From Ostreococcus lucimarinus (lineage: Eukaryota): 64,000 bases of DNA. Where the stretch lies: NCBI GenBank assembly GCA_000092065.1, contig CP000582.1; one strand, 5' to 3'. The notes beneath the pieces are model-generated. The model worked only from the letters and a program-made list of their open reading frames with translations. It was not told the DNA's origin and searched no databases. A program made the translations under genes and the position numbers. This document shows positions 1 to 64,000 of the stretch, piece by piece (the stretch's first letter is position 1; every line of letters begins with the position of its first letter).

Positions 1-42
1 GCGGAACTAGGAAAAGTATTTTGTCCTTGTCATCTGATTGGA

Positions 43-96
43 CTAGGCACTTTAGTGATCGTAACCTAGGCACTAAAGTGCCTAGGTTACGATTCA
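43..96. repeat. Compound nested inverted repeat: arms atcgtaacctaggcac (58-73) / gtgcctaggttacgat (78-93), plus outer arms ctaggcactttagtg (43-57) / cactaaagtgcctag (71-85)
   Basis: Reverse complements verified by eye. A degenerate copy of the same motif (taaagtgcctaNNNggttacgattc) occurs at 35897..35960. Confidence 0.6.
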
Positions 97-128
97 AATA
101 GCTTTATATTATATTGTTATATGTATGA

Positions 129-150
129 TATGATATGATATCATATCATA
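129..150. promoter_or_regulatory. 22-nt perfect palindrome (tatgatatgatatcatatcata) within a 'atgatat'-rich block 121..156, followed by palindrome cgtggtaccacg (168..179); intergenic, upstream of the glutathione reductase gene
   Basis: Checked by hand: positions 129-139 are the reverse complement of 140-150. A related motif occurs at 63783..63803. Confidence 0.5.
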
Positions 151-253
151 CATATCGTGGTACCACGTGTATGTTTTGTGGAGCCTCGACGGCGCGGTGT
201 GGCCGACCAGGTATGTTCTTTGTCTTTCACGCGGCCGAACTTGACGCATTCGA

Positions 254-1914
254 ATGTTAGTCGCTAAACTATCATCACAAGGATTTAATCTCGTTCGTTT
301 TCAAAAACGGACGGCGCTCCGGGTCGTCGCTTCTGCGAAAAATACGGAGGGTGCCCGCGTGATGCGTACAGCGGCCGTGAGGGGAGCTTCCTCAGAACAT
401 GGTTTCGACTACGATATTTTCGTCATCGGTAAGTCATACTTTCACATCGCGCGTTTCTAAATCGAATGAATATTGGTAGGTGGGGGATCTGGCGGAGTTC
501 GCGCGTCGCGAATGGCTTCAAGCGCGGGTGCAAAAGTTGGACTCTGTGAAATGCCTTACGACCCAATAAGTTCAGATAGGACTGGTGGGCTCGGCGGCAC
601 TTGTGTAATTCGAGGTTGCGTTCCGAAGAAACTATTCGTCTTTGGAAGCGGATTTTCTGCCGATTTCGAAGACGCAAGTGGATTCGGATGGGTGTTGAGT
701 GAACCCAAGCTAGACTGGAAGAGGCTACTCGACGCAAAATTGAAGGAAACAGAGCGTTTAAATGGGATTTATGAAAGGTTACTTGATGGTTCAGGTGTCA
801 CATCCTACGTAGGCGCTGGGAAATTATTGGACAATCACACAGTCGAGATAACTGGACAAGAGGTACGAGAAGTTTTTTTCTCTAAACGTGTGCGTGTTGA
901 AAATGAATATAGGGCTCAAAGGAAAGCGTGACTGCGAGAGATATCCTCATCGCCACCGGGGGGAGAGCTTATGTGCCCGACATCCCTGGTGCAGAGCTTG
1001 GCATAACGTCGGATGAAGCCCTAAACTTGACCGAGCTACCGAAGAAAATGGTGATAGTGGGTAGTGGTTACATTGCAGTCGAGTTTGCTGGTATTTTCGC
1101 TGGACTTGGCGTGGAAGTCGACTTGGTTTATCGTCAAGCCCTTCCTCTTAGAGGCTTTGACGATGATATACGCAGCACAGTCTACTCTAACTTGAAAGAG
1201 AGAGGAATTAATCAAATTTCTAGCTGTCAACTCGTCAGTTTGGACAAACAGTCGGATGGTCGGTTGTTGTTAAGAACGTCTACTGAAGAATTAGAAACGG
1301 ATGTAGTTATCTTTGCGACAGGAAGGATACCAAATACAACTAGACCGAAACTTGGGCTAGAAAGTGTGGGGGTCGAACTTTCTGCAACGGGTGCCATAAA
1401 AGTGGATGAATACAGTAGAACTACGGTGAGCAATATATGGGCTGTTGGTGATGTTACCGATAGAGTCAATTTGACACCGGTTGCGCTTATGGAAGGGATG
1501 GCCTTTGTAGACACAGTCGTAAGGGGTAATCCGACTAAACCGGATTATGAGAATATACCATGTGCAGTATTCTCTCAACCGCCCGTTGCGACCGTCGGTT
1601 TATCAGAAAACGATGCGATTATGAGGGGGGTTCGATGCGATGTTTTCATGTCTTCTTTCACTCCGATGAAATATTCTCTCTCTGGGCGTAAAGAGAAAGC
1701 TCTGATGAAACTGGTAGTTGATTCAGTCAGTCAAAGGGTATTAGGTGTGCACATGGTAGGCCCCGATGCGGCAGAAATACTTCAAGGTTTCGCAACAGCT
1801 CTGAAATGTGGAGCTACCAAGCAGCACTTCGATCAGACTGTTGGTATCCATCCCTCTAGTGCTGAAGAGTTCGTGACAATGCGTTCGTTGACGCGGACAG
1901 TGGGGGGCGAATAG
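254..1914 (+). CDS. Glutathione reductase (pyridine nucleotide-disulfide oxidoreductase); 3 exons 254-428, 479-862, 913-1914; introns 429-478 and 863-912 (50 nt each, GTAAGT..TAG and GTACGA..TAG); ~45 aa N-terminal presequence
   Basis: Joining the three ORF-track pieces gives ...DYDIFVIG|GGSGGVRA...[13 protein letters not shown] (FAD site, redox-active disulfide), then [35 protein letters not shown] (NADPH site), GRIPNT, AVGDV, and C-terminal [12 protein letters not shown] (His-Pro...Glu active site). It is collinear with human GR. The 'GTG-start' ORF 928..1914 is really exon 3. Confidence 0.85.
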
Positions 1915-2151
1915 GATGTAGGTAAGAATCATGGGCAGCGTTCTCAAGCATCAGGCAAGTACGCACGTTAGTCACACGCGAATTCATCATGAACAACCAA
2001 AGGAAAATCATTTGTCGCTTTGGCTCCATAGTCATGTATCGGCTCTACACTCATATTTAGTTTTAATACGACAACGAATCTAAATACCAGTCAAGCCTAC
2101 TCTCGCTGAACGAGAAAATCATCTGTTTTCGCACAGCATACTCGTAATATA

Positions 2152-3066
2152 TTAGCCAAACAGCACATTCAACGGATCAACTCTAGGAACAATCGACGTA
2201 ACCTGAGCATATTTATGTTCAGAATACTTTTCATGAATTGCTTGAAACTGATCTGGCTCATAAGCCATCATATCGGCATGAAGGATGTCGATGCACTGTC
2301 GCAATTTTGGTGTGTCTAAATCTACCAAGAACGGTATAATTTGTGGCTTTTCTCTACACAAGTAAAATTCTGCAAGGACAGTAGCTGCGGCGGCAATAAC
2401 CGCGGGAGGAAATTGCAGAAAAACACTTCGCATCAGCGTTACTTCAGACAAAAATGATGCCAAATGTGAGCACAACTGATCCGCTTTGATTTTCGATAGA
2501 TAAATTGTGAGAAATGTTTTCGTCGTCGTCAGCGTGACAGAGAAATCCAAACATTTTAATATGATTCGTTCCATCTCGATAATCTGAGATCGATCGTACG
2601 AGTTATCTGTTATAAAGCACAACTCTTCGATCTGTGGTGCATAGATTTCCTCATATTTTGCGGCTATGAATACGCATGTTATCCCCAACAACTGAAGTTT
2701 TGAACGACTTATTGGTAGCTGTTGCAAACACATATCCGTGTACGCCACGCTTAAAAATAGTGTTTCGGGTACGAGCTTATACTCTTCTGCAACTTCTATC
2801 ATCCAATCGACTAAAATACGTCTCATACTCATACTGATATCTGGGGAAGAAAGCCCAAGTTTGCTGGGAGGTTCCCGCTGCGACTTCAGAAGGTTGATGT
2901 AAATATCGTCTACAGTTGAGAACTTGTTAGACATTCTAACGTTATTCCCAGTCAGAGATGCCGCGGATACATCTTTGGCGTATCCCTGGCTCGCGCTCTT
3001 GTGAACCTGGTCTTCGGACGCAGAAGTTGATGGTGCTGAACCTGCTAATTTTGAGCTCTCTTTCAA
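2152..3066 (-). CDS. A/B-type cyclin (cyclin box MRRILVDWMIEVAEEYKL...KYEEIYAPQIEELCFITDNSY)
   Basis: The cyclin-box motifs match B-type cyclins (MRAILVDW..VEV.EEYKL..ETL; AAKYEEIY.P). The N-terminus may continue in an upstream exon (the small ORF 2942..3139 is in a different frame). Confidence 0.75.
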   Translation of the reverse strand: MKESSKLAGSAPSTSASEDQVHKSASQGYAKDVSAASLTGNNVRMSNKFSTVDDIYINLLKSQREPPSKLGLSSPDISMSMRRILVDWMIEVAEEYKLVPETLFLSVAYTDMCLQQLPISRSKLQLLGITCVFIAAKYEEIYAPQIEELCFITDNSYDRSQIIEMERIILKCLDFSVTLTTTKTFLTIYLSKIKADQLCSHLASFLSEVTLMRSVFLQFPPAVIAAAATVLAEFYLCREKPQIIPFLVDLDTPKLRQCIDILHADMMAYEPDQFQAIHEKYSEHKYAQVTSIVPRVDPLNVLFG

Positions 3067-3428
3067 AAGAAAGCGGTTTGTGCTCGAGTTCGTGACATCG
3101 CGTAGTATTGTCAGGTGTCCCTAATTGAGAGCAAAACATGAGAAGATGCGGTTTTGCGTTGTTTTAACATCCGTACCGATTCGTCCACTACACCAGGAAC
3201 CATGTCGCGCCACGAGACTCCGTTTTTTTGAATTTGCCGACTTTCACTGCGACTGGCGAACGGTAGAGGGACCGCAGAGCGACGAAGGAGCGACGAAGGA
3301 GCGATCGTAGATCGTAGATTGCGTCCTCTGCAAGACCGCAAATGTCTTAAGGAATCGAGCTTGTGTAACGTGTTGCGATGTGAGTCGTCTGCGATTTTGA
3401 ACGGCGGGGTTCGTTTCGTTCCCAGCAC

Positions 3429-3518
3429 GGAAAAATTTATATATCGCCCCTTTAGAGAGTACCTACACACATGACGAGTCATGAACCGTGGATATATACG
3501 TATTTTACACCGTTTAGT
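3429..3518. repeat. Left terminal inverted repeat (90 nt)
   Basis: ggaaaaatttatatatcgcccctttagagagtacctacacacatgacgagtcatgaaccgtggatatatacgtattttacaccgtttagt; its reverse complement is at 4192..4279. Confidence 0.8.
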
Positions 3519-3519
3519 T

Positions 3520-4086
3520 CTAAAAGTTTGATTCTACAACATCTACGAGGTACTTACTAATGCTAATTTGCTCGCCTTTGCTTGCCTTGCGTTTGTGTTC
3601 ATCGACCATCTTCTCGTGCCAGCCCCTCTTCCTGCTCAACGCCGTATCACCCGCCGCGCCTCTCATAGGAATCGCAACCAGGTTCGACATACCGAGCACA
3701 CCATCGCCGTCCATTTTGCTATTCTTGGACATGTTTTGAGACATCTCTCTGTGTGTCTTCAAGTTGTGCATGAAACGTTGAAGTTTGTCGAGCGCGTCTG
3801 TGATGTGTGCGGCTTCATCAGGCTCGAACGTAAACTCCGGATCGAGTGCGAGTTGTATCATCTCGGTACACGATTGAACCCAGCGTGACTTTACACTCAC
3901 GTTGTCGAAAGCTGCTCCAAGGCTTCTCCGATGAGTTGGTAGAGAGGCTTCAACATTATCTGGAATCGCTGGAGTCACGTGTCTCCTGGAATCGCTGGAG
4001 TCACGTGTCTCCTGGAGCCCGGACGATACGTGAAGAGCATCACCGAACGGATCGTCGAAGGGATCATCGTCGCACTCGTCTTCCAT
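3520..4086 (-). CDS. Hypothetical acidic protein encoded inside the TIR element (188 aa; N-terminal DDDPFDDPF, C-terminal basic SRKRGWHEKMVDEHKRKASKGE)
   Basis: Longest ORF in the element core. It might be the accessory DNA-binding ORF of a Harbinger-type element, but no clear Myb/SANT motif is seen. A 26-nt tandem duplication lies within it. Confidence 0.25.
   Translation of the reverse strand: MEDECDDDPFDDPFGDALHVSSGLQETRDSSDSRRHVTPAIPDNVEASLPTHRRSLGAAFDNVSVKSRWVQSCTEMIQLALDPEFTFEPDEAAHITDALDKLQRFMHNLKTHREMSQNMSKNSKMDGDGVLGMSNLVAIPMRGAAGDTALSRKRGWHEKMVDEHKRKASKGEQISISKYLVDVVESNF
3961..4012. repeat. Tandem duplication, 2 x 26 nt (tggaatcgctggagtcacgtgtctcc)
   Basis: Exact direct repeat read in the sequence. 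Being 26 nt rather than 27, it would shift the frame of any ORF crossing it. Confidence 0.85.
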
Positions 4087-4191
4087 CCGACCATCGCCCG
4101 CACGCGCGACGACAACTGGCGCGACAGGCGTGGAAAAGACACGAGGCGAACGTGTTTTTCACCAAGGTAGGAATACTCTATTGTAGATGGC

Positions 4192-4279
4192 ACTAAACGG
4201 TGTAAAATACGTATATATCCACGGTTCATGACTCGTCATGTGTGTAGGTACTCTCTAAAGGGGCGATATAAATTTTTCC
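4192..4279. repeat. Right terminal inverted repeat (88 nt)
   Basis: Reverse complement of 3429..3518. Confidence 0.8.
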
Positions 4280-4445
4280 CCCCGAACGCGTTTTTTGAAC
4301 GCGCCGGGGTTTAGCGAAACGCGATGGCGCAACCGTCGCGTTCGCGCGCCCGCCAGTGCGCGGTGCGGCCGCGGCCGCCCGCGGGTGCGCGTGAGTAGTT
4401 CGAGGTGATTCCGACGCGTCGCGTCCGCACGTCGTCGCGCGCCGA

Positions 4446-6239
4446 ATGCCTCGCACGTGCGTGTGCACGAACCCGAACTGCGACAAAGATGTCGAGCGAT
4501 TCGCGTTCCAACTCGGCAAGCACTGGAAAGACGACGTGCTCAAATCGATTCTATCGAGTCTCAGACCCGGAGCGGATGCTGATGACGTAGAAAAATACTT
4601 TTTGCGCGCGATGACGAAGCCCGATGGTGTTCGAGTGTCCTCGCAGCACTTCTTCTGGTACCATTTAGCATGGTCTCGAGGAGACCGCCCGAAGCTGGTC
4701 TTCAAAGATGGCGCGCACGTCCGGCCGACGTACATGCTCCATTCGAATCGGCCGACGTACGCGGGCGAACGAATCGTCGATCCGGCTCGTGTAGAATGTT
4801 TATCACCGCGCGAGACGCGTCTGCGCGTGAAGGCGCCGGCACGGGCGCCCCTTTCAGAGATTTCAAATTTGAATGAGGACGACGTGCATGCGACACAAGC
4901 TGGTGTCAGAGTTGGGATTAAACGGCGACGATCTGCTCCTGCGGCAATTTGCTCGCACAATCGCGCGCAAAACATGTCTTTGAACTCGTTTGAACGGGGA
5001 AGGCCGGGGGAAGAGACGTGCCGCGTGCAAGAAGGGACTATCCACAAGTTACGCTGTGATGAGTTGAAGTTGAGCGAGGCGCTGCGGGAAGAGCGTCAGC
5101 ACGCAGACGACGCGCGCGAGGACGTTCGTTTGCTCACGGAAGAACTTGAACGTATTCAAGAAGAAATGCACGACCAGGATCGAAAATCCTCGTTCGTAAC
5201 TATGCGATACTTGCGGGCGACGAGAGCTAGTGATAAGCAAATCAAAGCGCTTACTGGGTGGCCAACTTTGAAAACATTCGATGCTTTGTGGCGTTTCGTC
5301 AACGCGGGCGACCGCAATGCGACGCAAAACTTGTCGATTGTCAAACGAAAATGGAGGGGCGATTCGACGAGCGCGACGGGTTCGCATGGAACGGTCGTTC
5401 CGCGGAAAAAGAGCTTCAAATGGGAAGATGTATTTTTGGCGTGGTGGATGAGAGCGAAGATGGACTTGACCGCGGATCAACTTGCATACTTCGTCGGAAT
5501 ACACAAATCGACGCTTACACGTGCGCTACATCAAATGACATCATTTTTAACGGTTTTTATACGTGCTTACGGTGGCGACCCGATCGATCCCGAATGGATC
5601 CAGATGACAACAGGGGAGGATTGGAAAGAAGCATACGGGCAGAAACCTTATGAGATTATCGACGTGACTGAAGTGCCCATGGAGACTCCAGATGACCCAT
5701 ATATGCAGCGTTTGTTTTACAGTCATTATAAGAAGCGCTACGTGTGCAAATTTCTTGGCGCCTGTCACTCAAATTGTCTTGCCGCTTTCTGTTCAGTTGG
5801 GTTCCCTGGATCCATTTTTGACAATGAAATTTGCTTTGCTGGAAAGGATCATCCGATGCTTAATCATGCGGTACACCGAGCCAGCATCCGCCGGAGGACG
5901 TTCACAGACGAGAACGACGAAAATGTAGTCGTTCCCGAAACAATTGCAGCTGATCGTGGCTTTTGCGAAGGGTTGAATAGACAGTTTGAACGGGATGCGT
6001 TCAGGCTTGTGCACCCTGCGTTTTCAAGAGGCAAGAATGTGGCCTTCTCCAAGGAGGACATTCTCGACACCAGGGCGCAAGCATGTCGCCGAGTGCTAAT
6101 TGAAAATGCTTTCGGTCGCGTCAAGACGATTTGGAAGCGTATGCGCGGTCCAATAGCTATCTCCAAGCTGAAATCGGTGCATCAGGAGTGGCCAATAATA
6201 TTTTTCCTAGCGCTAGATTTACAAGCTTCGCTAAGGTAG
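4446..6239 (+). CDS. PIF/Harbinger-superfamily DDE transposase (DDE_Tnp_4-like), 597 aa, intronless
   Basis: C-terminal catalytic region: IIDVTEVPMETPDD (first D), YYSHYKKRYVCKF, IAADRGF (second D), LIENAFGRVKTIWKRMRG (E; Harbinger IERAFGxLKxRFRIL motif). N-terminal CxC..C zinc-finger-like stretch and an HTH-like ALTGWPTLKTFDALWRF. Preceded by an ~80% GC stretch 4280..4445. Confidence 0.7.
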   Translation: MPRTCVCTNPNCDKDVERFAFQLGKHWKDDVLKSILSSLRPGADADDVEKYFLRAMTKPDGVRVSSQHFFWYHLAWSRGDRPKLVFKDGAHVRPTYMLHSNRPTYAGERIVDPARVECLSPRETRLRVKAPARAPLSEISNLNEDDVHATQAGVRVGIKRRRSAPAAICSHNRAQNMSLNSFERGRPGEETCRVQEGTIHKLRCDELKLSEALREERQHADDAREDVRLLTEELERIQEEMHDQDRKSSFVTMRYLRATRASDKQIKALTGWPTLKTFDALWRFVNAGDRNATQNLSIVKRKWRGDSTSATGSHGTVVPRKKSFKWEDVFLAWWMRAKMDLTADQLAYFVGIHKSTLTRALHQMTSFLTVFIRAYGGDPIDPEWIQMTTGEDWKEAYGQKPYEIIDVTEVPMETPDDPYMQRLFYSHYKKRYVCKFLGACHSNCLAAFCSVGFPGSIFDNEICFAGKDHPMLNHAVHRASIRRRTFTDENDENVVVPETIAADRGFCEGLNRQFERDAFRLVHPAFSRGKNVAFSKEDILDTRAQACRRVLIENAFGRVKTIWKRMRGPIAISKLKSVHQEWPIIFFLALDLQASLR

Positions 6240-8354
6240 ATTCCGCGTCTCGCACGCGTCTGTAACCCTGTGTAAAGTACATTTGTGATTGTTCTCTTTT
6301 TCATATACGTCGAAATACTCCCTGAGAAGTGTTGATGGCTTGTTTCGCGACCACATCGCGCTTACATCAGGTGCAACTTCAGGGAGCTCCAAATCACCGT
6401 CACCGCGAGTGTCCACAGTGCATCGTCGCTTTGCGCGCCCAGCTTCGAATCGATTAAAGTCAATGTTGCTAAGAGGATTTTTGCGATTCATCGGATCCCC
6501 TTCGCCACTCGTGCCGAACCACTCACTTTCGAGCGACGTGCATGGATCAGCTGGTCGTTGCAACTTGGCAAAATACCAGAGCGCTGCGATGACATGGATG
6601 CACCCTCCGAAGTCTCCGCCCGCTCCCGCCTTGCACGCGCACGTCCCACGCTCGACACTGACGACATGGTCATGGACATGTTCATTCGTTTCTTCGTCGA
6701 TGCACCCATACTTGCATAACAAGCATACAGCGACGGCATAACGCTCTGCTTTGAGTGATGCCGGAATACCAACTCGGAACCACACGCGGAAGTGAGTTTG
6801 CATCCACGGATGCCCCACGTGCGCAAAACGAATCGGAAGGGGCGTCCGGGCGTGTATTCGTGCGTATCCTTGTCGATACGCTTTGGATCGAACCGGGTCG
6901 CCGTAAACGGACATCCCCGCGAGCCACGTCGTGATGATGTCCTCACCCATAAGCGGTGACGTCTCGCGGAAAAGCTCAACGTCAGTGCTCCACACTTCAG
7001 CATCCATTGGTGCGTCCAGATCGGGATCTAGCTCAGGGAATTGCGTCACCGGAAGATGAAAATGATGAACCAAATATGTATGAAGACTTTTCCCTTCTGG
7101 ATCCTGGACGTCGCCGTCGACGTCGATATCTAGCTCCTCGTACCGACGCTCAAGCTCCATCCTCTGTATGACCTCTGAGATGATGACATCTTTGTCCCGA
7201 ATATCCTGACATCCGCGGCGGCGATCGTTCCTACGCACGTTCAGCCAACGTATTAAATCCGATTTGGAGTTGTCCTCGACTCTCTTTTCCGGTAAAACGG
7301 CGCCTTTGATGAGATACTTGGGGATTCGTCTCGCCCGTGTTTCACCATGTCTAAAAAGGGCAGCCACTGCAACCAATTCAACGGGTTCGTGAGTATCCGC
7401 ATCGCGCAAACCTAAAGCGAATTCTTCGTTTTCTGAGTGATTTGCGTTGAATATGGTTGCGTCATTGAGCCAGCGTCTCTCTTTCGTCCGCATATCGTAC
7501 ACGATTGCTCGCTCAAAGCCCGCCAGGCTTTCCTCAAGTTTGAGAATTTGCGTGTCCTCATCACTCGCGTCGACGACGTCCTTCTTGACGAGGTATTTCA
7601 CAAAAGAGCGGATACTGAGAGTCTCTGCACTCTGTATGCACGCTACAATGGCTTTCAGAGCCGTTTGGGGTCCAAGTCCGGGAACTTTCCCCTCCCTGTA
7701 ATCACACCCGCTCGCCGCCGCCCACAAGCGCATGGCGGCGTCGCCGTGCATGCACATGAGCTCCGCAACTGTGTTCACCTCGTTCGTGTCTACCGGCATC
7801 CTCAGGTTGTTTCTGTTAAAAACGTTGCACTTTAACGTCGAAACGCTCCAAGACACCTTGTGGACGACCTTGGCGCACCCGAGCACCACTGCATCTGTGT
7901 CATCCGTCAACACGAAATCAACGAGACCACTCGACTCCATGTACTTCAACTGGTGATCTGATTCGTTTGGCGCCACGACGTACACGAATCCACGCTTCCG
8001 CACTTCATTCAGTATCCGAGGCAAATAACATCGTTCGAATTTTTCACCTATCGTACCTGCTCGCTTCGCGTGCGTCTCCTTCTTGTGTGCAGTCCTCGCA
8101 CCGTCGAAAACAAGGACTGGGAAGACACCTGCATTCACGAGCTTCGTAGCGCGCGAAATGACCGTTTCTACAGACGAATCCAGTTTATCCTGAACAGAAC
8201 CAGTTTTTCGCATCGCCCACCCCTGGTGTATCCAGATGTTTGCGTCTACCCCCGCTTTCGCGTTGGCGAACTCGCCGCCGATGGACGTGCGGACGACCGC
8301 ATCGTCGAACGCTTTCCACCCTGCGTCGACGCCCATACGCACCAGAATTTGCAA
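6231..8354 (-). CDS. XPG/Rad2-family (FEN1/EXO1-like) 5' nuclease fused to a C-terminal SWIM-type zinc finger; probable true start MGVDAGWKAF at 8336
   Basis: XPG-N: MGVDAGW...VFPVLVFDGARTAHKKETHAKR. XPG-I: VVAPNESDHQLKYM...VLTDDTDAVVLG. H3TH-like: GKVPGLGPQTALKAIV. C-terminal SWIM-like CxCxnCxH: GTCACKAGAGGDFGGCIHVIAALW. The 3' end overlaps the transposase ORF by 9 nt (convergent). Confidence 0.65.
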   Translation of the reverse strand: MQILVRMGVDAGWKAFDDAVVRTSIGGEFANAKAGVDANIWIHQGWAMRKTGSVQDKLDSSVETVISRATKLVNAGVFPVLVFDGARTAHKKETHAKRAGTIGEKFERCYLPRILNEVRKRGFVYVVAPNESDHQLKYMESSGLVDFVLTDDTDAVVLGCAKVVHKVSWSVSTLKCNVFNRNNLRMPVDTNEVNTVAELMCMHGDAAMRLWAAASGCDYREGKVPGLGPQTALKAIVACIQSAETLSIRSFVKYLVKKDVVDASDEDTQILKLEESLAGFERAIVYDMRTKERRWLNDATIFNANHSENEEFALGLRDADTHEPVELVAVAALFRHGETRARRIPKYLIKGAVLPEKRVEDNSKSDLIRWLNVRRNDRRRGCQDIRDKDVIISEVIQRMELERRYEELDIDVDGDVQDPEGKSLHTYLVHHFHLPVTQFPELDPDLDAPMDAEVWSTDVELFRETSPLMGEDIITTWLAGMSVYGDPVRSKAYRQGYARIHARTPLPIRFAHVGHPWMQTHFRVWFRVGIPASLKAERYAVAVCLLCKYGCIDEETNEHVHDHVVSVERGTCACKAGAGGDFGGCIHVIAALWYFAKLQRPADPCTSLESEWFGTSGEGDPMNRKNPLSNIDFNRFEAGRAKRRCTVDTRGDGDLELPEVAPDVSAMWSRNKPSTLLREYFDVYEKENNHKCTLHRVTDACETRNLP

Positions 8355-8671
8355 ACACGGCTACAACTCGATCAGAAATACATTTTGTCACCTGTTCATG
8401 TGCCTCCGCGATGCCCGACGCGCGTGCGCGCCACGACAGCAGCGTGAAAGTGACGGGGATGCGCGACGGGCCGAGCGAGTTCAAAAAAAGGACGAAAGGG
8501 CACCGGATTCGAGGTTTTCGTCGACAGTGGGTCATGACGAGTCACAAACGTTCGACTTAAATATGTAAAATGATAGGAAAACCTTAATGCAATGGGTCAT
8601 AATAGCTGAATATATATGGTTTCTCGTCGTAATGGACAAAAGTTGCTTTCATAAAAATAAGGATGTAGTTG

Positions 8672-8789
8672 TTACTGAGAGTGGGGTTCGAACCCACGCA
8701 GTCAATGACTACCAGAAATCTCACCAGTTTTTTCGGTGAAGCTTATTCGCACTTGAGTCTGGCCCCTTAGACCACTCGGGCATCCCAGC
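8672..8789 (-). tRNA. tRNA-Leu (anticodon CAA) with a 34-nt intron 3' of position 37; long variable arm; discriminator A73
   Basis: Minus-strand read: GCTGGGA TG CCCGAGTGGTCTAAGGGG C CCAGA CTCAAG[tgcgaataagcttcaccgaaaaaactggtgagat]T TCTGG TAGTCATTGACTGC GTGGG TTCGAAC CCCAC TCTCAGT A. The D-arm is almost identical to yeast tRNA-Leu. Anticodon stem CCAGA/TCTGG and T-stem GTGGG/CCCAC pair perfectly. The acceptor stem has two G-U pairs. A T-run (TTATTTTTA) lies downstream on the minus strand. Confidence 0.75.
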
Positions 8790-8993
8790 ATGCGCAAAGT
8801 GTACAGCTCGCCGAACAAGTACTGTTGTCCCCCCCCATACTGCAGAAAAAAAGTATGGACTCTCATACATCCATGTGACTGACGCGCACGTTCTTACTCG
8901 TTCTTACTGAGTTCATCTTCGCAATGTATGGAGGCCGAAGAGTAATTATATTTTGTAGTTGAGCGCGGTTTTCTGTTCCATCAACGAATATCG

Positions 8994-10454
8994 CTAATCA
9001 AAAAAGCTATGGCTGATTGCGTCTAGTGCACTGATACGATCTTCTCGTTTGGGTGTGAGTAGCGCTGTCGCAAGCGCCCATCCCGCACCTTGTGCTGCGT
9101 CAAGTAAAGCCTCTCCCCTACAGCTTGAGCTCACGACCACACGATCATGTGTTCGCCACTCACTCAGATCATAACGATGGCGAGCAACTTCGTTCTTGAA
9201 TGTTAGTAAGCGTTCAGAATCACGGAGATACGGGAAACATAGCTGTAGCATGACGATACCCACGCTGAACATGTCGAATTTTCCAGGTTGATATATTTCC
9301 CAAAGTTCACTTAAATTGTCTGCAGTTGGTTGTGGTGCAGTCGAAGGAAGCAAATATATATCATCTGCAGAGCAGTATCTAGGGTCGGCTGGTCCTTCAC
9401 CGGGAACATAGTTTTTAGGAACTCCCAAGCACTGAGCAGCGGCACCCAGGTCGATGAACACAACTCCACCTTCTTCTGAGAAAACTATATTATCTGGCTT
9501 GATGTCTCGATGTACAATACCCACCGAATGTAAACTCTCCAAATTCTTCAGAATCGAACGCAGAACGAGTTTTATCATCTCACACTCAGTTGTACTTTGT
9601 GAAAGATTGTAAGCTTTGCGAGTAATTGTTTCGAGTGTTTCAGGTTTACGCAATGCTTCCCCAAGAGTAACCGAGCCACAGTATTCCCACATTAGCCAAA
9701 GGCCAGCTGGTAGCGTACCGTTGTAGATCTGACCTTCTTGACGCTGATCTATTTCGCAACAGCCGAAGAATCGAGCACACGATCCCTTCGCCAACTTGTG
9801 AACTGCCTCGTTCAGCTCAAGCTCTGCGTCTAAGAGCTCAGTCGCACCATACACATTTCTTTTTGCACATTTTAACACGACATCTCTTTCCTTCCACGTA
9901 CCACGGAACACAGTGCCAAAACTACCTTCACCAAGTGGTCCTGATTTTGATATTCGTATATCCTCGGGCTGCACGCCAACCGTTCGACGCAAGACAGCTG
10001 GACTATTCAACCTTTCATTTCGCTTCTTTTCCCAATAAGAGGCCATGTCTTCAGATTCTATCGAAAAAGTCTCAGGTCGTGAAAACGTGAGCTTGACTTG
10101 CACACTTTTTTGAGTAGATATGAAGGAGATGATGTCGTCGAAGTACACACCACTACAACCCGTCAAAGCGACGTTGTTTATTTCAATCGCATCAATAATA
10201 TCACCCACCGAAATAATACCACAATCAGCCGCGTGACTTCTTGGAGAGATGTCGGCAACATAAGCACCCTTATCGTCGTTCTGTGGCTGCAAAATTAAGC
10301 CCAAAGGCCTCTTCAGCGTCGTTTGAAATGACTCTTGTCTTGAGGAACCGCACGTTACACGTTTTCTACCACTGGACAACTTTTTGTTTTTCAACTGTAC
10401 TTTTTTCGATGTCGCCGCATTTACAATAGCGACTAGTGCTAAGCTGCGATTCAT
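8994..10454 (-). CDS. Ser/Thr protein kinase with N-terminal PDZ-like domain
   Basis: Kinase motifs: GEGSFGTVFRG...VVLK (G-loop plus Lys), HRDIKPDNIVF (catalytic loop), IDLGAA (DFG variant). N-terminal GLILQPQNDDKGAYVADI...GDIIDAIEINNV resembles a PDZ fold. Confidence 0.7.
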   Translation of the reverse strand: MNRSLALVAIVNAATSKKVQLKNKKLSSGRKRVTCGSSRQESFQTTLKRPLGLILQPQNDDKGAYVADISPRSHAADCGIISVGDIIDAIEINNVALTGCSGVYFDDIISFISTQKSVQVKLTFSRPETFSIESEDMASYWEKKRNERLNSPAVLRRTVGVQPEDIRISKSGPLGEGSFGTVFRGTWKERDVVLKCAKRNVYGATELLDAELELNEAVHKLAKGSCARFFGCCEIDQRQEGQIYNGTLPAGLWLMWEYCGSVTLGEALRKPETLETITRKAYNLSQSTTECEMIKLVLRSILKNLESLHSVGIVHRDIKPDNIVFSEEGGVVFIDLGAAAQCLGVPKNYVPGEGPADPRYCSADDIYLLPSTAPQPTADNLSELWEIYQPGKFDMFSVGIVMLQLCFPYLRDSERLLTFKNEVARHRYDLSEWRTHDRVVVSSSCRGEALLDAAQGAGWALATALLTPKREDRISALDAISHSFFD

Positions 10455-10617
10455 CTGCGACCGGGTGCACGCGTGGATCGAAAAGCGAGCAACTGTTCAG
10501 CTGTTTTTTGCATCTTACGTTGAGGAAGGGAGGTTTCGCGGGTTCGCTTAGTTTCTTAGTCGTCTTTTCCGTCTTGTCGAAGTGCTCGACGTTAAGTAAT
10601 TTAATATATTTGACATC

Positions 10618-10637
10618 AGAAATAAATATTTATTTCT
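10618..10637. promoter_or_regulatory. 20-nt perfect palindrome agaaataaatatttatttct, 10 nt upstream of the PKS ORF start, in the divergent kinase/PKS intergenic region
   Basis: Self-reverse-complement verified by eye. Confidence 0.45.
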
Positions 10638-10646
10638 TGTGATATA

Positions 10647-13600
10647 GTGACATATGACATCGTATTACAACGTTTTACCCCCACTTCGCAAGGACCGACC
10701 ACCCCATATCCATGTGCTATAAAAGCTAACTCAAAATGGAAGCTCGTACGTCTGAAACGCTTGGCGCTCGAGCGTTTCCGATGTCCGATGTTAACGCGCC
10801 ACAAACCGGAGAGCGTTCAGAATGGTACGCCCCGAAATGAATCACGAATGAGCAATCTAGACACACGCGCTATGTCGAACCCTTACTTTCAGGTCGGGCG
10901 ATGGGACTGCACGGACGAGCTCGAGGGGTGTCAATTCTCCGCGCCACATACGTCGGTGTCAGTTCCTAATTTCGAAGAGATTCAGACCCTTCACTACACC
11001 TGCGTGTATGAAGTGGCGATCACGTGTACACAGCGGCATGATATGCATAACGATGAGTTCGCGCATGTACTTAGTTCTGTCATCGAGCTCGCAAATCGCG
11101 TTGACCTGACACGACTTAGGCAACATCACTCCATAGATAACTTTGCCACACACGTTCTCACTTTTCGGTTCATTCTGGACCTGTTGAGGCAAACTTATCA
11201 GGAATACATCAAAGGAAGCATAGAAAATAATTCGTTTGAGCATGTCGAATTTACTTTCAACAATTGCATGGATGGTACGCACGGAATGGCAACATGCTTT
11301 AAACCGAATAAAAAGCATAGTCACCTTTGTTACATTTTGGATATTTCGCAGGCAGAAAGAAGTTGCAATGGTCGTACTGATGACACAAAATGCGTGCACG
11401 ACAAAATTACTATGAACGATCGCGTTCTTTCCGCGGCTAAGATCCCAGACAACGCAGTGAATAAACAATTCAGTGCTAGTATACTCAATGATGTGTATGG
11501 TTTCGATTCAAGTCTGTTCCATATTTCTCAGTCGGAAACCCTCTGCATGGACCCACAACAACGACTATTACTTCTTGCAGCAGCAGACTTATACCTGAGT
11601 AACACACGTGTTTGTCAACACGACGACTCCTTCTGCGTGCACGTCGGTGTATCGTGGAATGACTTTGAGGAAATTCGCAGAAAGTATAGTGCAGACTTTT
11701 TCTCCACTTATGATTCGACGGGAACATCAATAAGTGTCGCATCGGGTAGAATTGCGTATTATTTTGATTTCAAAGGGTGTGCTGTGACGATTGATACGGC
11801 TTGTTCATCATCTTTGGTTGCGTTGCATCAATCCATGTACGCAGCTGGCTCGCTCCGTGAATCAAGTGCACTTGTATGTGGCATCAACTTGATTTTGACA
11901 ACCACGATGACACATCGATTTCAGCTTGCTGGAATGATGTCTTCAGAGCATCGATGTATGACATTTGATGCACGCGCGGATGGCTACGTCCGGAGTGAGG
12001 CATGCAACATCGTACTCTTACACTTCAATGGCTTCACAAAAACTCATAGGAATGTACTGCGGCATGACGTTCATATGTCATGCGTCGTCAATCAAGATGG
12101 AACATCAACTGGACTTACGGCACCTAATGGAACAGCTCAGCGGAACCTGATGAATGAGTTACTATCGGACGTTTATAACCCTTCAAAACACGTTGGTGCT
12201 AAAATACATGCCCACGGCACAGGTACGCCTCTTGGGGATCCGATAGAGGTGTTTGCTATCAATTCTGCCCTCTCGTTTTCGTCACTGTGCAGGCTGTATG
12301 TGTCAGAAAAGTCGATGCGAGGGCACACAGAACCTGCTTCAGGTCTATGCAGCACCATACTTGCTTTCGTATCAGGTGCACAGTGCAAGCTACATGGTCA
12401 ACCACATTTACAGCAGTTAAACAATCATATACTAACATCGGTTGATGAAAGTATTTTTCAGCGTTCACTGCATTCCAGTTTTCCCTTAACTTCTATGGCG
12501 AGTGTCACCACAGTAAGCTCCTTCGCGTTCCAAGGGACGAACGCAATGGCTTCACTGACATATATCGACAAATGCAGTATTAGAGTGATTCGCAACACGT
12601 CAGGTCTGAGATCTTTGGTCAAGTTGGAGACTGAATCCCCTGTAAGACTCCCGTACACATTTTCTTGCCTTAGCATCGTCAATGGGAAAATGATACAGCT
12701 AACTTCAATGATTCACGACAAAACATTGAAGCGACTTTTGGATCATCGTGTAGCTGATATGCATCTTATGCCAGCCACAGGCCATCTTGAACTTGAAAGA
12801 GAGCTCACGAAGTGCGCTCTCGTAAGGAATGAACCATATCTTCTGACAAAGATCGCATTTATGCTGCCTCTCAAGCTTGATGAAAGCAATCAACTTATCA
12901 CAGAGATGAACACACATGGTCGCTTACGCGTTGGATGTGGCTCTGGCATATCCAATTACTGGTGTAGTACTGCACGACTTCAAATACCAGTAGGACGTGC
13001 CTGGTGCACGGACCGTACTTTTTATCTGACTAGTAAACTCGTTTCTCGGCGTTTCAAAGGTGCGACCGCAACAATAGCAGGGACGACGCCAATTCTCGAT
13101 TCACAAAATGTCGTGAATCCGTGTATCCAGGATGCGAGTCTACAATGCTCTGCATACGTCTTGAACACGTCAGCTTTCGCATCTGATACAACCTACATGG
13201 ACTGCGTATCGTTACTTAAGCTACCAACAACAATTCAAGACGTCATAGTTGTTAATCAGACAGGAAAAATACTTGTTAGATCGACGCATGTTGACATGTT
13301 GCAGAAGACGCAGCATGTGACTGAAAGTAATAACTCTGTCACAAGTAACTCTTCGAGTAACAATAAAACGCAGACATGGATACATCGTTTACTGTGTAAA
13401 GTATCAACCGTACGGATGAAAGCTGGCTTACGCACTCGCACATGCTTGGAACTCGCGAGATTGTTGTACCACGCGAGACAACAAAGAGTGCTGATATCAA
13501 ATATGCAAAACTTGCGTGAAGTAGGCAGTTTACATGCTCCAGAACTGATGCCCATCATGCGCGAAATGGGTCGTAAGTCAATGCAAGATATTAATTCGGC

Positions 13601-16600
13601 TAGTGCCTCTCTTTGCGCGGTTGCGCTGCTGCAGGCTTGCGGCGCTCGTGCGCGCGTTTCCGGCGCCCACGTGCGTGCAAACGACATCGTCCACGAGGAC
13701 GCTTCGGCCGCGCCCGCAGTCTGTGGATCGTGCGTGCGCGCCACCGTGCAATCTTCCGCGCAGGAACGCAGCGAGCCATTGGTGCTGAGTGTCGCGAGCG
13801 CCCCGCACACCGCGCCAGCCCGAGCGTTGCGATCGATCGCCGCCGGGGCGTCGATCGCCGGGGCGCTGTGCGTTGAGCGGCTGCTTCCGGCGTTCGGTCG
13901 CCGGACGCCCGCCGCGTCGCGCGACGGCGCGGCGACGACCACGGCGTCGCCGGCACCGAAAGTCTCGAGCGTGTTCGTGACTGGCGGTCTGGGCGCGTTG
14001 GGTCAGACTTCGGCGGCGTGGTACGCGCATCGAGGCGTTCGCCACGCCTACTTGACTGGTCGCCGCGGGCGCGGAGAGTCCCTTCTGCTGCGATGGTCGT
14101 CGCGCGGCGGTACCGACGTGAGCGCATTGCACGTGCTTCGCGTCGACGCGTGTGCGACCGACGAGGCGTCGTACGGCGGTGCGCGCGCGCACGCGCGCGT
14201 GCGCGCACACGGCGTGCTGCACGCGGGCGGCGTGCTACGCGACTCTTTGACTGCTCGCCAATCCGCGTCGGCCCATCGATACGTGTGGTCGTCCAAAGTA
14301 GTGTCCGCGCACGCATTGCTCCGCCAGTGCGTCGGCGTCGAGCGCGGCGCGCGTCACATCGCGCTGTTCTCGTCGGTGGCGGCGCTGCTGGGGAGTCCAG
14401 GGCAATGCAACTACAGCGCGGCCAACGCCGCGCTGGACGCGCGAGCCGCACACGAGTGGTGCCGCGGGTACGCGGTGCAATCCGTGCAGTGGGGCGCGTG
14501 GGACGGCGCGGGAATGGCGCTGACAAACGCGTCTGTACTCAGGAACGCGCGCACGACAGGCATCGGCGTGCTCGATCCGCAAGCCGGGCTCGGGGCCGTA
14601 CACGTCGCGCTTCAGGGCGCATCAGTGACGGGTCGCTGGCGGGCAATCCAAGGCGTCCTGGCCGTCGTCCCGTTCCAGTGGTCCGTGCTCGCGCGCGCGC
14701 AGCGCTCGCGCGCGCTGATTGCGGAGTACCGCGCGGAGTCGGCGCGGTCGAGCGCTCCAGTCGCCGTCCATCCGGGCGCCGAGGAAGACGCGGCGCGCGA
14801 TGTGTCAGATGAGAGCGTGCGGCAGATCGTGGCCTCCGCCGTGACGCGCGCGCTCGGCAGAGACGTGTCGGTGGACGCGTCGCTCATGGAAGAGGGCCTA
14901 GACTCGCTCGCGGCGGTCGAGCTCGGAGGGGCGTTACAAAAGGAAACGGGCGTGAACATGCCGGCCACGCTGGCATTTGACTACCCGACGATCACCGCGA
15001 TATCTGGGTACCTGAAGGGTGCGATGCTGGCGCGATCGCGTGCGCGCCAATCGAGCGGCGCGGCGTCCAGCGCCGCTCGCACGCGCGCCGCGAGCGGCGC
15101 GGTCGCGCATTCGCGCGACTCGATGCCAGGTATTGCATCCAACGCGCGCGAAATCTTGGGTCTTGCGCCCGTTGTTATGGCCATCAGACGGAGCGTGCGA
15201 CGACTCGACGCGGATGATCGAGAGCCAAAGCCTGCTCGACATGGCGGCTCGGCGTTGTTTTCATCGTTCGTGAGGTGCGTCATGGCAGAGCGAGCCTCTG
15301 AAGATCGCTTCGACACGCCATCGTTGGGCAGGCAGCCGAGCGCGACAGCGCGCGTGGTCTCCTTGACGAAAGCCAGAGATTTCACTACACAAGCTCTCGA
15401 CAGCATGCCGAAATGCAACGAGATTGAGCTGAGCGTCGTCAGCGCTGTGTCGAGTAAGGCATCAGGCGCGCACGATGCCGTGCGTGTGAACAACATGCGA
15501 CATGCGTGCGGCGAAGTGTGTGATCCACAAAGCTCAAAATCGCACGAGTTCGTCGCTCGGCGTCTTGTGCAGTTTGGGTACTTCATCGAGCGCAGCTTGT
15601 TTGACGGGGAGCAGTTCTCCGTAACGGCGCACGAGGCGCGGTTGATGGACCCGCAGCAGCGCGTGCTCCTGGAGAACGCGCTCGCCGCGACGAGTGCGAC
15701 GCCGCACAGCGCGCCGAAGCCAGCCACAGCCGTGTCCGTCGGCGCTTGGACGTCTCAGTACGCAGACATGTGCCGCGTGTACGAGCCAACGCCGGGGCCG
15801 TACTCTGGCGTTGCTTCCGCCTTGAGCGTGCTGTGCGGTCGCGTATCGTACACGTTTGGTATGCGTGGCCCGTCCGTGTGTGTCGACACCGCGTGCTCCT
15901 CCTCGCTCGTGGCCGCGCATGTTGCGAGCTCTCACTTGCGCGATGGATCGTGCGAGGACGCCCTCGTCGCCGGCGTGAGCGTGAACGTCGGCATCGGCAC
16001 CTTCCTCGTGGCCACCGCCGCGAGCATGCTATCGTTCGATGGTCGGTGCAAAACCTTGGATGCCAGCGCCGACGGTTACGCCAAGGGCGAGTGCTGCGTG
16101 GTCCTGCGCGTGTCGGTGGACGGGGCGAGCGCTGGAGCGCCCAAAGCGCCCGATCTTCCAAACGCCGAGTCTCCCTCTCTCGCTCTTCTCGAACAGACCG
16201 GTGTGAACCAGGATGGACGGTCGAGCTCGCTCACCGCACCAAACGGGCCGTCGCAGCAGGCACTCGTGGCCGATGCGCTTCTCCGCTCGGGGCTGCACGG
16301 CGACGCGCTCGGCAGGCTGGAGATGCACGGCACGGGTACTTCGCTGGGAGATCCGATAGAGGTCGGCGCCGCGCTTGAGGTTCTCGCGCCGCCGACGCGC
16401 GCGGACCGGGCGCCGTCCAGGGGCCCCGCGCTCACGCTTGAGGGCGTGAAGCCACGCGCTGGCCACTGCGAACCAGGGGCTGGCGCGGTTGGGTTGCTGT
16501 TTGCGATGGCAAACTTGACGGAGCGAGCCGTCGCGTCCCTCGTCCACCTGCGCCAGCTCAACCCTCACGTCGAGGCCGCGACGCGCCGAAACGCACCGTC

Positions 16601-19600
16601 GCCGCATGCGCGCGCGCCGGTGCTCGCGCGACAAGGCATGCCGCGACCGGATGACGGCGCGTCTGAGGCTGGAGCAGCGGACGCTGCTCGAGCGCGCGTG
16701 CGGCGATCCGGCGTGAGCGGCTTCGCGTTCCAGGGCACAAACGCGCACGCAATCATGGCCCGGGGACCCGGACAGGCGACTGCGCCCGGGTACACGGGAA
16801 GCACGCACACGGCGGCGCGTGCGTGGGAGCGTCAGCGCCACTGGTGCGCGCCAGAACGGCACTGCCTCATCGAGTCCGTGCGCGCTCTGCATCCTCGCGA
16901 GGGAGACTCGAGCGCGTTGGCGCGGTCGTGCGTGCGCCTGTGTCGGTCCGCGTCGCTCGCTGGCATGCTTGATCACGCCGTCGGGCTCCGGACGCTGCTA
17001 CCAGGCACAGCGCACGTCGAGATATGTCGAGCCATGGCGGGCGCGCTGGCAGACCAGCCGCTCGCCGACATCTCGCTGTCGCACGTATCTTTTGCAGCGC
17101 CCCTCGAGCTTCGAGCGCCGACGACCGACGTGCTGTGCGACGTCACGCCGCAAGGCGTGGCCCGCGTGGGCGTGCGCGTGTCGTCGTCCTCTGCCGCCGC
17201 GCCGTTCCTCGCGGGCGCGCTCAGCCGCAGAAGCGCCTCAAGAATTACTGCGTCTCCGGCGCACCTCTCGCGAGGACCGGCGATGCCCGCGCTGGACGTG
17301 CAGCCTTGTGTTCACGGCGCGAGCTGGCTGCGCTCGTCGCAGCGACGAGGCCCGGGCGCGGAGCACCGCGTGTACGGCGACATACGCGCGCGTCAGATGT
17401 CCACGCTGTCGGCTGCGGCGTATCACTCGCCGCCCGCAGTGCTCGATGCCGCGCTGCACGCGCTCAGCGCGTGCGCGCCGCCGCCGGGTAGCGATGCGAC
17501 AGAAGAGAGCCCGCACGTCCCGGCCACGATCGGCGGCGTCCGCACGCGAGGCGGGCACTCGGACATATACCGCGCCCGGTTCGCGCTCGCGACGGCTCCG
17601 CCTGAGCGCGGGGAGCGGAACGCGTCCACGCGCAGATCTCGTCACCACCTGTGGGACTGGTCGAGTCTTTCGGCGGCGCATCGAGGGTGCGTGGTGCACG
17701 CGCTGGAGTCTCGACGACTCGGTGGCGCCGCGGTCGTGCGCTCGCGAGCACAACAGCGCTCGAGGGCACCGCCGCCGCGTCGCGCGGCCGCGCCGCGTGT
17801 GCTTTATGGAGTCGGGCAACAGCGCGCGTGCGGCGCGGCGGATGGCCAGGGCGCGCGTCGACGCTCAACCCTCAACTCGCAGTGCTTTGTGGACGACGCG
17901 TCGCACCGCCGCGAGCTGATGGAGACCCACGCGTCACCATCGATCGCGCAAGGCAGCACGCGAAGCAGCACGCGCGCCTCTCTTTGCGCGGTTGCGCTGC
18001 TGCAGGCTTGCGGCGCTCGTGCGCGCGTTTCCGGCGCCCACGTGCGTGCAAACGACATCGTCCACGAGGACGCTTCGGCCGCGCCCGCAGTCTGTGGATC
18101 GTGCGTGCGCGCCACCGTGCAGTCTTCCGCGCAGGAACGCAGCGAGCCATTGGTGCTGAGTGTCGCGAGCGCCCCGCACACCGCGCCAGCCCGAGCGTTG
18201 CGATCGATCGCCGCCGGGGCGTCGATCGCCGGGGCGCTGTGCGTTGAGCGTCTGCTTCCGACGTTCGGTCGCCGGACGCCCGCCGCGTCGCGCGACGGCG
18301 CGGCGACGACCACGGCGTCGCCGGCACCGAAAGTCTCGAGCGTGTTCGTGACTGGCGGTCTGGGCGCGTTGGGTCAGACTTCGGCGGCGTGGTACGCGCA
18401 TCGAGGCGTTCGCCACGCCTACTTGACTGGTCGCCGCGGGCGCGGAGAGTCCCTTCTGCTGCGATGGTCGTCGCGCGGCGGTACCGACGTGAGCGCATTG
18501 CACGTGCTTCGCGTCGACGCGTGTGCGACCGACGAGGCGTCGTACGGCGGTGCGCGCGCGCACGCGCGCGTGCGCGCACACGGCGTGCTGCACGCGGGCG
18601 GCGTGCTACGCGACTCTTTGACTGCTCGCCAATCCGCGTCGGCCCATCGATACGTGTGGTCGTCCAAAGTAGTGTCCGCGCACGCATTGCTCCGCCAGTG
18701 CGTCGGCGTCGAGCGCGGCGCGCGTCACATCGCGCTGTTCTCGTCGGTGGCGGCGCTGCTGGGGAGTCCAGGGCAATGCAACTACAGCGCGGCCAACGCC
18801 GCGCTGGACGCGCGAGCCGCACACGAGTGGTGCCGCGGGTACGCGGTGCAATCCGTGCAGTGGGGCGCGTGGGACGGCGCGGGAATGGCGCTGACAAACG
18901 CGTCTGTACTCAGGAACGCGCGCACGACAGGCATCGGCGTGCTCGATCCGCAAGCCGGGCTCGGGGCCGTACACGTCGCGCTTCAGGGCGCATCAGTGAC
19001 GGGTCGCTGGCGGGCAATCCAAGGCGTCCTGGCCGTCGTCCCGTTCCAGTGGTCCGTGCTCGCGCGCGCGCAGCGCTCGCGCGCGCTGATTGCGGAGTAC
19101 CGCGCGGAGTCGGCGCGGTCGAGCGCTCCAGTCGCCGTCCATCCGGGCGCCGAGGAAGACGCGGCGCGCGATGTGTCAGATGAGAGCGTGCGGCAGATCG
19201 TGGCCTCCGCCGTGACGCGCGCGCTCGGCAGAGACGTGTCGGTGGACGCGTCGCTCATGGAAGAGGGCCTAGACTCGCTCGCGGCGGTCGAGCTCGGAGG
19301 GGCGTTACAAAAGGAAACGGGCGTGAACATGCCGGCCACGCTGGCATTTGACTACCCGACGATCACCGCGATATCTGGGTACCTGAAGGGTGCGATGCTG
19401 GCGCGATCGCGTGCGCGCCAATCGAGCGGCGCGGCGTCCAGCGCCGCTCGCACGCGCGCCGCGAGCGGCGCGGTCGCGCATTCGCGACGTACAACCATTA
19501 CTCAGCTCCCTCGTCTACGTCTATCATACGTTCCGCATGAAGTCAGCCGACGAACGACTCTTGGCATTAGCGGTCAATATTCTCACGAGCTTAGACACTT

Positions 19601-22600
19601 TAGCTCTGCGGGACCTTCGACCAGTAACTTTGAGGGAGTCCTCTTTGTTCGCATTCATAACTCCACCAAGCCCTTACCCGTGCATCCATATTTCATTGGC
19701 AACTTTTTGCGTTGTGACGAACTCGAGTTCGGCTTGTTTGGCGCACCGCACAGCGAATGGACTACTCTGGACGCGCGGCAGATTCTCTTGATTGAGAGTG
19801 TACACACTATCCAGCTGAACAACAGTTCAGACGTTTCATTGCGCACTCTAGAGACGACGGCTGTTCTTGTTGGAGCACAAGCGGTAGATTCAACTGACGA
19901 GCATAGCGTTGAGATACAGTACAACGCCTACTCTGGCGTTGCTTCCGCCTTGAGCGTGCTGTGCGGTCGCGTATCGTACACGTTTGGTATGCGTGGCCCG
20001 TCCGTGTGTGTCGACACCGCGTGCTCCTCCTCGCTCGTGGCCGCGCATGTTGCGAGCTCTCACTTGCGCGATGGATCGTGCGAGGACGCCCTCGTCGCCG
20101 GCGTGAGCGTGAACGTCGGCATCGGCACCTTCCTCGTGGCCACCGCCGCGAGCATGCTATCGTTCGATGGTCGGTGCAAAACCTTGGATGCCAGCGCCGA
20201 CGGTTACGCCAAGGGCGAGTGCTGCGTGGTCCTGCGCGTGTCGGTGGACGGGGCGAGCGCTGGAGCGCCCAAAGCGCCCGATCTTCCAAACGCCGAGTCT
20301 CCCTCTCTCGCTCTTCTCGAACAGACCGGTGTGAACCAGGATGGACGGTCGAGCTCGCTCACCGCACCAAACGGGCCGTCGCAGCAGGCACTCGTGGCCG
20401 ATGCGCTTCTCCGCTCGGGGCTGCACGGCGACGCGCTCGGCAGGCTGGAGATGCACGGCACGGGTACTTCGCTGGGAGATCCGATAGAGGTCGGCGCCGC
20501 GCTTGAGGTTCTCGCGCCGCCGACGCGCGCGGACCGGGCGCCGTCCAGGGGCCCCGCGCTCACGCTTGAGGGCGTGAAGCCACGCGCTGGCCACTGCGAA
20601 CCAGGGGCTGGCGCGGTTGGGTTGCTGTTTGCGATGGCAAACTTGACGGAGCGAGCCGTCGCGTCCCTCGTCCACCTGCGCCAGCTCAACCCTCACGTCG
20701 AGGCCGCGACGCGCCGAAACGCACCGTCGCCGCATGCGCGCGCGCCGGTGCTCGCGCGACAAGGCATGCCGCGACCGGATGACGGCGCGTCTGAGGCTGG
20801 AGCAGCGGACGCTGCTCGAGCGCGCGTGCGGCGATCCGGCGTGAGCGGCTTCGCGTTCCAGGGCACAAACGCGCACGCAATCATGGCCCGGGGACCCGGA
20901 CAGGCGACTGCGCCCGGGTACACGGGAAGCACGCACACGGCGGCGCGTGCGTGGGAGCGTCAGCGCCACTGGTGCGCGCCAGAACGGCACTGCCTCATCG
21001 AGTCCGTGCGCGCTCTTCATCCTCGCGAGGGAGACTCGAGCGCGTTGGCGCGGTCGTGCGTGCGCCTGTGTCGGTCCGCGTCGCTCGCTGGCATGCTTGA
21101 TCACGCCATCGGGCTCCGGACGCTACTACCAGGCACAGCGCACGTCGAGATATGTCGAGCCATGGCGGGCGCGCTGGCAGACCAGCCGCTCGCCGACATC
21201 TCGCTGTCGCACGTATCTTTTGCAGCGCCCCTCGAGCTTCGAGCGCCGACGACCGACGTGCTGTGCGACGTCACGCCGCAAGGCGTGGCCCGCGTGGGCG
21301 TGCGCGTGTCGTCGTCCTCTGCCGCCGCGCCGTTCCTCGCGGGCGCGCTCAGCCGCAGAAGCGCCTCAAGAATTACTGCGTCTCCGGCGCACCTCTCGCG
21401 AGGACCGGCGATGCCCGCGCTGGACGTGCAGCCTTGTGTTCACGGCGCCATCAGACGGAGCGTGCGACGACTCGACGCGGATGATCGAGAGCCAAAGCCT
21501 GCTCGACATGGCGGCTCGGCGTTGTTTTCATCGTTCGTGAGGTGCGTCATGGCAGAGCGAGCCTCTGAAGATCGCTTCGACACGCCATCGTTGGGCAGGC
21601 AGCCGAGCGCGACAGCGCGCGTGGTCTCCTTGACGAAAGCCAGAGATTTCACTACACAAGCTCTCGACAGCATGCCGAAATGCAACGAGATTGAGCTGAG
21701 CGTCGTCAGCGCTGTGTCGAGTAAGGCATCAGGCGCGCACGATGCTGTGCGTGTGAACAACATGCGACATGCGTGCGGCGAAGTGTGTGATCCACAAAGC
21801 TCAAAATCGCACGAGTTCGTCGCTCGGCATCTTGTGCAGTTTGGGTACTTCATCGAGCGCAGCTTGTTTGACGGGGAGCAGTTCTCCGTAACGGCGCACG
21901 AGGCGCGGTTGATGGACCCGCAGCAGCGCGTGCTCCTGGAGAACGCGCTCGCCGCGACGAGCGCGACGCCGCACAGCGCGCCGAAGCCAGCCACAGCCGT
22001 GTCCGTCGGCGCTTGGACGTCTCAGTACGCAGACATGTGCCGCGTGTACGAGCCAACGCCGGGGCCGTACTCTGGCGTTGCTTCCGCCTTGAGCGTGCTG
22101 TGCGGTCGCGTATCGTACACGTTTGGTATGCGTGGCCCGTCCGTGTGTGTCGACACCGCGTGCTCCTCCTCGCTCGTGGCCGCGCATGTTGCGAGCTCTC
22201 ACTTGCGCGATGGATCGTGCGAGGACGCCCTCGTCGCCGGCGTGAGCGTGAACGTCGGCATCGGCACCTTCCTCGTGGCCACCGCCGCGAGCATGCTATC
22301 GTTCGATGGTCGGTGCAAAACCTTGGATGCCAGCGCCGACGGTTACGCCAAGGGCGAGTGCTGCGTGGTCCTGCGCGTGTCGGTGGACGGGGCGAGCGCT
22401 GGAGCGCCCAAAGCGCCCGATCTTCCAAACGCCGAGTCTCCCTCTCTCGCTCTTCTCGAACAGACCGGTGTGAACCAGGATGGACGGTCGAGCTCGCTCA
22501 CCGCACCAAACGGGCCGTCGCAGCAGGCACTCGTGGCCGATGCGCTTCTCCGCTCGGGGCTGCACGGCGACGCGCTCGGCAGGCTGGAGATGCACGGCAC

Positions 22601-24623
22601 AGGTACTTCGCTGGGAGATCCGATAGAGGTCGGCGCCGCGCTTGAGGTTCTCGCGCCGCCGACGCGCGCGGACCGGGCGCCGTCCAGGCCCCCCGCGCTC
22701 ACGCTTGAGGGCGTGAAGCCACGCGCTGGCCACTGCGAACCAGGGGCTGGCGCGGTTGGGTTGCTGTTTGCGATGGCAAACTTGACGGAGCGAGCCGTCG
22801 CGTCCCTCGTCCACCTGCGCCAGCTCAACCCTCACGTCGAGGCCGCGACGCGCCGAAACGCACCGTCGCCGCATGCGCGCGCGCCGGTGCTCGCGCGACA
22901 AGGCATGCCGCGACCGGATGACGGCGCGTCTGAGGCTGGAGCAGCGGACGCTGCTCGAGCGCGCGTGCGGCGATCCGGCGTGAGCGGCTTCGCGTTCCAG
23001 GGCACAAACGCGCACGCAATCATGGCCCGGGGACCCGGACAGGCGACTGCGCCCGGGTACACGGGAAGCACGCACACGGCGGCGCGTGCGTGGGAGCGTC
23101 AGCGCCACTGGTGCGCGCCAGAACGGCACTGCCTCATCGAGTCCGTGCGCGCTCTTCATCCTCGCGAGGGAGACTCGAGCGCGTTGGCGCGGTCGTGCGT
23201 GCGCCTGTGTCGGTCCGCGTCGCTCGCTGGCATGCTTGATCACGCCATCGGGCTCCGGACGCTACTACCAGGCACAGCGCACGTCGAGATATGTCGAGCC
23301 ATGGCGGGCGCGCTGGCAGACCAGCCGCTCGCCGACATCTCGCTGTCGCACGTATCTTTTGCAGCGCCCCTCGAGCTTCGAGCGCCGACGACCGACGTGC
23401 TGTGCGACGTCACGCCGCAAGGCGTGGCCCGCGTGGGCGTGCGCGTGTCGTCGTCCTCTGCCGCCGCGCCGTTCCTCGCGGGCGCGCTCAGCCGCAGAAG
23501 CGCCTCAAGAATTACTGCGTCTCCGGCGCACCTCTCGCGAGGACCGGCGATGCCCGCGCTGGACGTGCAGCCTTGTGTTCACGGCGCGAGCTGGCTGCGC
23601 TCGTCGCAGCGACGAGGCCCGGGCGCGGAGCACCGCGTGTACGGCGACATACGCGCGCGTCAGATGTCCACGCTGTCGGCTGCGGCGTATCACTCGCCGC
23701 CCGCAGTGCTCGATGCCGCGCTGCACGCGCTCAGCGCGTGCGCGCCGCCGCCGGGTAGCGATGCGACAGAAGAGAGCCCGCACGTCCCGGCCACGATCGG
23801 CGGCGTCCGCACGCGAGGCGGGCACTCGGACATGTACCGCGCCCGGTTCGCGCTCGCGACGGCTCCGCCTGAGCGCGGGGAGCGGAACGCGTCCACGCGC
23901 AGATCTCGTCACCACCTGTGGGACTGGTCGAGTCTTTCGGCGGCGCATCGAGGGTGCGTGGTGCACGCGCTGGAGTCTCGACGACTCGGTGGCCTCACGA
24001 CGAATTCATTTTATCATAGCTTTACGTCTACGCAGGCATATAAGTTGGCTCATATTCCACGGCCAGACATCCTATCGCAGTCTTTCACTTCAATGAAGAC
24101 TATAAATGCTGTCGACAAAGCTAGCAGCACATTTACAGAACGCAGTAGTGATGCGATGGAAATTGTTAACGCCGTGCAACGCGAGATTTTGGAAATTTTA
24201 TCAACATTAACGACCAGTCCTGTAAGTTTAGATGATACACTTGCGAGCCACGGATTGGACTCACTGGGCATTGCATATTTTTTTATTCAAGTTGGCAAAC
24301 GGTTCAATGTTGAAGTGACTGTTGACAGTCTTGGCACGAACACCACAGTCAGTAGTATAGTGCATCAGATATCACAGATGCTTAGTGCAAGGGTGATTTT
24401 CCTACACACCAAGGACCTGGTGCGCGAGCGAAAAGCCGACAGCTCCTCAAGAAGAGGAAGGAGCACTGCGATCACATCGATGGTGTCTGCATACCGTCGA
24501 CACTTGCAGTCAACTGAATTCGAGCCCAAAGCCTGTTTTGCAAGAGGCGTACTTGCTTGCGCAATATTTACTATATTTATCATTGCGTACGGATATCACG
24601 CACACAGATTCGACATGTTTTAG
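10647..24623 (+). CDS. Type I modular polyketide synthase, AT-less (trans-AT-like); domain order KS-DH-[KR-ACP-KS-DH]x2-KS-DH-ACP with a C-terminal hydrophobic tail; 4658 aa, single intronless ORF
   Basis: KS motifs: EAxxMDPQQRLLLE-like CMDPQQRLLLL and RLMDPQQRVLLE; active-site DTACSSSLVALH / DTACSSSLVAAH; HGTGTPLGDPIE / HGTGTSLGDPIE; FQGTNAH. DH motifs: LLDHRVADMHLMPATGHLE and LDHAVGLRTLLPGTAHVE plus DAALHAL. KR motifs: VFVTGGLGALG (NADPH site) and SPGQCNYSAANAALD. ACP motifs: EEGLDSLAAVEL and terminal ASHGLDSLGIAYF. No GHSxG acyltransferase motif and no ER anywhere. The true start Met may be internal (for example MSNLDTRAMSNPYF). Confidence 0.85.
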   Translation: MTYDIVLQRFTPTSQGPTTPYPCAIKANSKWKLVRLKRLALERFRCPMLTRHKPESVQNGTPRNESRMSNLDTRAMSNPYFQVGRWDCTDELEGCQFSAPHTSVSVPNFEEIQTLHYTCVYEVAITCTQRHDMHNDEFAHVLSSVIELANRVDLTRLRQHHSIDNFATHVLTFRFILDLLRQTYQEYIKGSIENNSFEHVEFTFNNCMDGTHGMATCFKPNKKHSHLCYILDISQAERSCNGRTDDTKCVHDKITMNDRVLSAAKIPDNAVNKQFSASILNDVYGFDSSLFHISQSETLCMDPQQRLLLLAAADLYLSNTRVCQHDDSFCVHVGVSWNDFEEIRRKYSADFFSTYDSTGTSISVASGRIAYYFDFKGCAVTIDTACSSSLVALHQSMYAAGSLRESSALVCGINLILTTTMTHRFQLAGMMSSEHRCMTFDARADGYVRSEACNIVLLHFNGFTKTHRNVLRHDVHMSCVVNQDGTSTGLTAPNGTAQRNLMNELLSDVYNPSKHVGAKIHAHGTGTPLGDPIEVFAINSALSFSSLCRLYVSEKSMRGHTEPASGLCSTILAFVSGAQCKLHGQPHLQQLNNHILTSVDESIFQRSLHSSFPLTSMASVTTVSSFAFQGTNAMASLTYIDKCSIRVIRNTSGLRSLVKLETESPVRLPYTFSCLSIVNGKMIQLTSMIHDKTLKRLLDHRVADMHLMPATGHLELERELTKCALVRNEPYLLTKIAFMLPLKLDESNQLITEMNTHGRLRVGCGSGISNYWCSTARLQIPVGRAWCTDRTFYLTSKLVSRRFKGATATIAGTTPILDSQNVVNPCIQDASLQCSAYVLNTSAFASDTTYMDCVSLLKLPTTIQDVIVVNQTGKILVRSTHVDMLQKTQHVTESNNSVTSNSSSNNKTQTWIHRLLCKVSTVRMKAGLRTRTCLELARLLYHARQQRVLISNMQNLREVGSLHAPELMPIMREMGRKSMQDINSASASLCAVALLQACGARARVSGAHVRANDIVHEDASAAPAVCGSCVRATVQSSAQERSEPLVLSVASAPHTAPARALRSIAAGASIAGALCVERLLPAFGRRTPAASRDGAATTTASPAPKVSSVFVTGGLGALGQTSAAWYAHRGVRHAYLTGRRGRGESLLLRWSSRGGTDVSALHVLRVDACATDEASYGGARAHARVRAHGVLHAGGVLRDSLTARQSASAHRYVWSSKVVSAHALLRQCVGVERGARHIALFSSVAALLGSPGQCNYSAANAALDARAAHEWCRGYAVQSVQWGAWDGAGMALTNASVLRNARTTGIGVLDPQAGLGAVHVALQGASVTGRWRAIQGVLAVVPFQWSVLARAQRSRALIAEYRAESARSSAPVAVHPGAEEDAARDVSDESVRQIVASAVTRALGRDVSVDASLMEEGLDSLAAVELGGALQKETGVNMPATLAFDYPTITAISGYLKGAMLARSRARQSSGAASSAARTRAASGAVAHSRDSMPGIASNAREILGLAPVVMAIRRSVRRLDADDREPKPARHGGSALFSSFVRCVMAERASEDRFDTPSLGRQPSATARVVSLTKARDFTTQALDSMPKCNEIELSVVSAVSSKASGAHDAVRVNNMRHACGEVCDPQSSKSHEFVARRLVQFGYFIERSLFDGEQFSVTAHEARLMDPQQRVLLENALAATSATPHSAPKPATAVSVGAWTSQYADMCRVYEPTPGPYSGVASALSVLCGRVSYTFGMRGPSVCVDTACSSSLVAAHVASSHLRDGSCEDALVAGVSVNVGIGTFLVATAASMLSFDGRCKTLDASADGYAKGECCVVLRVSVDGASAGAPKAPDLPNAESPSLALLEQTGVNQDGRSSSLTAPNGPSQQALVADALLRSGLHGDALGRLEMHGTGTSLGDPIEVGAALEVLAPPTRADRAPSRGPALTLEGVKPRAGHCEPGAGAVGLLFAMANLTERAVASLVHLRQLNPHVEAATRRNAPSPHARAPVLARQGMPRPDDGASEAGAADAARARVRRSGVSGFAFQGTNAHAIMARGPGQATAPGYTGSTHTAARAWERQRHWCAPERHCLIESVRALHPREGDSSALARSCVRLCRSASLAGMLDHAVGLRTLLPGTAHVEICRAMAGALADQPLADISLSHVSFAAPLELRAPTTDVLCDVTPQGVARVGVRVSSSSAAAPFLAGALSRRSASRITASPAHLSRGPAMPALDVQPCVHGASWLRSSQRRGPGAEHRVYGDIRARQMSTLSAAAYHSPPAVLDAALHALSACAPPPGSDATEESPHVPATIGGVRTRGGHSDIYRARFALATAPPERGERNASTRRSRHHLWDWSSLSAAHRGCVVHALESRRLGGAAVVRSRAQQRSRAPPPRRAAAPRVLYGVGQQRACGAADGQGARRRSTLNSQCFVDDASHRRELMETHASPSIAQGSTRSSTRASLCAVALLQACGARARVSGAHVRANDIVHEDASAAPAVCGSCVRATVQSSAQERSEPLVLSVASAPHTAPARALRSIAAGASIAGALCVERLLPTFGRRTPAASRDGAATTTASPAPKVSSVFVTGGLGALGQTSAAWYAHRGVRHAYLTGRRGRGESLLLRWSSRGGTDVSALHVLRVDACATDEASYGGARAHARVRAHGVLHAGGVLRDSLTARQSASAHRYVWSSKVVSAHALLRQCVGVERGARHIALFSSVAALLGSPGQCNYSAANAALDARAAHEWCRGYAVQSVQWGAWDGAGMALTNASVLRNARTTGIGVLDPQAGLGAVHVALQGASVTGRWRAIQGVLAVVPFQWSVLARAQRSRALIAEYRAESARSSAPVAVHPGAEEDAARDVSDESVRQIVASAVTRALGRDVSVDASLMEEGLDSLAAVELGGALQKETGVNMPATLAFDYPTITAISGYLKGAMLARSRARQSSGAASSAARTRAASGAVAHSRRTTITQLPRLRLSYVPHEVSRRTTLGISGQYSHELRHFSSAGPSTSNFEGVLFVRIHNSTKPLPVHPYFIGNFLRCDELEFGLFGAPHSEWTTLDARQILLIESVHTIQLNNSSDVSLRTLETTAVLVGAQAVDSTDEHSVEIQYNAYSGVASALSVLCGRVSYTFGMRGPSVCVDTACSSSLVAAHVASSHLRDGSCEDALVAGVSVNVGIGTFLVATAASMLSFDGRCKTLDASADGYAKGECCVVLRVSVDGASAGAPKAPDLPNAESPSLALLEQTGVNQDGRSSSLTAPNGPSQQALVADALLRSGLHGDALGRLEMHGTGTSLGDPIEVGAALEVLAPPTRADRAPSRGPALTLEGVKPRAGHCEPGAGAVGLLFAMANLTERAVASLVHLRQLNPHVEAATRRNAPSPHARAPVLARQGMPRPDDGASEAGAADAARARVRRSGVSGFAFQGTNAHAIMARGPGQATAPGYTGSTHTAARAWERQRHWCAPERHCLIESVRALHPREGDSSALARSCVRLCRSASLAGMLDHAIGLRTLLPGTAHVEICRAMAGALADQPLADISLSHVSFAAPLELRAPTTDVLCDVTPQGVARVGVRVSSSSAAAPFLAGALSRRSASRITASPAHLSRGPAMPALDVQPCVHGAIRRSVRRLDADDREPKPARHGGSALFSSFVRCVMAERASEDRFDTPSLGRQPSATARVVSLTKARDFTTQALDSMPKCNEIELSVVSAVSSKASGAHDAVRVNNMRHACGEVCDPQSSKSHEFVARHLVQFGYFIERSLFDGEQFSVTAHEARLMDPQQRVLLENALAATSATPHSAPKPATAVSVGAWTSQYADMCRVYEPTPGPYSGVASALSVLCGRVSYTFGMRGPSVCVDTACSSSLVAAHVASSHLRDGSCEDALVAGVSVNVGIGTFLVATAASMLSFDGRCKTLDASADGYAKGECCVVLRVSVDGASAGAPKAPDLPNAESPSLALLEQTGVNQDGRSSSLTAPNGPSQQALVADALLRSGLHGDALGRLEMHGTGTSLGDPIEVGAALEVLAPPTRADRAPSRPPALTLEGVKPRAGHCEPGAGAVGLLFAMANLTERAVASLVHLRQLNPHVEAATRRNAPSPHARAPVLARQGMPRPDDGASEAGAADAARARVRRSGVSGFAFQGTNAHAIMARGPGQATAPGYTGSTHTAARAWERQRHWCAPERHCLIESVRALHPREGDSSALARSCVRLCRSASLAGMLDHAIGLRTLLPGTAHVEICRAMAGALADQPLADISLSHVSFAAPLELRAPTTDVLCDVTPQGVARVGVRVSSSSAAAPFLAGALSRRSASRITASPAHLSRGPAMPALDVQPCVHGASWLRSSQRRGPGAEHRVYGDIRARQMSTLSAAAYHSPPAVLDAALHALSACAPPPGSDATEESPHVPATIGGVRTRGGHSDMYRARFALATAPPERGERNASTRRSRHHLWDWSSLSAAHRGCVVHALESRRLGGLTTNSFYHSFTSTQAYKLAHIPRPDILSQSFTSMKTINAVDKASSTFTERSSDAMEIVNAVQREILEILSTLTTSPVSLDDTLASHGLDSLGIAYFFIQVGKRFNVEVTVDSLGTNTTVSSIVHQISQMLSARVIFLHTKDLVRERKADSSSRRGRSTAITSMVSAYRRHLQSTEFEPKACFARGVLACAIFTIFIIAYGYHAHRFDMF
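13605..23993. repeat. 10.4-kb block of near-identical tandem segmental duplications inside the PKS ORF. Segments: a 13605-15115 = 17976-19486 (KR-ACP). b2 15182-15800 = 21449-22067 (linker plus KS N-terminus). c 15801-17320 = 19929-21448 = 22068-23587 (KS core plus DH N-half). d 17321-17975, partial copy 23588-23993. Order is a-b-c-d-a-b'-c-b2-c-d'.
   Basis: The offsets 4371, 4128 and 6267 nt were verified at several junctions. Copies differ by only a few SNPs (for example caatcttcc/cagtcttcc, gagcggctg/gagcgtctg, RRLVQ/RHLVQ, SRGP/SRPP). The block is about 70% GC against about 47% in the flanks. Confidence 0.85.
19487..19928 (+). repeat. Divergent low-GC paralogue (b') of the linker / KS-N-terminus segment, replacing the 685-nt GC-rich b segment in module copy 2
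   Basis: It encodes FGLFGAPHSEWTTLDARQILLIESVHTIQ...TAVLVGAQAVDSTDEHSVEIQYNAYSGVAS. This aligns with FSVTAHEARLMDPQQRVLLENALAATSA...TAVSVGAWTSQYADMCRVYEPTPGPYSGVAS of the other copies. Nucleotide composition resembles the host flanks. Confidence 0.7.
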
Positions 24624-24726
24624 TTACCAACGTCACGGCGGTAGGCTCATTGCCCTTGTAATTCAACTCCGTTCTCAAAAAGTTGTCTGTTAAGTACTTT
24701 GAGCACTGTTCAGCTCTCACCGCTGA

Positions 24727-24795
24727 CTCCCGACAGGAGTTAGCTAAAACTCCTGACAGGAGTTAGCTAAAACTCCTGACAGGAGTTAGCGAAAG
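24727..24795. repeat. 3 x 23-nt tandem repeat (ctcc[c/t]gacaggagttagc[t/g]aaa[a/g]), each unit containing a near-palindrome ctcctgacaggag; immediately upstream of ORF 24796
   Basis: Direct repeats read in the sequence. Only three units and no spacers, so not a CRISPR array. Confidence 0.8.
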
Positions 24796-25677
24796 GTGAT
24801 GCCGAGGCGCACATCATTAGCCAACGGCAGCTCGCTGTACGACGGGTTGCGATTTAAGTCGAGCGGGTTCAAGCGTTCGGGCAGGAAAGTGAACTTTTAC
24901 ACGTGTAGTACGATCGACGACTCGGACAGAAACGCGTCCTCGACGGGGAGATGCACGTTCGAGGCGGAGATCCGGCACAGAGCCGCGACGGACGAGTACT
25001 TCATCACCAAGTACGTCGGCCATTCGTTCGGTTGCACCGCGCTCTCGCCCCACATCGACGGGGAAACGCGAGCCGAGCTCGTCGATGACGTGCAAATGCA
25101 AGCCATATCCCTGCAACGAGGTCGCGTCGCTGTACAATCGTGTATCGATTACGTGTTCCGGCGCTACTCGTACGTCGTCGACGAAGCGCCGGCTGCGTCG
25201 TTACTTCAGTGCGTGCGGCGACGAAGTTCGGTGGCCACTCGCAGAGAGGCTCTTAAGCGCTTCGCTCAGACGAAAGTGCGATCGAAATTACAGGGCGAAC
25301 TCATGACCTGCATCGCGCACTCGCGCCAAGTCATAACCTCGTTGAGCCTGACCGAACGCCCGACGTCACGCGACATTCGAAAGTATTATCATGTGTTCGG
25401 ATTGCTGCACACGCACTGCAGTCGTCTTCCGGAGTTCGACTCGCTCGCAACCGTATGGATGGCCGCAGATACGACTAGCAGCGCCGCGCTCATTCATGCG
25501 CTCGAGCTCGGCATCAAAAAATTCGACAACGCACTGCGCACCGTTCGCCCCGCGACTGCCTCACAAACTGAAGCCTTGCACAACGCTCACGGCCATCTTC
25601 CTCCTTACGATCTCAGTGAAGCCGAGGCGTTGACGGCTCTTCGTAGTATAGCGCGTTCTGCCCAAACACGTTCGTAG
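24796..25677 (+). CDS. Hypothetical protein (293 aa), no recognisable domain; immediately downstream of the PKS
   Basis: Long ORF with host-like composition, preceded by the 23-nt tandem repeat. I could not recognise any motif. Confidence 0.35.
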   Translation: MMPRRTSLANGSSLYDGLRFKSSGFKRSGRKVNFYTCSTIDDSDRNASSTGRCTFEAEIRHRAATDEYFITKYVGHSFGCTALSPHIDGETRAELVDDVQMQAISLQRGRVAVQSCIDYVFRRYSYVVDEAPAASLLQCVRRRSSVATRREALKRFAQTKVRSKLQGELMTCIAHSRQVITSLSLTERPTSRDIRKYYHVFGLLHTHCSRLPEFDSLATVWMAADTTSSAALIHALELGIKKFDNALRTVRPATASQTEALHNAHGHLPPYDLSEAEALTALRSIARSAQTRS

Positions 25678-26194
25678 CGAAGCTTCTTTGTTAAAGATGT
25701 CAAACATCGTTAACTATGTCATCTTTCCATAGTTTAAACCTCGTTTGCCTTTTTCACCATCAAGCGAAGCGAACCTATTGGATTTCACAACCCTCGTTGA
25801 CGTGTCACTTGAGGTCCAGCTCAGCTCGCCGTCATCGTCAGGACGCGGAAGAATCACACTGCGTTGCGCGCTGACCGGACTTCAAGAGCAAGAACAAAAT
25901 TGGTCGCTAATCCACAGCCAGTGCAACGATAGCAGTACAGTTCCTCTCTTCCGACAGCTCTGGTGTGTTTCCCAGCTCATGCCTGGCTCAGAGCCGCCGC
26001 CCACCATGGACCGGACGGACATAGCCACGTCTAGAAAACTCAGCCCGGAAGGCACGAGTCAAGGCGACCGTGAAATGATGAGCTGGAGCCTTGCTTACGC
26101 GAGCAGGATACTACATACTCGAAAAAAATCGAAAGGGAAGCGCAAGTTCACATTTCAAGTGCGTGCTTTTATTACTTCATATTTTTTTCCTTAA

Positions 26195-29100
26195 ATGTGC
26201 CGACAGCCAGTTGCCGACCAGCTTACAGCGATCAATATCGCCCCGTATCCTGACAGTGCGTTTGATCTCAATGTGCGACAACAGGCATTCGGTACTTGTC
26301 TACAACACGCCTTGCTTCACTGGCAGGAATTATGTTGCTCAAACGACTTCAACAGTTTCGCAGCAAAGGCTTCTATCAGGTGCCTCAGTCTACCTCAGCT
26401 CATTTTACACAAAAAGGAAGTAATGGGAGCTCTTTTGAATGGCATTAGATCAGGAAAATGCTATTCTCTTGAAGCGCTCTTTCATTGTCTCGTTGCCATA
26501 GCGAAAGATCTTGGTGCTAGCTTTGTCACATATTTTCCACTTTCAGTTGAGGCAATCACTTGCTGTCTGGAAGGAACTATGGAATTGGACGCGAACCACG
26601 TGGAGTCGGCGTTTCGGTGCCTCGCTACGCTCTGCACATTACTATGGCGGTCAGGCAAAGTTACAATGCTGCATATTTTAGAGTGTACGCGGCATATTAG
26701 AAACCATCCAAAGCAACATGTGCGCAAACTAGCAGCCCAAGCGGTTGCTCCGGCTGTACGAAGTTCGACTAATGAAATCATCTTAGCTAGTGTCAGAAAT
26801 CTCATCATGGAACACTCTATACTGTGTGAGTCAAGTCAGCAGGAACACAGGATAGAAGCAACGACATTCATGTTACACTACATTGCTGTTGGTCATGCGA
26901 GCGCGCTTCACTCAAAGTCGGACAGCGTGCTGAGAGCAGTTTTCGATCCAGACTTCGTACCTGAGGTACGGGGAACTGTCCGTCTAGTCATAGTTCAGAA
27001 CTTACTTGTTTCACTTGATGCATCTCTACCCAAGAGCGCCTTCAAAGAACTATGGAATTCATTTTTACATGTTATCAGTTCTTGTGCTGCTCAAGTGGGT
27101 AACAAGAACATATCAGAAGTCATGTACTTATCTGAGATAGCTATATCCATATGTTCTACAAGGTTCGAATTGTGTACAGATAGCTACAATAAGCTTTCTG
27201 ATTTCGTACACGCTTACTTCTTGTTTTGTACAACCAGTGCAAAACCAGTTGAGCAATCAAGTGTCACTACTTTTGTGCGGCTGCTGGCGGCACTTTCTTC
27301 ACGTAACGAGTTCAAAGCAATGCCAGTGTTAACATCTTTTCCTTGGTGTGATCTGATACGGACTATTGACAACTCTTCGATTACGCTGATACTAAGGGTG
27401 CTGATACAAAACATTGAACTGGGATGCGTCACAGCTCATTACATGAGTGAAGCCTTACTGATAGATTCGTCGCACTTGATTTTTCTTAGAGGATTCGAAA
27501 ACTCTTTAATGTTGGGCAAGATTATTCAAAAGGTGGCAGAATTTTCGAAGGATTTACACTCGAAGTTGATGCGAATCGACGATGCACTCTTGAAGTGGCA
27601 CTTCGAGTGTAAGCTGACATCGCTTGATTTTAGTGAAATATGGTCAACTCTCCAAATTTTACCGTATTTTGCCGACACTCGACTGGTGCAGAGCGTCATT
27701 ACTACCATGGTCTCATATGTCAAGCGTTCAAAAGAGGCAAGTGTGGATCAAAATGCCCTTTCCAGTGGTGCATCGGCTCTTCTCATGTCTTCACTTGAAG
27801 CTGATATACTTTGTCGAGAACTTGATACATCTTCAAATTGCAAGTTCTCGTTTGAACTTATTCGTTTCACTCTCTCATGTCGTATTTCTTCGCCGGCTGT
27901 GTGGTCTTCGTTAGCACGTCTAACTTCTTTGATTATACGGCGAGCCGATGAAATACCAGCCGAACTTATGCCAAGTGATCTGACAGAATGCATACGATCC
28001 CAAAATCGTCTTTTAAGGGTTTCTGTTCTTGAGTATTTAGCGATTATTGCAAACAATCATATGGGCATGTCACCCAAGTCGACTGAGTGTGTTACAGCCT
28101 TTTTGTATATGAACAGGTTGTCTCGTGATAGTGGAAGTATACTCGAATATTCCAGGAAGAGTATCAATTTGATCAGATCCTTGACTCGGAAACTCAGCGA
28201 CTTTGATGCCTCTGATCACGTTGCGGTGTTGAATATGGCTCTGGGAGCGTTGTATCTTCGTTTCAATCCACTATGGGATCCACTTGTAGAACTGATTGGT
28301 GTCTTGAGTGGATCCGATTCTACAGCGCTTCAGTTATTACAGGCAGAAATCCTTCGAACCAAGCAGGAAGTAATTGCTGACCACGATGTCCAAGAAACGA
28401 TTATTTTGTTCCCCACCGACAGCGATCAGACACGTGATGAAGTTTGTGAAGCTCTCAATCCTCAAGAGCGGAGTGTAGAACAGTCTCAACGTTTACAGCT
28501 GTTGATTACGTCTCTGCAGTACTGCACACTTATGGACCAAACTTTTGTACTTGATCTCTTTTTGGATGTTTATTCAGTCTGCCGTAGAAATGAATATAGA
28601 TATGTTGCTACACGGTATTCAGGCATAATTTTAGCTCTCTTAAAGCTTATGCAGAGTAAAGATGAGGTTCGTTCTCTCCTTCTTCGGACAAAATTAGATG
28701 CGCATCAGTTATACGAAGGCGTTTTCACAGCTTTGAAAGCTTTAGTGGGTGATGACAACGCGAACTTGGCATCAGAAGCGCTGAAGTGTATGGGCCTTTT
28801 GAAGTTAGATTATCTCCCTAATATTAGAGTTTCGCAACTATGCTTGCTGACGGATGTTCAGTCAGTGAAGCGCGCGTTAACTTCAATACAATTCGAAGAA
28901 GGTTCAGAGGATTCTGAAGTTTCACATGAGTTTCCTAAGATCCAAGAACGGCACCGGGAGGATGTCATCAGTATCATAGTAAGCATCCTGTCAAAATATA
29001 TTCTCTCAGGGAAAACTTCATTTAGCTCACTAAAGTCGATCATTTTGAGATGGTTCAGCTGTTTGAGATGTGCTGAAATGGAACCATTTATACATGGGCT

Positions 29101-32100
29101 GTTTGTACCCTTGATGAGACCTCATGAAATCAGACTACGTCATGGTACTACTGTATTCTCTACTCAAGCGATAAACTCAGCGATATCAGAAGCTTCACAT
29201 GGTACCTTGATCGCATTGATGTCACAGCTGCGAGAAGTGCATAAAGCGGTACCAATGCATTTGAGAAACTCCACGGATCTTATTCTTTCGGTGATGTTCC
29301 AAATTTTCATGAGAGCATGCAAGCGTCAAGATATCCAAAATGATGAGTTGCTTCGACTTAAAATCTTGCGGTCAAATTCGCTTCGGATGATTGCGCGCAT
29401 TATACCGATTGTGAAGTTCGAAGGTATAGAGCGCCATTGGCTCGATGCGAGTGAATGTTTGATAAATACTGTTAAGGGCTTGGAAAACGAATGCTCCGGC
29501 TCACAAGAACCCGCAGTGCTGTGCCTGCTTTCTTCAATCACACAACGTGTAGATCTCATCAAACTCCTCGAAACTCCCACCGGTCACAAACTTCTCGAAT
29601 ATGTTTTCGCTGTATTGAGCAGCCCAAAGACATCTGAACCATGTAGAAGAACAATTTTGAGCATGATCACCATGCTCCTCAACTCCGTAAATTCTGAGTT
29701 GGGTAATGATTGCACTGTCGCAAATCTGTCCGAAAAAATCGCTGCAGGCGTTCGTATGTCACTTATAAACGAGCTAAAACGCGGAAGAATACCGACATCA
29801 AAGCAATTTGGCGAAGATATGCTCTCTGAAATTCAGATTCTTGAACAATTAAGCAAATTTGAACGCTGCAGTCCGTGGAATATTTGTATGTTCAAAGATG
29901 TGTTAGAGATGGCGTGTACGAAACGTCTGAACAGTGGAAAACGTACTGAGTTGCTCGTTATGTTAAACTCTATACTTTCAGCACTATCTTTGGATGAGCA
30001 ACTCAGACGTGAGTCAGTTGAGAGGTTAGCATTTTTATATGCGACATTGAGAGCACCGTGCTCTAGGAGAGCATTGTTAGATCTCTTCAAAGCACTCGAT
30101 TATTCGCAAGACGGATATAGAGTTCGCATACTTCATGATTTGAATGCTTACTTGGATGGGCGCATTGGCGAAGTGGATCACGGTAGAAGAATTCGGGCAT
30201 ACGCCAAGTTGCAATCACGCTGGGGTGGAGAAGATGAAACATCAATGCAACTGTGGATTTATAACTCGCTGCATGATATATGTTCAAATGACAGCATTCT
30301 TCGTAATTCTGCAAAACTATTGATATATCGGTGTTTGGAAGTTGGTTCAACAGCGTCCTACAACTTCCAGCATGGGCCAAGTTCACGGCTAGTGGTGAAC
30401 ACTGTGTTGCCCTGGGTCGCAGAGCTACTCGGTAGACGGGACCCTCTTATTCGCAATTGTGGTATAGAACTATTAAGATATGCGGTGGTCCGAGGGCATA
30501 TTCTTGATTTTTGCTGTTTGTGTGATCAGAATGAAGAAGTCGATGTATTTCTGAACCTGTGCCACATCCAATCTCACAGGAGAGCCCGGGCAATACGACA
30601 ACTGCATGCGCCTGAAGTTTTAAGCTCTGTGGAGCCCAGACTATATTGGACGTATGTGATTCCTCTTTTCATGGTGTTTTTGGGCGATCCAAGTGCAGAT
30701 GTCGCAGCTACGGCCGTAGATGCTTTGGGTCACACGGTAAAAATACTCGAGTCTGCGGAATATGTCAAGGTTATTTGCCGCCTGTTGCACCTTGCGCACA
30801 GGGCCTCAGAATTACAGAAATTTCATCTGCGCGGTGCGACTTGCATGCTAGAAAATTTGAGAACACACTATGAACCTTACGGCGATTTTGATGATCGGTT
30901 AGTTCGCCGTGGTGAAGCGGCAGATTTGGGGGCTTTATATTCCACTGCACTTCCACTGGCACAGGCATGTATTACTTTGAGACGTGACGCTCAAAGTAGC
31001 GAACAAGGCTCAAGTCAATATCTACAGACAAGTGCAATTTCATGTGTTTCGAGTATGTTGGCACTTTTTGATCATGAAAAATCCGAAGCAGGGACACTTT
31101 GTATGCTCAAGTTCATCATCGAAAACATGAGCAGTCGGTCAGAGAAGTTGCGCGATAATGCAATGACAGCTCTCAAGTTCATTTCAATCAAATTGGGCGA
31201 AAGGCACTTGCCGTTGATCATTCGTGTTCTGCGAAATGGACGGACAACAGGCTTCCATCTCCATGTTCTCGGCAAAGCGATTCATGTGTTAGTGAGTAAC
31301 TGTGTGAACATGTCTCCAGAAATCGCCACAGTCGTTTTTGTGGAAATTGTTCCTACCCTGCAAGCAAATCTCTTCGGAAGCGCGCGAGATCGTATGGATT
31401 CAAAATCTACCAAACCCGTTGTTGAGGCTAAACCAAGTTATTCCTTGAAAACCATAAGCTTAATTGCCGCACTTTTGAAGGACGGAGATTCTTTGATCAA
31501 GTTTGTTCGTACATTTGTTAGGATGCTACCAGAGTCACCAGACAGCAGAAGTCAAAAGAATTTCGAGCTAATTTTACACGCTTTACATGAAGGATTGTTG
31601 CGAAATGCAAGTCTAGGGGTTCAAAATCTTACTTATCTTGCTGGTTCGCTCGTTGAAGAATACATCACTTCCTCCACCGTGGATACCGATTGTGATACGG
31701 ACACAAGTTTGCTTGCGTCAGAGTATTGTGTGAAAATTCATCAATTCGCAATCAGTTTACTATATGATGCACTCAAGTGTGCGGAAAAATTGCGTGATGA
31801 AAGACTTCCATGTGAAAGCGACCTCGAGGCTTTGAAAACGACGATCGCTTTGATGATGCGATGCTTGCTGAGCACGTCATATGAAGTACAGGTCGGGGCA
31901 ACGCGCATCTTAGCAAAACTTTTACGCTCCGGCTTGCTCGCGAAAGAAATTTCCGCAGAAAACTTAACTAAACGGATTATTCGTACACTTAAGTCGTGCA
32001 AGTCTGTGAAAGACCATCTTGCTCAGAACTGCTTGAAGATCCTTGCACACATTATGAAAACTCATCACCAGATAACACTCACATTGCCACAAGTGTCGTT

Positions 32101-33493
32101 TGTGCTGTCATTTTCATTTAAAAATTTGTCAGATGATGCGCAGGACCTGAAAAACTCGTTTCTGTTACTCAATTCTCTCATATCGCGGAGAGTGGTCCAG
32201 AACGACATGTATGCTCTTATGCATGAACTACTGTTGACGATTGCGAAGGGTCAATCGATGCAAGTTCGAAGTATGTGTTCGCACGTATTCATTCGTTTCG
32301 TGTTATCGTATCCCATTGGTGAGAGGAAAGTAGAAGATATGCTTCGAACGCTGATTTCTTCTTTAGAATATCCTCAAGCAGACGGTCGCATGTCTGTGCT
32401 GTCAACGATACATGCACTTCTTTTGAAGTTGCCCGAAGTCGCTCTCAAATCTAACGGGCCTCTCTTCTTCTTTCCACTAGTGCTCCGCGTTGCATCAGAT
32501 ACGCATTCACAGTGCAGTGAGTTGGCAAATAGAGCACTCGATTGCTTATTTTCACGAGTCGATGAGACGCAAATGATGAAATTTCTCTCTTGTACGATCG
32601 TATGGTCAAAAAGGCAAGATATGCTTCAACGTGCGGCATACCAAGTTTTACTGTTGGGATTTTCTAGACATGCCAGTATTACATTTGAAGTGTACTCGCA
32701 AGTTGAAGGTCACATGATAAAAAGAATACGTGCGGCTCTTCAACGTAAAGACGGAGTGGACTGGTCTATTACGTATTGTCAGCTGATTTGCTTTGAACGG
32801 GCAGTCAGCCATCGAAGTCAATGTCTGGATAGTGAGCATTCAGACGCATTCAGCAGTGAAGCTGATTTCGCAATGGTACACATCCTTCCACACGCCGTTT
32901 CTTACGATCATCTTTGGATTCAGGCATCTGCGTTGCGCGTTCTCAGATCTTACCTTCAGGCCGAAACTCGAATGGAAAAGTCTTTCACAATATTGTCTGA
33001 CGTCAATATTGAACTCATCGTTGATGCATTGATTACGGTCATTGAACGACAATCACGAACTAAGAAAGTCGAGCATGCAAACATGGGCGATGTTTTGTTA
33101 TGTTTGACGGCAATCATGACTTCAGTACACGCAAAGGCGATCAGCGAAAAATATAGTTCACAAATATTCCATAGACTTCATAAGTCCGCTTTTTCGTCCC
33201 CAGAGCTCAAGCGTACAATACTCCAATCGATGGCTGCTTTAGTCTCCGCAAACAAATCGCCAATTGATTCGAGTAACATGGTATTATATCATGCATTGCT
33301 TTTATCTTATCATTGCATGGATCGAACAATAGAAGGTTGCGACACCAAGGAAGACTTACAGAGCTATGCAATCGCAGGAGACATATTTTCCAGTCTGCAG
33401 CTGATACTGCCTCCCGAGATTTTTCTTGTGATGTTCGAGCGTGTGAAAACTGACTTAACTAAGAAAGGAAGAAGCGGTACTGTGATTAGCTAG
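26195..33493 (+). CDS. Large (2432 aa) alpha-helical HEAT/ARM-repeat protein, intronless ORF. A nucleolar pre-rRNA-processing scaffold (UTP20/URB1-type) is a guess only. The 5' exon(s) may lie in 25745..26194.
   Basis: Uninterrupted 7.3-kb ORF with leucine-rich helical repeat character throughout. No catalytic motifs. Confidence 0.5.
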   Translation: MCRQPVADQLTAINIAPYPDSAFDLNVRQQAFGTCLQHALLHWQELCCSNDFNSFAAKASIRCLSLPQLILHKKEVMGALLNGIRSGKCYSLEALFHCLVAIAKDLGASFVTYFPLSVEAITCCLEGTMELDANHVESAFRCLATLCTLLWRSGKVTMLHILECTRHIRNHPKQHVRKLAAQAVAPAVRSSTNEIILASVRNLIMEHSILCESSQQEHRIEATTFMLHYIAVGHASALHSKSDSVLRAVFDPDFVPEVRGTVRLVIVQNLLVSLDASLPKSAFKELWNSFLHVISSCAAQVGNKNISEVMYLSEIAISICSTRFELCTDSYNKLSDFVHAYFLFCTTSAKPVEQSSVTTFVRLLAALSSRNEFKAMPVLTSFPWCDLIRTIDNSSITLILRVLIQNIELGCVTAHYMSEALLIDSSHLIFLRGFENSLMLGKIIQKVAEFSKDLHSKLMRIDDALLKWHFECKLTSLDFSEIWSTLQILPYFADTRLVQSVITTMVSYVKRSKEASVDQNALSSGASALLMSSLEADILCRELDTSSNCKFSFELIRFTLSCRISSPAVWSSLARLTSLIIRRADEIPAELMPSDLTECIRSQNRLLRVSVLEYLAIIANNHMGMSPKSTECVTAFLYMNRLSRDSGSILEYSRKSINLIRSLTRKLSDFDASDHVAVLNMALGALYLRFNPLWDPLVELIGVLSGSDSTALQLLQAEILRTKQEVIADHDVQETIILFPTDSDQTRDEVCEALNPQERSVEQSQRLQLLITSLQYCTLMDQTFVLDLFLDVYSVCRRNEYRYVATRYSGIILALLKLMQSKDEVRSLLLRTKLDAHQLYEGVFTALKALVGDDNANLASEALKCMGLLKLDYLPNIRVSQLCLLTDVQSVKRALTSIQFEEGSEDSEVSHEFPKIQERHREDVISIIVSILSKYILSGKTSFSSLKSIILRWFSCLRCAEMEPFIHGLFVPLMRPHEIRLRHGTTVFSTQAINSAISEASHGTLIALMSQLREVHKAVPMHLRNSTDLILSVMFQIFMRACKRQDIQNDELLRLKILRSNSLRMIARIIPIVKFEGIERHWLDASECLINTVKGLENECSGSQEPAVLCLLSSITQRVDLIKLLETPTGHKLLEYVFAVLSSPKTSEPCRRTILSMITMLLNSVNSELGNDCTVANLSEKIAAGVRMSLINELKRGRIPTSKQFGEDMLSEIQILEQLSKFERCSPWNICMFKDVLEMACTKRLNSGKRTELLVMLNSILSALSLDEQLRRESVERLAFLYATLRAPCSRRALLDLFKALDYSQDGYRVRILHDLNAYLDGRIGEVDHGRRIRAYAKLQSRWGGEDETSMQLWIYNSLHDICSNDSILRNSAKLLIYRCLEVGSTASYNFQHGPSSRLVVNTVLPWVAELLGRRDPLIRNCGIELLRYAVVRGHILDFCCLCDQNEEVDVFLNLCHIQSHRRARAIRQLHAPEVLSSVEPRLYWTYVIPLFMVFLGDPSADVAATAVDALGHTVKILESAEYVKVICRLLHLAHRASELQKFHLRGATCMLENLRTHYEPYGDFDDRLVRRGEAADLGALYSTALPLAQACITLRRDAQSSEQGSSQYLQTSAISCVSSMLALFDHEKSEAGTLCMLKFIIENMSSRSEKLRDNAMTALKFISIKLGERHLPLIIRVLRNGRTTGFHLHVLGKAIHVLVSNCVNMSPEIATVVFVEIVPTLQANLFGSARDRMDSKSTKPVVEAKPSYSLKTISLIAALLKDGDSLIKFVRTFVRMLPESPDSRSQKNFELILHALHEGLLRNASLGVQNLTYLAGSLVEEYITSSTVDTDCDTDTSLLASEYCVKIHQFAISLLYDALKCAEKLRDERLPCESDLEALKTTIALMMRCLLSTSYEVQVGATRILAKLLRSGLLAKEISAENLTKRIIRTLKSCKSVKDHLAQNCLKILAHIMKTHHQITLTLPQVSFVLSFSFKNLSDDAQDLKNSFLLLNSLISRRVVQNDMYALMHELLLTIAKGQSMQVRSMCSHVFIRFVLSYPIGERKVEDMLRTLISSLEYPQADGRMSVLSTIHALLLKLPEVALKSNGPLFFFPLVLRVASDTHSQCSELANRALDCLFSRVDETQMMKFLSCTIVWSKRQDMLQRAAYQVLLLGFSRHASITFEVYSQVEGHMIKRIRAALQRKDGVDWSITYCQLICFERAVSHRSQCLDSEHSDAFSSEADFAMVHILPHAVSYDHLWIQASALRVLRSYLQAETRMEKSFTILSDVNIELIVDALITVIERQSRTKKVEHANMGDVLLCLTAIMTSVHAKAISEKYSSQIFHRLHKSAFSSPELKRTILQSMAALVSANKSPIDSSNMVLYHALLLSYHCMDRTIEGCDTKEDLQSYAIAGDIFSSLQLILPPEIFLVMFERVKTDLTKKGRSGTVIS

Positions 33494-33785
33494 TTACCTT
33501 CGCGATCGTTTGTATGATATTTGTATTTAGAGAAACGTAGTCGAGTTGTCCCTTTACCACACCACAATTCAACATCCTCAGACTTCGCCTCTTCTCAACG
33601 CTACGATTTCATCATCGACCAAATCGACATCACGCGTTCATTCACATAACGTTCTCAGGTTCGAGCAGCCTCGTTAATTTTTTGGCGCCGCGAAAAATAG
33701 CGGTCGACACGTTCTCCAACCGAACACAAGATACGAAAAGCGCTTAACACAGAAAGGTAGGCACGCAGTATCTACACGCTTCCGC

Positions 33786-35111
33786 GTGCAGTTCAAGTGG
33801 CGTTCCAACATGGGTAGAACAAGTGTTGCGTCACCCATCTGCTCGTCCATCCACATCCTGAGCTCAAACTGCCAGCTACTTTTGTCCAGGGACTGGCGGG
33901 GAGAGGTGCCGTCTGAATGCTTGAAACGATTAATACAGGATCTTGCGAACAATTTAGAGAACTCTGTCTCCGCTCCAATCGTTGCCGATAGTCAATCTGA
34001 TCTTCGTCTCATGTTCGTTCCGCACAACGATTTAATTATCGCATGCGTTGCGGCAAGCAGCGCCGACATCGGGACTGTTTTTACTTTCCTCCACAGACTA
34101 GTAGGCATATTCTGTGCATATTTTGAGTCTTTCATGGAAGAATCTGTGCGTGATAATTTCGTTATCATATATGAGCTACTCGATGAGGTTGTCGATAACG
34201 GTTATCCTCAGCTTACAGAACCTGCAGTCCTTGGGGAGTTCATCAAAATCCGTGCTCACCGTCTTGAGGCACCAAGCCTGCCTTCAGCTGCTACCAATAC
34301 AATTTCATGGCGAAAGAACGGGATTTTTTACAAAAAGAACGAAGTCTTCTTAGATGTTATTGAGAGATGCAGCTTATTAGTCGATGGAAATGGAAAGGAA
34401 ACGCATTCACAACTTACAGGGACTCTTACTGTACGCTCTCAGTTGTCTGGCCTACCAGTGTGTCAGCTCAGTCTCAACGAACGAGCTACACGGAAAGCCT
34501 TCGACTCTTCGCCAAGTGGTCATGGGTTTCTTGAGGATATGACTTTCCATCCTTGCGTCGATCTGGCGACGTTCAGGATGAAACACCTCCTGTGCTTTAC
34601 TCCGCCTGATGGAAAATTTGACCTCATGACATACCGCACGCTCCACCCTGCAAAGCCACTCATCAATATCAATGCGACAATGTCATCGACAAACTCCAGC
34701 AGAATAGAGTATGCTGTCAGTCTTTCGACTCTCTTTAAAGAACAAAATATTGCTAGTAACATTCAGGTTGAGATTCCTGTGAGCCCTGATACAACTTCTC
34801 CAGAAATTCAGTGTAGCTGTGGCACTGTTGTGTACGATCCCGAGAAAGATGCACTTTTGTGGACGCTTCGAAATATCAAGGGTAAACGAGAATTCAAGTT
34901 ACAGGCTAAACTATGCGTACCATCCACTGGAATTGTAACTCAGTCTCCTGGAATGACTCCGGTGAGAGTTACTTTTGAGATTCCTTACAATACAGCGAGT
35001 GGCTTGCAGGTAAAATATCTCAAGGTTGTAGAAAAAGATGGCTATAGTGCTTTGCCTTGGGTACGTTACATAACACGCTCAAACGGTTATGAATTCCGAT
35101 TCAGAAAATGA
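33786..35111 (+). CDS. Adaptor protein complex medium (mu) subunit, AP-1/AP-2-mu-like; likely start MGRTSV at 33813
   Basis: N-terminal longin-like domain (ILSSNCQLLLSRDWRGEV; EESVRDNFVIIYELLDEVVDNGYPQ) nearly identical to AP-1/AP-2 mu signature motifs. C-terminal mu-homology domain ending WVRYITRSNGYEFR. Confidence 0.8.
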   Translation: MQFKWRSNMGRTSVASPICSSIHILSSNCQLLLSRDWRGEVPSECLKRLIQDLANNLENSVSAPIVADSQSDLRLMFVPHNDLIIACVAASSADIGTVFTFLHRLVGIFCAYFESFMEESVRDNFVIIYELLDEVVDNGYPQLTEPAVLGEFIKIRAHRLEAPSLPSAATNTISWRKNGIFYKKNEVFLDVIERCSLLVDGNGKETHSQLTGTLTVRSQLSGLPVCQLSLNERATRKAFDSSPSGHGFLEDMTFHPCVDLATFRMKHLLCFTPPDGKFDLMTYRTLHPAKPLININATMSSTNSSRIEYAVSLSTLFKEQNIASNIQVEIPVSPDTTSPEIQCSCGTVVYDPEKDALLWTLRNIKGKREFKLQAKLCVPSTGIVTQSPGMTPVRVTFEIPYNTASGLQVKYLKVVEKDGYSALPWVRYITRSNGYEFRFRK

Positions 35112-35146
35112 GCTTCCCTTTACACAACTGTGTTGCAGTTAATTAG

Positions 35147-35701
35147 TCAACAAGAAAGACCAAAAACAGCTGCCACTAGTGAAACATCAACCCGAACTGG
35201 CATTCGGGGCATCGTCTTCCCATTGTCATACCTCGATCGAATCAATGAATCTATCGCGAATAGATTATCTAGTATCATCTTCAGATCCGCTTGTGAGACA
35301 TCAGCACCGGTGCGTGCACACTCGAAACGTTCTAGTAAAGTGGTATTTTCTTTAAGCAGCTTTTCAATGCTTAGAATAGCAGGCTCCCCATCGCCTCTCG
35401 AATAGCCGAGACCAAGTGTGTCCGTTCCGACTCCCACATTCGTCGCGTGGGAATTAAATCGACGCATTTCGATGAAATCGCCCAGAGGGAGCTTGGAGGA
35501 AAACTGCGCAGTTGGTATTTCAGAGTTGCCCTTAAGCCAGCGGACGCGAATAGCGACGTCGCGCGCGAGTTTGTTGGGTAGAAGAGCCGCAATAGAAACA
35601 CATGTTGCTAGGTGCGATGTTTGCGGATCACTGGCTGAACGCCTCAGCTCTTGCGCCAATATGCGCGATTCAGTCTCTGTCCAGGTATTCCGGGACCCCA
35701 T
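35147..35701 (-). CDS. Hypothetical protein (184 aa)
   Basis: Clean ORF between the AP-mu and BiP genes. No confident motif (a possible SANT-like WTETESRILAQEL stretch). Confidence 0.3.
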   Translation of the reverse strand: MGSRNTWTETESRILAQELRRSASDPQTSHLATCVSIAALLPNKLARDVAIRVRWLKGNSEIPTAQFSSKLPLGDFIEMRRFNSHATNVGVGTDTLGLGYSRGDGEPAILSIEKLLKENTTLLERFECARTGADVSQADLKMILDNLFAIDSLIRSRYDNGKTMPRMPVRVDVSLVAAVFGLSC

Positions 35702-35896
35702 GCGCGCGACTGGTTATCCCCGTTAGAAAAGCGTCAATCGTCCTACAAGGAGAACATGTGGGCACGCAAGATACCGATGCGCACGAAGCACTTGCCTTGA
35801 ACACGCTTTCTCTCCCGTTCGTGCGAGAAGCGAGTTGCTCGTTCACAGGGTCTTGCCAAGTCAGGAGGTTTTGTGCTTATTGTACTCTTTGGGGGG

Positions 35897-35960
35897 TAAC
35901 CTATAGGCGAGGTGTATGTAACCAGTCACTATAAAGTGCCTACTGGTAGGTTACGATTCC
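35897..35960. repeat. Second, degenerate copy of the 5'-end palindromic motif (ggtaacctataggcga...cactataaagtgcctactggtaggttacgattcc) in the BiP upstream region
   Basis: Shares taaagtgcctaNNNggttacgattc and gtaacctaNNggc with 58..96. Confidence 0.5.
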
Positions 35961-36169
35961 ACATTACCTATATGGTACGTGGAATATGTACTTTACTTCA
36001 TATGTTGAAAAAACACGCAAAAGCGAGAGTTCTCCCGACGCACGACCAATCATTTTTCACTATTTAGAAAAATGCTTGATTTTGATTGGCTACGTGATGA
36101 GCTCGCACGCTTCAAGGAGCCACGAGCGCACCGCTCGGCAGACTGCGACGCGATCACCCTTTCGACAAG

Positions 36170-38158
36170 ATGCCGATCAAAAGAGCGTCATACCGCAACG
36201 CGGTGGTGTGCGCTTGCGCTTCTCTTTTCCTCTTCGCCGTTTGCGCTTTGCCAATCAACGCCGAAAATCCTACTGAAATCACGGGCACGGTGATCGGCAT
36301 AGATCTCGGCACGACGTACTCTTGCGTTGGTGCATACGTAAACGGTAAAGTCGAGATCATCGCTAATGATCAAGGGAACAGAATCACACCATCTTACGTC
36401 GCATTCACCGATTCTGAAAGACTAATCGGAGATTCGGCCAAGAACCAGGCGTCTGCCAATCCTACTCGGACGGTGTTTGATGCAAAGCGGCTCATCGGCC
36501 GAAAATTCACGGACAAAGAAGTACAACGCGATCTTAAGATGTTCCCATTCAAAGTTGTGGACAAAGACAGTAAGCCATGCATTGAAGTTGAACTCAAAGA
36601 AGGCAAGAAGGTTTTCCAGGCTGAAGAAATTTCAGCGATGGTTCTCACGAAGATGAAGGAGACCGCCGAGGCGTACCTGGGTAAGGATATCAAACACGCC
36701 GTCGTAACTGTCCCAGCGTATTTCAACGACGCACAGCGTCAAGCGACAAAAGATGCTGGTGTTATCGCTGGCTTAAACGTCGCCCGCATCATTAACGAAC
36801 CCACAGCTGCGGCGATTGCATATGGGTTGGACAAGAAAGGCGAGAAAAACATTCTTGTTTTTGATCTCGGAGGAGGTACGTTCGACGTATCGATTCTCAC
36901 GATCGACAACGGTGTTTTTGAAGTCATCTCCACGAACGGAGATACTCATTTAGGCGGTGAGGACTTCGATCAACGTATCATGGAATATTTCATGAAACTC
37001 ATCAAGCGCAAGCACGGCAAGGACGTATCAGGCGACGTGAAGGCTGTGCAAAAGCTTAGACGTGAAGCCGAAAGGGCTAAGCGAACTCTTTCCAATCAAC
37101 ATCAAGTGCGAGTCGAAATCGAAGCTCTTTTCGATGGGATCGATTTCTCTGAACCCCTTACTCGCGCCCGATTTGAAGAGCTGAACAACGACCTCTTCCG
37201 CAAGACCATGGGACCTGTCAAAAAAGCCATGGATGACGCGGGCATGAAGAAGAGCGAAATCGACGAAATTGTGTTGGTCGGTGGTTCGACTCGAATCCCG
37301 AAGGTTCAGGACCTCCTTCGAGACTTCTTCGACGGCAAGGAACCAAACAGAGGAGTCAATCCTGACGAAGCTGTTGCGTACGGCGCCGCTGTGCAAGGTG
37401 GAATACTTTCGGGTGAAGGCGGCGATGAAACCAAAGATATCCTCTTATTAGACGTGGCACCGCTTACTCAAGGTATTGAAACTGTTGGAGGAGTTATGAC
37501 GAAGCTCATCCCCCGTAATACGGTTATCCCAACTAAGAAGTCACAAACTTTCACCACTTATCAGGACAACCAGCAGACGGTAATGATCCAGGTTTTCGAA
37601 GGCGAACGAGCGATGACTAAAGATAATCATCTTTTGGGTAAGTTCGAGCTCACCTCAATCCCTCCAGCTCCTCGCGGTGTGCCTCAGATTGAGGTCACTT
37701 TTGAAATCGACGCAAATGGCATCCTGAACGTTGGCGCTGAAGACAAGGGAACAGGCAAATCAGAAAAGATCACCATAACGAACGACAAAGGACGGTTGTC
37801 GCAAGAAGAAATTGAGCGCATGGTCGAAGAAGCAGAAGAATTTGCGGAAGAGGATAGGAAGACGAAGGAACGCATTGACTCGCGTAATAGTCTTGAGACG
37901 TTTGCGTACAACATGAAAAACACGATTTCTGACTCCGACAAACTCGCTGACAAGCTCGACGACGACGACAAAAACACGATTGAGGAAGCAGTCAAAGAGA
38001 CTCTTGACTGGTTGGATGAAAATCAAAGCGCTGAAAAAGAAGACTACGACGAACAGCTGAAGCAGCTCGAAGAAGTCTGCAACCCTATTGTGGCCAAAGC
38101 GTATCAGAGCGCGGAAACGGACGATTCGGAGACTGTTGACGAACACGACGAACTTTAA
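36170..38158 (+). CDS. HSPA5: ER-lumenal Hsp70 chaperone BiP/GRP78, with signal peptide and C-terminal HDEL
   Basis: Signal peptide [31 protein letters not shown]. Hsp70 signatures: [38 protein letters not shown]. The protein ends ...VDEHDEL. Intronless. Confidence 0.9.
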
Positions 38159-38276
38159 TGTCTGTTCACGGTGGCACGCTTGAAGATTGCAACGCGTAAG
38201 AGACGTAAGAGATTGAGTAGCATGATTTTGTATTAAGCAGTGCCTTCATCCTTCCATGTTTTCGTTTACATCTGAG

Positions 38277-39130
38277 CTATCCCGCCCTCAACCGTACAGA
38301 GTGCCGTTGAATCAGAATGCCGTTGAATCGATCAATGCCCTCTTCGCTAAACTTAGTACCACAGAGTTTAAAAAATGTGAAAGCAGTCAGCAAACTATCA
38401 CTTCCAGCTTGATGTTGTGGACCAATCCTCTCTACTTGCAATAAATCAGCGAGTTTGTTCAGTCCACCGTGTATATTGCCTAGTCGCTTCATCATGAGTT
38501 TCATATCGTAAACTTGTGGGAAGTACTGGTTCAACAGCTCAAAGAACTCGCTTTCTTTTTCTGGAAGTTCTTTACAAGTTGGCAGTTTCAGCAAGTACCC
38601 GAAATCGTAGCCACTGTGAAATGTGATCCAACTCTCTTCATCATTCAATACTACATCACTGACCATCAACAACTCCCCAAACTTTTTGACGTCGATACCG
38701 CGCACTTCGAAGGTAACAAAATCAATGCCGCTTTGTTTCAAAAGCTCTATTGAGTCGCGCGCGTATACATCTTCCCGGAGGCTGAACTCTTTGAAATTGA
38801 ATTGCCAGATACAGTATTGACCATTTACGTGTGCAAGATGTCCGTCGCCGTCAGTGAATGTCAGCCCTAACTGTATAAAGCATATCAACGTTGCAACGCA
38901 GCATGTGATAGTGAAAATCGGACTGTATATAGGGTTGAAAGCCCTTGACTATTGACTTCGTATATTGCGAGGAATTACGGTCTATGTATTCTCCGTTTCG
39001 GCGAATCCAGCTAAAAACGCTTCGGCACAGTTTTTGTGCCGTTGAGCGTCCAGAGGCGTGCTAGCTGAAGTCGGAACAACAACGCCCACCATCGGGTAGC
39101 CACTAGAACACAATAGTAACATCTGCATCA
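38277..39130 (-). CDS. CCR4-NOT deadenylase subunit CAF1/POP2 (CNOT7/8-like), with an apparent frame discontinuity near 38886-38895
   Basis: ORF 38277..38888 gives ICFIQLGLTF...HSGYDFGYLLK...GPQHQAGSDSLLT (DEDDh nuclease motifs). Immediately upstream, in a different frame, SDFHYHMLRCNVDML aligns with the conserved ADYQYQLLRCNVDLL. The two frames differ by +1 with no room for an intron. The 5' end beyond ~39000 is unresolved. Confidence 0.6.
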
Positions 39131-39160
39131 TAATCTAATCTGTCATTTGGTTATCGAACA

Positions 39161-40642
39161 ATGAAGACTGATCCGAGGCCATTTCACGAACGAGAGTATG
39201 CTAGAGCGTGCCAGGAGAACCTGAATGTCTTCCTTACCGAGCGGAGTTGTCCCTTCCACATACCGGAGCAAGAATTTTGGAACACTGCTGTTCCAGGAGA
39301 CATAGATTCCGTCGTTTTGTTTGTTCTAAAACTGGTAGAAAACGACGTAGGTGCAGATAGAGTTGAACATTTTAAATTTGCGCTGAAGTGTTTAAAATAT
39401 CCTTTTCCAGTCAATACTACGGCGCTTGGAAAGAAATACAGTTCAGAACAGCACGTGATACCTTTCTTAACGTGGCTAATTTATTTATTCGTATACGAGG
39501 ATAACCACGAAATGAAAAGTGAGACAAGCGAGAACAAAGGGAGGTTACTTTATTTACAGACAAAGGCGCTATATCAGGATTTTCTGCGAGGTGTGGAAGT
39601 GTACGAGCTCAAAACTGCTGAGCGTTTTCTTTGTCGGTCACCACTATCGAAGGAGCAAGTGCACATAGCAAACAATCGTTTGCAAGGTTTGAAATATGCC
39701 GTTTCAAAGAGAAAGGTAGAGTTGCAACAATACACTGCCACTAAACGGAGCTTCATAACAACACTGAGGAACTTAAAACAGCGAAAGATAGCTGCACTTG
39801 AGCGCCTAGATACGACTCCATCACGCATTTCCATCCAACAGCGACTCTATAGTGGCCTCCAGAATAGCTTGCAGGACTATCGCAAAAAGATTCATATTTC
39901 TGTGGACCGACAAACGCAAAATCGACCTGTGCTTAAACAAGTAGAGTCAGACTCAGACTCTCTTGTGAATACTGAGTCATCCATCTCTATATATAGTGCG
40001 CCACTTGCTGACTTAAAAGAATCACTAGAGAAGCAATATGAGGAATATGTTGGACTGTTGGCTACTTTAGGACTCCCGTGGTCGAGAAGAGGTGTTTTGA
40101 ATGAAGGAAAACTGTTGCAGGTTTTGGAAAATTTTGGCATGCATGAGAAAGAGAATAGTGAGAATTTTCGTGAGTTTCGTGCTTTGTTGGAAAGTGAGTT
40201 ATCGCGAATAAGAGCCAGGAATATTGCCACGCTCGACAGACTAAGAAATACGGAAAGCACAGTACAATTTAACTCGGCAGTGAAAGAGAAACAAATTTCC
40301 GAGTGCGTTTCACTTCAGAAGCAACTTCACAAAGCAGACGTTCATTATCAGCAAGAGCGCCAACGCTGTGATGACGAAATACAGGGACTTGTTCAAAATC
40401 TTCGTGAAATAGAGAAACAAGTTCAGTTGATCACTCATGATGCAAATCCGTCACATGTATCAACTGTGATGGAACGATTGCAGAGTGGTTACGACGAAGC
40501 GTCTCAGTTGTTTTCACACGAGAAAGCAACCATACAGGGCAGTTTACTTATTGCGTTAGACTTACTGATGTTGCATAAGCAACGAAATCACGAACTCTTG
40601 AACAACTGGAGCTTACATACTGACTCCGCTGGTACCGTTTAG
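39161..40642 (+). CDS. NDC80: Kinetochore protein NDC80/HEC1-like (N-terminal calponin-homology domain plus coiled coil), 493 aa
   Basis: EHFKFALKCLKYPFPVNTTALGKKYSSEQHVIPFLTWLIYLF matches the NDC80 CH-domain motif (LK.LGYPF..SKS....G.PH.WP..L..L.WL). The C-terminal half is heptad-rich. Confidence 0.55.
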   Translation: MKTDPRPFHEREYARACQENLNVFLTERSCPFHIPEQEFWNTAVPGDIDSVVLFVLKLVENDVGADRVEHFKFALKCLKYPFPVNTTALGKKYSSEQHVIPFLTWLIYLFVYEDNHEMKSETSENKGRLLYLQTKALYQDFLRGVEVYELKTAERFLCRSPLSKEQVHIANNRLQGLKYAVSKRKVELQQYTATKRSFITTLRNLKQRKIAALERLDTTPSRISIQQRLYSGLQNSLQDYRKKIHISVDRQTQNRPVLKQVESDSDSLVNTESSISIYSAPLADLKESLEKQYEEYVGLLATLGLPWSRRGVLNEGKLLQVLENFGMHEKENSENFREFRALLESELSRIRARNIATLDRLRNTESTVQFNSAVKEKQISECVSLQKQLHKADVHYQQERQRCDDEIQGLVQNLREIEKQVQLITHDANPSHVSTVMERLQSGYDEASQLFSHEKATIQGSLLIALDLLMLHKQRNHELLNNWSLHTDSAGTV

Positions 40643-41959
40643 TTTGTTAAGATGAGGGTCGAGACCTAACACTCGACGTGAGTCGCTCGTCAGCGTATCT
40701 AATTTCAGCGTTCTTGCTACTTTCATGTGCTTGTGGATAGCTTTAGATCTCGCGTAGAACTGCTGTTTGGATATCCCGTGACTTTTAAAGGCCTTGATAA
40801 ATTGTGCCATTCGAGGGTTGGAGCTATTATTTGGTACGGAACCGTGAACAATGCGCTGATCCCAGACTAAAAAGCTACCAGCCCGAAGTGAAATTCTGCG
40901 TTTCAAATTGTGAATAGGGTCCACAGCCGCAAACTTGAAGCTCCCTGCACCGTGACCTCGCCACACGAGCCTATTTGTACTGGAATCGTTGTGGTTCGTA
41001 TATTTGTTCATGGCCCCCAAATGTTCGACCCAATCTGAAAACACGCTATGGAAGCCAGGAACGAGCACCGTGCCGCCATCTTCGTTTTTGTTCTCCGTGA
41101 TCGATAGAATCCCTTGTAGGTGTGGCCCAGTTACCTGTGTAACACTGTTCATCTCTTTGCTAAAATCGCGCAAGTTTTTGTAGTCCAGCGTCTGTGAAGG
41201 TACATTCCCATTTATATACATCCAAGGATTCAAATCCAAGTGAAGATTACTCGGTGTTTTCCAGGTGGGCATGTCCATGAAGTGTTGGCTATTTTTTATA
41301 CTTATACTTTTTGTTGGTCTGTAGAAGCACCAGCGGTCATGTGACAATAATATATCCGCGTGCCCCAATAAAAGTCGCAGTGCCTTGACCACATACTCGT
41401 TACATCTGTTTCTTATCATCTGTGCTGTGAATAGTGCTGGTTCGGGTGCAAGGCCATAGGTCTTGGAAGATAACACTGAATAAGTGTGTGGGACGCCACG
41501 TTGAAGACTGGGATTCCTGGCCTCCAAGTGGTCCCAAATTTCTTTTGCAGTTTCTTCGCACTCTTCAGGACCGATGATATCGCGAAAGATTACGAACCCG
41601 TACGTTTTAAAAAAATCCAAGAGTTCGTGTTTGTCCGTCTCTGGACCACTGAGTACTTGTCCAGCAGGAAAGGACGTTACAAAGCCCTCGTCATCTGTAG
41701 GTATACTGCACGCCCGTGGATAGAGATTTGCACAGTTGTCAACGACCTTCCGGCGCGTCCTGTTTTTGTGCTCTAAGCGAATATCATCTTTAATCGAACG
41801 AAGAACTGTTGCTGCGTTGCGCAACTGAACTTTCTCCGCTCCGCTGCTTTGTAACTGTTTTATCCGTCGTATTTGTGAACGGTACCGCCGCTGCAACTGG
41901 TCTAACTGAACGCTCTTATTTTCTGTAGTACATTGGTCCACCATTCGATTCTTACGCAC
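40613..41959 (-). CDS. Phytanoyl-CoA dioxygenase (PhyH)-family 2OG-Fe(II) oxygenase with N-terminal coiled-coil
   Basis: HxD...H facial-triad candidates (LHLDLNPW; WDQRIVHGSVPN; RISLRAGSFLVW). The 3' end overlaps NDC80 by 30 nt (convergent). Confidence 0.45.
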   Translation of the reverse strand: MRKNRMVDQCTTENKSVQLDQLQRRYRSQIRRIKQLQSSGAEKVQLRNAATVLRSIKDDIRLEHKNRTRRKVVDNCANLYPRACSIPTDDEGFVTSFPAGQVLSGPETDKHELLDFFKTYGFVIFRDIIGPEECEETAKEIWDHLEARNPSLQRGVPHTYSVLSSKTYGLAPEPALFTAQMIRNRCNEYVVKALRLLLGHADILLSHDRWCFYRPTKSISIKNSQHFMDMPTWKTPSNLHLDLNPWMYINGNVPSQTLDYKNLRDFSKEMNSVTQVTGPHLQGILSITENKNEDGGTVLVPGFHSVFSDWVEHLGAMNKYTNHNDSSTNRLVWRGHGAGSFKFAAVDPIHNLKRRISLRAGSFLVWDQRIVHGSVPNNSSNPRMAQFIKAFKSHGISKQQFYARSKAIHKHMKVARTLKLDTLTSDSRRVLGLDPHLNKLNGTSGVSM

Positions 41960-42181
41960 TCTAGTGCATGTTTTATCGGTGCGCGCTTGAGATGCGCGAG
42001 TCTGAAGGCTGTTCGGGAAGAGATGAAGAGTTCGAGAATTGTCACGTTTTTTTATTTGTCCGAGCTAGAACTGTAGAAAATGTAAGCTAACCTGACAGCG
42101 TCATCTTCACGCGCGCTCTTCCCGCGCGAACGGCATCGTGAGATTCGGACCATCATATCATAGACGGCGAAGAAGAAGATA

Positions 42182-42440
42182 CATGTCGAACTCGAGTACT
42201 ACTAAGAAAACGCCGACGGAGGAGGCAGAGTTGTACATTTTGAAACATTTACTTGCAGCGAAGGTAAGAAGATATGAAAACACCGAATGTTGGGTCTAGC
42301 AATATTCATGTTCAGTACTTTTGGCGATTTTAAGCACATTAAGGAACTCGAATATAACTAGTTTGCCACGTTACCACCTTCGATTGACCATGAAGTTAGT
42401 CACTGCTCCAACGGCGCCAAGTGCAGTTAAGTGCTTGTGA
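42182..42440 (+). CDS. Tentative small two-exon gene (about 73 aa): MSNSSTTKKTPTEEAELYILKHLLAAK | intron gtaaga..tctag | QYSCSVLLAIL...
   Basis: An ATG-initiated exon ends at a GTAAGA donor. A 36-nt intron with an AG acceptor restores the frame. No homology recognised. Confidence 0.2.
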
Positions 42441-42720
42441 GAAGAGGGCCCACGCCCTGACGCTCGATATGCAGGCGAAAAAATTCAATAATGTCATCAC
42501 TCAGTATCGTACAACATTGGCCCGGCAGCGATTACACCGGCTTCAACAGTCCTTGTACATTTCATCGACTCGTTTGAACTGGTTATCGAGGTGTCCACGT
42601 AGAACTACAAGCCGCAAAATATGTTAAGGAAACTTTCAGCACGAAAAAGTCTACCGGGCCTGTGCGCACTTAAAATCGACTTGCTACTTTAGAATCATCA
42701 CGTCGCTAGCTTCGAGCGTT

Positions 42721-44121
42721 TCATGCATTTGTTTGCCGAGAGCAAACTCGATACGTGAGTATGCGACCCCTCGCATTCGCGACGGCCAGAAGTGTGCCAT
42801 CGTTGTTGAAAGCTGTCGACGAGACGTAGTGTAAAGGGGTTGAGCTAGTTGGCCAAGCTTTGACCATCGATAACGTAGGGACGTGGAAGGCTCGTAAAGC
42901 GTTCTTCTTGAATGATGACGACATGATGATGATATCACCATGAGGATCTGAACTTAGTGATGTGACCGATGTCGAAAGACTTGATATGCGCTTTGCTGGA
43001 CTCTGCGTTCTTCTCTTATATGGATCACTCCAGTCCACATCTGCGAATCTATGGACGCTGACTATGCCATTGCCTTGCCCCGTGATGATTTTCTCACCGT
43101 CAGGTGTCAAACATATACATTTTGTGTCATCAAAACCAGCTGCTTTTTTCAGACAACGCTGCATCCGAACATCCCAACAATAAAGCAATCCATCATCTGT
43201 GACGCCGATTATCTCCATCCCGGCGTGTGAAAATACACATGCACGAACCGACGTACCAGTAGTATTGAGTTTCATAACACACGTGCGGCTCGTTTGTGAA
43301 ATTATATTCACTTCGGATGATCCTGGAATACCTAACAAGTCTGTGCCTGGAGCTTGAGCAAAGGTACCGCGGACGAGCGTCTCTCTACGCATGTGGACCC
43401 TCTCAACGGTGTTTCTCTCAAGATGGCCCAATAATAAGTTCCCTTTGCCGCATATAATAGTGTAATCGCTACTCCTGCTGAATTCTACGTTCTTAATTGA
43501 TACATTTTCTATCGACAGTGTCTGAAACAGCTTGTTGTTTTTACCGTCCACCCTAAATATATTCACCCGAGAGTCGGCACTAGCACTCAAGGCCAACTCA
43601 CGTTTGTGGTGAAAATGCACACAAATAGCTGCACTCTCAGGGGGGCCGTCAAAATCAAAATCTTTCACCCTCGTAAAATCAAGAAGATTCAGGTTGCGCC
43701 GAGCTTCCAGCCCTACACGAACTGCGGAGTTTCCAACTTCTGGGAAAGCACGACCGGTGCTGGTATGGGTACCATCGGACCAACGCTTGACTACTTTCGA
43801 CCCGATGAAGGAAATAGATTCTTCGTCTGGCTGAGAAAGAGCCAATTCAGAACCCGCAAACTCAACTGCCTCCACCCGTCGCTTGTTCGCAAAATTTCCG
43901 CAGAAACCGCCGTCACCATGGTCGTCTATCCAGGCACGGCCACGTGAGCCTCCCATCTCGACTAGCGTACGCGACGTCAAGTCGAGCGCGATATGATATC
44001 GCCTACACAGATGGTCTTCTGCACAAGCGAGACTCTCGCGCGCGCGTCGACTTTCTTTGCGAGAGAAACAAAAAAAGCGACGCCAGCCGACTTGACTGCG
44101 AGTGGACGGACATAAGTACAA
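42721..44121 (-). CDS. WD40-repeat protein (possibly UTP18/WDR50-like small-subunit processome component)
   Basis: Multiple WD-like repeats (...GDIIIMSS..., TLLAVANARGRILTYRV) in a 466-aa intronless ORF. The UTP18 assignment is tentative. Confidence 0.5.
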   Translation of the reverse strand: MYLCPSTRSQVGWRRFFCFSRKESRRARESLACAEDHLCRRYHIALDLTSRTLVEMGGSRGRAWIDDHGDGGFCGNFANKRRVEAVEFAGSELALSQPDEESISFIGSKVVKRWSDGTHTSTGRAFPEVGNSAVRVGLEARRNLNLLDFTRVKDFDFDGPPESAAICVHFHHKRELALSASADSRVNIFRVDGKNNKLFQTLSIENVSIKNVEFSRSSDYTIICGKGNLLLGHLERNTVERVHMRRETLVRGTFAQAPGTDLLGIPGSSEVNIISQTSRTCVMKLNTTGTSVRACVFSHAGMEIIGVTDDGLLYCWDVRMQRCLKKAAGFDDTKCICLTPDGEKIITGQGNGIVSVHRFADVDWSDPYKRRTQSPAKRISSLSTSVTSLSSDPHGDIIIMSSSFKKNALRAFHVPTLSMVKAWPTSSTPLHYVSSTAFNNDGTLLAVANARGRILTYRVCSRQTNA

Positions 44122-44441
44122 AATGGTAGGCTACGAAGCGTGCATTGTGTGTAAATGATCCGATATATTACACATTCAATATACGGATATACAATATATA
44201 GCGTGTAGATGTCGCATCAGTATGGAAAGAAATGTAACCAATAGGACCCGTTCTAAACCCTAGATTTGATAAAGGCGGCACGAGGGCCGTTCTCGATTTC
44301 TGCGTAGCTGGTTACCACAGAGACGCAGGAGCTCTTCCTTCCAAGTGAAACGATTCAGCGTCAAAGTATGAATCGTACGCTGTACTATCCTTCGTGATGA
44401 AACTACGTGATGAAGTTGCGAATGCACTTTGAACTTCAAGT

Positions 44442-45728
44442 GTGACTGGACAAGCACTGTTTAAGCTCTTTGAAATGACCTCTTTCGACAAGCTTGGTTT
44501 AAGCGGCGTACTGCTACGTAATATTCGGCAGCTAGGTTTTACAGAGCCTAGTTCTGTGCAAAAGTCTTGCATCCCGCCGATCCTTCAGGGAAGGGATGTC
44601 ATCGGCATTGCCAACACAGGAAGTGGAAAAACAGCTGCCTTTGCCCTGCCCGTTGTGCACGTATTGAGTGTAGACCCACATGGCGTCTTTGCGCTCTGCC
44701 TTAGCCCTACGCGGGAACTGGCCTATCAGATAGCTGAACAGTTTGCAGTTTTCAGCGTCGGAATGTCTCTCAGGTGTGAAGTGGTAATTGGTGGTGAGGA
44801 CCTACTTCGACAGGCCAGCTCACTATCGAAACGTCCGCATATTGTTGTCGCAACGCCTGGACGTTTACTAGAGCACTTCATGCACTCCTCTGATACCATA
44901 GAATGCTTTCAGAGACTCAAGTTCTTGATTTTAGACGAGGCGGATAGACTTCTAGATTCCTCCTTTGAGGCTGAGCTCCGATATCTGTTGACAAATTTGC
45001 CACAGAAGCGCCAGACTCTGATGTTTTCTGCCACCATAACACCAAGCGTTATAGCACTCAAGCCACTCCTCGGTCAACGTGCTTTCTACTATGAAGAAAA
45101 AGGTGAATTAACGACGCCCACCGGGTGCGCGCAATACTACTGTTTCATGCCCGAAAAAGTCAAGGATACGTACTTGGTTCACGTGTTGAGAGAACTTGTG
45201 TCAAGCAAGTCCACACGCGCCATGATATTTTGCCCTACAGTTCAGAAGTGTGAGATGGTATCGCATATGCTTCATAATCTCGGTATAGCTGCATGTTCTC
45301 TACATGCAGCGAAGAAACAGAGAGATCGACACTCCACATTGAACGCTTTTAAGAGTACAATGGTGAAGATTTTAGTCGCGACAGATGTTGCGGCGCGAGG
45401 ACTTGACTTGCCTGACGTTGAATTGGTGGTCAACTACGATATACCCTCAGATCCTCGTCAGTACATTCACCGAATCGGTCGAACTGCTCGATTTCACGCG
45501 ACTGGTCAAGCTATATCGCTCGTCACGCAGTATGATGTAGGAAAAATCAAGAAAATAGAAAAACACCTTGGGCACGAACTCGAAGAATTTCATGTGCAAG
45601 AAGCAGATGTTAATAAGTTGGTGGGAGAAGTTTTTGCTTCTAGAAAGATGGCCAAATTACACATGGCTTCCCCAGGCGGATTCGATGAGCAGCTCAGTGC
45701 AAAGAAGAAGCGACAATCGGCTAAGTAA
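44442..45728 (+). CDS. DEAD-box ATP-dependent RNA helicase, DDX49/Dbp8-like
   Basis: Q motif FDKLGLS...SSVQ. Motif I ANTGSGKTAAF. Ia PTRELAYQI. Ib ATPGRLLEH. II LDEADRLLD (DEAD). III SAT. VI HRIGRTARFHATG. Close to Dbp8/DDX49. Confidence 0.85.
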   Translation: MTGQALFKLFEMTSFDKLGLSGVLLRNIRQLGFTEPSSVQKSCIPPILQGRDVIGIANTGSGKTAAFALPVVHVLSVDPHGVFALCLSPTRELAYQIAEQFAVFSVGMSLRCEVVIGGEDLLRQASSLSKRPHIVVATPGRLLEHFMHSSDTIECFQRLKFLILDEADRLLDSSFEAELRYLLTNLPQKRQTLMFSATITPSVIALKPLLGQRAFYYEEKGELTTPTGCAQYYCFMPEKVKDTYLVHVLRELVSSKSTRAMIFCPTVQKCEMVSHMLHNLGIAACSLHAAKKQRDRHSTLNAFKSTMVKILVATDVAARGLDLPDVELVVNYDIPSDPRQYIHRIGRTARFHATGQAISLVTQYDVGKIKKIEKHLGHELEEFHVQEADVNKLVGEVFASRKMAKLHMASPGGFDEQLSAKKKRQSAK

Positions 45729-45831
45729 TGTTTAGACATTTTGTTTTATATACCTATATATAGGTACCTAGTATTGTAATATTACACGGTACTACGCCAG
45801 ATTACGTAGTTTTTTTATCGCATATTGCTGA

Positions 45832-45867
45832 GAAACCTTGGGGCGTGGTTCCACGCCCCAAGGTTTC
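45832..45867. repeat. Perfect 17-nt-arm hairpin, gaaaccttggggcgtgg tt ccacgccccaaggtttc, ~100 nt downstream of the DDX49 stop; also a 16-nt palindrome tacctatatataggta at about 45758-45773
   Basis: Reverse complement verified by eye. A possible 3'-end or regulatory hairpin. The cccaaggtttc core recurs at 46036-46046. Confidence 0.55.
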
Positions 45868-45910
45868 CAGAAAGTAATACATACTGATATCATACGTTCG
45901 CCGACATATA

Positions 45911-46134
45911 GAGAATGAACCCAATCCCGTATTATAGTGGTTCTAACGCATATGTCTACACTACATGACCTAGACCTACATATAGACTTAGCGCGTATGA
46001 ATAAGCATCGGACAAGCACGCACGGCATCCATCGCGACTTATAAACCCAAGGTTTCTCAATTTAGACTTTCGCCGTTTTGCGATGGTGTATAATAAGCGT
46101 TGACAACACTATAATACAGGATTGGGTTCATCTC
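45911..46134. mobile_element. MITE-like element (about 224 bp) with about 38-bp imperfect terminal inverted repeats, lying in the promoter of the aconitase B gene
   Basis: Left TIR gagaatgaacccaatcccgtattatagtggttctaacgc (45911-45949). Reverse complement of the right TIR (46097-46134) is gagatgaacccaatcctgtattatagtgttgtcaacgc, about 33/38 identical. The core is AT-rich and non-coding. Confidence 0.55.
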
Positions 46135-46159
46135 ATGTGTCAATATCTCTCAGCCACAG

Positions 46160-49006
46160 GTGTGGCGCAGCACTCGGTCGATCACAGTTTTTTTATTCAG
46201 CTGCACCAGTTCGCACGCGGAATTTTCCATAACTCGCGACCCGAACCCGATGAATGTACGAGCAGCGCACCGTACGCTTCAATCACTTGTGAGAGTGCGA
46301 AGTTTCGGGCTACTCGGCTGCCGGCTCGCACGGTGTACGTCAGACTTAGCGGACAGCTCAACAACTCTGTTGCCGTTGTTGCGTACACGAAGTACAGGCG
46401 TAATACCGGTTATCAACGTGCAGTCGAGCCGTAGCGCATGCGTCGGTACAAGGGGGATTCTAGATGAGTATGAACAGCATAAAAACGACAGGGCCCAACT
46501 CGGTATACCCGCAAAACCTCTCTCTGCGAAGCAAGTATCAGAACTGATTGCCTTGCTGGAAGCACCGATCAGCGAAGAAGAAGACCGCATATATGATATG
46601 CTAGTAAACTGCATTTCACCTGGTGTCGATGAAGCGGCATATGTTAAGGCAGGTTGGCTTGCAAGTGTAAGCAAAGGCAAGACTGTGAGCCCGTTAGTAT
46701 CGCGGGAAGATGCCGTCCGTATCCTTGGCACCATGCAGGGTGGATACAACATCTCGCCTCTTATTGATGCACTTGATTATGACGACTTGGGTCGCATTGC
46801 CGCTGCCGCTCTTTCTGACACCCTGTTGATATTCGATGCATTTTACGATGTTCAAGAGAAAGCAGATAAAGCAAATAAGTATGCCATGCAAGTAGTGCAG
46901 AGTTGGGCGGACGCAGAATGGTTCACAAAGAAGAGCCCACCACCATCAAAAATCACTGTAACAGTGTTCAAAGTGCCAGGTGAAACAAATACCGATGATC
47001 TTTCGCCCGCTCAAGATGCATGGAGTCGCCCCGATATTCCTCTGCACGCCCTTGCGATGCTCAAATCACCGCGTGAAGGAATTCAAAACCCGATTTCTCA
47101 AATCGACGAACTCAAAAAACTTGGATATCCACTGGCGTATGTTGGCGACGTCGTTGGGACTGGTTCGTCACGTAAGTCTGCAACGAATTCTGTCTTGTGG
47201 CACATGGGTATTGACATTCCGAACGTTCCCAATAAACGCACTGGAGGAGTATGCATCGGTGGTAAAATTGCTCCAATTTTCTTCAACACAATGGAGGACA
47301 GTGGGGCATTCCCTATCGAGATGGACGTGAAGAATATACACATGGGTGATGTCATAGATATATTCCCGTATGAGGGTTTAGTCAAGAAACATGGCACAAA
47401 TGAGGTTATCACAACTTTTTCCCTGAAGAGTCCTGTGCTATTGGATGAAATTCAGGCTGGTGGGCGCATCCCACTCATTATTGGTCGATCGTTGACTGAT
47501 AAAGCTAGAAATGCATTGGGTCTAGAGCCTTCTGAAGTATTTCAAGTGCCCCAGGTCTCTAAATCACGTTCTAAGGGGTTTACACTCGCACAGAAGATGG
47601 TGGGGAAGGCATGTGGTGTGGCTGGGATACTTCCCGGCACATACTGCGAACCTCGTGTAACGACTGTGGGGAGTCAAGATACGACTGGTCCTATGACACG
47701 TGACGAGTTGAAGGATCTGGCTTGTCTTGGTTTCACCGCCGATTTAGTCATGCAGTCTTTTTGCCATACGGCTGCATATCCCAAGCCTGTTGATGTTGAC
47801 ACTCACCACACTCTCCCCACTTTTATTCGCAACCGTGGCGGTGTATCGCTTAGACCAGGAGATGGGGTCATACACAGCTGGCTGAATCGTATGCTCTTAC
47901 CTGATACAGTAGGTACAGGTGGCGACTCGCACACTCGATTCCCGATTGGGATTTCGTTTCCAGCTGGCTCTGGTTTAGTAGCATTCGGTGCTGCCACTGG
48001 AGTTATTCCTCTCGACATGCCAGAATCAGTACTTGTTCGTTTCACTGGGCATCTACAGCCAGGTATTACTTTGCGGGATCTTGTCCACGCTATTCCACTG
48101 CAGGCAATTGAAGATGGATTACTTACAGTCGCAAAAGAAGACAAAGTCAACGCCTTTAGTGGGCGTATTTTGGAAATTGAAGGTCTTGAGCATCTGAAGT
48201 GTGAACAAGCATTTGAACTGTCAGACGCTAGTGCTGAAAGAAGTGCGGCTGGCTGTACAATTAAGCTCGACGAAGCAAGCGTAAAGGAGTATCTTACTAG
48301 TAACGTTGCTCTTCTTAAGTGGATGATAGCCAATGATTATGGTGAGGTTCGTACTCTCGAGCGCAGAATCCTCGCGATGCAACAATGGCTCGCTGCCCCA
48401 GAGCTTTTACGGGCTGATGATGATGCTGAGTACGCTGCGACGATCGAAATTGATTTGAACGCAATCACAGAACCTATATTATGTGCACCGAATGATCCAG
48501 ATGACGCACGTACACTTTCTTCTGTAGTTGGTGATAAAGTTGACGAGGTGTTCATAGGCTCTTGCATGACGAACATTGGTCATTTCAGAGCTGCGGCAAA
48601 GCTTTTGAACGACAATCTCAGTCAGCTTCCCACTCGACTTTGGGTGGCACCCCCAACAAAGATGGACGAATTGCAGCTGAAAGTTGAAGGACATTACAGC
48701 ACTTTTGCTACGGTAGGCGCGAGGACAGAGATGCCAGGGTGCTCTTTGTGTATGGGAAACCAAGCGAGAGTTGCTGAAAAGAGCACAGTAGTTTCTACAA
48801 GTACTCGGAACTTTCCCAATCGTCTTGGTAAAGGTGCAAATGTTTATCTAGCATCTGCAGAACTTTCTGCTGTTTGCGCGATTCTAGGCCGAATACCATC
48901 AAAGGAAGAATACTTGAGCCATGTTGAAGTGCTTACGAACAGTACTGACACGTACCAGTACCTCAACTTCGACAAATTGAGCTATTACACAGATGTACGC
49001 GAGTAA
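46160..49006 (+). CDS. acnB: Bacterial-type aconitate hydratase B (AcnB family), with about 90-aa N-terminal presequence (probable mitochondrial targeting; likely start [10 protein letters not shown] at about 46250)
   Basis: After the presequence, [37 protein letters not shown]...[19 protein letters not shown] is collinear with E. coli AcnB MLEEYRKHVAERAAEGIAPKPLDANQMAALVELLKNP...[19 protein letters not shown]. Fe-S ligand region [27 protein letters not shown] and SCMTNIGH are present. Intronless. Confidence 0.8.
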
Positions 49007-49052
49007 TACTCTGAAGAAGTAGTTACATTTACAATATTAGGCTACGTCGAGT

Positions 49053-50149
49053 TATTCGTCAGAAATGTAATCGTAAAATGCCCTGACTTTCTTGCCAAGC
49101 TGTTCCACAGTTTTGTCGTCTGATGAAAAGTCGACATCGTGCCCAAATTCTAGAATTAGTACTGGCTTCTACATATTTCCCGATCCAAGGCGCAACCAAA
49201 CATGGTGAGTTCATGCTTTTGTGTCAAAAGCTCGATACTGACATACCTTTTTAAATTGACTACACATGTGGTCTGTCACAAAACCTATCGTTAAGGTCTC
49301 CTGATGTTTTTTCCCGACCGTGAGCGCTCTCACATCCTGGTTGGGAATGTCATTAACCTCAATTTCAACTTAACAATTTCGTAATACTTGTAACAGCCAC
49401 TTTTCATGTTTGTAGTGTAGTGATTCAAGGTACTCGAGTGTGATGTTAAGCTCCTCACCACGCGCCCGCCGCTGAAGCCGCTCCATGCACACATCTGGCT
49501 CAACTCTCAAATATATAAACCCATCTGGAATCAGGGAGGGTAAGGCCTTCAGCTACACGTCAGTGCACTTGATAGAGAAACTCAAATCTACTTCACGCAC
49601 ATTTATCATGGGATACAACCAAGCGTTGTAGAGATCAGCCTCAAGCTCGGATAACCAGCCTTGTTCGTGCACTGACTCGACAAATACGTTTCGGTCAGAA
49701 AAAACACTGCGTTCAGTTATTCTTAGTAGTTTCGATGTTCCTGCGCTTTGTCGCTCTTGCAAATACCGAGTCATAAAAACATAATTCTGGAACACATATG
49801 CATATCTTTCTGGATTGGTGTAAAATTCTTTGAGCAAGTTATGAGGAGGATTGCTTGCACTTTTTCGCGGCACGCTTTGCCAACTTTGAACCGGTTCTGG
49901 GACAGTGTACACCAGATCCTATATTCACCAAATGAGTAGAGAGTATAACAAACCGAATCACATACTTCTAGGCGTGAGGCGCTTGAGAGCACCTCTGACA
50001 AAAATGTACTTTTGCCTGAACTGATGTTCCCTTCTACGCAAAGGCTGACCTGGAAAACATTTATCTCGAACTGTTTGTCAAGAAGACGGAACTTACCTTG
50101 TAAGCTGTGTCAAGCGCTTGACGAGAACTGCAAGTGACGTCAGAGAGCA
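49053..50149 (-). CDS. Deoxyribonucleoside kinase (dCK/dGK family), 6 exons with 5 short introns (about 47, 46, 57, about 50, 77 nt; all GT..AG)
   Basis: Spliced minus-strand reading: [18 protein letters not shown]|[28 protein letters not shown] (P-loop)|[13 protein letters not shown]...[13 protein letters not shown]...[13 protein letters not shown]|[46 protein letters not shown]|[10 protein letters not shown]...|[19 protein letters not shown]...ISDE*. This is collinear with human dCK (ISIEGNIAAGKST; EVVPEPVARW; ERSVYSDRYIFA; DGIIYLQATPETCLHRI; EYLEKLHYKHESWLL). Confidence 0.7.
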
Positions 50150-50219
50150 TTAAGTACGTATGTATTGCACTTTCCAACGATACATTCGGAGAACTTGGCG
50201 ATGCCCTCTTCGCCGCGTT

Positions 50220-50241
50220 GTTTGAGAAACGTTTCTCAAAC
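50220..50241. promoter_or_regulatory. 22-nt perfect palindrome gtttgagaaacgtttctcaaac, in the divergent promoter region between the dNK (-) and ASNSD1-like (+) genes
   Basis: Self-reverse-complement verified by eye. Confidence 0.45.
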
Positions 50242-50713
50242 AGACAAGTCGCTCAAACTGTCTCGTGGGCGTAAGCCGACAGGGCATAGATGGCACTGAG
50301 TCGGTAAAATTTGAGGAGAATATGACGTGAAACTTTGTGCGAATAATGCGGCCCCCGTGACGGTCGTATTGGAAGAAGCAGTGAAGAAAAGTTGTGAACG
50401 TTTTGAGGAGGTTGTCTGGTCAGTATGTCTGTATTTGTCGCTAATACTGTGGAATACATGCGACTGAATACTGTACTTGTACCGTGGTATCATTTGTACG
50501 TAAAACTGCATCACGGTATCATAGGAAGATTTGGAATCCCGCCGTTTCCGCTTAGCTCGCACGACTGTCGCGCAAGAACGTAGCGTTAGTGATGACAACG
50601 CTATCGGAGGAGTTATGATGAACGGCTTTTGTCGTTGTATTTTGTTTCCAGGGCACGGTAGACACCAGACAGAGGGCGTCACTGCTCAAACAAGTTAAAC
50701 AAGTTTACTGAAG

Positions 50714-52360
50714 ATGTGCGGTGTCGTTCTAGTCGTTGAAGAAAGTAGTTCGAGTTATCGTTTGTCGGACGTGAAACCACTAGCTTCTATGGTAGACTGT
50801 ACGTCCGACATAGATATTGGACTCAGCTGTGCTTTATCCCGTCGAGGACCTGATGCGTGTGCCACGTTCAATCACGCCAGCCACAAGTTTTGTATTCGCT
50901 TAACAGCTGCGATATTGCAGCTCAGAGGCGAAGAGATGGTAGACAGCCCTTTGATGGTAGCTAATGATTGTGCGATGGCATTCAATGGTGAAATTTATAG
51001 TGGTCTACCTTATCAAGACTCTACTCAACGTGACGCAGCACTCTTATTTCGAGCACTGGGTGATGCCAAAGAAGAAAGCTCGAAGATAGAACTTTTGTCT
51101 GGCGTGCGGGGTCCTTGGGCGATTGTATATTTTGATATGAAAAACGAGAATATTTTGATCGGAAAAGATATCTTTGGAAGGAGAAGTCTTTTGCTACACA
51201 TCCCTGATCACCATGATAGGCGCTTGATTGTATGCTCGACTGGCGCATCCAAACACTGCAGCGTGAAGTTTTGGACCGAGATTGGTTGCGGTGTGCACCG
51301 CATAGACCTAAGAGCCCCAACGCTAGAAGTGATAAAGCTAGACTGGAAGCATAACGTCGCCACTACATGCGGGATGCTCGGTGAAGAATGTAGGCAGCTA
51401 CCAACCTTTCTCTCAAGCCTGCACAGCAAGTGCTCACTGCGTTCGTTCATGCGGTTGCTCGATCGTTCAATGGAAATCAGGGTAACGATGAACTCTCGGA
51501 AGGAGTTATGCGCACCCCCACATGATAAGATGGCTCAGGTTCTTGTTCTCTTCTCAGGGGGGCTCGACAGCACAACCATCGCGTCGTTGGCTCACAGACA
51601 TGTCCCTGCCGGTGAAGTCATCGACCTTTGCAGCGTCTGTTTTCGAGATGGAACCTCTCCGGATCGATTAGCTGCTAAGGATGCTTTAACAGAGCTAAGG
51701 TCGATTTCACCTGGCAGAGTATGGCGATTTATCGAGGCAGACGTGAGTGTGGAAGAGGTTCTCAGGCATTTCTACCACATTCGTTCACTCATTCAACCAC
51801 AAAATAGCACCATGGCTTACAACATTGGAGTGGCCCTATGGTTTGCGTCGCGAGCGAAAGGAACCGCTACGCTCTACAACGTACATGGACCAATTGAAAT
51901 ATCTAGGAATTACATATCGGACGCAAGAGTTGTTCTCTTGGGTCACGGTGCTGATGAAGTCCTTGGTGGGTATCGTAGACATAGAACTGCTTTTGAGCAA
52001 GGTGGGATGATCTCTCTTGCGAGAGAAATTAAATTGGATATAGACCGTCTATGGATTAGAAATCTGGGAAGAGATGATCGCGTTGTGTCAGATTCAGGTC
52101 GAGAGGGTAGGTATCCTTTCCTTGATGAAGAGCTTGTGCGTTCGGTAACAACCAGTTCTTTTCGCGGTGTATTCAACTTTAGTCTTCCACCAGGTCAGGG
52201 CGATAAGCTTATCCTTCGAAAGACAGCGTGCCACCTCGGCTTATTGCATACTTCGAGAAGGCCCAAATGCGCGCTACAGTTTGGGAGCAAAGTTAATCGC
52301 TTTGAGAGTGAGTTGAAACTACGAAATAGTGCCGACGAAGCAGCGTGTAAAAGTGATTGA
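50714..52360 (+). CDS. Asparagine synthetase domain-containing protein (ASNSD1-like): N-terminal Cys2 class-II glutamine amidotransferase plus PP-loop synthetase domain
   Basis: Starts MCG (Ntn nucleophile Cys2). PP-loop VLFSGGLDSTTIASLA (SGGxDS). Confidence 0.65.
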   Translation: MCGVVLVVEESSSSYRLSDVKPLASMVDCTSDIDIGLSCALSRRGPDACATFNHASHKFCIRLTAAILQLRGEEMVDSPLMVANDCAMAFNGEIYSGLPYQDSTQRDAALLFRALGDAKEESSKIELLSGVRGPWAIVYFDMKNENILIGKDIFGRRSLLLHIPDHHDRRLIVCSTGASKHCSVKFWTEIGCGVHRIDLRAPTLEVIKLDWKHNVATTCGMLGEECRQLPTFLSSLHSKCSLRSFMRLLDRSMEIRVTMNSRKELCAPPHDKMAQVLVLFSGGLDSTTIASLAHRHVPAGEVIDLCSVCFRDGTSPDRLAAKDALTELRSISPGRVWRFIEADVSVEEVLRHFYHIRSLIQPQNSTMAYNIGVALWFASRAKGTATLYNVHGPIEISRNYISDARVVLLGHGADEVLGGYRRHRTAFEQGGMISLAREIKLDIDRLWIRNLGRDDRVVSDSGREGRYPFLDEELVRSVTTSSFRGVFNFSLPPGQGDKLILRKTACHLGLLHTSRRPKCALQFGSKVNRFESELKLRNSADEAACKSD

Positions 52361-52998
52361 CCACGCCATGGGCGCGGATGGCGCCGTGTACTGTTGACGT
52401 TCAGTGGTATGTCCCACGTGAGGTCCCTGCGATTTGTTTCTTTCATGAGTCTACCTTATACCCACCTTGACTGTGTACAACTTTGCCACTAAACTGAACA
52501 CTCGAGTTCTCGTCAAGAAGTCAGGCTGTCCCCTTGTGTACTGTGTTGTAGAGCTGGTGCCGCAGCACACAGCGCGGACGCATCAACGGCAACGCTGCGA
52601 ACTCTTTCCATCAATGCCTCTTCCGTAGCATCTCTTTCCTCATGACTTAGCGAACGTGTGCGTTCCTTGTTTTTGTTGTCTGTTTTTCCCCAAGAGTTTG
52701 ATGTGCGTGCGCCACCACTAAAAATCTTAAAGGTTGTATTTGTATCATCAAAGTTCATGAATGGAGTATACTCTCACTATTAGGATTCGTCACGGGCGAA
52801 CAGCTCTGGCAAGTAACTCAGAAAGAGAGTCGCGGCGAGCCGAAATCCGTCACGACGGTGTACGAAGTAACAAAGAGATAGGTTTACAGTATAGGTTATA
52901 TGAATCTCGATCTTGTTTTTTTCGTCCAGTAACCAAATAAAAGAAACGACGCGAACGCGAGATACGTACAGCCGACACGTCGCAGTTGCAGTGCAAGA

Positions 52999-53868
52999 AT
53001 GATACGTTTGGTTACAGACATCGCGAATAAGAGTCTACTGATACTGTCGTGCTCATATGCAGCTATTTTAGGTGCTCTTTGTCTCTTTCAACGGAAGCTT
53101 CAGTACTTCCCCACTGCAGAAGTGCCAACTCTAGATAGCCTTCCAACCGCTTTCCGTCGTGTCGAGGAGTTTGAAGTGCACGTGATTGACGGGCTGAAAC
53201 TGAAAGGCTGGTTATGGCGACAGAAGTCTTCACCAGTGTTGATACTGCATTTGCACGGAAACGCAGGAAATCGATTTCACCGTCTATACTGGGCGAATGA
53301 AATCGTGAAACGGACAAGCTGTTCTGTCGCACTTTTTGATTACCGAGGTTTTGGTGGGAATCCTGGTCGTATCTCAGAGGATGGTCTGATTAAAGACGCG
53401 GTGGCAGCCATAACGTGGGCATACACGAATGCGAAACGAAATTCACAAAAGCTTGTTCTACACCTGGAAAGCATCGGTAGTGCTGTGGGCCTGAGTGCTC
53501 TGCTCAAAATGGCAGTCGAAGTTCGGGTCGATGGAATCGTCGTAGAGGGCGGATTGTGCTCGTGTTATGATTTAGCACGTTCTATGCTACCTTTCGTACC
53601 AGTTAAATTATTATTACGCGACAAATGGAACCTTACCATTCAAGGCGCTCAGGAGCTGGATGAAGATATCAACTTCCTCAGCCTGCACGGGAAGGCTGAT
53701 CGGATAGTGCCACTCTGGTGTGGGACGAAATTGTTCGAAGCAGTGTCTTGTCGTCACAAAAAATTTATAGCGTTTGAATTTGGCGACCATAACGATTTGA
53801 TTATCCAACCTGGTTATCTTGATGCACTTCTTGAATTTTATGCTGAAGTTGAGCGTAAAGACACTTGA
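52999..53868 (+). CDS. Alpha/beta-hydrolase, ABHD13/Bem46-like
   Basis: ILHLHGNAGNRFHRL (oxyanion-region HGN.G). Nucleophile-elbow-like LHLESIGSAVG. Size and layout match the ABHD13/Bem46 family. Confidence 0.55.
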   Translation: MIRLVTDIANKSLLILSCSYAAILGALCLFQRKLQYFPTAEVPTLDSLPTAFRRVEEFEVHVIDGLKLKGWLWRQKSSPVLILHLHGNAGNRFHRLYWANEIVKRTSCSVALFDYRGFGGNPGRISEDGLIKDAVAAITWAYTNAKRNSQKLVLHLESIGSAVGLSALLKMAVEVRVDGIVVEGGLCSCYDLARSMLPFVPVKLLLRDKWNLTIQGAQELDEDINFLSLHGKADRIVPLWCGTKLFEAVSCRHKKFIAFEFGDHNDLIIQPGYLDALLEFYAEVERKDT

Positions 53869-53910
53869 TGGACCAGAGTGCAGTTCCAATCTATCACACT
53901 CACTTTTTCG

Positions 53911-54657
53911 CTACAAACCCTGCAAAACATTAACGAAATCGCCAATACCAGTACCCTGTATTGCAGAGACACCTACAATATTTAGATGCTCATAGAACTC
54001 TTGTAAAATCAAGTTGAGCGATGAAGTTAATGCAGAGGAAAAGTTACTTGCATTCTCAAGTTTTTCCTGAAAGATATTGACATCGGTTAGCAATTTAAGT
54101 AGCGGAGCATGAGGAGCAACGTCAATTTTATTGAAAACTAACACCACATTGAGACGGCTCCTGTATAGTACACTCACGGCTTGCAACATGTTGCTCATCA
54201 ATATCTGTGGATTTTGGCACTGGGGGGTATCCATAACGAAAAGAATGTCCGTGCTAAAGCTACTAGCAATCATTTCTGTGATCATCATACCACTGGCCGA
54301 CCAAGTAAAAATTTCGATCTGTCCAGGAGTATCTACAAAGAAGTACTCATACTCTGTCGCTCTCTGCTCACATATGCTGATAACCTTGTCGAACCTGGTT
54401 GCAAACAGATTCGCTGCGGTGAGTATTGCACCATTCGGACCTAAACTATACTCTTTCATAACGGCTTTGTAGTCAATCGTATCGCGGATATCTATGTTAG
54501 CCTGATAAGGTAAGTTGTGCGCTGCAGGGTCGAGGTTGATTACGTATGACGATTTCCCAGCGGCGTGCGTGAAATCCACAAGCCTTTCCAGCAGCGAAGT
54601 TTTACCCGAACCTGCCATACCAACAAGTATGCACACTCTACCGCGTTGAACGCTCAT
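53911..54657 (-). CDS. GPN-loop GTPase (GPN2/GPN3-like)
   Basis: P-loop VGMAGSGKTS; GPN motif SLGPNGAI; NLDPA. Confidence 0.7.
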   Translation of the reverse strand: MSVQRGRVCILVGMAGSGKTSLLERLVDFTHAAGKSSYVINLDPAAHNLPYQANIDIRDTIDYKAVMKEYSLGPNGAILTAANLFATRFDKVISICEQRATEYEYFFVDTPGQIEIFTWSASGMMITEMIASSFSTDILFVMDTPQCQNPQILMSNMLQAVSVLYRSRLNVVLVFNKIDVAPHAPLLKLLTDVNIFQEKLENASNFSSALTSSLNLILQEFYEHLNIVGVSAIQGTGIGDFVNVLQGL

Positions 54658-54914
54658 GTTTCCTTCTTCACGCAGCTCTACGGATGCGGCGCGCCGACAT
54701 AAACCGGTGCCCCCTTCGCTCAGTCGCGACGTCGATCTTGTGACGTCGAATTCGGCCTTTCAGATGGGCGATCGAACAGTGCAAATATGGGAAAATCCAT
54801 AACATACCAAAATACAAAAAGAAAATACAATTACAAAAACTAACGGTTTTGGCTCGCTGGAGACTTCCTTGCACCGACTAAATAAATCACTACGGCAGTG
54901 GGTCGCAAACGCGA

Positions 54915-57480
54915 ATGGCACGGTCCAGAGAGATACTCGAGTGCTTCTTCCCAGTATGTCAATTTTCATTTCAGCAATATGAAAATAATCTCTGTGACGA
55001 CTGTACACGACCGGTAAAACGTTTTGGCCAGAGAGAGAAATCTATCACAGCTTTCTCGCAGTCGGAGATGCACAACGCCAATTTCATGCTACTGATGCTC
55101 GATTCCCCAAAAGCTCATGGGGCAGCACTGCGCCACACTATGTTACGGCGCATCCAGCGCGTGTTTGCAAAACAACAAGTTACTTGGGTAAGTTCTGTGA
55201 TTCTGTATTTTCATACAACCTTAGCCAAAGTTGAAAGACCGGATTTCAAGTAACGCTACCCTGCGAAGGAAGTCCAAGAATTAAGAAACCAAGCTTCTCT
55301 CTGCAAGTAGCGAAAATTAGTTCTCGAGACGGCAACCATTTACTTTATGAGCCTGGTGAGTGCTTTATTTCAACACTTCGAAGCGGCGATGACTTATTTT
55401 CGTTAGTGGACACGCGTATCGTGGTAAAAGCTCGAGAAAATGAATTTGTACCTTACAAGCACACGATGGTAGTATCACAGGATTTTCGTGCTCGATTTGA
55501 GGCTGTGAAGTCAGCACTTATTCGTCTGTCCTCACCGCTTAACTGCAGCGTATGTCATACCAAGACTACAAATGATGTTTGCTGACTCGTCCAAAGTCAG
55601 GTCGGCTAGCGTCTGACACACCTTTACTTCTCAAACAGTCGTCAAAGCACTTTTTGCGCTGGCTACAGTCAAAGTTGCAGTCGAGTGTTCGCATGCAATC
55701 ACGAGTTATTTCATGCCAATACTTAGTGTTGTTAAAATCTCAAAAACAAGTAAGGAGTGCACAGATTCTTAGAAGATACAAAGCTAAAAACACGAGTAGA
55801 TTAGTTTGATCATAGAACGAGCCCTTACGGGTATCGACTCTGATACTGCTTTGATTTTGGAAGACGTGGATGTTCTTGTTAAAGATAAAGATGGACTCAA
55901 TTTGCAATGTTTGCTATCTACACTGAACGACATTGCAGACTTTCGCACAATCCAAGGTGCGCTTGATCTGAGTAAGACGTTTCAATTGACGCATGACTCA
56001 GGCTCTTTCCATACGTTTATAATTGGAACAACCGCAGAATTTAAGGTGCATTCAGATTTACATCGCCACTTTCCATTGCAGGTATGTTGAACACGCTGAG
56101 CTGTAAGAAAAACTGTTAATTTTGTATTCTCTTCGCAAGATTCCAAGTCCTTCACAAGACAGCGATGTCCATGTACAGCAGATAAGACGCGATGAAGGAT
56201 TGAAGCAAATTCGTTTAAAGGTTCAGAGTGCACTATCCATCGGAGGGCACCGACAACAAAAGGCAATGCGAATTGTACCACTCTCTACGAGCCAACAGGT
56301 AAGTCTTACTATGTCGTGATATTTTCAGGCTAACACGATCAAATAGAACAACGGAAATGTTCGCTGGGATGACGTCGGTGGTCTAGAAGATATAAAAGCT
56401 GCTTTGTGCGACATGCTGAAATGGCCTATTAAATTCCCGAAGCTTTTCAAGAATTACTCGAAAGGAGCTCTCCTTCACGGTCCACCGGTGAGGAAGATGT
56501 AAATATGTCCATTCTTACGTGATGAGTGTCAATAGGGCACAGGGAAGACTCTCATAGCAAAAGCTGCAAGTGTCGAATCAGGCTTGACATTTTTCAACGT
56601 CAAAGGACCAGAGCTTCTAGGGATGTATGTCGGTGAAAGCGAGGTGAACTCTTTCTCTCCTCGATGTACTTCATTTTGACCTCTTAATAGAAATGTGTGC
56701 GAGAACTATTTAACAAAGCCCGAGAATTGGCCCCCGCATTGATTTTCTTTGATGAATTTGATTCTCTCTGCATGGTGTGTTTCTCAGTTGGAATGCCTGT
56801 GTTAAAGTGACGAATCTGTAGGTTGATGCACCGCCTGGAACACTAATAAGCCGTGTCATCAGTCAAGTCGTTACGGAATTGGATTCGCTGAAGGTGTTCA
56901 CGTCTTAGATTCCAGCACTCTTCAATTGATAACAGTTTTCCAGGGGTCTCAAGTATTTGTATTGGCAGCTAGCAACAGATTAGAACTTATTGAACCGACA
57001 ATTCTGCGGTCTGGGCGGTGAGTCAGCTCACGCTTTTTTACTCAAAAACCAACGGAAACTTTCAGACTTGACCGAGTTCTACATGTTCCTCTTCAGAACG
57101 ACGTTCGCTCAAAGGTTGCAATTTTCAAGGTTTGTTGTCAAAACCACTGAGTCAAAGGTCGTCTTAACTTGGCAACCCAGGCTCTAACCAAAAACTTCAT
57201 ATTTTCATCAAACTTCGAGATTGGTCAGGTAATCTTAGATAGGAACAATTGATGAAACTCTGACTGAAAATTGTCTCAAGTTGGCGTTAGTTAGTGAAGA
57301 TGTTAGTGGCGCTGACATCTACTCTGCGTGTGTACGAGCTTGGATCAAGGCTGCCAAGCGGGCGATAGCGTACAATTCCACCGGTATAGTGGTTCAGACG
57401 ATGGATTTCTATTAAAAACAGAAAACACAATTTTCGCCTGCTTCACCAACCGGACTTCCATAATGAAAGTAATATTACTT
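54915..57480 (+). CDS. Type-II AAA+ ATPase, PEX6/PEX1-like (degenerate D1, canonical D2); multi-exon with at least 10 very short introns; 3' limit approximate
   Basis: Exon 1 is ORF 54915..55190, ending at GTAAGT. D2, reassembled across introns: [42 protein letters not shown]|[35 protein letters not shown]|[27 protein letters not shown]|...|[25 protein letters not shown]|[21 protein letters not shown]|[16 protein letters not shown]|[34 protein letters not shown]. It is collinear with human PEX6 D2. Introns are 47-55 nt, GT..AG. Confidence 0.6.
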
Positions 57481-57509
57481 CTTTTTTCTCTACTCGGGCA
57501 CCTACAGGT

Positions 57510-59216
57510 GTGCAACTTGCGTTTCGTTCGACAACGTTCGCCCTACGTGGCATTAGCCTGGTTCGCGCGCCCTTCGTAGCACTAGCCTGGCTCGCGCGCG
57601 CGCGTTCATTCAACCTCGTCCGCGGCGAGCAAAAGCGGATGCCCACTCTAAAACAAGTATCGGTCTTTTCACGCGGTGGGCTTGTTCTCGTGCACGAGTG
57701 TTTCACGAAAGAGGTCGTTCTTCTGACCGAACTTTCAGAATGCGCGCATACCTTGAAAAGCGATTCAGATCGATCTATTGAGTCAAGAATTGCAGCCTAC
57801 GATTCTCAGAAGAGCAAAGTTATTTGGCTAAGTGACGCTGTCACTGGTTTGACGTTTATACTCTCCTTCGAAGAGGCTTTAGAGAAACACGAGGCAGACG
57901 ATTTACTCAGGACAAGCAAAGACGCATTTGCTGAATACTACGAACATGATCGATTCGACTACAGTGAATTCCTACCCGCTCTCCAAGCACGGATTCAGCA
58001 ATTGGAAAGGTCTAATGAGCACTGCGAGCTTGGTGCTGCTAGTGAACGGTCAGGCGTGGATAACTCTGTTTCCGACAGTAAACTGCCTTCACGCGATTTT
58101 GGACGTACAAAGAGGCAGCATCACTACCATGACCCATCCGTGCCCAGATCTCGCCATTCAGAAAGGCTCGATTCACTCGATTTCTCAGAGCCGTCACAGG
58201 TTGCTCAGCCGCCGATTTTTCCAGAGCCTTCAAGCACTCAATCAAAACATACTCAAGCTATTAAGCACGAGGGGGGGAAACGTCTGGGCTTGAGCTGGTG
58301 CCGTGATCTTGTTAGTTTCCGTGAAACACACATTAGTGAGGAATCTTTGTTACCTCTCACAGCGTCAATCAAACACAAATTGACTCAAAAAAATGTGACG
58401 AGCGATATAGCTGATTTACTGGTGACAGAAGTTGCACAGAAACTCGTAGGGAAAAAAGTTTCTACATTCCAGTCACTAGCAAGCATAGTCTACCGTTCAC
58501 TTGAGGAGTCAATCATTCGTATACTGAGTTCTGCGAAGAAAATTGACCTATTGACTGAGGTCGGAAGCGCTCGTAAGAGTAGAAGACCTTTCGTGATTGC
58601 GTTTGTTGGCGTGAACGGTGTCGGTAAAAGTACGAGTCTATCGAAGGTAGTACATTGGCTTAGTCAGCAAAATTTCTCAGTGATGGTTGCTGCATGTGAC
58701 ACGTTTCGTGCTGGTGCAGTAGAGCAACTACGGACACACTGTCAACGTCTTGACTGTGCGCTTTTTGAGAGAGGCTACGAAAGAGATCCATCAGTTATCG
58801 CTCAACAAGCTATTCAGCAAGCCACGCGACAAGGTATTGATGTCGTCATGATAGATACTGCAGGGCGCATGCAAGACAACGAACCATTAATGCGAGCACT
58901 TGCAAAACTCTTGAGTGTAAACCTGCCTGATTTGACACTGTTTGTAGGCGAAGCACTGGTCGGAAATGATGGCGTGAGCCAAATTTTGCAGTTTGAGCAT
59001 AGATTACAAGCATTGATGCAAACGGAGAAGAAATGTGTCATAGATGGCATCTTCCTTTCAAAATTCGACACCATCGACAATAAAGTTGGCACTGCTTTAT
59101 CGTTAGTGTATGCGTCTTCGATTCCCATCATGTTTGTTGGTACTGGGCAGATGTATAAGGATGTTCGTACTTTTCAGGCTGAAAATATTGCAACCGTACT
59201 TCTTGCTGATTCATGA
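57510..59216 (+). CDS. SRPRA: Signal recognition particle receptor alpha subunit (SR-alpha/FtsY family); probable start MPTLKQVSVFSRGGLVLV at about 57640
   Basis: SRX-like N-terminus. NG domain: FVGVNGVGKSTSLSKV (G1), DTAGRMQD (G3), SKFDTIDNKVG (G4), GTGQ. Confidence 0.8.
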   Translation: MQLAFRSTTFALRGISLVRAPFVALAWLARARSFNLVRGEQKRMPTLKQVSVFSRGGLVLVHECFTKEVVLLTELSECAHTLKSDSDRSIESRIAAYDSQKSKVIWLSDAVTGLTFILSFEEALEKHEADDLLRTSKDAFAEYYEHDRFDYSEFLPALQARIQQLERSNEHCELGAASERSGVDNSVSDSKLPSRDFGRTKRQHHYHDPSVPRSRHSERLDSLDFSEPSQVAQPPIFPEPSSTQSKHTQAIKHEGGKRLGLSWCRDLVSFRETHISEESLLPLTASIKHKLTQKNVTSDIADLLVTEVAQKLVGKKVSTFQSLASIVYRSLEESIIRILSSAKKIDLLTEVGSARKSRRPFVIAFVGVNGVGKSTSLSKVVHWLSQQNFSVMVAACDTFRAGAVEQLRTHCQRLDCALFERGYERDPSVIAQQAIQQATRQGIDVVMIDTAGRMQDNEPLMRALAKLLSVNLPDLTLFVGEALVGNDGVSQILQFEHRLQALMQTEKKCVIDGIFLSKFDTIDNKVGTALSLVYASSIPIMFVGTGQMYKDVRTFQAENIATVLLADS

Positions 59217-59308
59217 AGGGTGTATTTAGAGTAGAAGGGCTTTTTATTCAATTGAAGCTAACTCCTAGCGCAGTCTTTTGAAATATATCTGTGTCTCTGT
59301 TTCCTCTT

Positions 59309-60414
59309 CTAGTCCGATAGTACCTGTGGAAACGCTTCATGATAGTTTTTTGAACATGGCAATGGATTCACCTTGTCTATCAAGCCATATTTCACTGCTT
59401 CGGTAGGGTCGAAGTAAAGAGGGCGATTTATATCGCTTTCAACGGTGGCGATGTCCTTGCCGGTCGTCTTCGCTAATATCTCCAGCTGTAGGGAAAGATA
59501 ACATGATTCCTAGGTCAACTAGTTAAAACAGTTACATACCATTTGTCTTTTAGTATTTCGCATCTCCTGGCGTTGAATTTCCAACTCAGATGCCTAATCG
59601 AAGTTAAAATGGCCACAACGCTCAGTATGCAAATGCAAATGTTCACCTGTCCACGAAAAGCGCTCAATGGTTGCTTCAACATAATACTGGCAGAAGGCAA
59701 CGCCGCGCGATTACCCTGTGCCATATTTATCATAGGCTGAGAACGAACAAATTCAAGCGTACCCTACTACCTGCAGCCAACAACATCGCAGCCTCACCCC
59801 AAGCTGTTCCTACTGCTATGGTGTGTACAGGAGGAGATACATACTGGATTGTATCATATATAGCAAACGCCTCAGTATCATACCCATATTTTTGCCCATC
59901 CTTGGTTCGTATTAGTTGCAGTCCATAACATCGATGATATTCGAACCTTCGAAGACCCTGTCGAGTTAATGTACAGTTGTATTGGCTTTTTCTTATCTTC
60001 ATACTGCAAGTAGAGCAGTTCGGCAAGAATCAACTCTGTCACTGAAGGTACAAGGGTCATGCCCTGGTTTGAGAGCTGAGCTGATGACGTTATTGTTTGA
60101 GCATAGTATTACCAAGTAAACGATCCTCTCTTTGAAAATGAAGGATGGAAGATCAGGAGGAGACTGAGTGGACGCATCCCCTTGCAAGCTCGGTATGACC
60201 TGTTGTAAAAATTGAAGTTTGTTCTTTATCGTGGCGGTGAAAGAAAGCCGACCTGCGTAATAGCATGTCGCCCGCGGTCGTTCATAATGATGCGGCGACT
60301 AGTCTTCTGCAAAACTTCTGGAAATGGCTCGCCAGGGCGGAACTTGCTCGCCCGTGAAGCTCGCACGCGAACAGAGCTAGAGCTCGCCGTCACTGTAGGG
60401 GTGAGACGAAACAT
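59309..60414 (-). CDS. ClpP-family protease subunit lacking the catalytic Ser and His (ClpR-type inactive paralogue), with S/R-rich N-terminal presequence; at least 6 exons
   Basis: Spliced minus-strand reading: presequence [24 protein letters not shown]... | [16 protein letters not shown] | [37 protein letters not shown] | [46 protein letters not shown] | [23 protein letters not shown] | [18 protein letters not shown] | [38 protein letters not shown] | VLSD*. It is collinear with E. coli ClpP. The GQAASMG serine corresponds to GTAWGEAAM (no Ser). RVMIHQP corresponds to ASIMLKQP (His replaced by Lys). Introns 46-53 nt, GT..AG. Confidence 0.65.
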
Positions 60415-60936
60415 GTAACTTGTAACTCGTTACGATGAGTTCTGTAAGTCTGACCCACTATTCAAACGTGGGTAACTTCGACTCGGCGTGCAACTGGATC
60501 AGTAATCTACGCCGACGCGTGTTTTAGGCGGACCCCACGGGACGAAAACCTGCGACCAGCAGCGAACTGGCGAACCCTTCAGGGTTGAGCGCGGTTCGGC
60601 AACGCAACCCATCCGGATAAAGCCCTTTGGAGAATGAAATAAGAGAAAATATAAGGATGAAAGTATGAGATCGGTGTTGGTGTCGGCATTGAAAATAGCC
60701 TCATATATTAATATAGACAGCATCTATCATTCACTTTTCTTTCATCGCCTTGCTTCGCCTCGCAGCCGCGGTCAAACGCTGTCGCGTCGCGTGTGAATTA
60801 CCCCGACAGGCCGCACTGAAACGTGTATCCTATATCGTGCCGACAGGAGCGTACTGCGTCTAAGCTTAGGGACAGTGTTGCGAGCGCGCATTACGGCAAT
60901 CACACGTAGCGTTGCTCGTCAAAATAGCAGCACGCG

Positions 60937-63177
60937 ATGTACACGTCTTCAACTCGACTGGCACTGGCTCAAAACCTCAACCAGACTCGAGTCGCGCGCC
61001 CGCGATGTGCTGGGGGGCACGGACGAAACGCCGACAGTCTTCGCCCCGTGATTACGCGAAAATTGAGCGCACGTGCGCGTAATGGGCGCTCAGGCACACG
61101 GTTCGTGCCAAATCGTGGTTCTGAGCAGGATATCTTATCTGAACTTGAAGAAGCGCAAGAAGGAGGAATTGCTGGCTACGGCGTCATCTCGTCCAAACCT
61201 ACGACACCCCTTTTGGATACCGTGCAGTTTCCGAGCCATTTGAAGGGTTTAAACATGGATCAACTCAAGCAAGTCGCGAAAGAACTACGTGCAGACCTAA
61301 TCTACAACGTATCTCAGACAGGAGGGCATCTTGGTTCGAGCCTCGGAGTTATTGAGCTCACCGTCGCACTCAATTACGTATTCGACCAACCGAACGACAA
61401 AATCATATGGGACGTGGGGCATCAAGCTTACCCTCACAAAATTTTGACGGGAAGGAGGGACCAAATGAACACCATGAGACAAACAGGCGGGTTATCACCT
61501 TTCACGAAGAGAAGCGAAAGTCCTTATGACTGCTTTGGGGCGGGACACAGTAGTACGTCCATTTCGGCAGGTCTTGGAATGGCTGTCGCTCGGGATATGC
61601 AAGGCGGCGATAATCATGTCATCAGCATAATCGGAGACGGGGCAATCACGGGGGGGATGGCGTATGAAGCTATGAACAATGCTGGATTTCTGGACACGAA
61701 CATGATCATCATCTTAAATGATAACCAGCAAGTGTCGCTTCCTACGCAATACAACAGTATGAATCAAGATCCAGTGGGTGCGCTTTCGTCGACATTCGCT
61801 CGTCTTCAGTCGTCGCGCCCTCTACGCGAGTTGCGCGAGTCTGCCAAGGCGATTACCAAACAGATGCCAACCCCTGTGCAAGAGGTCACCGCAAAAGTTG
61901 ACGAGTATGCGCGTGGTATGATTAGTGGATCTGGCTCGACTCTATTTGAAGAGCTCGGACTATATTACATCGGAACTGTTGATGGGCATAATTTGGAGGA
62001 TTTGGTCGCCATTCTGCAAGAAGTAAAAGAGACAAAGAGCGTTGGTCCCGTGTTGATTCACATCGTGACCGAGAAGGGCCGAGGCTACTCTTATGCCGAA
62101 GACGCTCAAGACAAGTACCACGGTGTATCCAAATTCGATCTCGCTTCCGGTGAACAAAGCAAATCAACAGATACAATCCCCACTTACACGAAGGTGTTCG
62201 CCGATGCCTTGATTGGAGAAGCCATGGCTGATGAAAAGGTTGTGGCCGTGCACGCTGCCATGGGCGGGGGAACGGGATTAAACCATTTCGAGAAATATTT
62301 CGCCGATAGAACGTACGACGTCGGCATTGCGGAGCAACATGCCGTGACTTTCGCTGCGGGTCTTGCATGTGAGGGATTGAAACCCATGTGTACGATTTAT
62401 TCAACATTTTTGCAACGTGGCTGGGATCAAGTTGTTCACGACGTAGCGCTGCAGAAACTTCCGGTGAGGTTTGCGATGGACCGTGCTGGCTTGGTTGGCG
62501 CGGATGGACCAACTCATGCTGGTGCGTACGATGTGACGTTCATGGCGTGCCTTCCCGATATGGTCGTTATGGCGCCGATGGACGAGGCAGAGCTGTGTCA
62601 TATGGTTGCAACATCTTTAGCTATTGACGATCGTCCCTCCTGTTTCCGCTATCCTCGGGGTGCGGGCGTTGGGGTCAACATGGAAAATGAGAGCGTCAAA
62701 GTGCTCAATCCAGGATACAAGGGTATGGTGTTAGACATTGGGAAAGGCCGAGTTCTACGCGAAGGAACCGATGTCGTTCTGTTGGGTTATGGTACTCCAA
62801 CGAATAACTGTTTGCTGGCTGCCCAAATGTTGCAAGAGTTCGGCGTCAGCGCCACCGTGGCGGATGCTCGATTCTGCAAACCTCTGGACGTCGAACTCAT
62901 TCGTCGCTTGGCAAAATCACACCCAGTTTTCATAACGGTAGAGGAAGGTTCCATAGGCGGCTTTGCGTCTCACGTGTTGCACTTCCTAGCGACTGACGGA
63001 CTGCTCGACGGCGGCTTGAAGGTTCGACCAATGGTACTTCCCGATCGTCCAATTGATCACGGTTCGTATGCATTCCAGCTTAACGAGGCTGGACTTAGCG
63101 TTTCGCACATCGCATCTACGGCGCTTTCGCTTGTCGGGAAGCAAAATGAGTCTCTCGAGGTTTTAGCAAGAGTCTAG
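60937..63177 (+). CDS. DXS: 1-deoxy-D-xylulose-5-phosphate synthase (MEP pathway), with about 60-aa N-terminal targeting presequence
   Basis: [20 protein letters not shown]; [16 protein letters not shown]; thiamine-diphosphate motif [18 protein letters not shown]...NDN; [17 protein letters not shown]; transketolase C-terminal domain. The S/T/R-rich N-terminus [14 protein letters not shown]...[13 protein letters not shown] reads as a transit-peptide-like region. Confidence 0.85.
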
Positions 63178-63363
63178 AGAAACTTATAATTCAATTTGCC
63201 AACGCTGCTGAAGCTCCCGCAACGCTACTCGGAGGATTTCCGAGTAGTTCGAAGAAAGCTGGATAGGCGAGCCACGTCACAGCCACTACAATAACCAATA
63301 TTCATCACGAATTCACCCACGTGAGTCGCCGAGTCAACTCTCAGACGTGTGTCTACTATGCAG

Positions 63364-63750
63364 CTATGGCGCGGCGACGTCGCGAAATAAGAAATATTGA
63401 TTGATGTACTTACTTCCAGCGCCGAAACCGACACCCCACGCAAGACCAACGCCTACGCCACAACCACCACCTATACCTAAGCCCCAAAACCCAATCGGTA
63501 CCCCTGGGTGAAGTGGTAAACTGCGTGTCATAGTATTTAAGTTAAACGACTCACCGCCAAAGCCCCAACCTAAACCGAATCCGCAGCCCAATCCGATCCC
63601 TACGCCGAAAAAGTTGAGCGAAAGTATGTCTACACATGGCGTGAACGCACCGACCCCAACTCCTCTGCCTACGAGTCTCCGATCCTTACTCGGCGGCATG
63701 AGACCACTTCTGCAGTACTGACGTAAGTTAGGCTCGCCGTATTGGGACAT
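63364..63750 (-). CDS. Small glycine-zipper membrane protein (Tim17/OEP16-like or Gly-rich TM protein); tentative
   Basis: The 128-aa ORF is dominated by GxxxG-type repeats (GVGIGLGCGFGLGWGFGG; GLGIGGGCGVGVGLAWGVGFGAG). Confidence 0.3.
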   Translation of the reverse strand: MSQYGEPNLRQYCRSGLMPPSKDRRLVGRGVGVGAFTPCVDILSLNFFGVGIGLGCGFGLGWGFGGESFNLNTMTRSLPLHPGVPIGFWGLGIGGGCGVGVGLAWGVGFGAGSKYINQYFLFRDVAAP

Positions 63751-64000
63751 CAGGACACACTTTTTTTATCGAATTTCAGACGGTATGATATGATATCATA
63801 TAAATCACTCTTTACGTCCTATAAAGCTGTGGAGAACAACTCCATGAAGTCCGGAATGTTGCTTCCTCAGGCAGAGATTGCTAAAATTCTCCAAGTTAGC
63901 GACCATTTAGCTGGTTTGAAAATGTGAAAAAGGGATTGCTCTCACTGCTGCAAAAGCTCAGGCGCGCGGCCGTTTTACAATTCGGCACTTTGACTCGACT

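Follow-up and report, generated by a model that had tools for sequence, protein, structure and literature searches.

Does a nuclear gene for a ClpP-like protein that has lost the catalytic residues of the protease still encode a working part of the Clp machinery, and which part would that be? The question is raised by positions 59309-60414 of a 64,000-nucleotide stretch of Ostreococcus lucimarinus DNA (contig CP000582.1 of assembly GCA_000092065.1), referred to below as the window. Our reading is that the locus is a nuclear ClpR4 orthologue, spliced and non-catalytic, whose product has a structural role as one of the subunits of the chloroplast Clp protease, and we give this reading as a whole a probability of about 0.93. 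The gene is already known. Its 251-residue product is, residue for residue, XP_001416434.1 / ABO94727.1 of O. lucimarinus CCE9901, annotated as 'chloroplast Clp protease, subunit of ClpP peptidase complex', and RefSeq has exactly this gene model for an ordinary ClpR4 orthologue. It carries little weight as a discovery, since the presence of ClpR subunits in the chloroplast Clp protease is textbook knowledge. The organism is a photosynthetic prasinophyte, and the window comes from its 'big outlier chromosome', chromosome 2; the window's GC content of 44-49% fits the low-GC BOC1 region.

The gene runs on the minus strand from an ATG at 60414 to a TAG stop codon at 59311-59309. When eight blocks of that strand are joined, an in-frame ORF of 756 nt and 251 codons results, interrupted in the DNA by seven GT-AG introns of 46-54 nt, all in phase 0. 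Exon 1 (60253-60414) encodes residues 1-54, which are the whole presequence and nothing else. It is followed by intron 1 (60200-60252, 53 nt), exon 2 (60113-60199, residues 55-83), intron 2 (60064-60112, 49 nt) and exon 3 (59947-60063, residues 84-122), the last three residues of which, SSK, are the first three of a ClpR-type insertion. Intron 3 (59901-59946, 46 nt) lies within that insertion, and exon 4 (59763-59900, residues 123-168) carries its remainder, DGQKY, together with the motif GTAWGEAAM. After intron 4 (59716-59762, 47 nt) comes exon 5 (59647-59715, residues 169-191) with the motif MLKQP, then intron 5 (59594-59646, 53 nt), exon 6 (59540-59593, residues 192-209), intron 6 (59486-59539, 54 nt), exon 7 (59372-59485, residues 210-247), intron 7 (59324-59371, 48 nt) and finally exon 8 (59309-59323), which encodes VLSD (residues 248-251) and the stop codon. 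The introns were placed from RNA-derived contigs, exons 2, 3, 6 and 8 from the spliced ORF and these contigs, exon 1 from the spliced ORF and alignment, and exons 4, 5 and 7 from alignment. An exhaustive search of GT/GC-AG exon chains for the 251-residue protein returned the eight-exon model and no other.

This model is confirmed at the transcript level, because ten RNA-derived contigs (L001-L010) splice at its junctions. Eight of them (L003-L010), representing seven sequencing runs and one JGI sample and found by look-up of the 251-residue product, carry the 756-nt ORF uninterrupted, with all seven introns gone and exons 100% identical to those of the window. Fully spliced ClpR4 mRNA was listed in 93 index blocks, and eight places were examined. 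The other two contigs, L001 and L002, correspond to a 230-residue variant (P0001) from two Logan assemblies; they are 100% identical to the window and spliced at the junctions of the model for introns 1-4, 6 and 7, and they keep intron 5, which causes a frameshift. Further assembled isoforms keep intron 4 (P0138 and P0139) or intron 7 (P0140), the latter in frame with the addition of 16 residues. The RNA contigs begin at 60550-60653, which implies a 5' UTR of 140-240 nt; at its longest, in L003, it would span 60415-60653, and the others start at 60550-60570. At their other end the contigs continue through into the convergent neighbour and cover both genes. That neighbour, on the plus strand at 57510-59216, encodes an SRP54-type (SRP-receptor-like) GTPase, and its stop codon is 92 nt from that of ClpR4. 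The divergent neighbour, a single-exon ORF on the plus strand at 60937-63177, encodes a plastid-targeted DXS and is separated from the furthest ClpR4 transcript end by a gap of at most 283 nt. A scan for bacterial promoters and terminators between 59100 and 61000, irrelevant for a eukaryotic nuclear gene, gave no more matches than expected from shuffled sequence.

A sequence-only reading of the same DNA had already found an intron-split nuclear gene of the ClpP family at 59309-60414, with the start, stop and strand right. Its count of six exons gives way to eight exons and seven introns, on the evidence of both the unique GT/GC-AG model and the RNA-derived contigs. Of the junctions that it proposed, 59372/59324 alone was exact; those at 59926/59880, 59735/59690, 59620/59567 and 59510/59455 were each misplaced by 20-30 nt, '60060/60070' is no junction, and intron 1 (60252-60200) had been overlooked.

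The spliced product belongs to the ClpP/ClpR fold family (Pfam PF00574, CLP_protease; peptidase family S14), which it matches over its full length at 173 bits (E 7.7e-51; cutoff 20.2), with residues 71-250 covering profile positions 9-180 of 182. When it is aligned with ClpP of E. coli and Thermus, all three columns of the Ser-His-Asp triad are occupied by other residues: Gly157 (codon 59798-59796) stands at the position of the nucleophilic Ser, Lys182 (59676-59674) at that of the catalytic His and Pro231 (59422-59420) at that of the catalytic Asp. The E. coli sequence aligned as expected, with 36% identity. Alignment along the whole ClpP fold had been claimed by the sequence-only reading, as had the loss of Ser from GTAWGEAAM (residues 153-161) and of His from MLKQP (residues 180-184), and these claims hold; the change of Asp to Pro had gone unmentioned. 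Since Gly, Lys and Pro take the place of Ser, His and Asp, the protein is incapable of hydrolysing peptide bonds and is not an active ClpP.

The sequence-only reading had itself named an exon structure that restores Ser and His as a result that would overturn it. Such a structure would turn the gene into one for an active plastid or mitochondrial ClpP, and introns of this region have weak splice signals, which leaves some room for it. It was looked for in the ten RNA contigs, in all of which the codons for Gly157, Lys182 and Pro231 are exonic, lying in exons 4, 5 and 7. One GT/GC-AG model alone yields the protein, and the intron-retaining isoforms, which shorten or lengthen the product, leave these three residues unchanged in every case seen. 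We therefore consider a hidden active ClpP to be extremely improbable and return to the non-catalytic protein.

The profile models for ClpP and its relatives separate clearly on this protein. With a cutoff of 308.6 bits, the ClpP equivalog TIGR00493 reached only 159.8. Among the NCBIfam models the highest score, 251.5 bits, came from NF009204/PRK12552, which we take to be the model of cyanobacterial ClpR; this is just under its cutoff of 263 and far above all ClpP models. The ClpR1/R3/R4-type subgroup is defined by an insertion, relative to ClpP, of approximately 8-10 residues after an INSxG motif. The Ostreococcus protein has such an insertion, the eight residues SSKDGQKY (residues 120-127) after INSTG, and neither E. 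coli nor Thermus ClpP has a counterpart of it. Among the best 120 database matches, 118 carry the eight-residue insertion, and the triad columns hold Gly in 120 of 120, Lys in 117 of 120 and Pro in 116 of 117. When 1.84 billion cluster representatives were searched, nearly all of the closest 150 had Gly at the Ser site and an insertion of 8-10 residues; within this set the first ClpP with the Ser-His-Asp triad and without the insertion appeared at rank 28 (187 bits), and the next only at 143 bits or less.

The absence of all three catalytic residues might also be expected of a functionless copy of an active ClpP in the course of decay, and several assembled transcripts, in which an intron is retained, would give truncated proteins. 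However, the ORF is intact, fully spliced mRNA is present in many independent samples, and the same substitutions have been kept from prasinophytes to angiosperms. Over the mature region, identity to O. tauri RCC4221 is 90.9%, with dN = 0.056, even though synonymous sites between the two species are saturated, leaving NG86 undefined and dN alone to be reported. The gene is under strong purifying selection, and we attach almost no credence to a pseudogene. A ClpP fold that lacks the triad residues and is conserved under selection is that of a ClpR.

Among the ClpR subunits the protein is probably the orthologue of ClpR4, as judged by similarity ranking and the names of the sources. Its named land-plant matches are entered as ClpR4 or 'CLP protease R subunit 4', with 59-65% identity, E of about 1e-80 and about 290 bits, and every named land-plant protein among the best 120 matches is ClpR4, the one exception being a Datura entry with an odd label. 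Of the solved structures, chain K of the Chlamydomonas chloroplast Clp core matches best (7eko_K; 153 bits, E 1e-43), followed by 7eko_N with 147 bits. Bacterial and mitochondrial ClpP chains score at most 138 bits, and the human mitochondrial CLPP chains about 128-130, which places them below the chloroplast subunit. Mitochondrial ClpP, the other identity that the sequence-only reading had named as fatal to it, is ruled out by this ranking and by the absent triad, and the assignment to a ClpR-type subunit of the plastid Clp core, which it had proposed, agrees with both the named relatives and the structure. A named land-plant ClpR4 (P0085) also selects 7eko_K, with 185.6 bits vs 152 for the next 7eko chain, and its alignment runs on into the C-terminal tail of the chain. 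Chain K of 7EKO is thus probably CrClpR4, to judge from these sequence matches.

The small difference between 7eko_K and 7eko_N, which is a different Chlamydomonas ClpR chain, would fit orthology to ClpR1 or ClpR3, the other paralogues that bear the insertion. We think this unlikely, given that the named land-plant matches are ClpR4, that the land-plant ClpR4 prefers 7eko_K by a clear margin, and that the WGE motif, like Gly, Lys and Pro at the triad positions, is shared specifically within the ClpR4 match group. Names among the next-nearest representatives were confined to Nelumbo ClpR4, Vitrella, Cardiosporidium and Rhododendron, with no ClpR1 or ClpR3 label.

Residues 1-54 form an N-terminal extension that precedes VIPSLQGD, the conserved start of the mature protein at residue 55, and the presequence claimed by the sequence-only reading is therefore present. 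The extension contains 22% Ser plus Thr, 20% Arg plus Lys and 6% Asp plus Glu, and is not conserved among orthologues. It is likely to be a chloroplast transit peptide. Cleavage would probably occur near Gln54/Val55; the deposited chain K of the Chlamydomonas structure starts, by alignment, within a few residues of the equivalent of Val55, which is consistent with that site.

From the presence of ClpR together with DXS, the sequence-only reading had gone on to suggest a plastid that might be a relic one. Organisms with reduced plastids also retain ClpR and DXS, and chromerid and apicomplexan ClpR are found among the more distant relatives of the protein. The ClpR4 and DXS products, however, are exactly those of two RefSeq entries of O. 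lucimarinus CCE9901, the latter being XP_001416190.1, 'DXS plastid precursor', and the literature describes O. lucimarinus as a photosynthetic picoalga. A relic, non-photosynthetic plastid is the least probable of all the alternatives considered here, and the suggestion is to be withdrawn. The case has value for calibration: a dead protease paralogue was recognised from raw sequence, and most of the splice sites and the meaning for the organism were misjudged.

The introns deserve separate consideration. In the low-GC half of chromosome 2 (BOC1), introns measure 40-65 bp, are AT-richer, have weak 5' splice sites and lack the ACTGAC branch motif (PMC2367439; PMC2483917). Elsewhere in Ostreococcus they average approximately 188 bp, and 87% have a strong ACTGAC branch site (PMC2367439; PMC2483917; PMC3491373). 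All seven introns of ClpR4 belong to the BOC1 class in size, GC content, donors and branch motif. Their GC content is 35-41% compared to 49% in the coding sequence, their donors vary (GTCGGC, GTAATA, GTTCGA, GTACGC, GTGAAC, GTATGT and GTGAAT), and ACTGAC occurs in none of the seven. The sequence-only reading had presented the gene as documenting a short-intron structure; this is correct for the gene, but the trait belongs to the low-GC half of chromosome 2 and not to the genome as a whole.

In O. tauri RCC4221 (L011, CAID01000002.2) introns interrupt the gene at the same seven positions, and their sequences are unrelated to those of O. lucimarinus (approximately 58-61% identity in global alignment). 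The ClpR4 gene of the liverwort Marchantia paleacea (L012) has six introns, and four of them coincide with introns 1, 3, 6 and 7 of Ostreococcus when scored by alignment column and phase. For one Marchantia exon the end, ...ACT GAG CTG / GTATGA, was seen by inspection of the sequence. By a rough estimate, chance alone would produce approximately 0.07 coincidences, compared to the four observed. These four shared positions indicate that at least four of the 'atypical' BOC1 introns are ancestral to green plants. An orthologue with 82% identity on a 1.6-Mb metagenomic contig of 61-66% GC (L013) is intronless.

The mature ClpR4 encoded by another O. tauri assembly (GCA_002158475.1; P0037, L014) and that of RCC4221 have only 77.7% identity, lower than the 90.9% between RCC4221 and O. 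lucimarinus. The gene there has other neighbours and the same exon sizes (87/117/138/69). In a neighbour-joining tree, Ostreococcus-like ClpR4 sequences fall into two clades, with one O. tauri sequence in each. This tree matches the trans-specific pattern of MT+ and MT- gametologs that has been published for the region (PMC8557840; PMC5498103). The gene lies in the low-GC, recombination-suppressed candidate mating-type region and appears to exist in two ancient allelic classes. One speculation, which we consider improbable, is that chloroplast Clp cores differ in function between the two mating types, as opposed to passive hitch-hiking of a housekeeping gene; if true, the differing cores could bear on plastid-nuclear compatibility or on the uniparental inheritance of plastids. 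The findings could also feed studies of why the outlier chromosome of Mamiellales keeps so many introns, to which the ancestral intron positions in a recombination-suppressed region, the intronless high-GC orthologue and the mating-type-like allelic divergence are all relevant. Elsewhere in the window, the ORF at 10647-24623 encodes a modular type I polyketide synthase; inside it the GC content jumps from 45% to 65-72%, and repeats of 1.5-2.5 kb are 99.6-99.8% identical.

What the protein does can be proposed from its relatives. In the chloroplast Clp core the R-ring is composed of three ClpP1 and ClpR1-4, the ClpR subunits are non-catalytic, and ClpR4 is required for normal plastid biogenesis in Arabidopsis (PMC6508832; PMC5447895; bioRxiv 10.1101/2021.07.26.453741). 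In O. lucimarinus, removal of the seven short phase-0 introns from the minus-strand transcript would give the 251-residue precursor, which would be imported into the plastid and lose its transit peptide near Gln54/Val55, leaving a mature protein of approximately 197 residues with the full ClpP fold and without catalysis. By analogy with Arabidopsis and Chlamydomonas, this protein would fill one position of a heptameric R-ring of three plastid-encoded ClpP1 and one each of ClpR1-4, which would stack onto the catalytic P-ring. ClpR4 would thus have a role in structure and assembly, giving shape to the chamber and to the surface on which chaperones dock, and would not act as an enzyme; what the ClpR subunits in general contribute is probably structure, assembly and stability, and not active sites. 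Import, the cleavage site, ring position and stoichiometry are all inferred.

Comparison with known systems places the protein closest to the ClpR4 of plants. Canonical ClpP, as in E. coli (1TYF) and human mitochondria (CLPP), shares its fold over the whole length; the Ostreococcus protein differs in having Gly-Lys-Pro for Ser-His-Asp and the eight-residue insertion, and it fails the ClpP equivalog model. Cyanobacterial ClpR, as in the ClpP3/R core of Synechococcus, is likewise a ClpP paralogue without catalysis, and it assembles together with active subunits (PMC6508832); the Ostreococcus protein, by contrast, is eukaryotic, nuclear-encoded, interrupted by introns and made with a presequence. 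Chain K of the Chlamydomonas structure, a subunit of the ring of ClpP1 and ClpR1-4, resembles it in having the insertion and, where the dead Ser site lies, the FGE/WGE motif, but extends approximately 50 residues past the fold. The long C-terminus of Chlamydomonas ClpR4 is reported to reach the P-ring. A contact of this type cannot be the same in Ostreococcus, because the protein has no C-terminal extension; it ends three residues past the fold, and Mamiellales ClpR4 proteins in general end 0-5 residues past it. In land-plant ClpR4 (Arabidopsis CLPR4, At4g17040; P0085, P0088, P0154) the C-terminal tail is approximately 20-23 residues and the presequence about 85-130 residues, compared to 54 in Ostreococcus, and in Marchantia the introns are 112-1462 nt long rather than 46-54 nt. 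With these land-plant proteins the Ostreococcus subunit shares 59-65% identity over the mature protein, Gly, Lys and Pro at the triad positions, the AWGEAA motif, the eight-residue insertion after INSTG and an N-terminal extension of the transit type.

The introns of the ClpR4 gene are old. Four of its seven short introns of the type seen in BOC1, the low-GC region of chromosome 2, are located on the minus strand at 60252-60200, 59946-59901, 59539-59486 and 59371-59324, and match introns of the ClpR4 gene of Marchantia paleacea exactly in both alignment column and phase. All seven O. lucimarinus introns are phase 0, and O. tauri ClpR4 has introns at all seven positions. The positions held in common with Marchantia and O. 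tauri show that these "atypical" chromosome-2 introns were not recently gained.

Exon 1 of ClpR4 (60253-60414) encodes exactly the presequence (amino acids 1-54), and the first codon of exon 2 is the start of conserved mature ClpR4. The same division is seen in Marchantia, in which exon 1 is likewise the presequence and the mature protein begins with exon 2. Intron 3 interrupts an 8-residue insertion specific to ClpR, SSK/DGQKY, the two parts of which are encoded on the minus strand at 59947-59955 and 59886-59900.

An intronless ClpR4 orthologue with 82% identity is present as one unbroken ORF (1501-2169) on L013, a 1.63-Mb metagenomic contig (JGI 3300046170) from a genome with a GC content of 61-66% and a Micromonas-like composition. 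Its gene neighbours differ. In this lineage all of the introns have been lost.

Assembled transcripts include both the fully spliced O. lucimarinus ClpR4 mRNA and intron-retaining forms. Retention of intron 5 (59594-59646) in two RNA-derived contigs, L001 and L002, causes a frameshift and yields a 230-aa product. Intron 4 (59716-59762) is retained in the isoforms encoding proteins P0138 and P0139, and intron 7 (59324-59371) in that encoding P0140, where it is read in frame and adds 16 aa.

Genes around ClpR4 are very tightly packed. Only 92 nt (59217-59308) lie between its stop codon and that of a convergent gene for an SRP54-type GTPase, and the existence of RNA contigs spanning both genes suggests that their 3′ ends overlap. 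On the other side, no more than 283 nt (60654-60936) separate the start codon of the divergent DXS gene from the most distant ClpR4 transcript end, a spacing that suggests one bidirectional promoter shared by the genes for both plastid proteins. O. tauri retains the SRP54-type neighbour, whereas upstream of ClpR4 it has an Nsp1_C gene rather than DXS.

Two forms of ClpR4 are found in O. tauri. The mature regions encoded in RCC4221 (chromosome 2) and in a second assembly (GCA_002158475.1, KZ155840.1) are only 77.7% identical, and the flanking genes differ, while RCC4221 and O. lucimarinus share 90.9% identity in this region. In a neighbor-joining tree the Ostreococcus sequences form two clades. 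The chromosomal region carries an ancient divergence of MT+ and MT- gametologs (PMC8557840), and the sequence divergence and two-clade split fit this published pattern.

Elsewhere in the window, a modular type I polyketide synthase with 4 KS, 2 KR, 3 ACP and 3 DH domains is the product of a single 4658-aa ORF on the plus strand (10647-24623). Within the ORF, at ~13.6 kb, GC rises from 45% to 65-72% (GC3 0.73-0.80), returning to 44% beyond 24.6 kb. The GC-rich part contains internal repeats of 1.5-2.5 kb with 99.6-99.8% identity, e.g., 15180-17726 and 21447-23993. Within this generally low-GC region, the modules may have undergone GC-biased gene conversion; alternatively, the pattern may be an assembly artefact.

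At the C-terminus (59309-59323 in the window), ClpR4 of Mamiellales has 0-5 residues beyond the ClpP fold, compared to a tail of ~20-23 aa in land plants and ~50 aa in the Chlamydomonas chain. In the cryo-EM structure the Chlamydomonas tail extends to the P-ring, the catalytic ring of the core. Since Ostreococcus ClpR4 lacks this long tail, this contact between the rings has to be absent or replaced.
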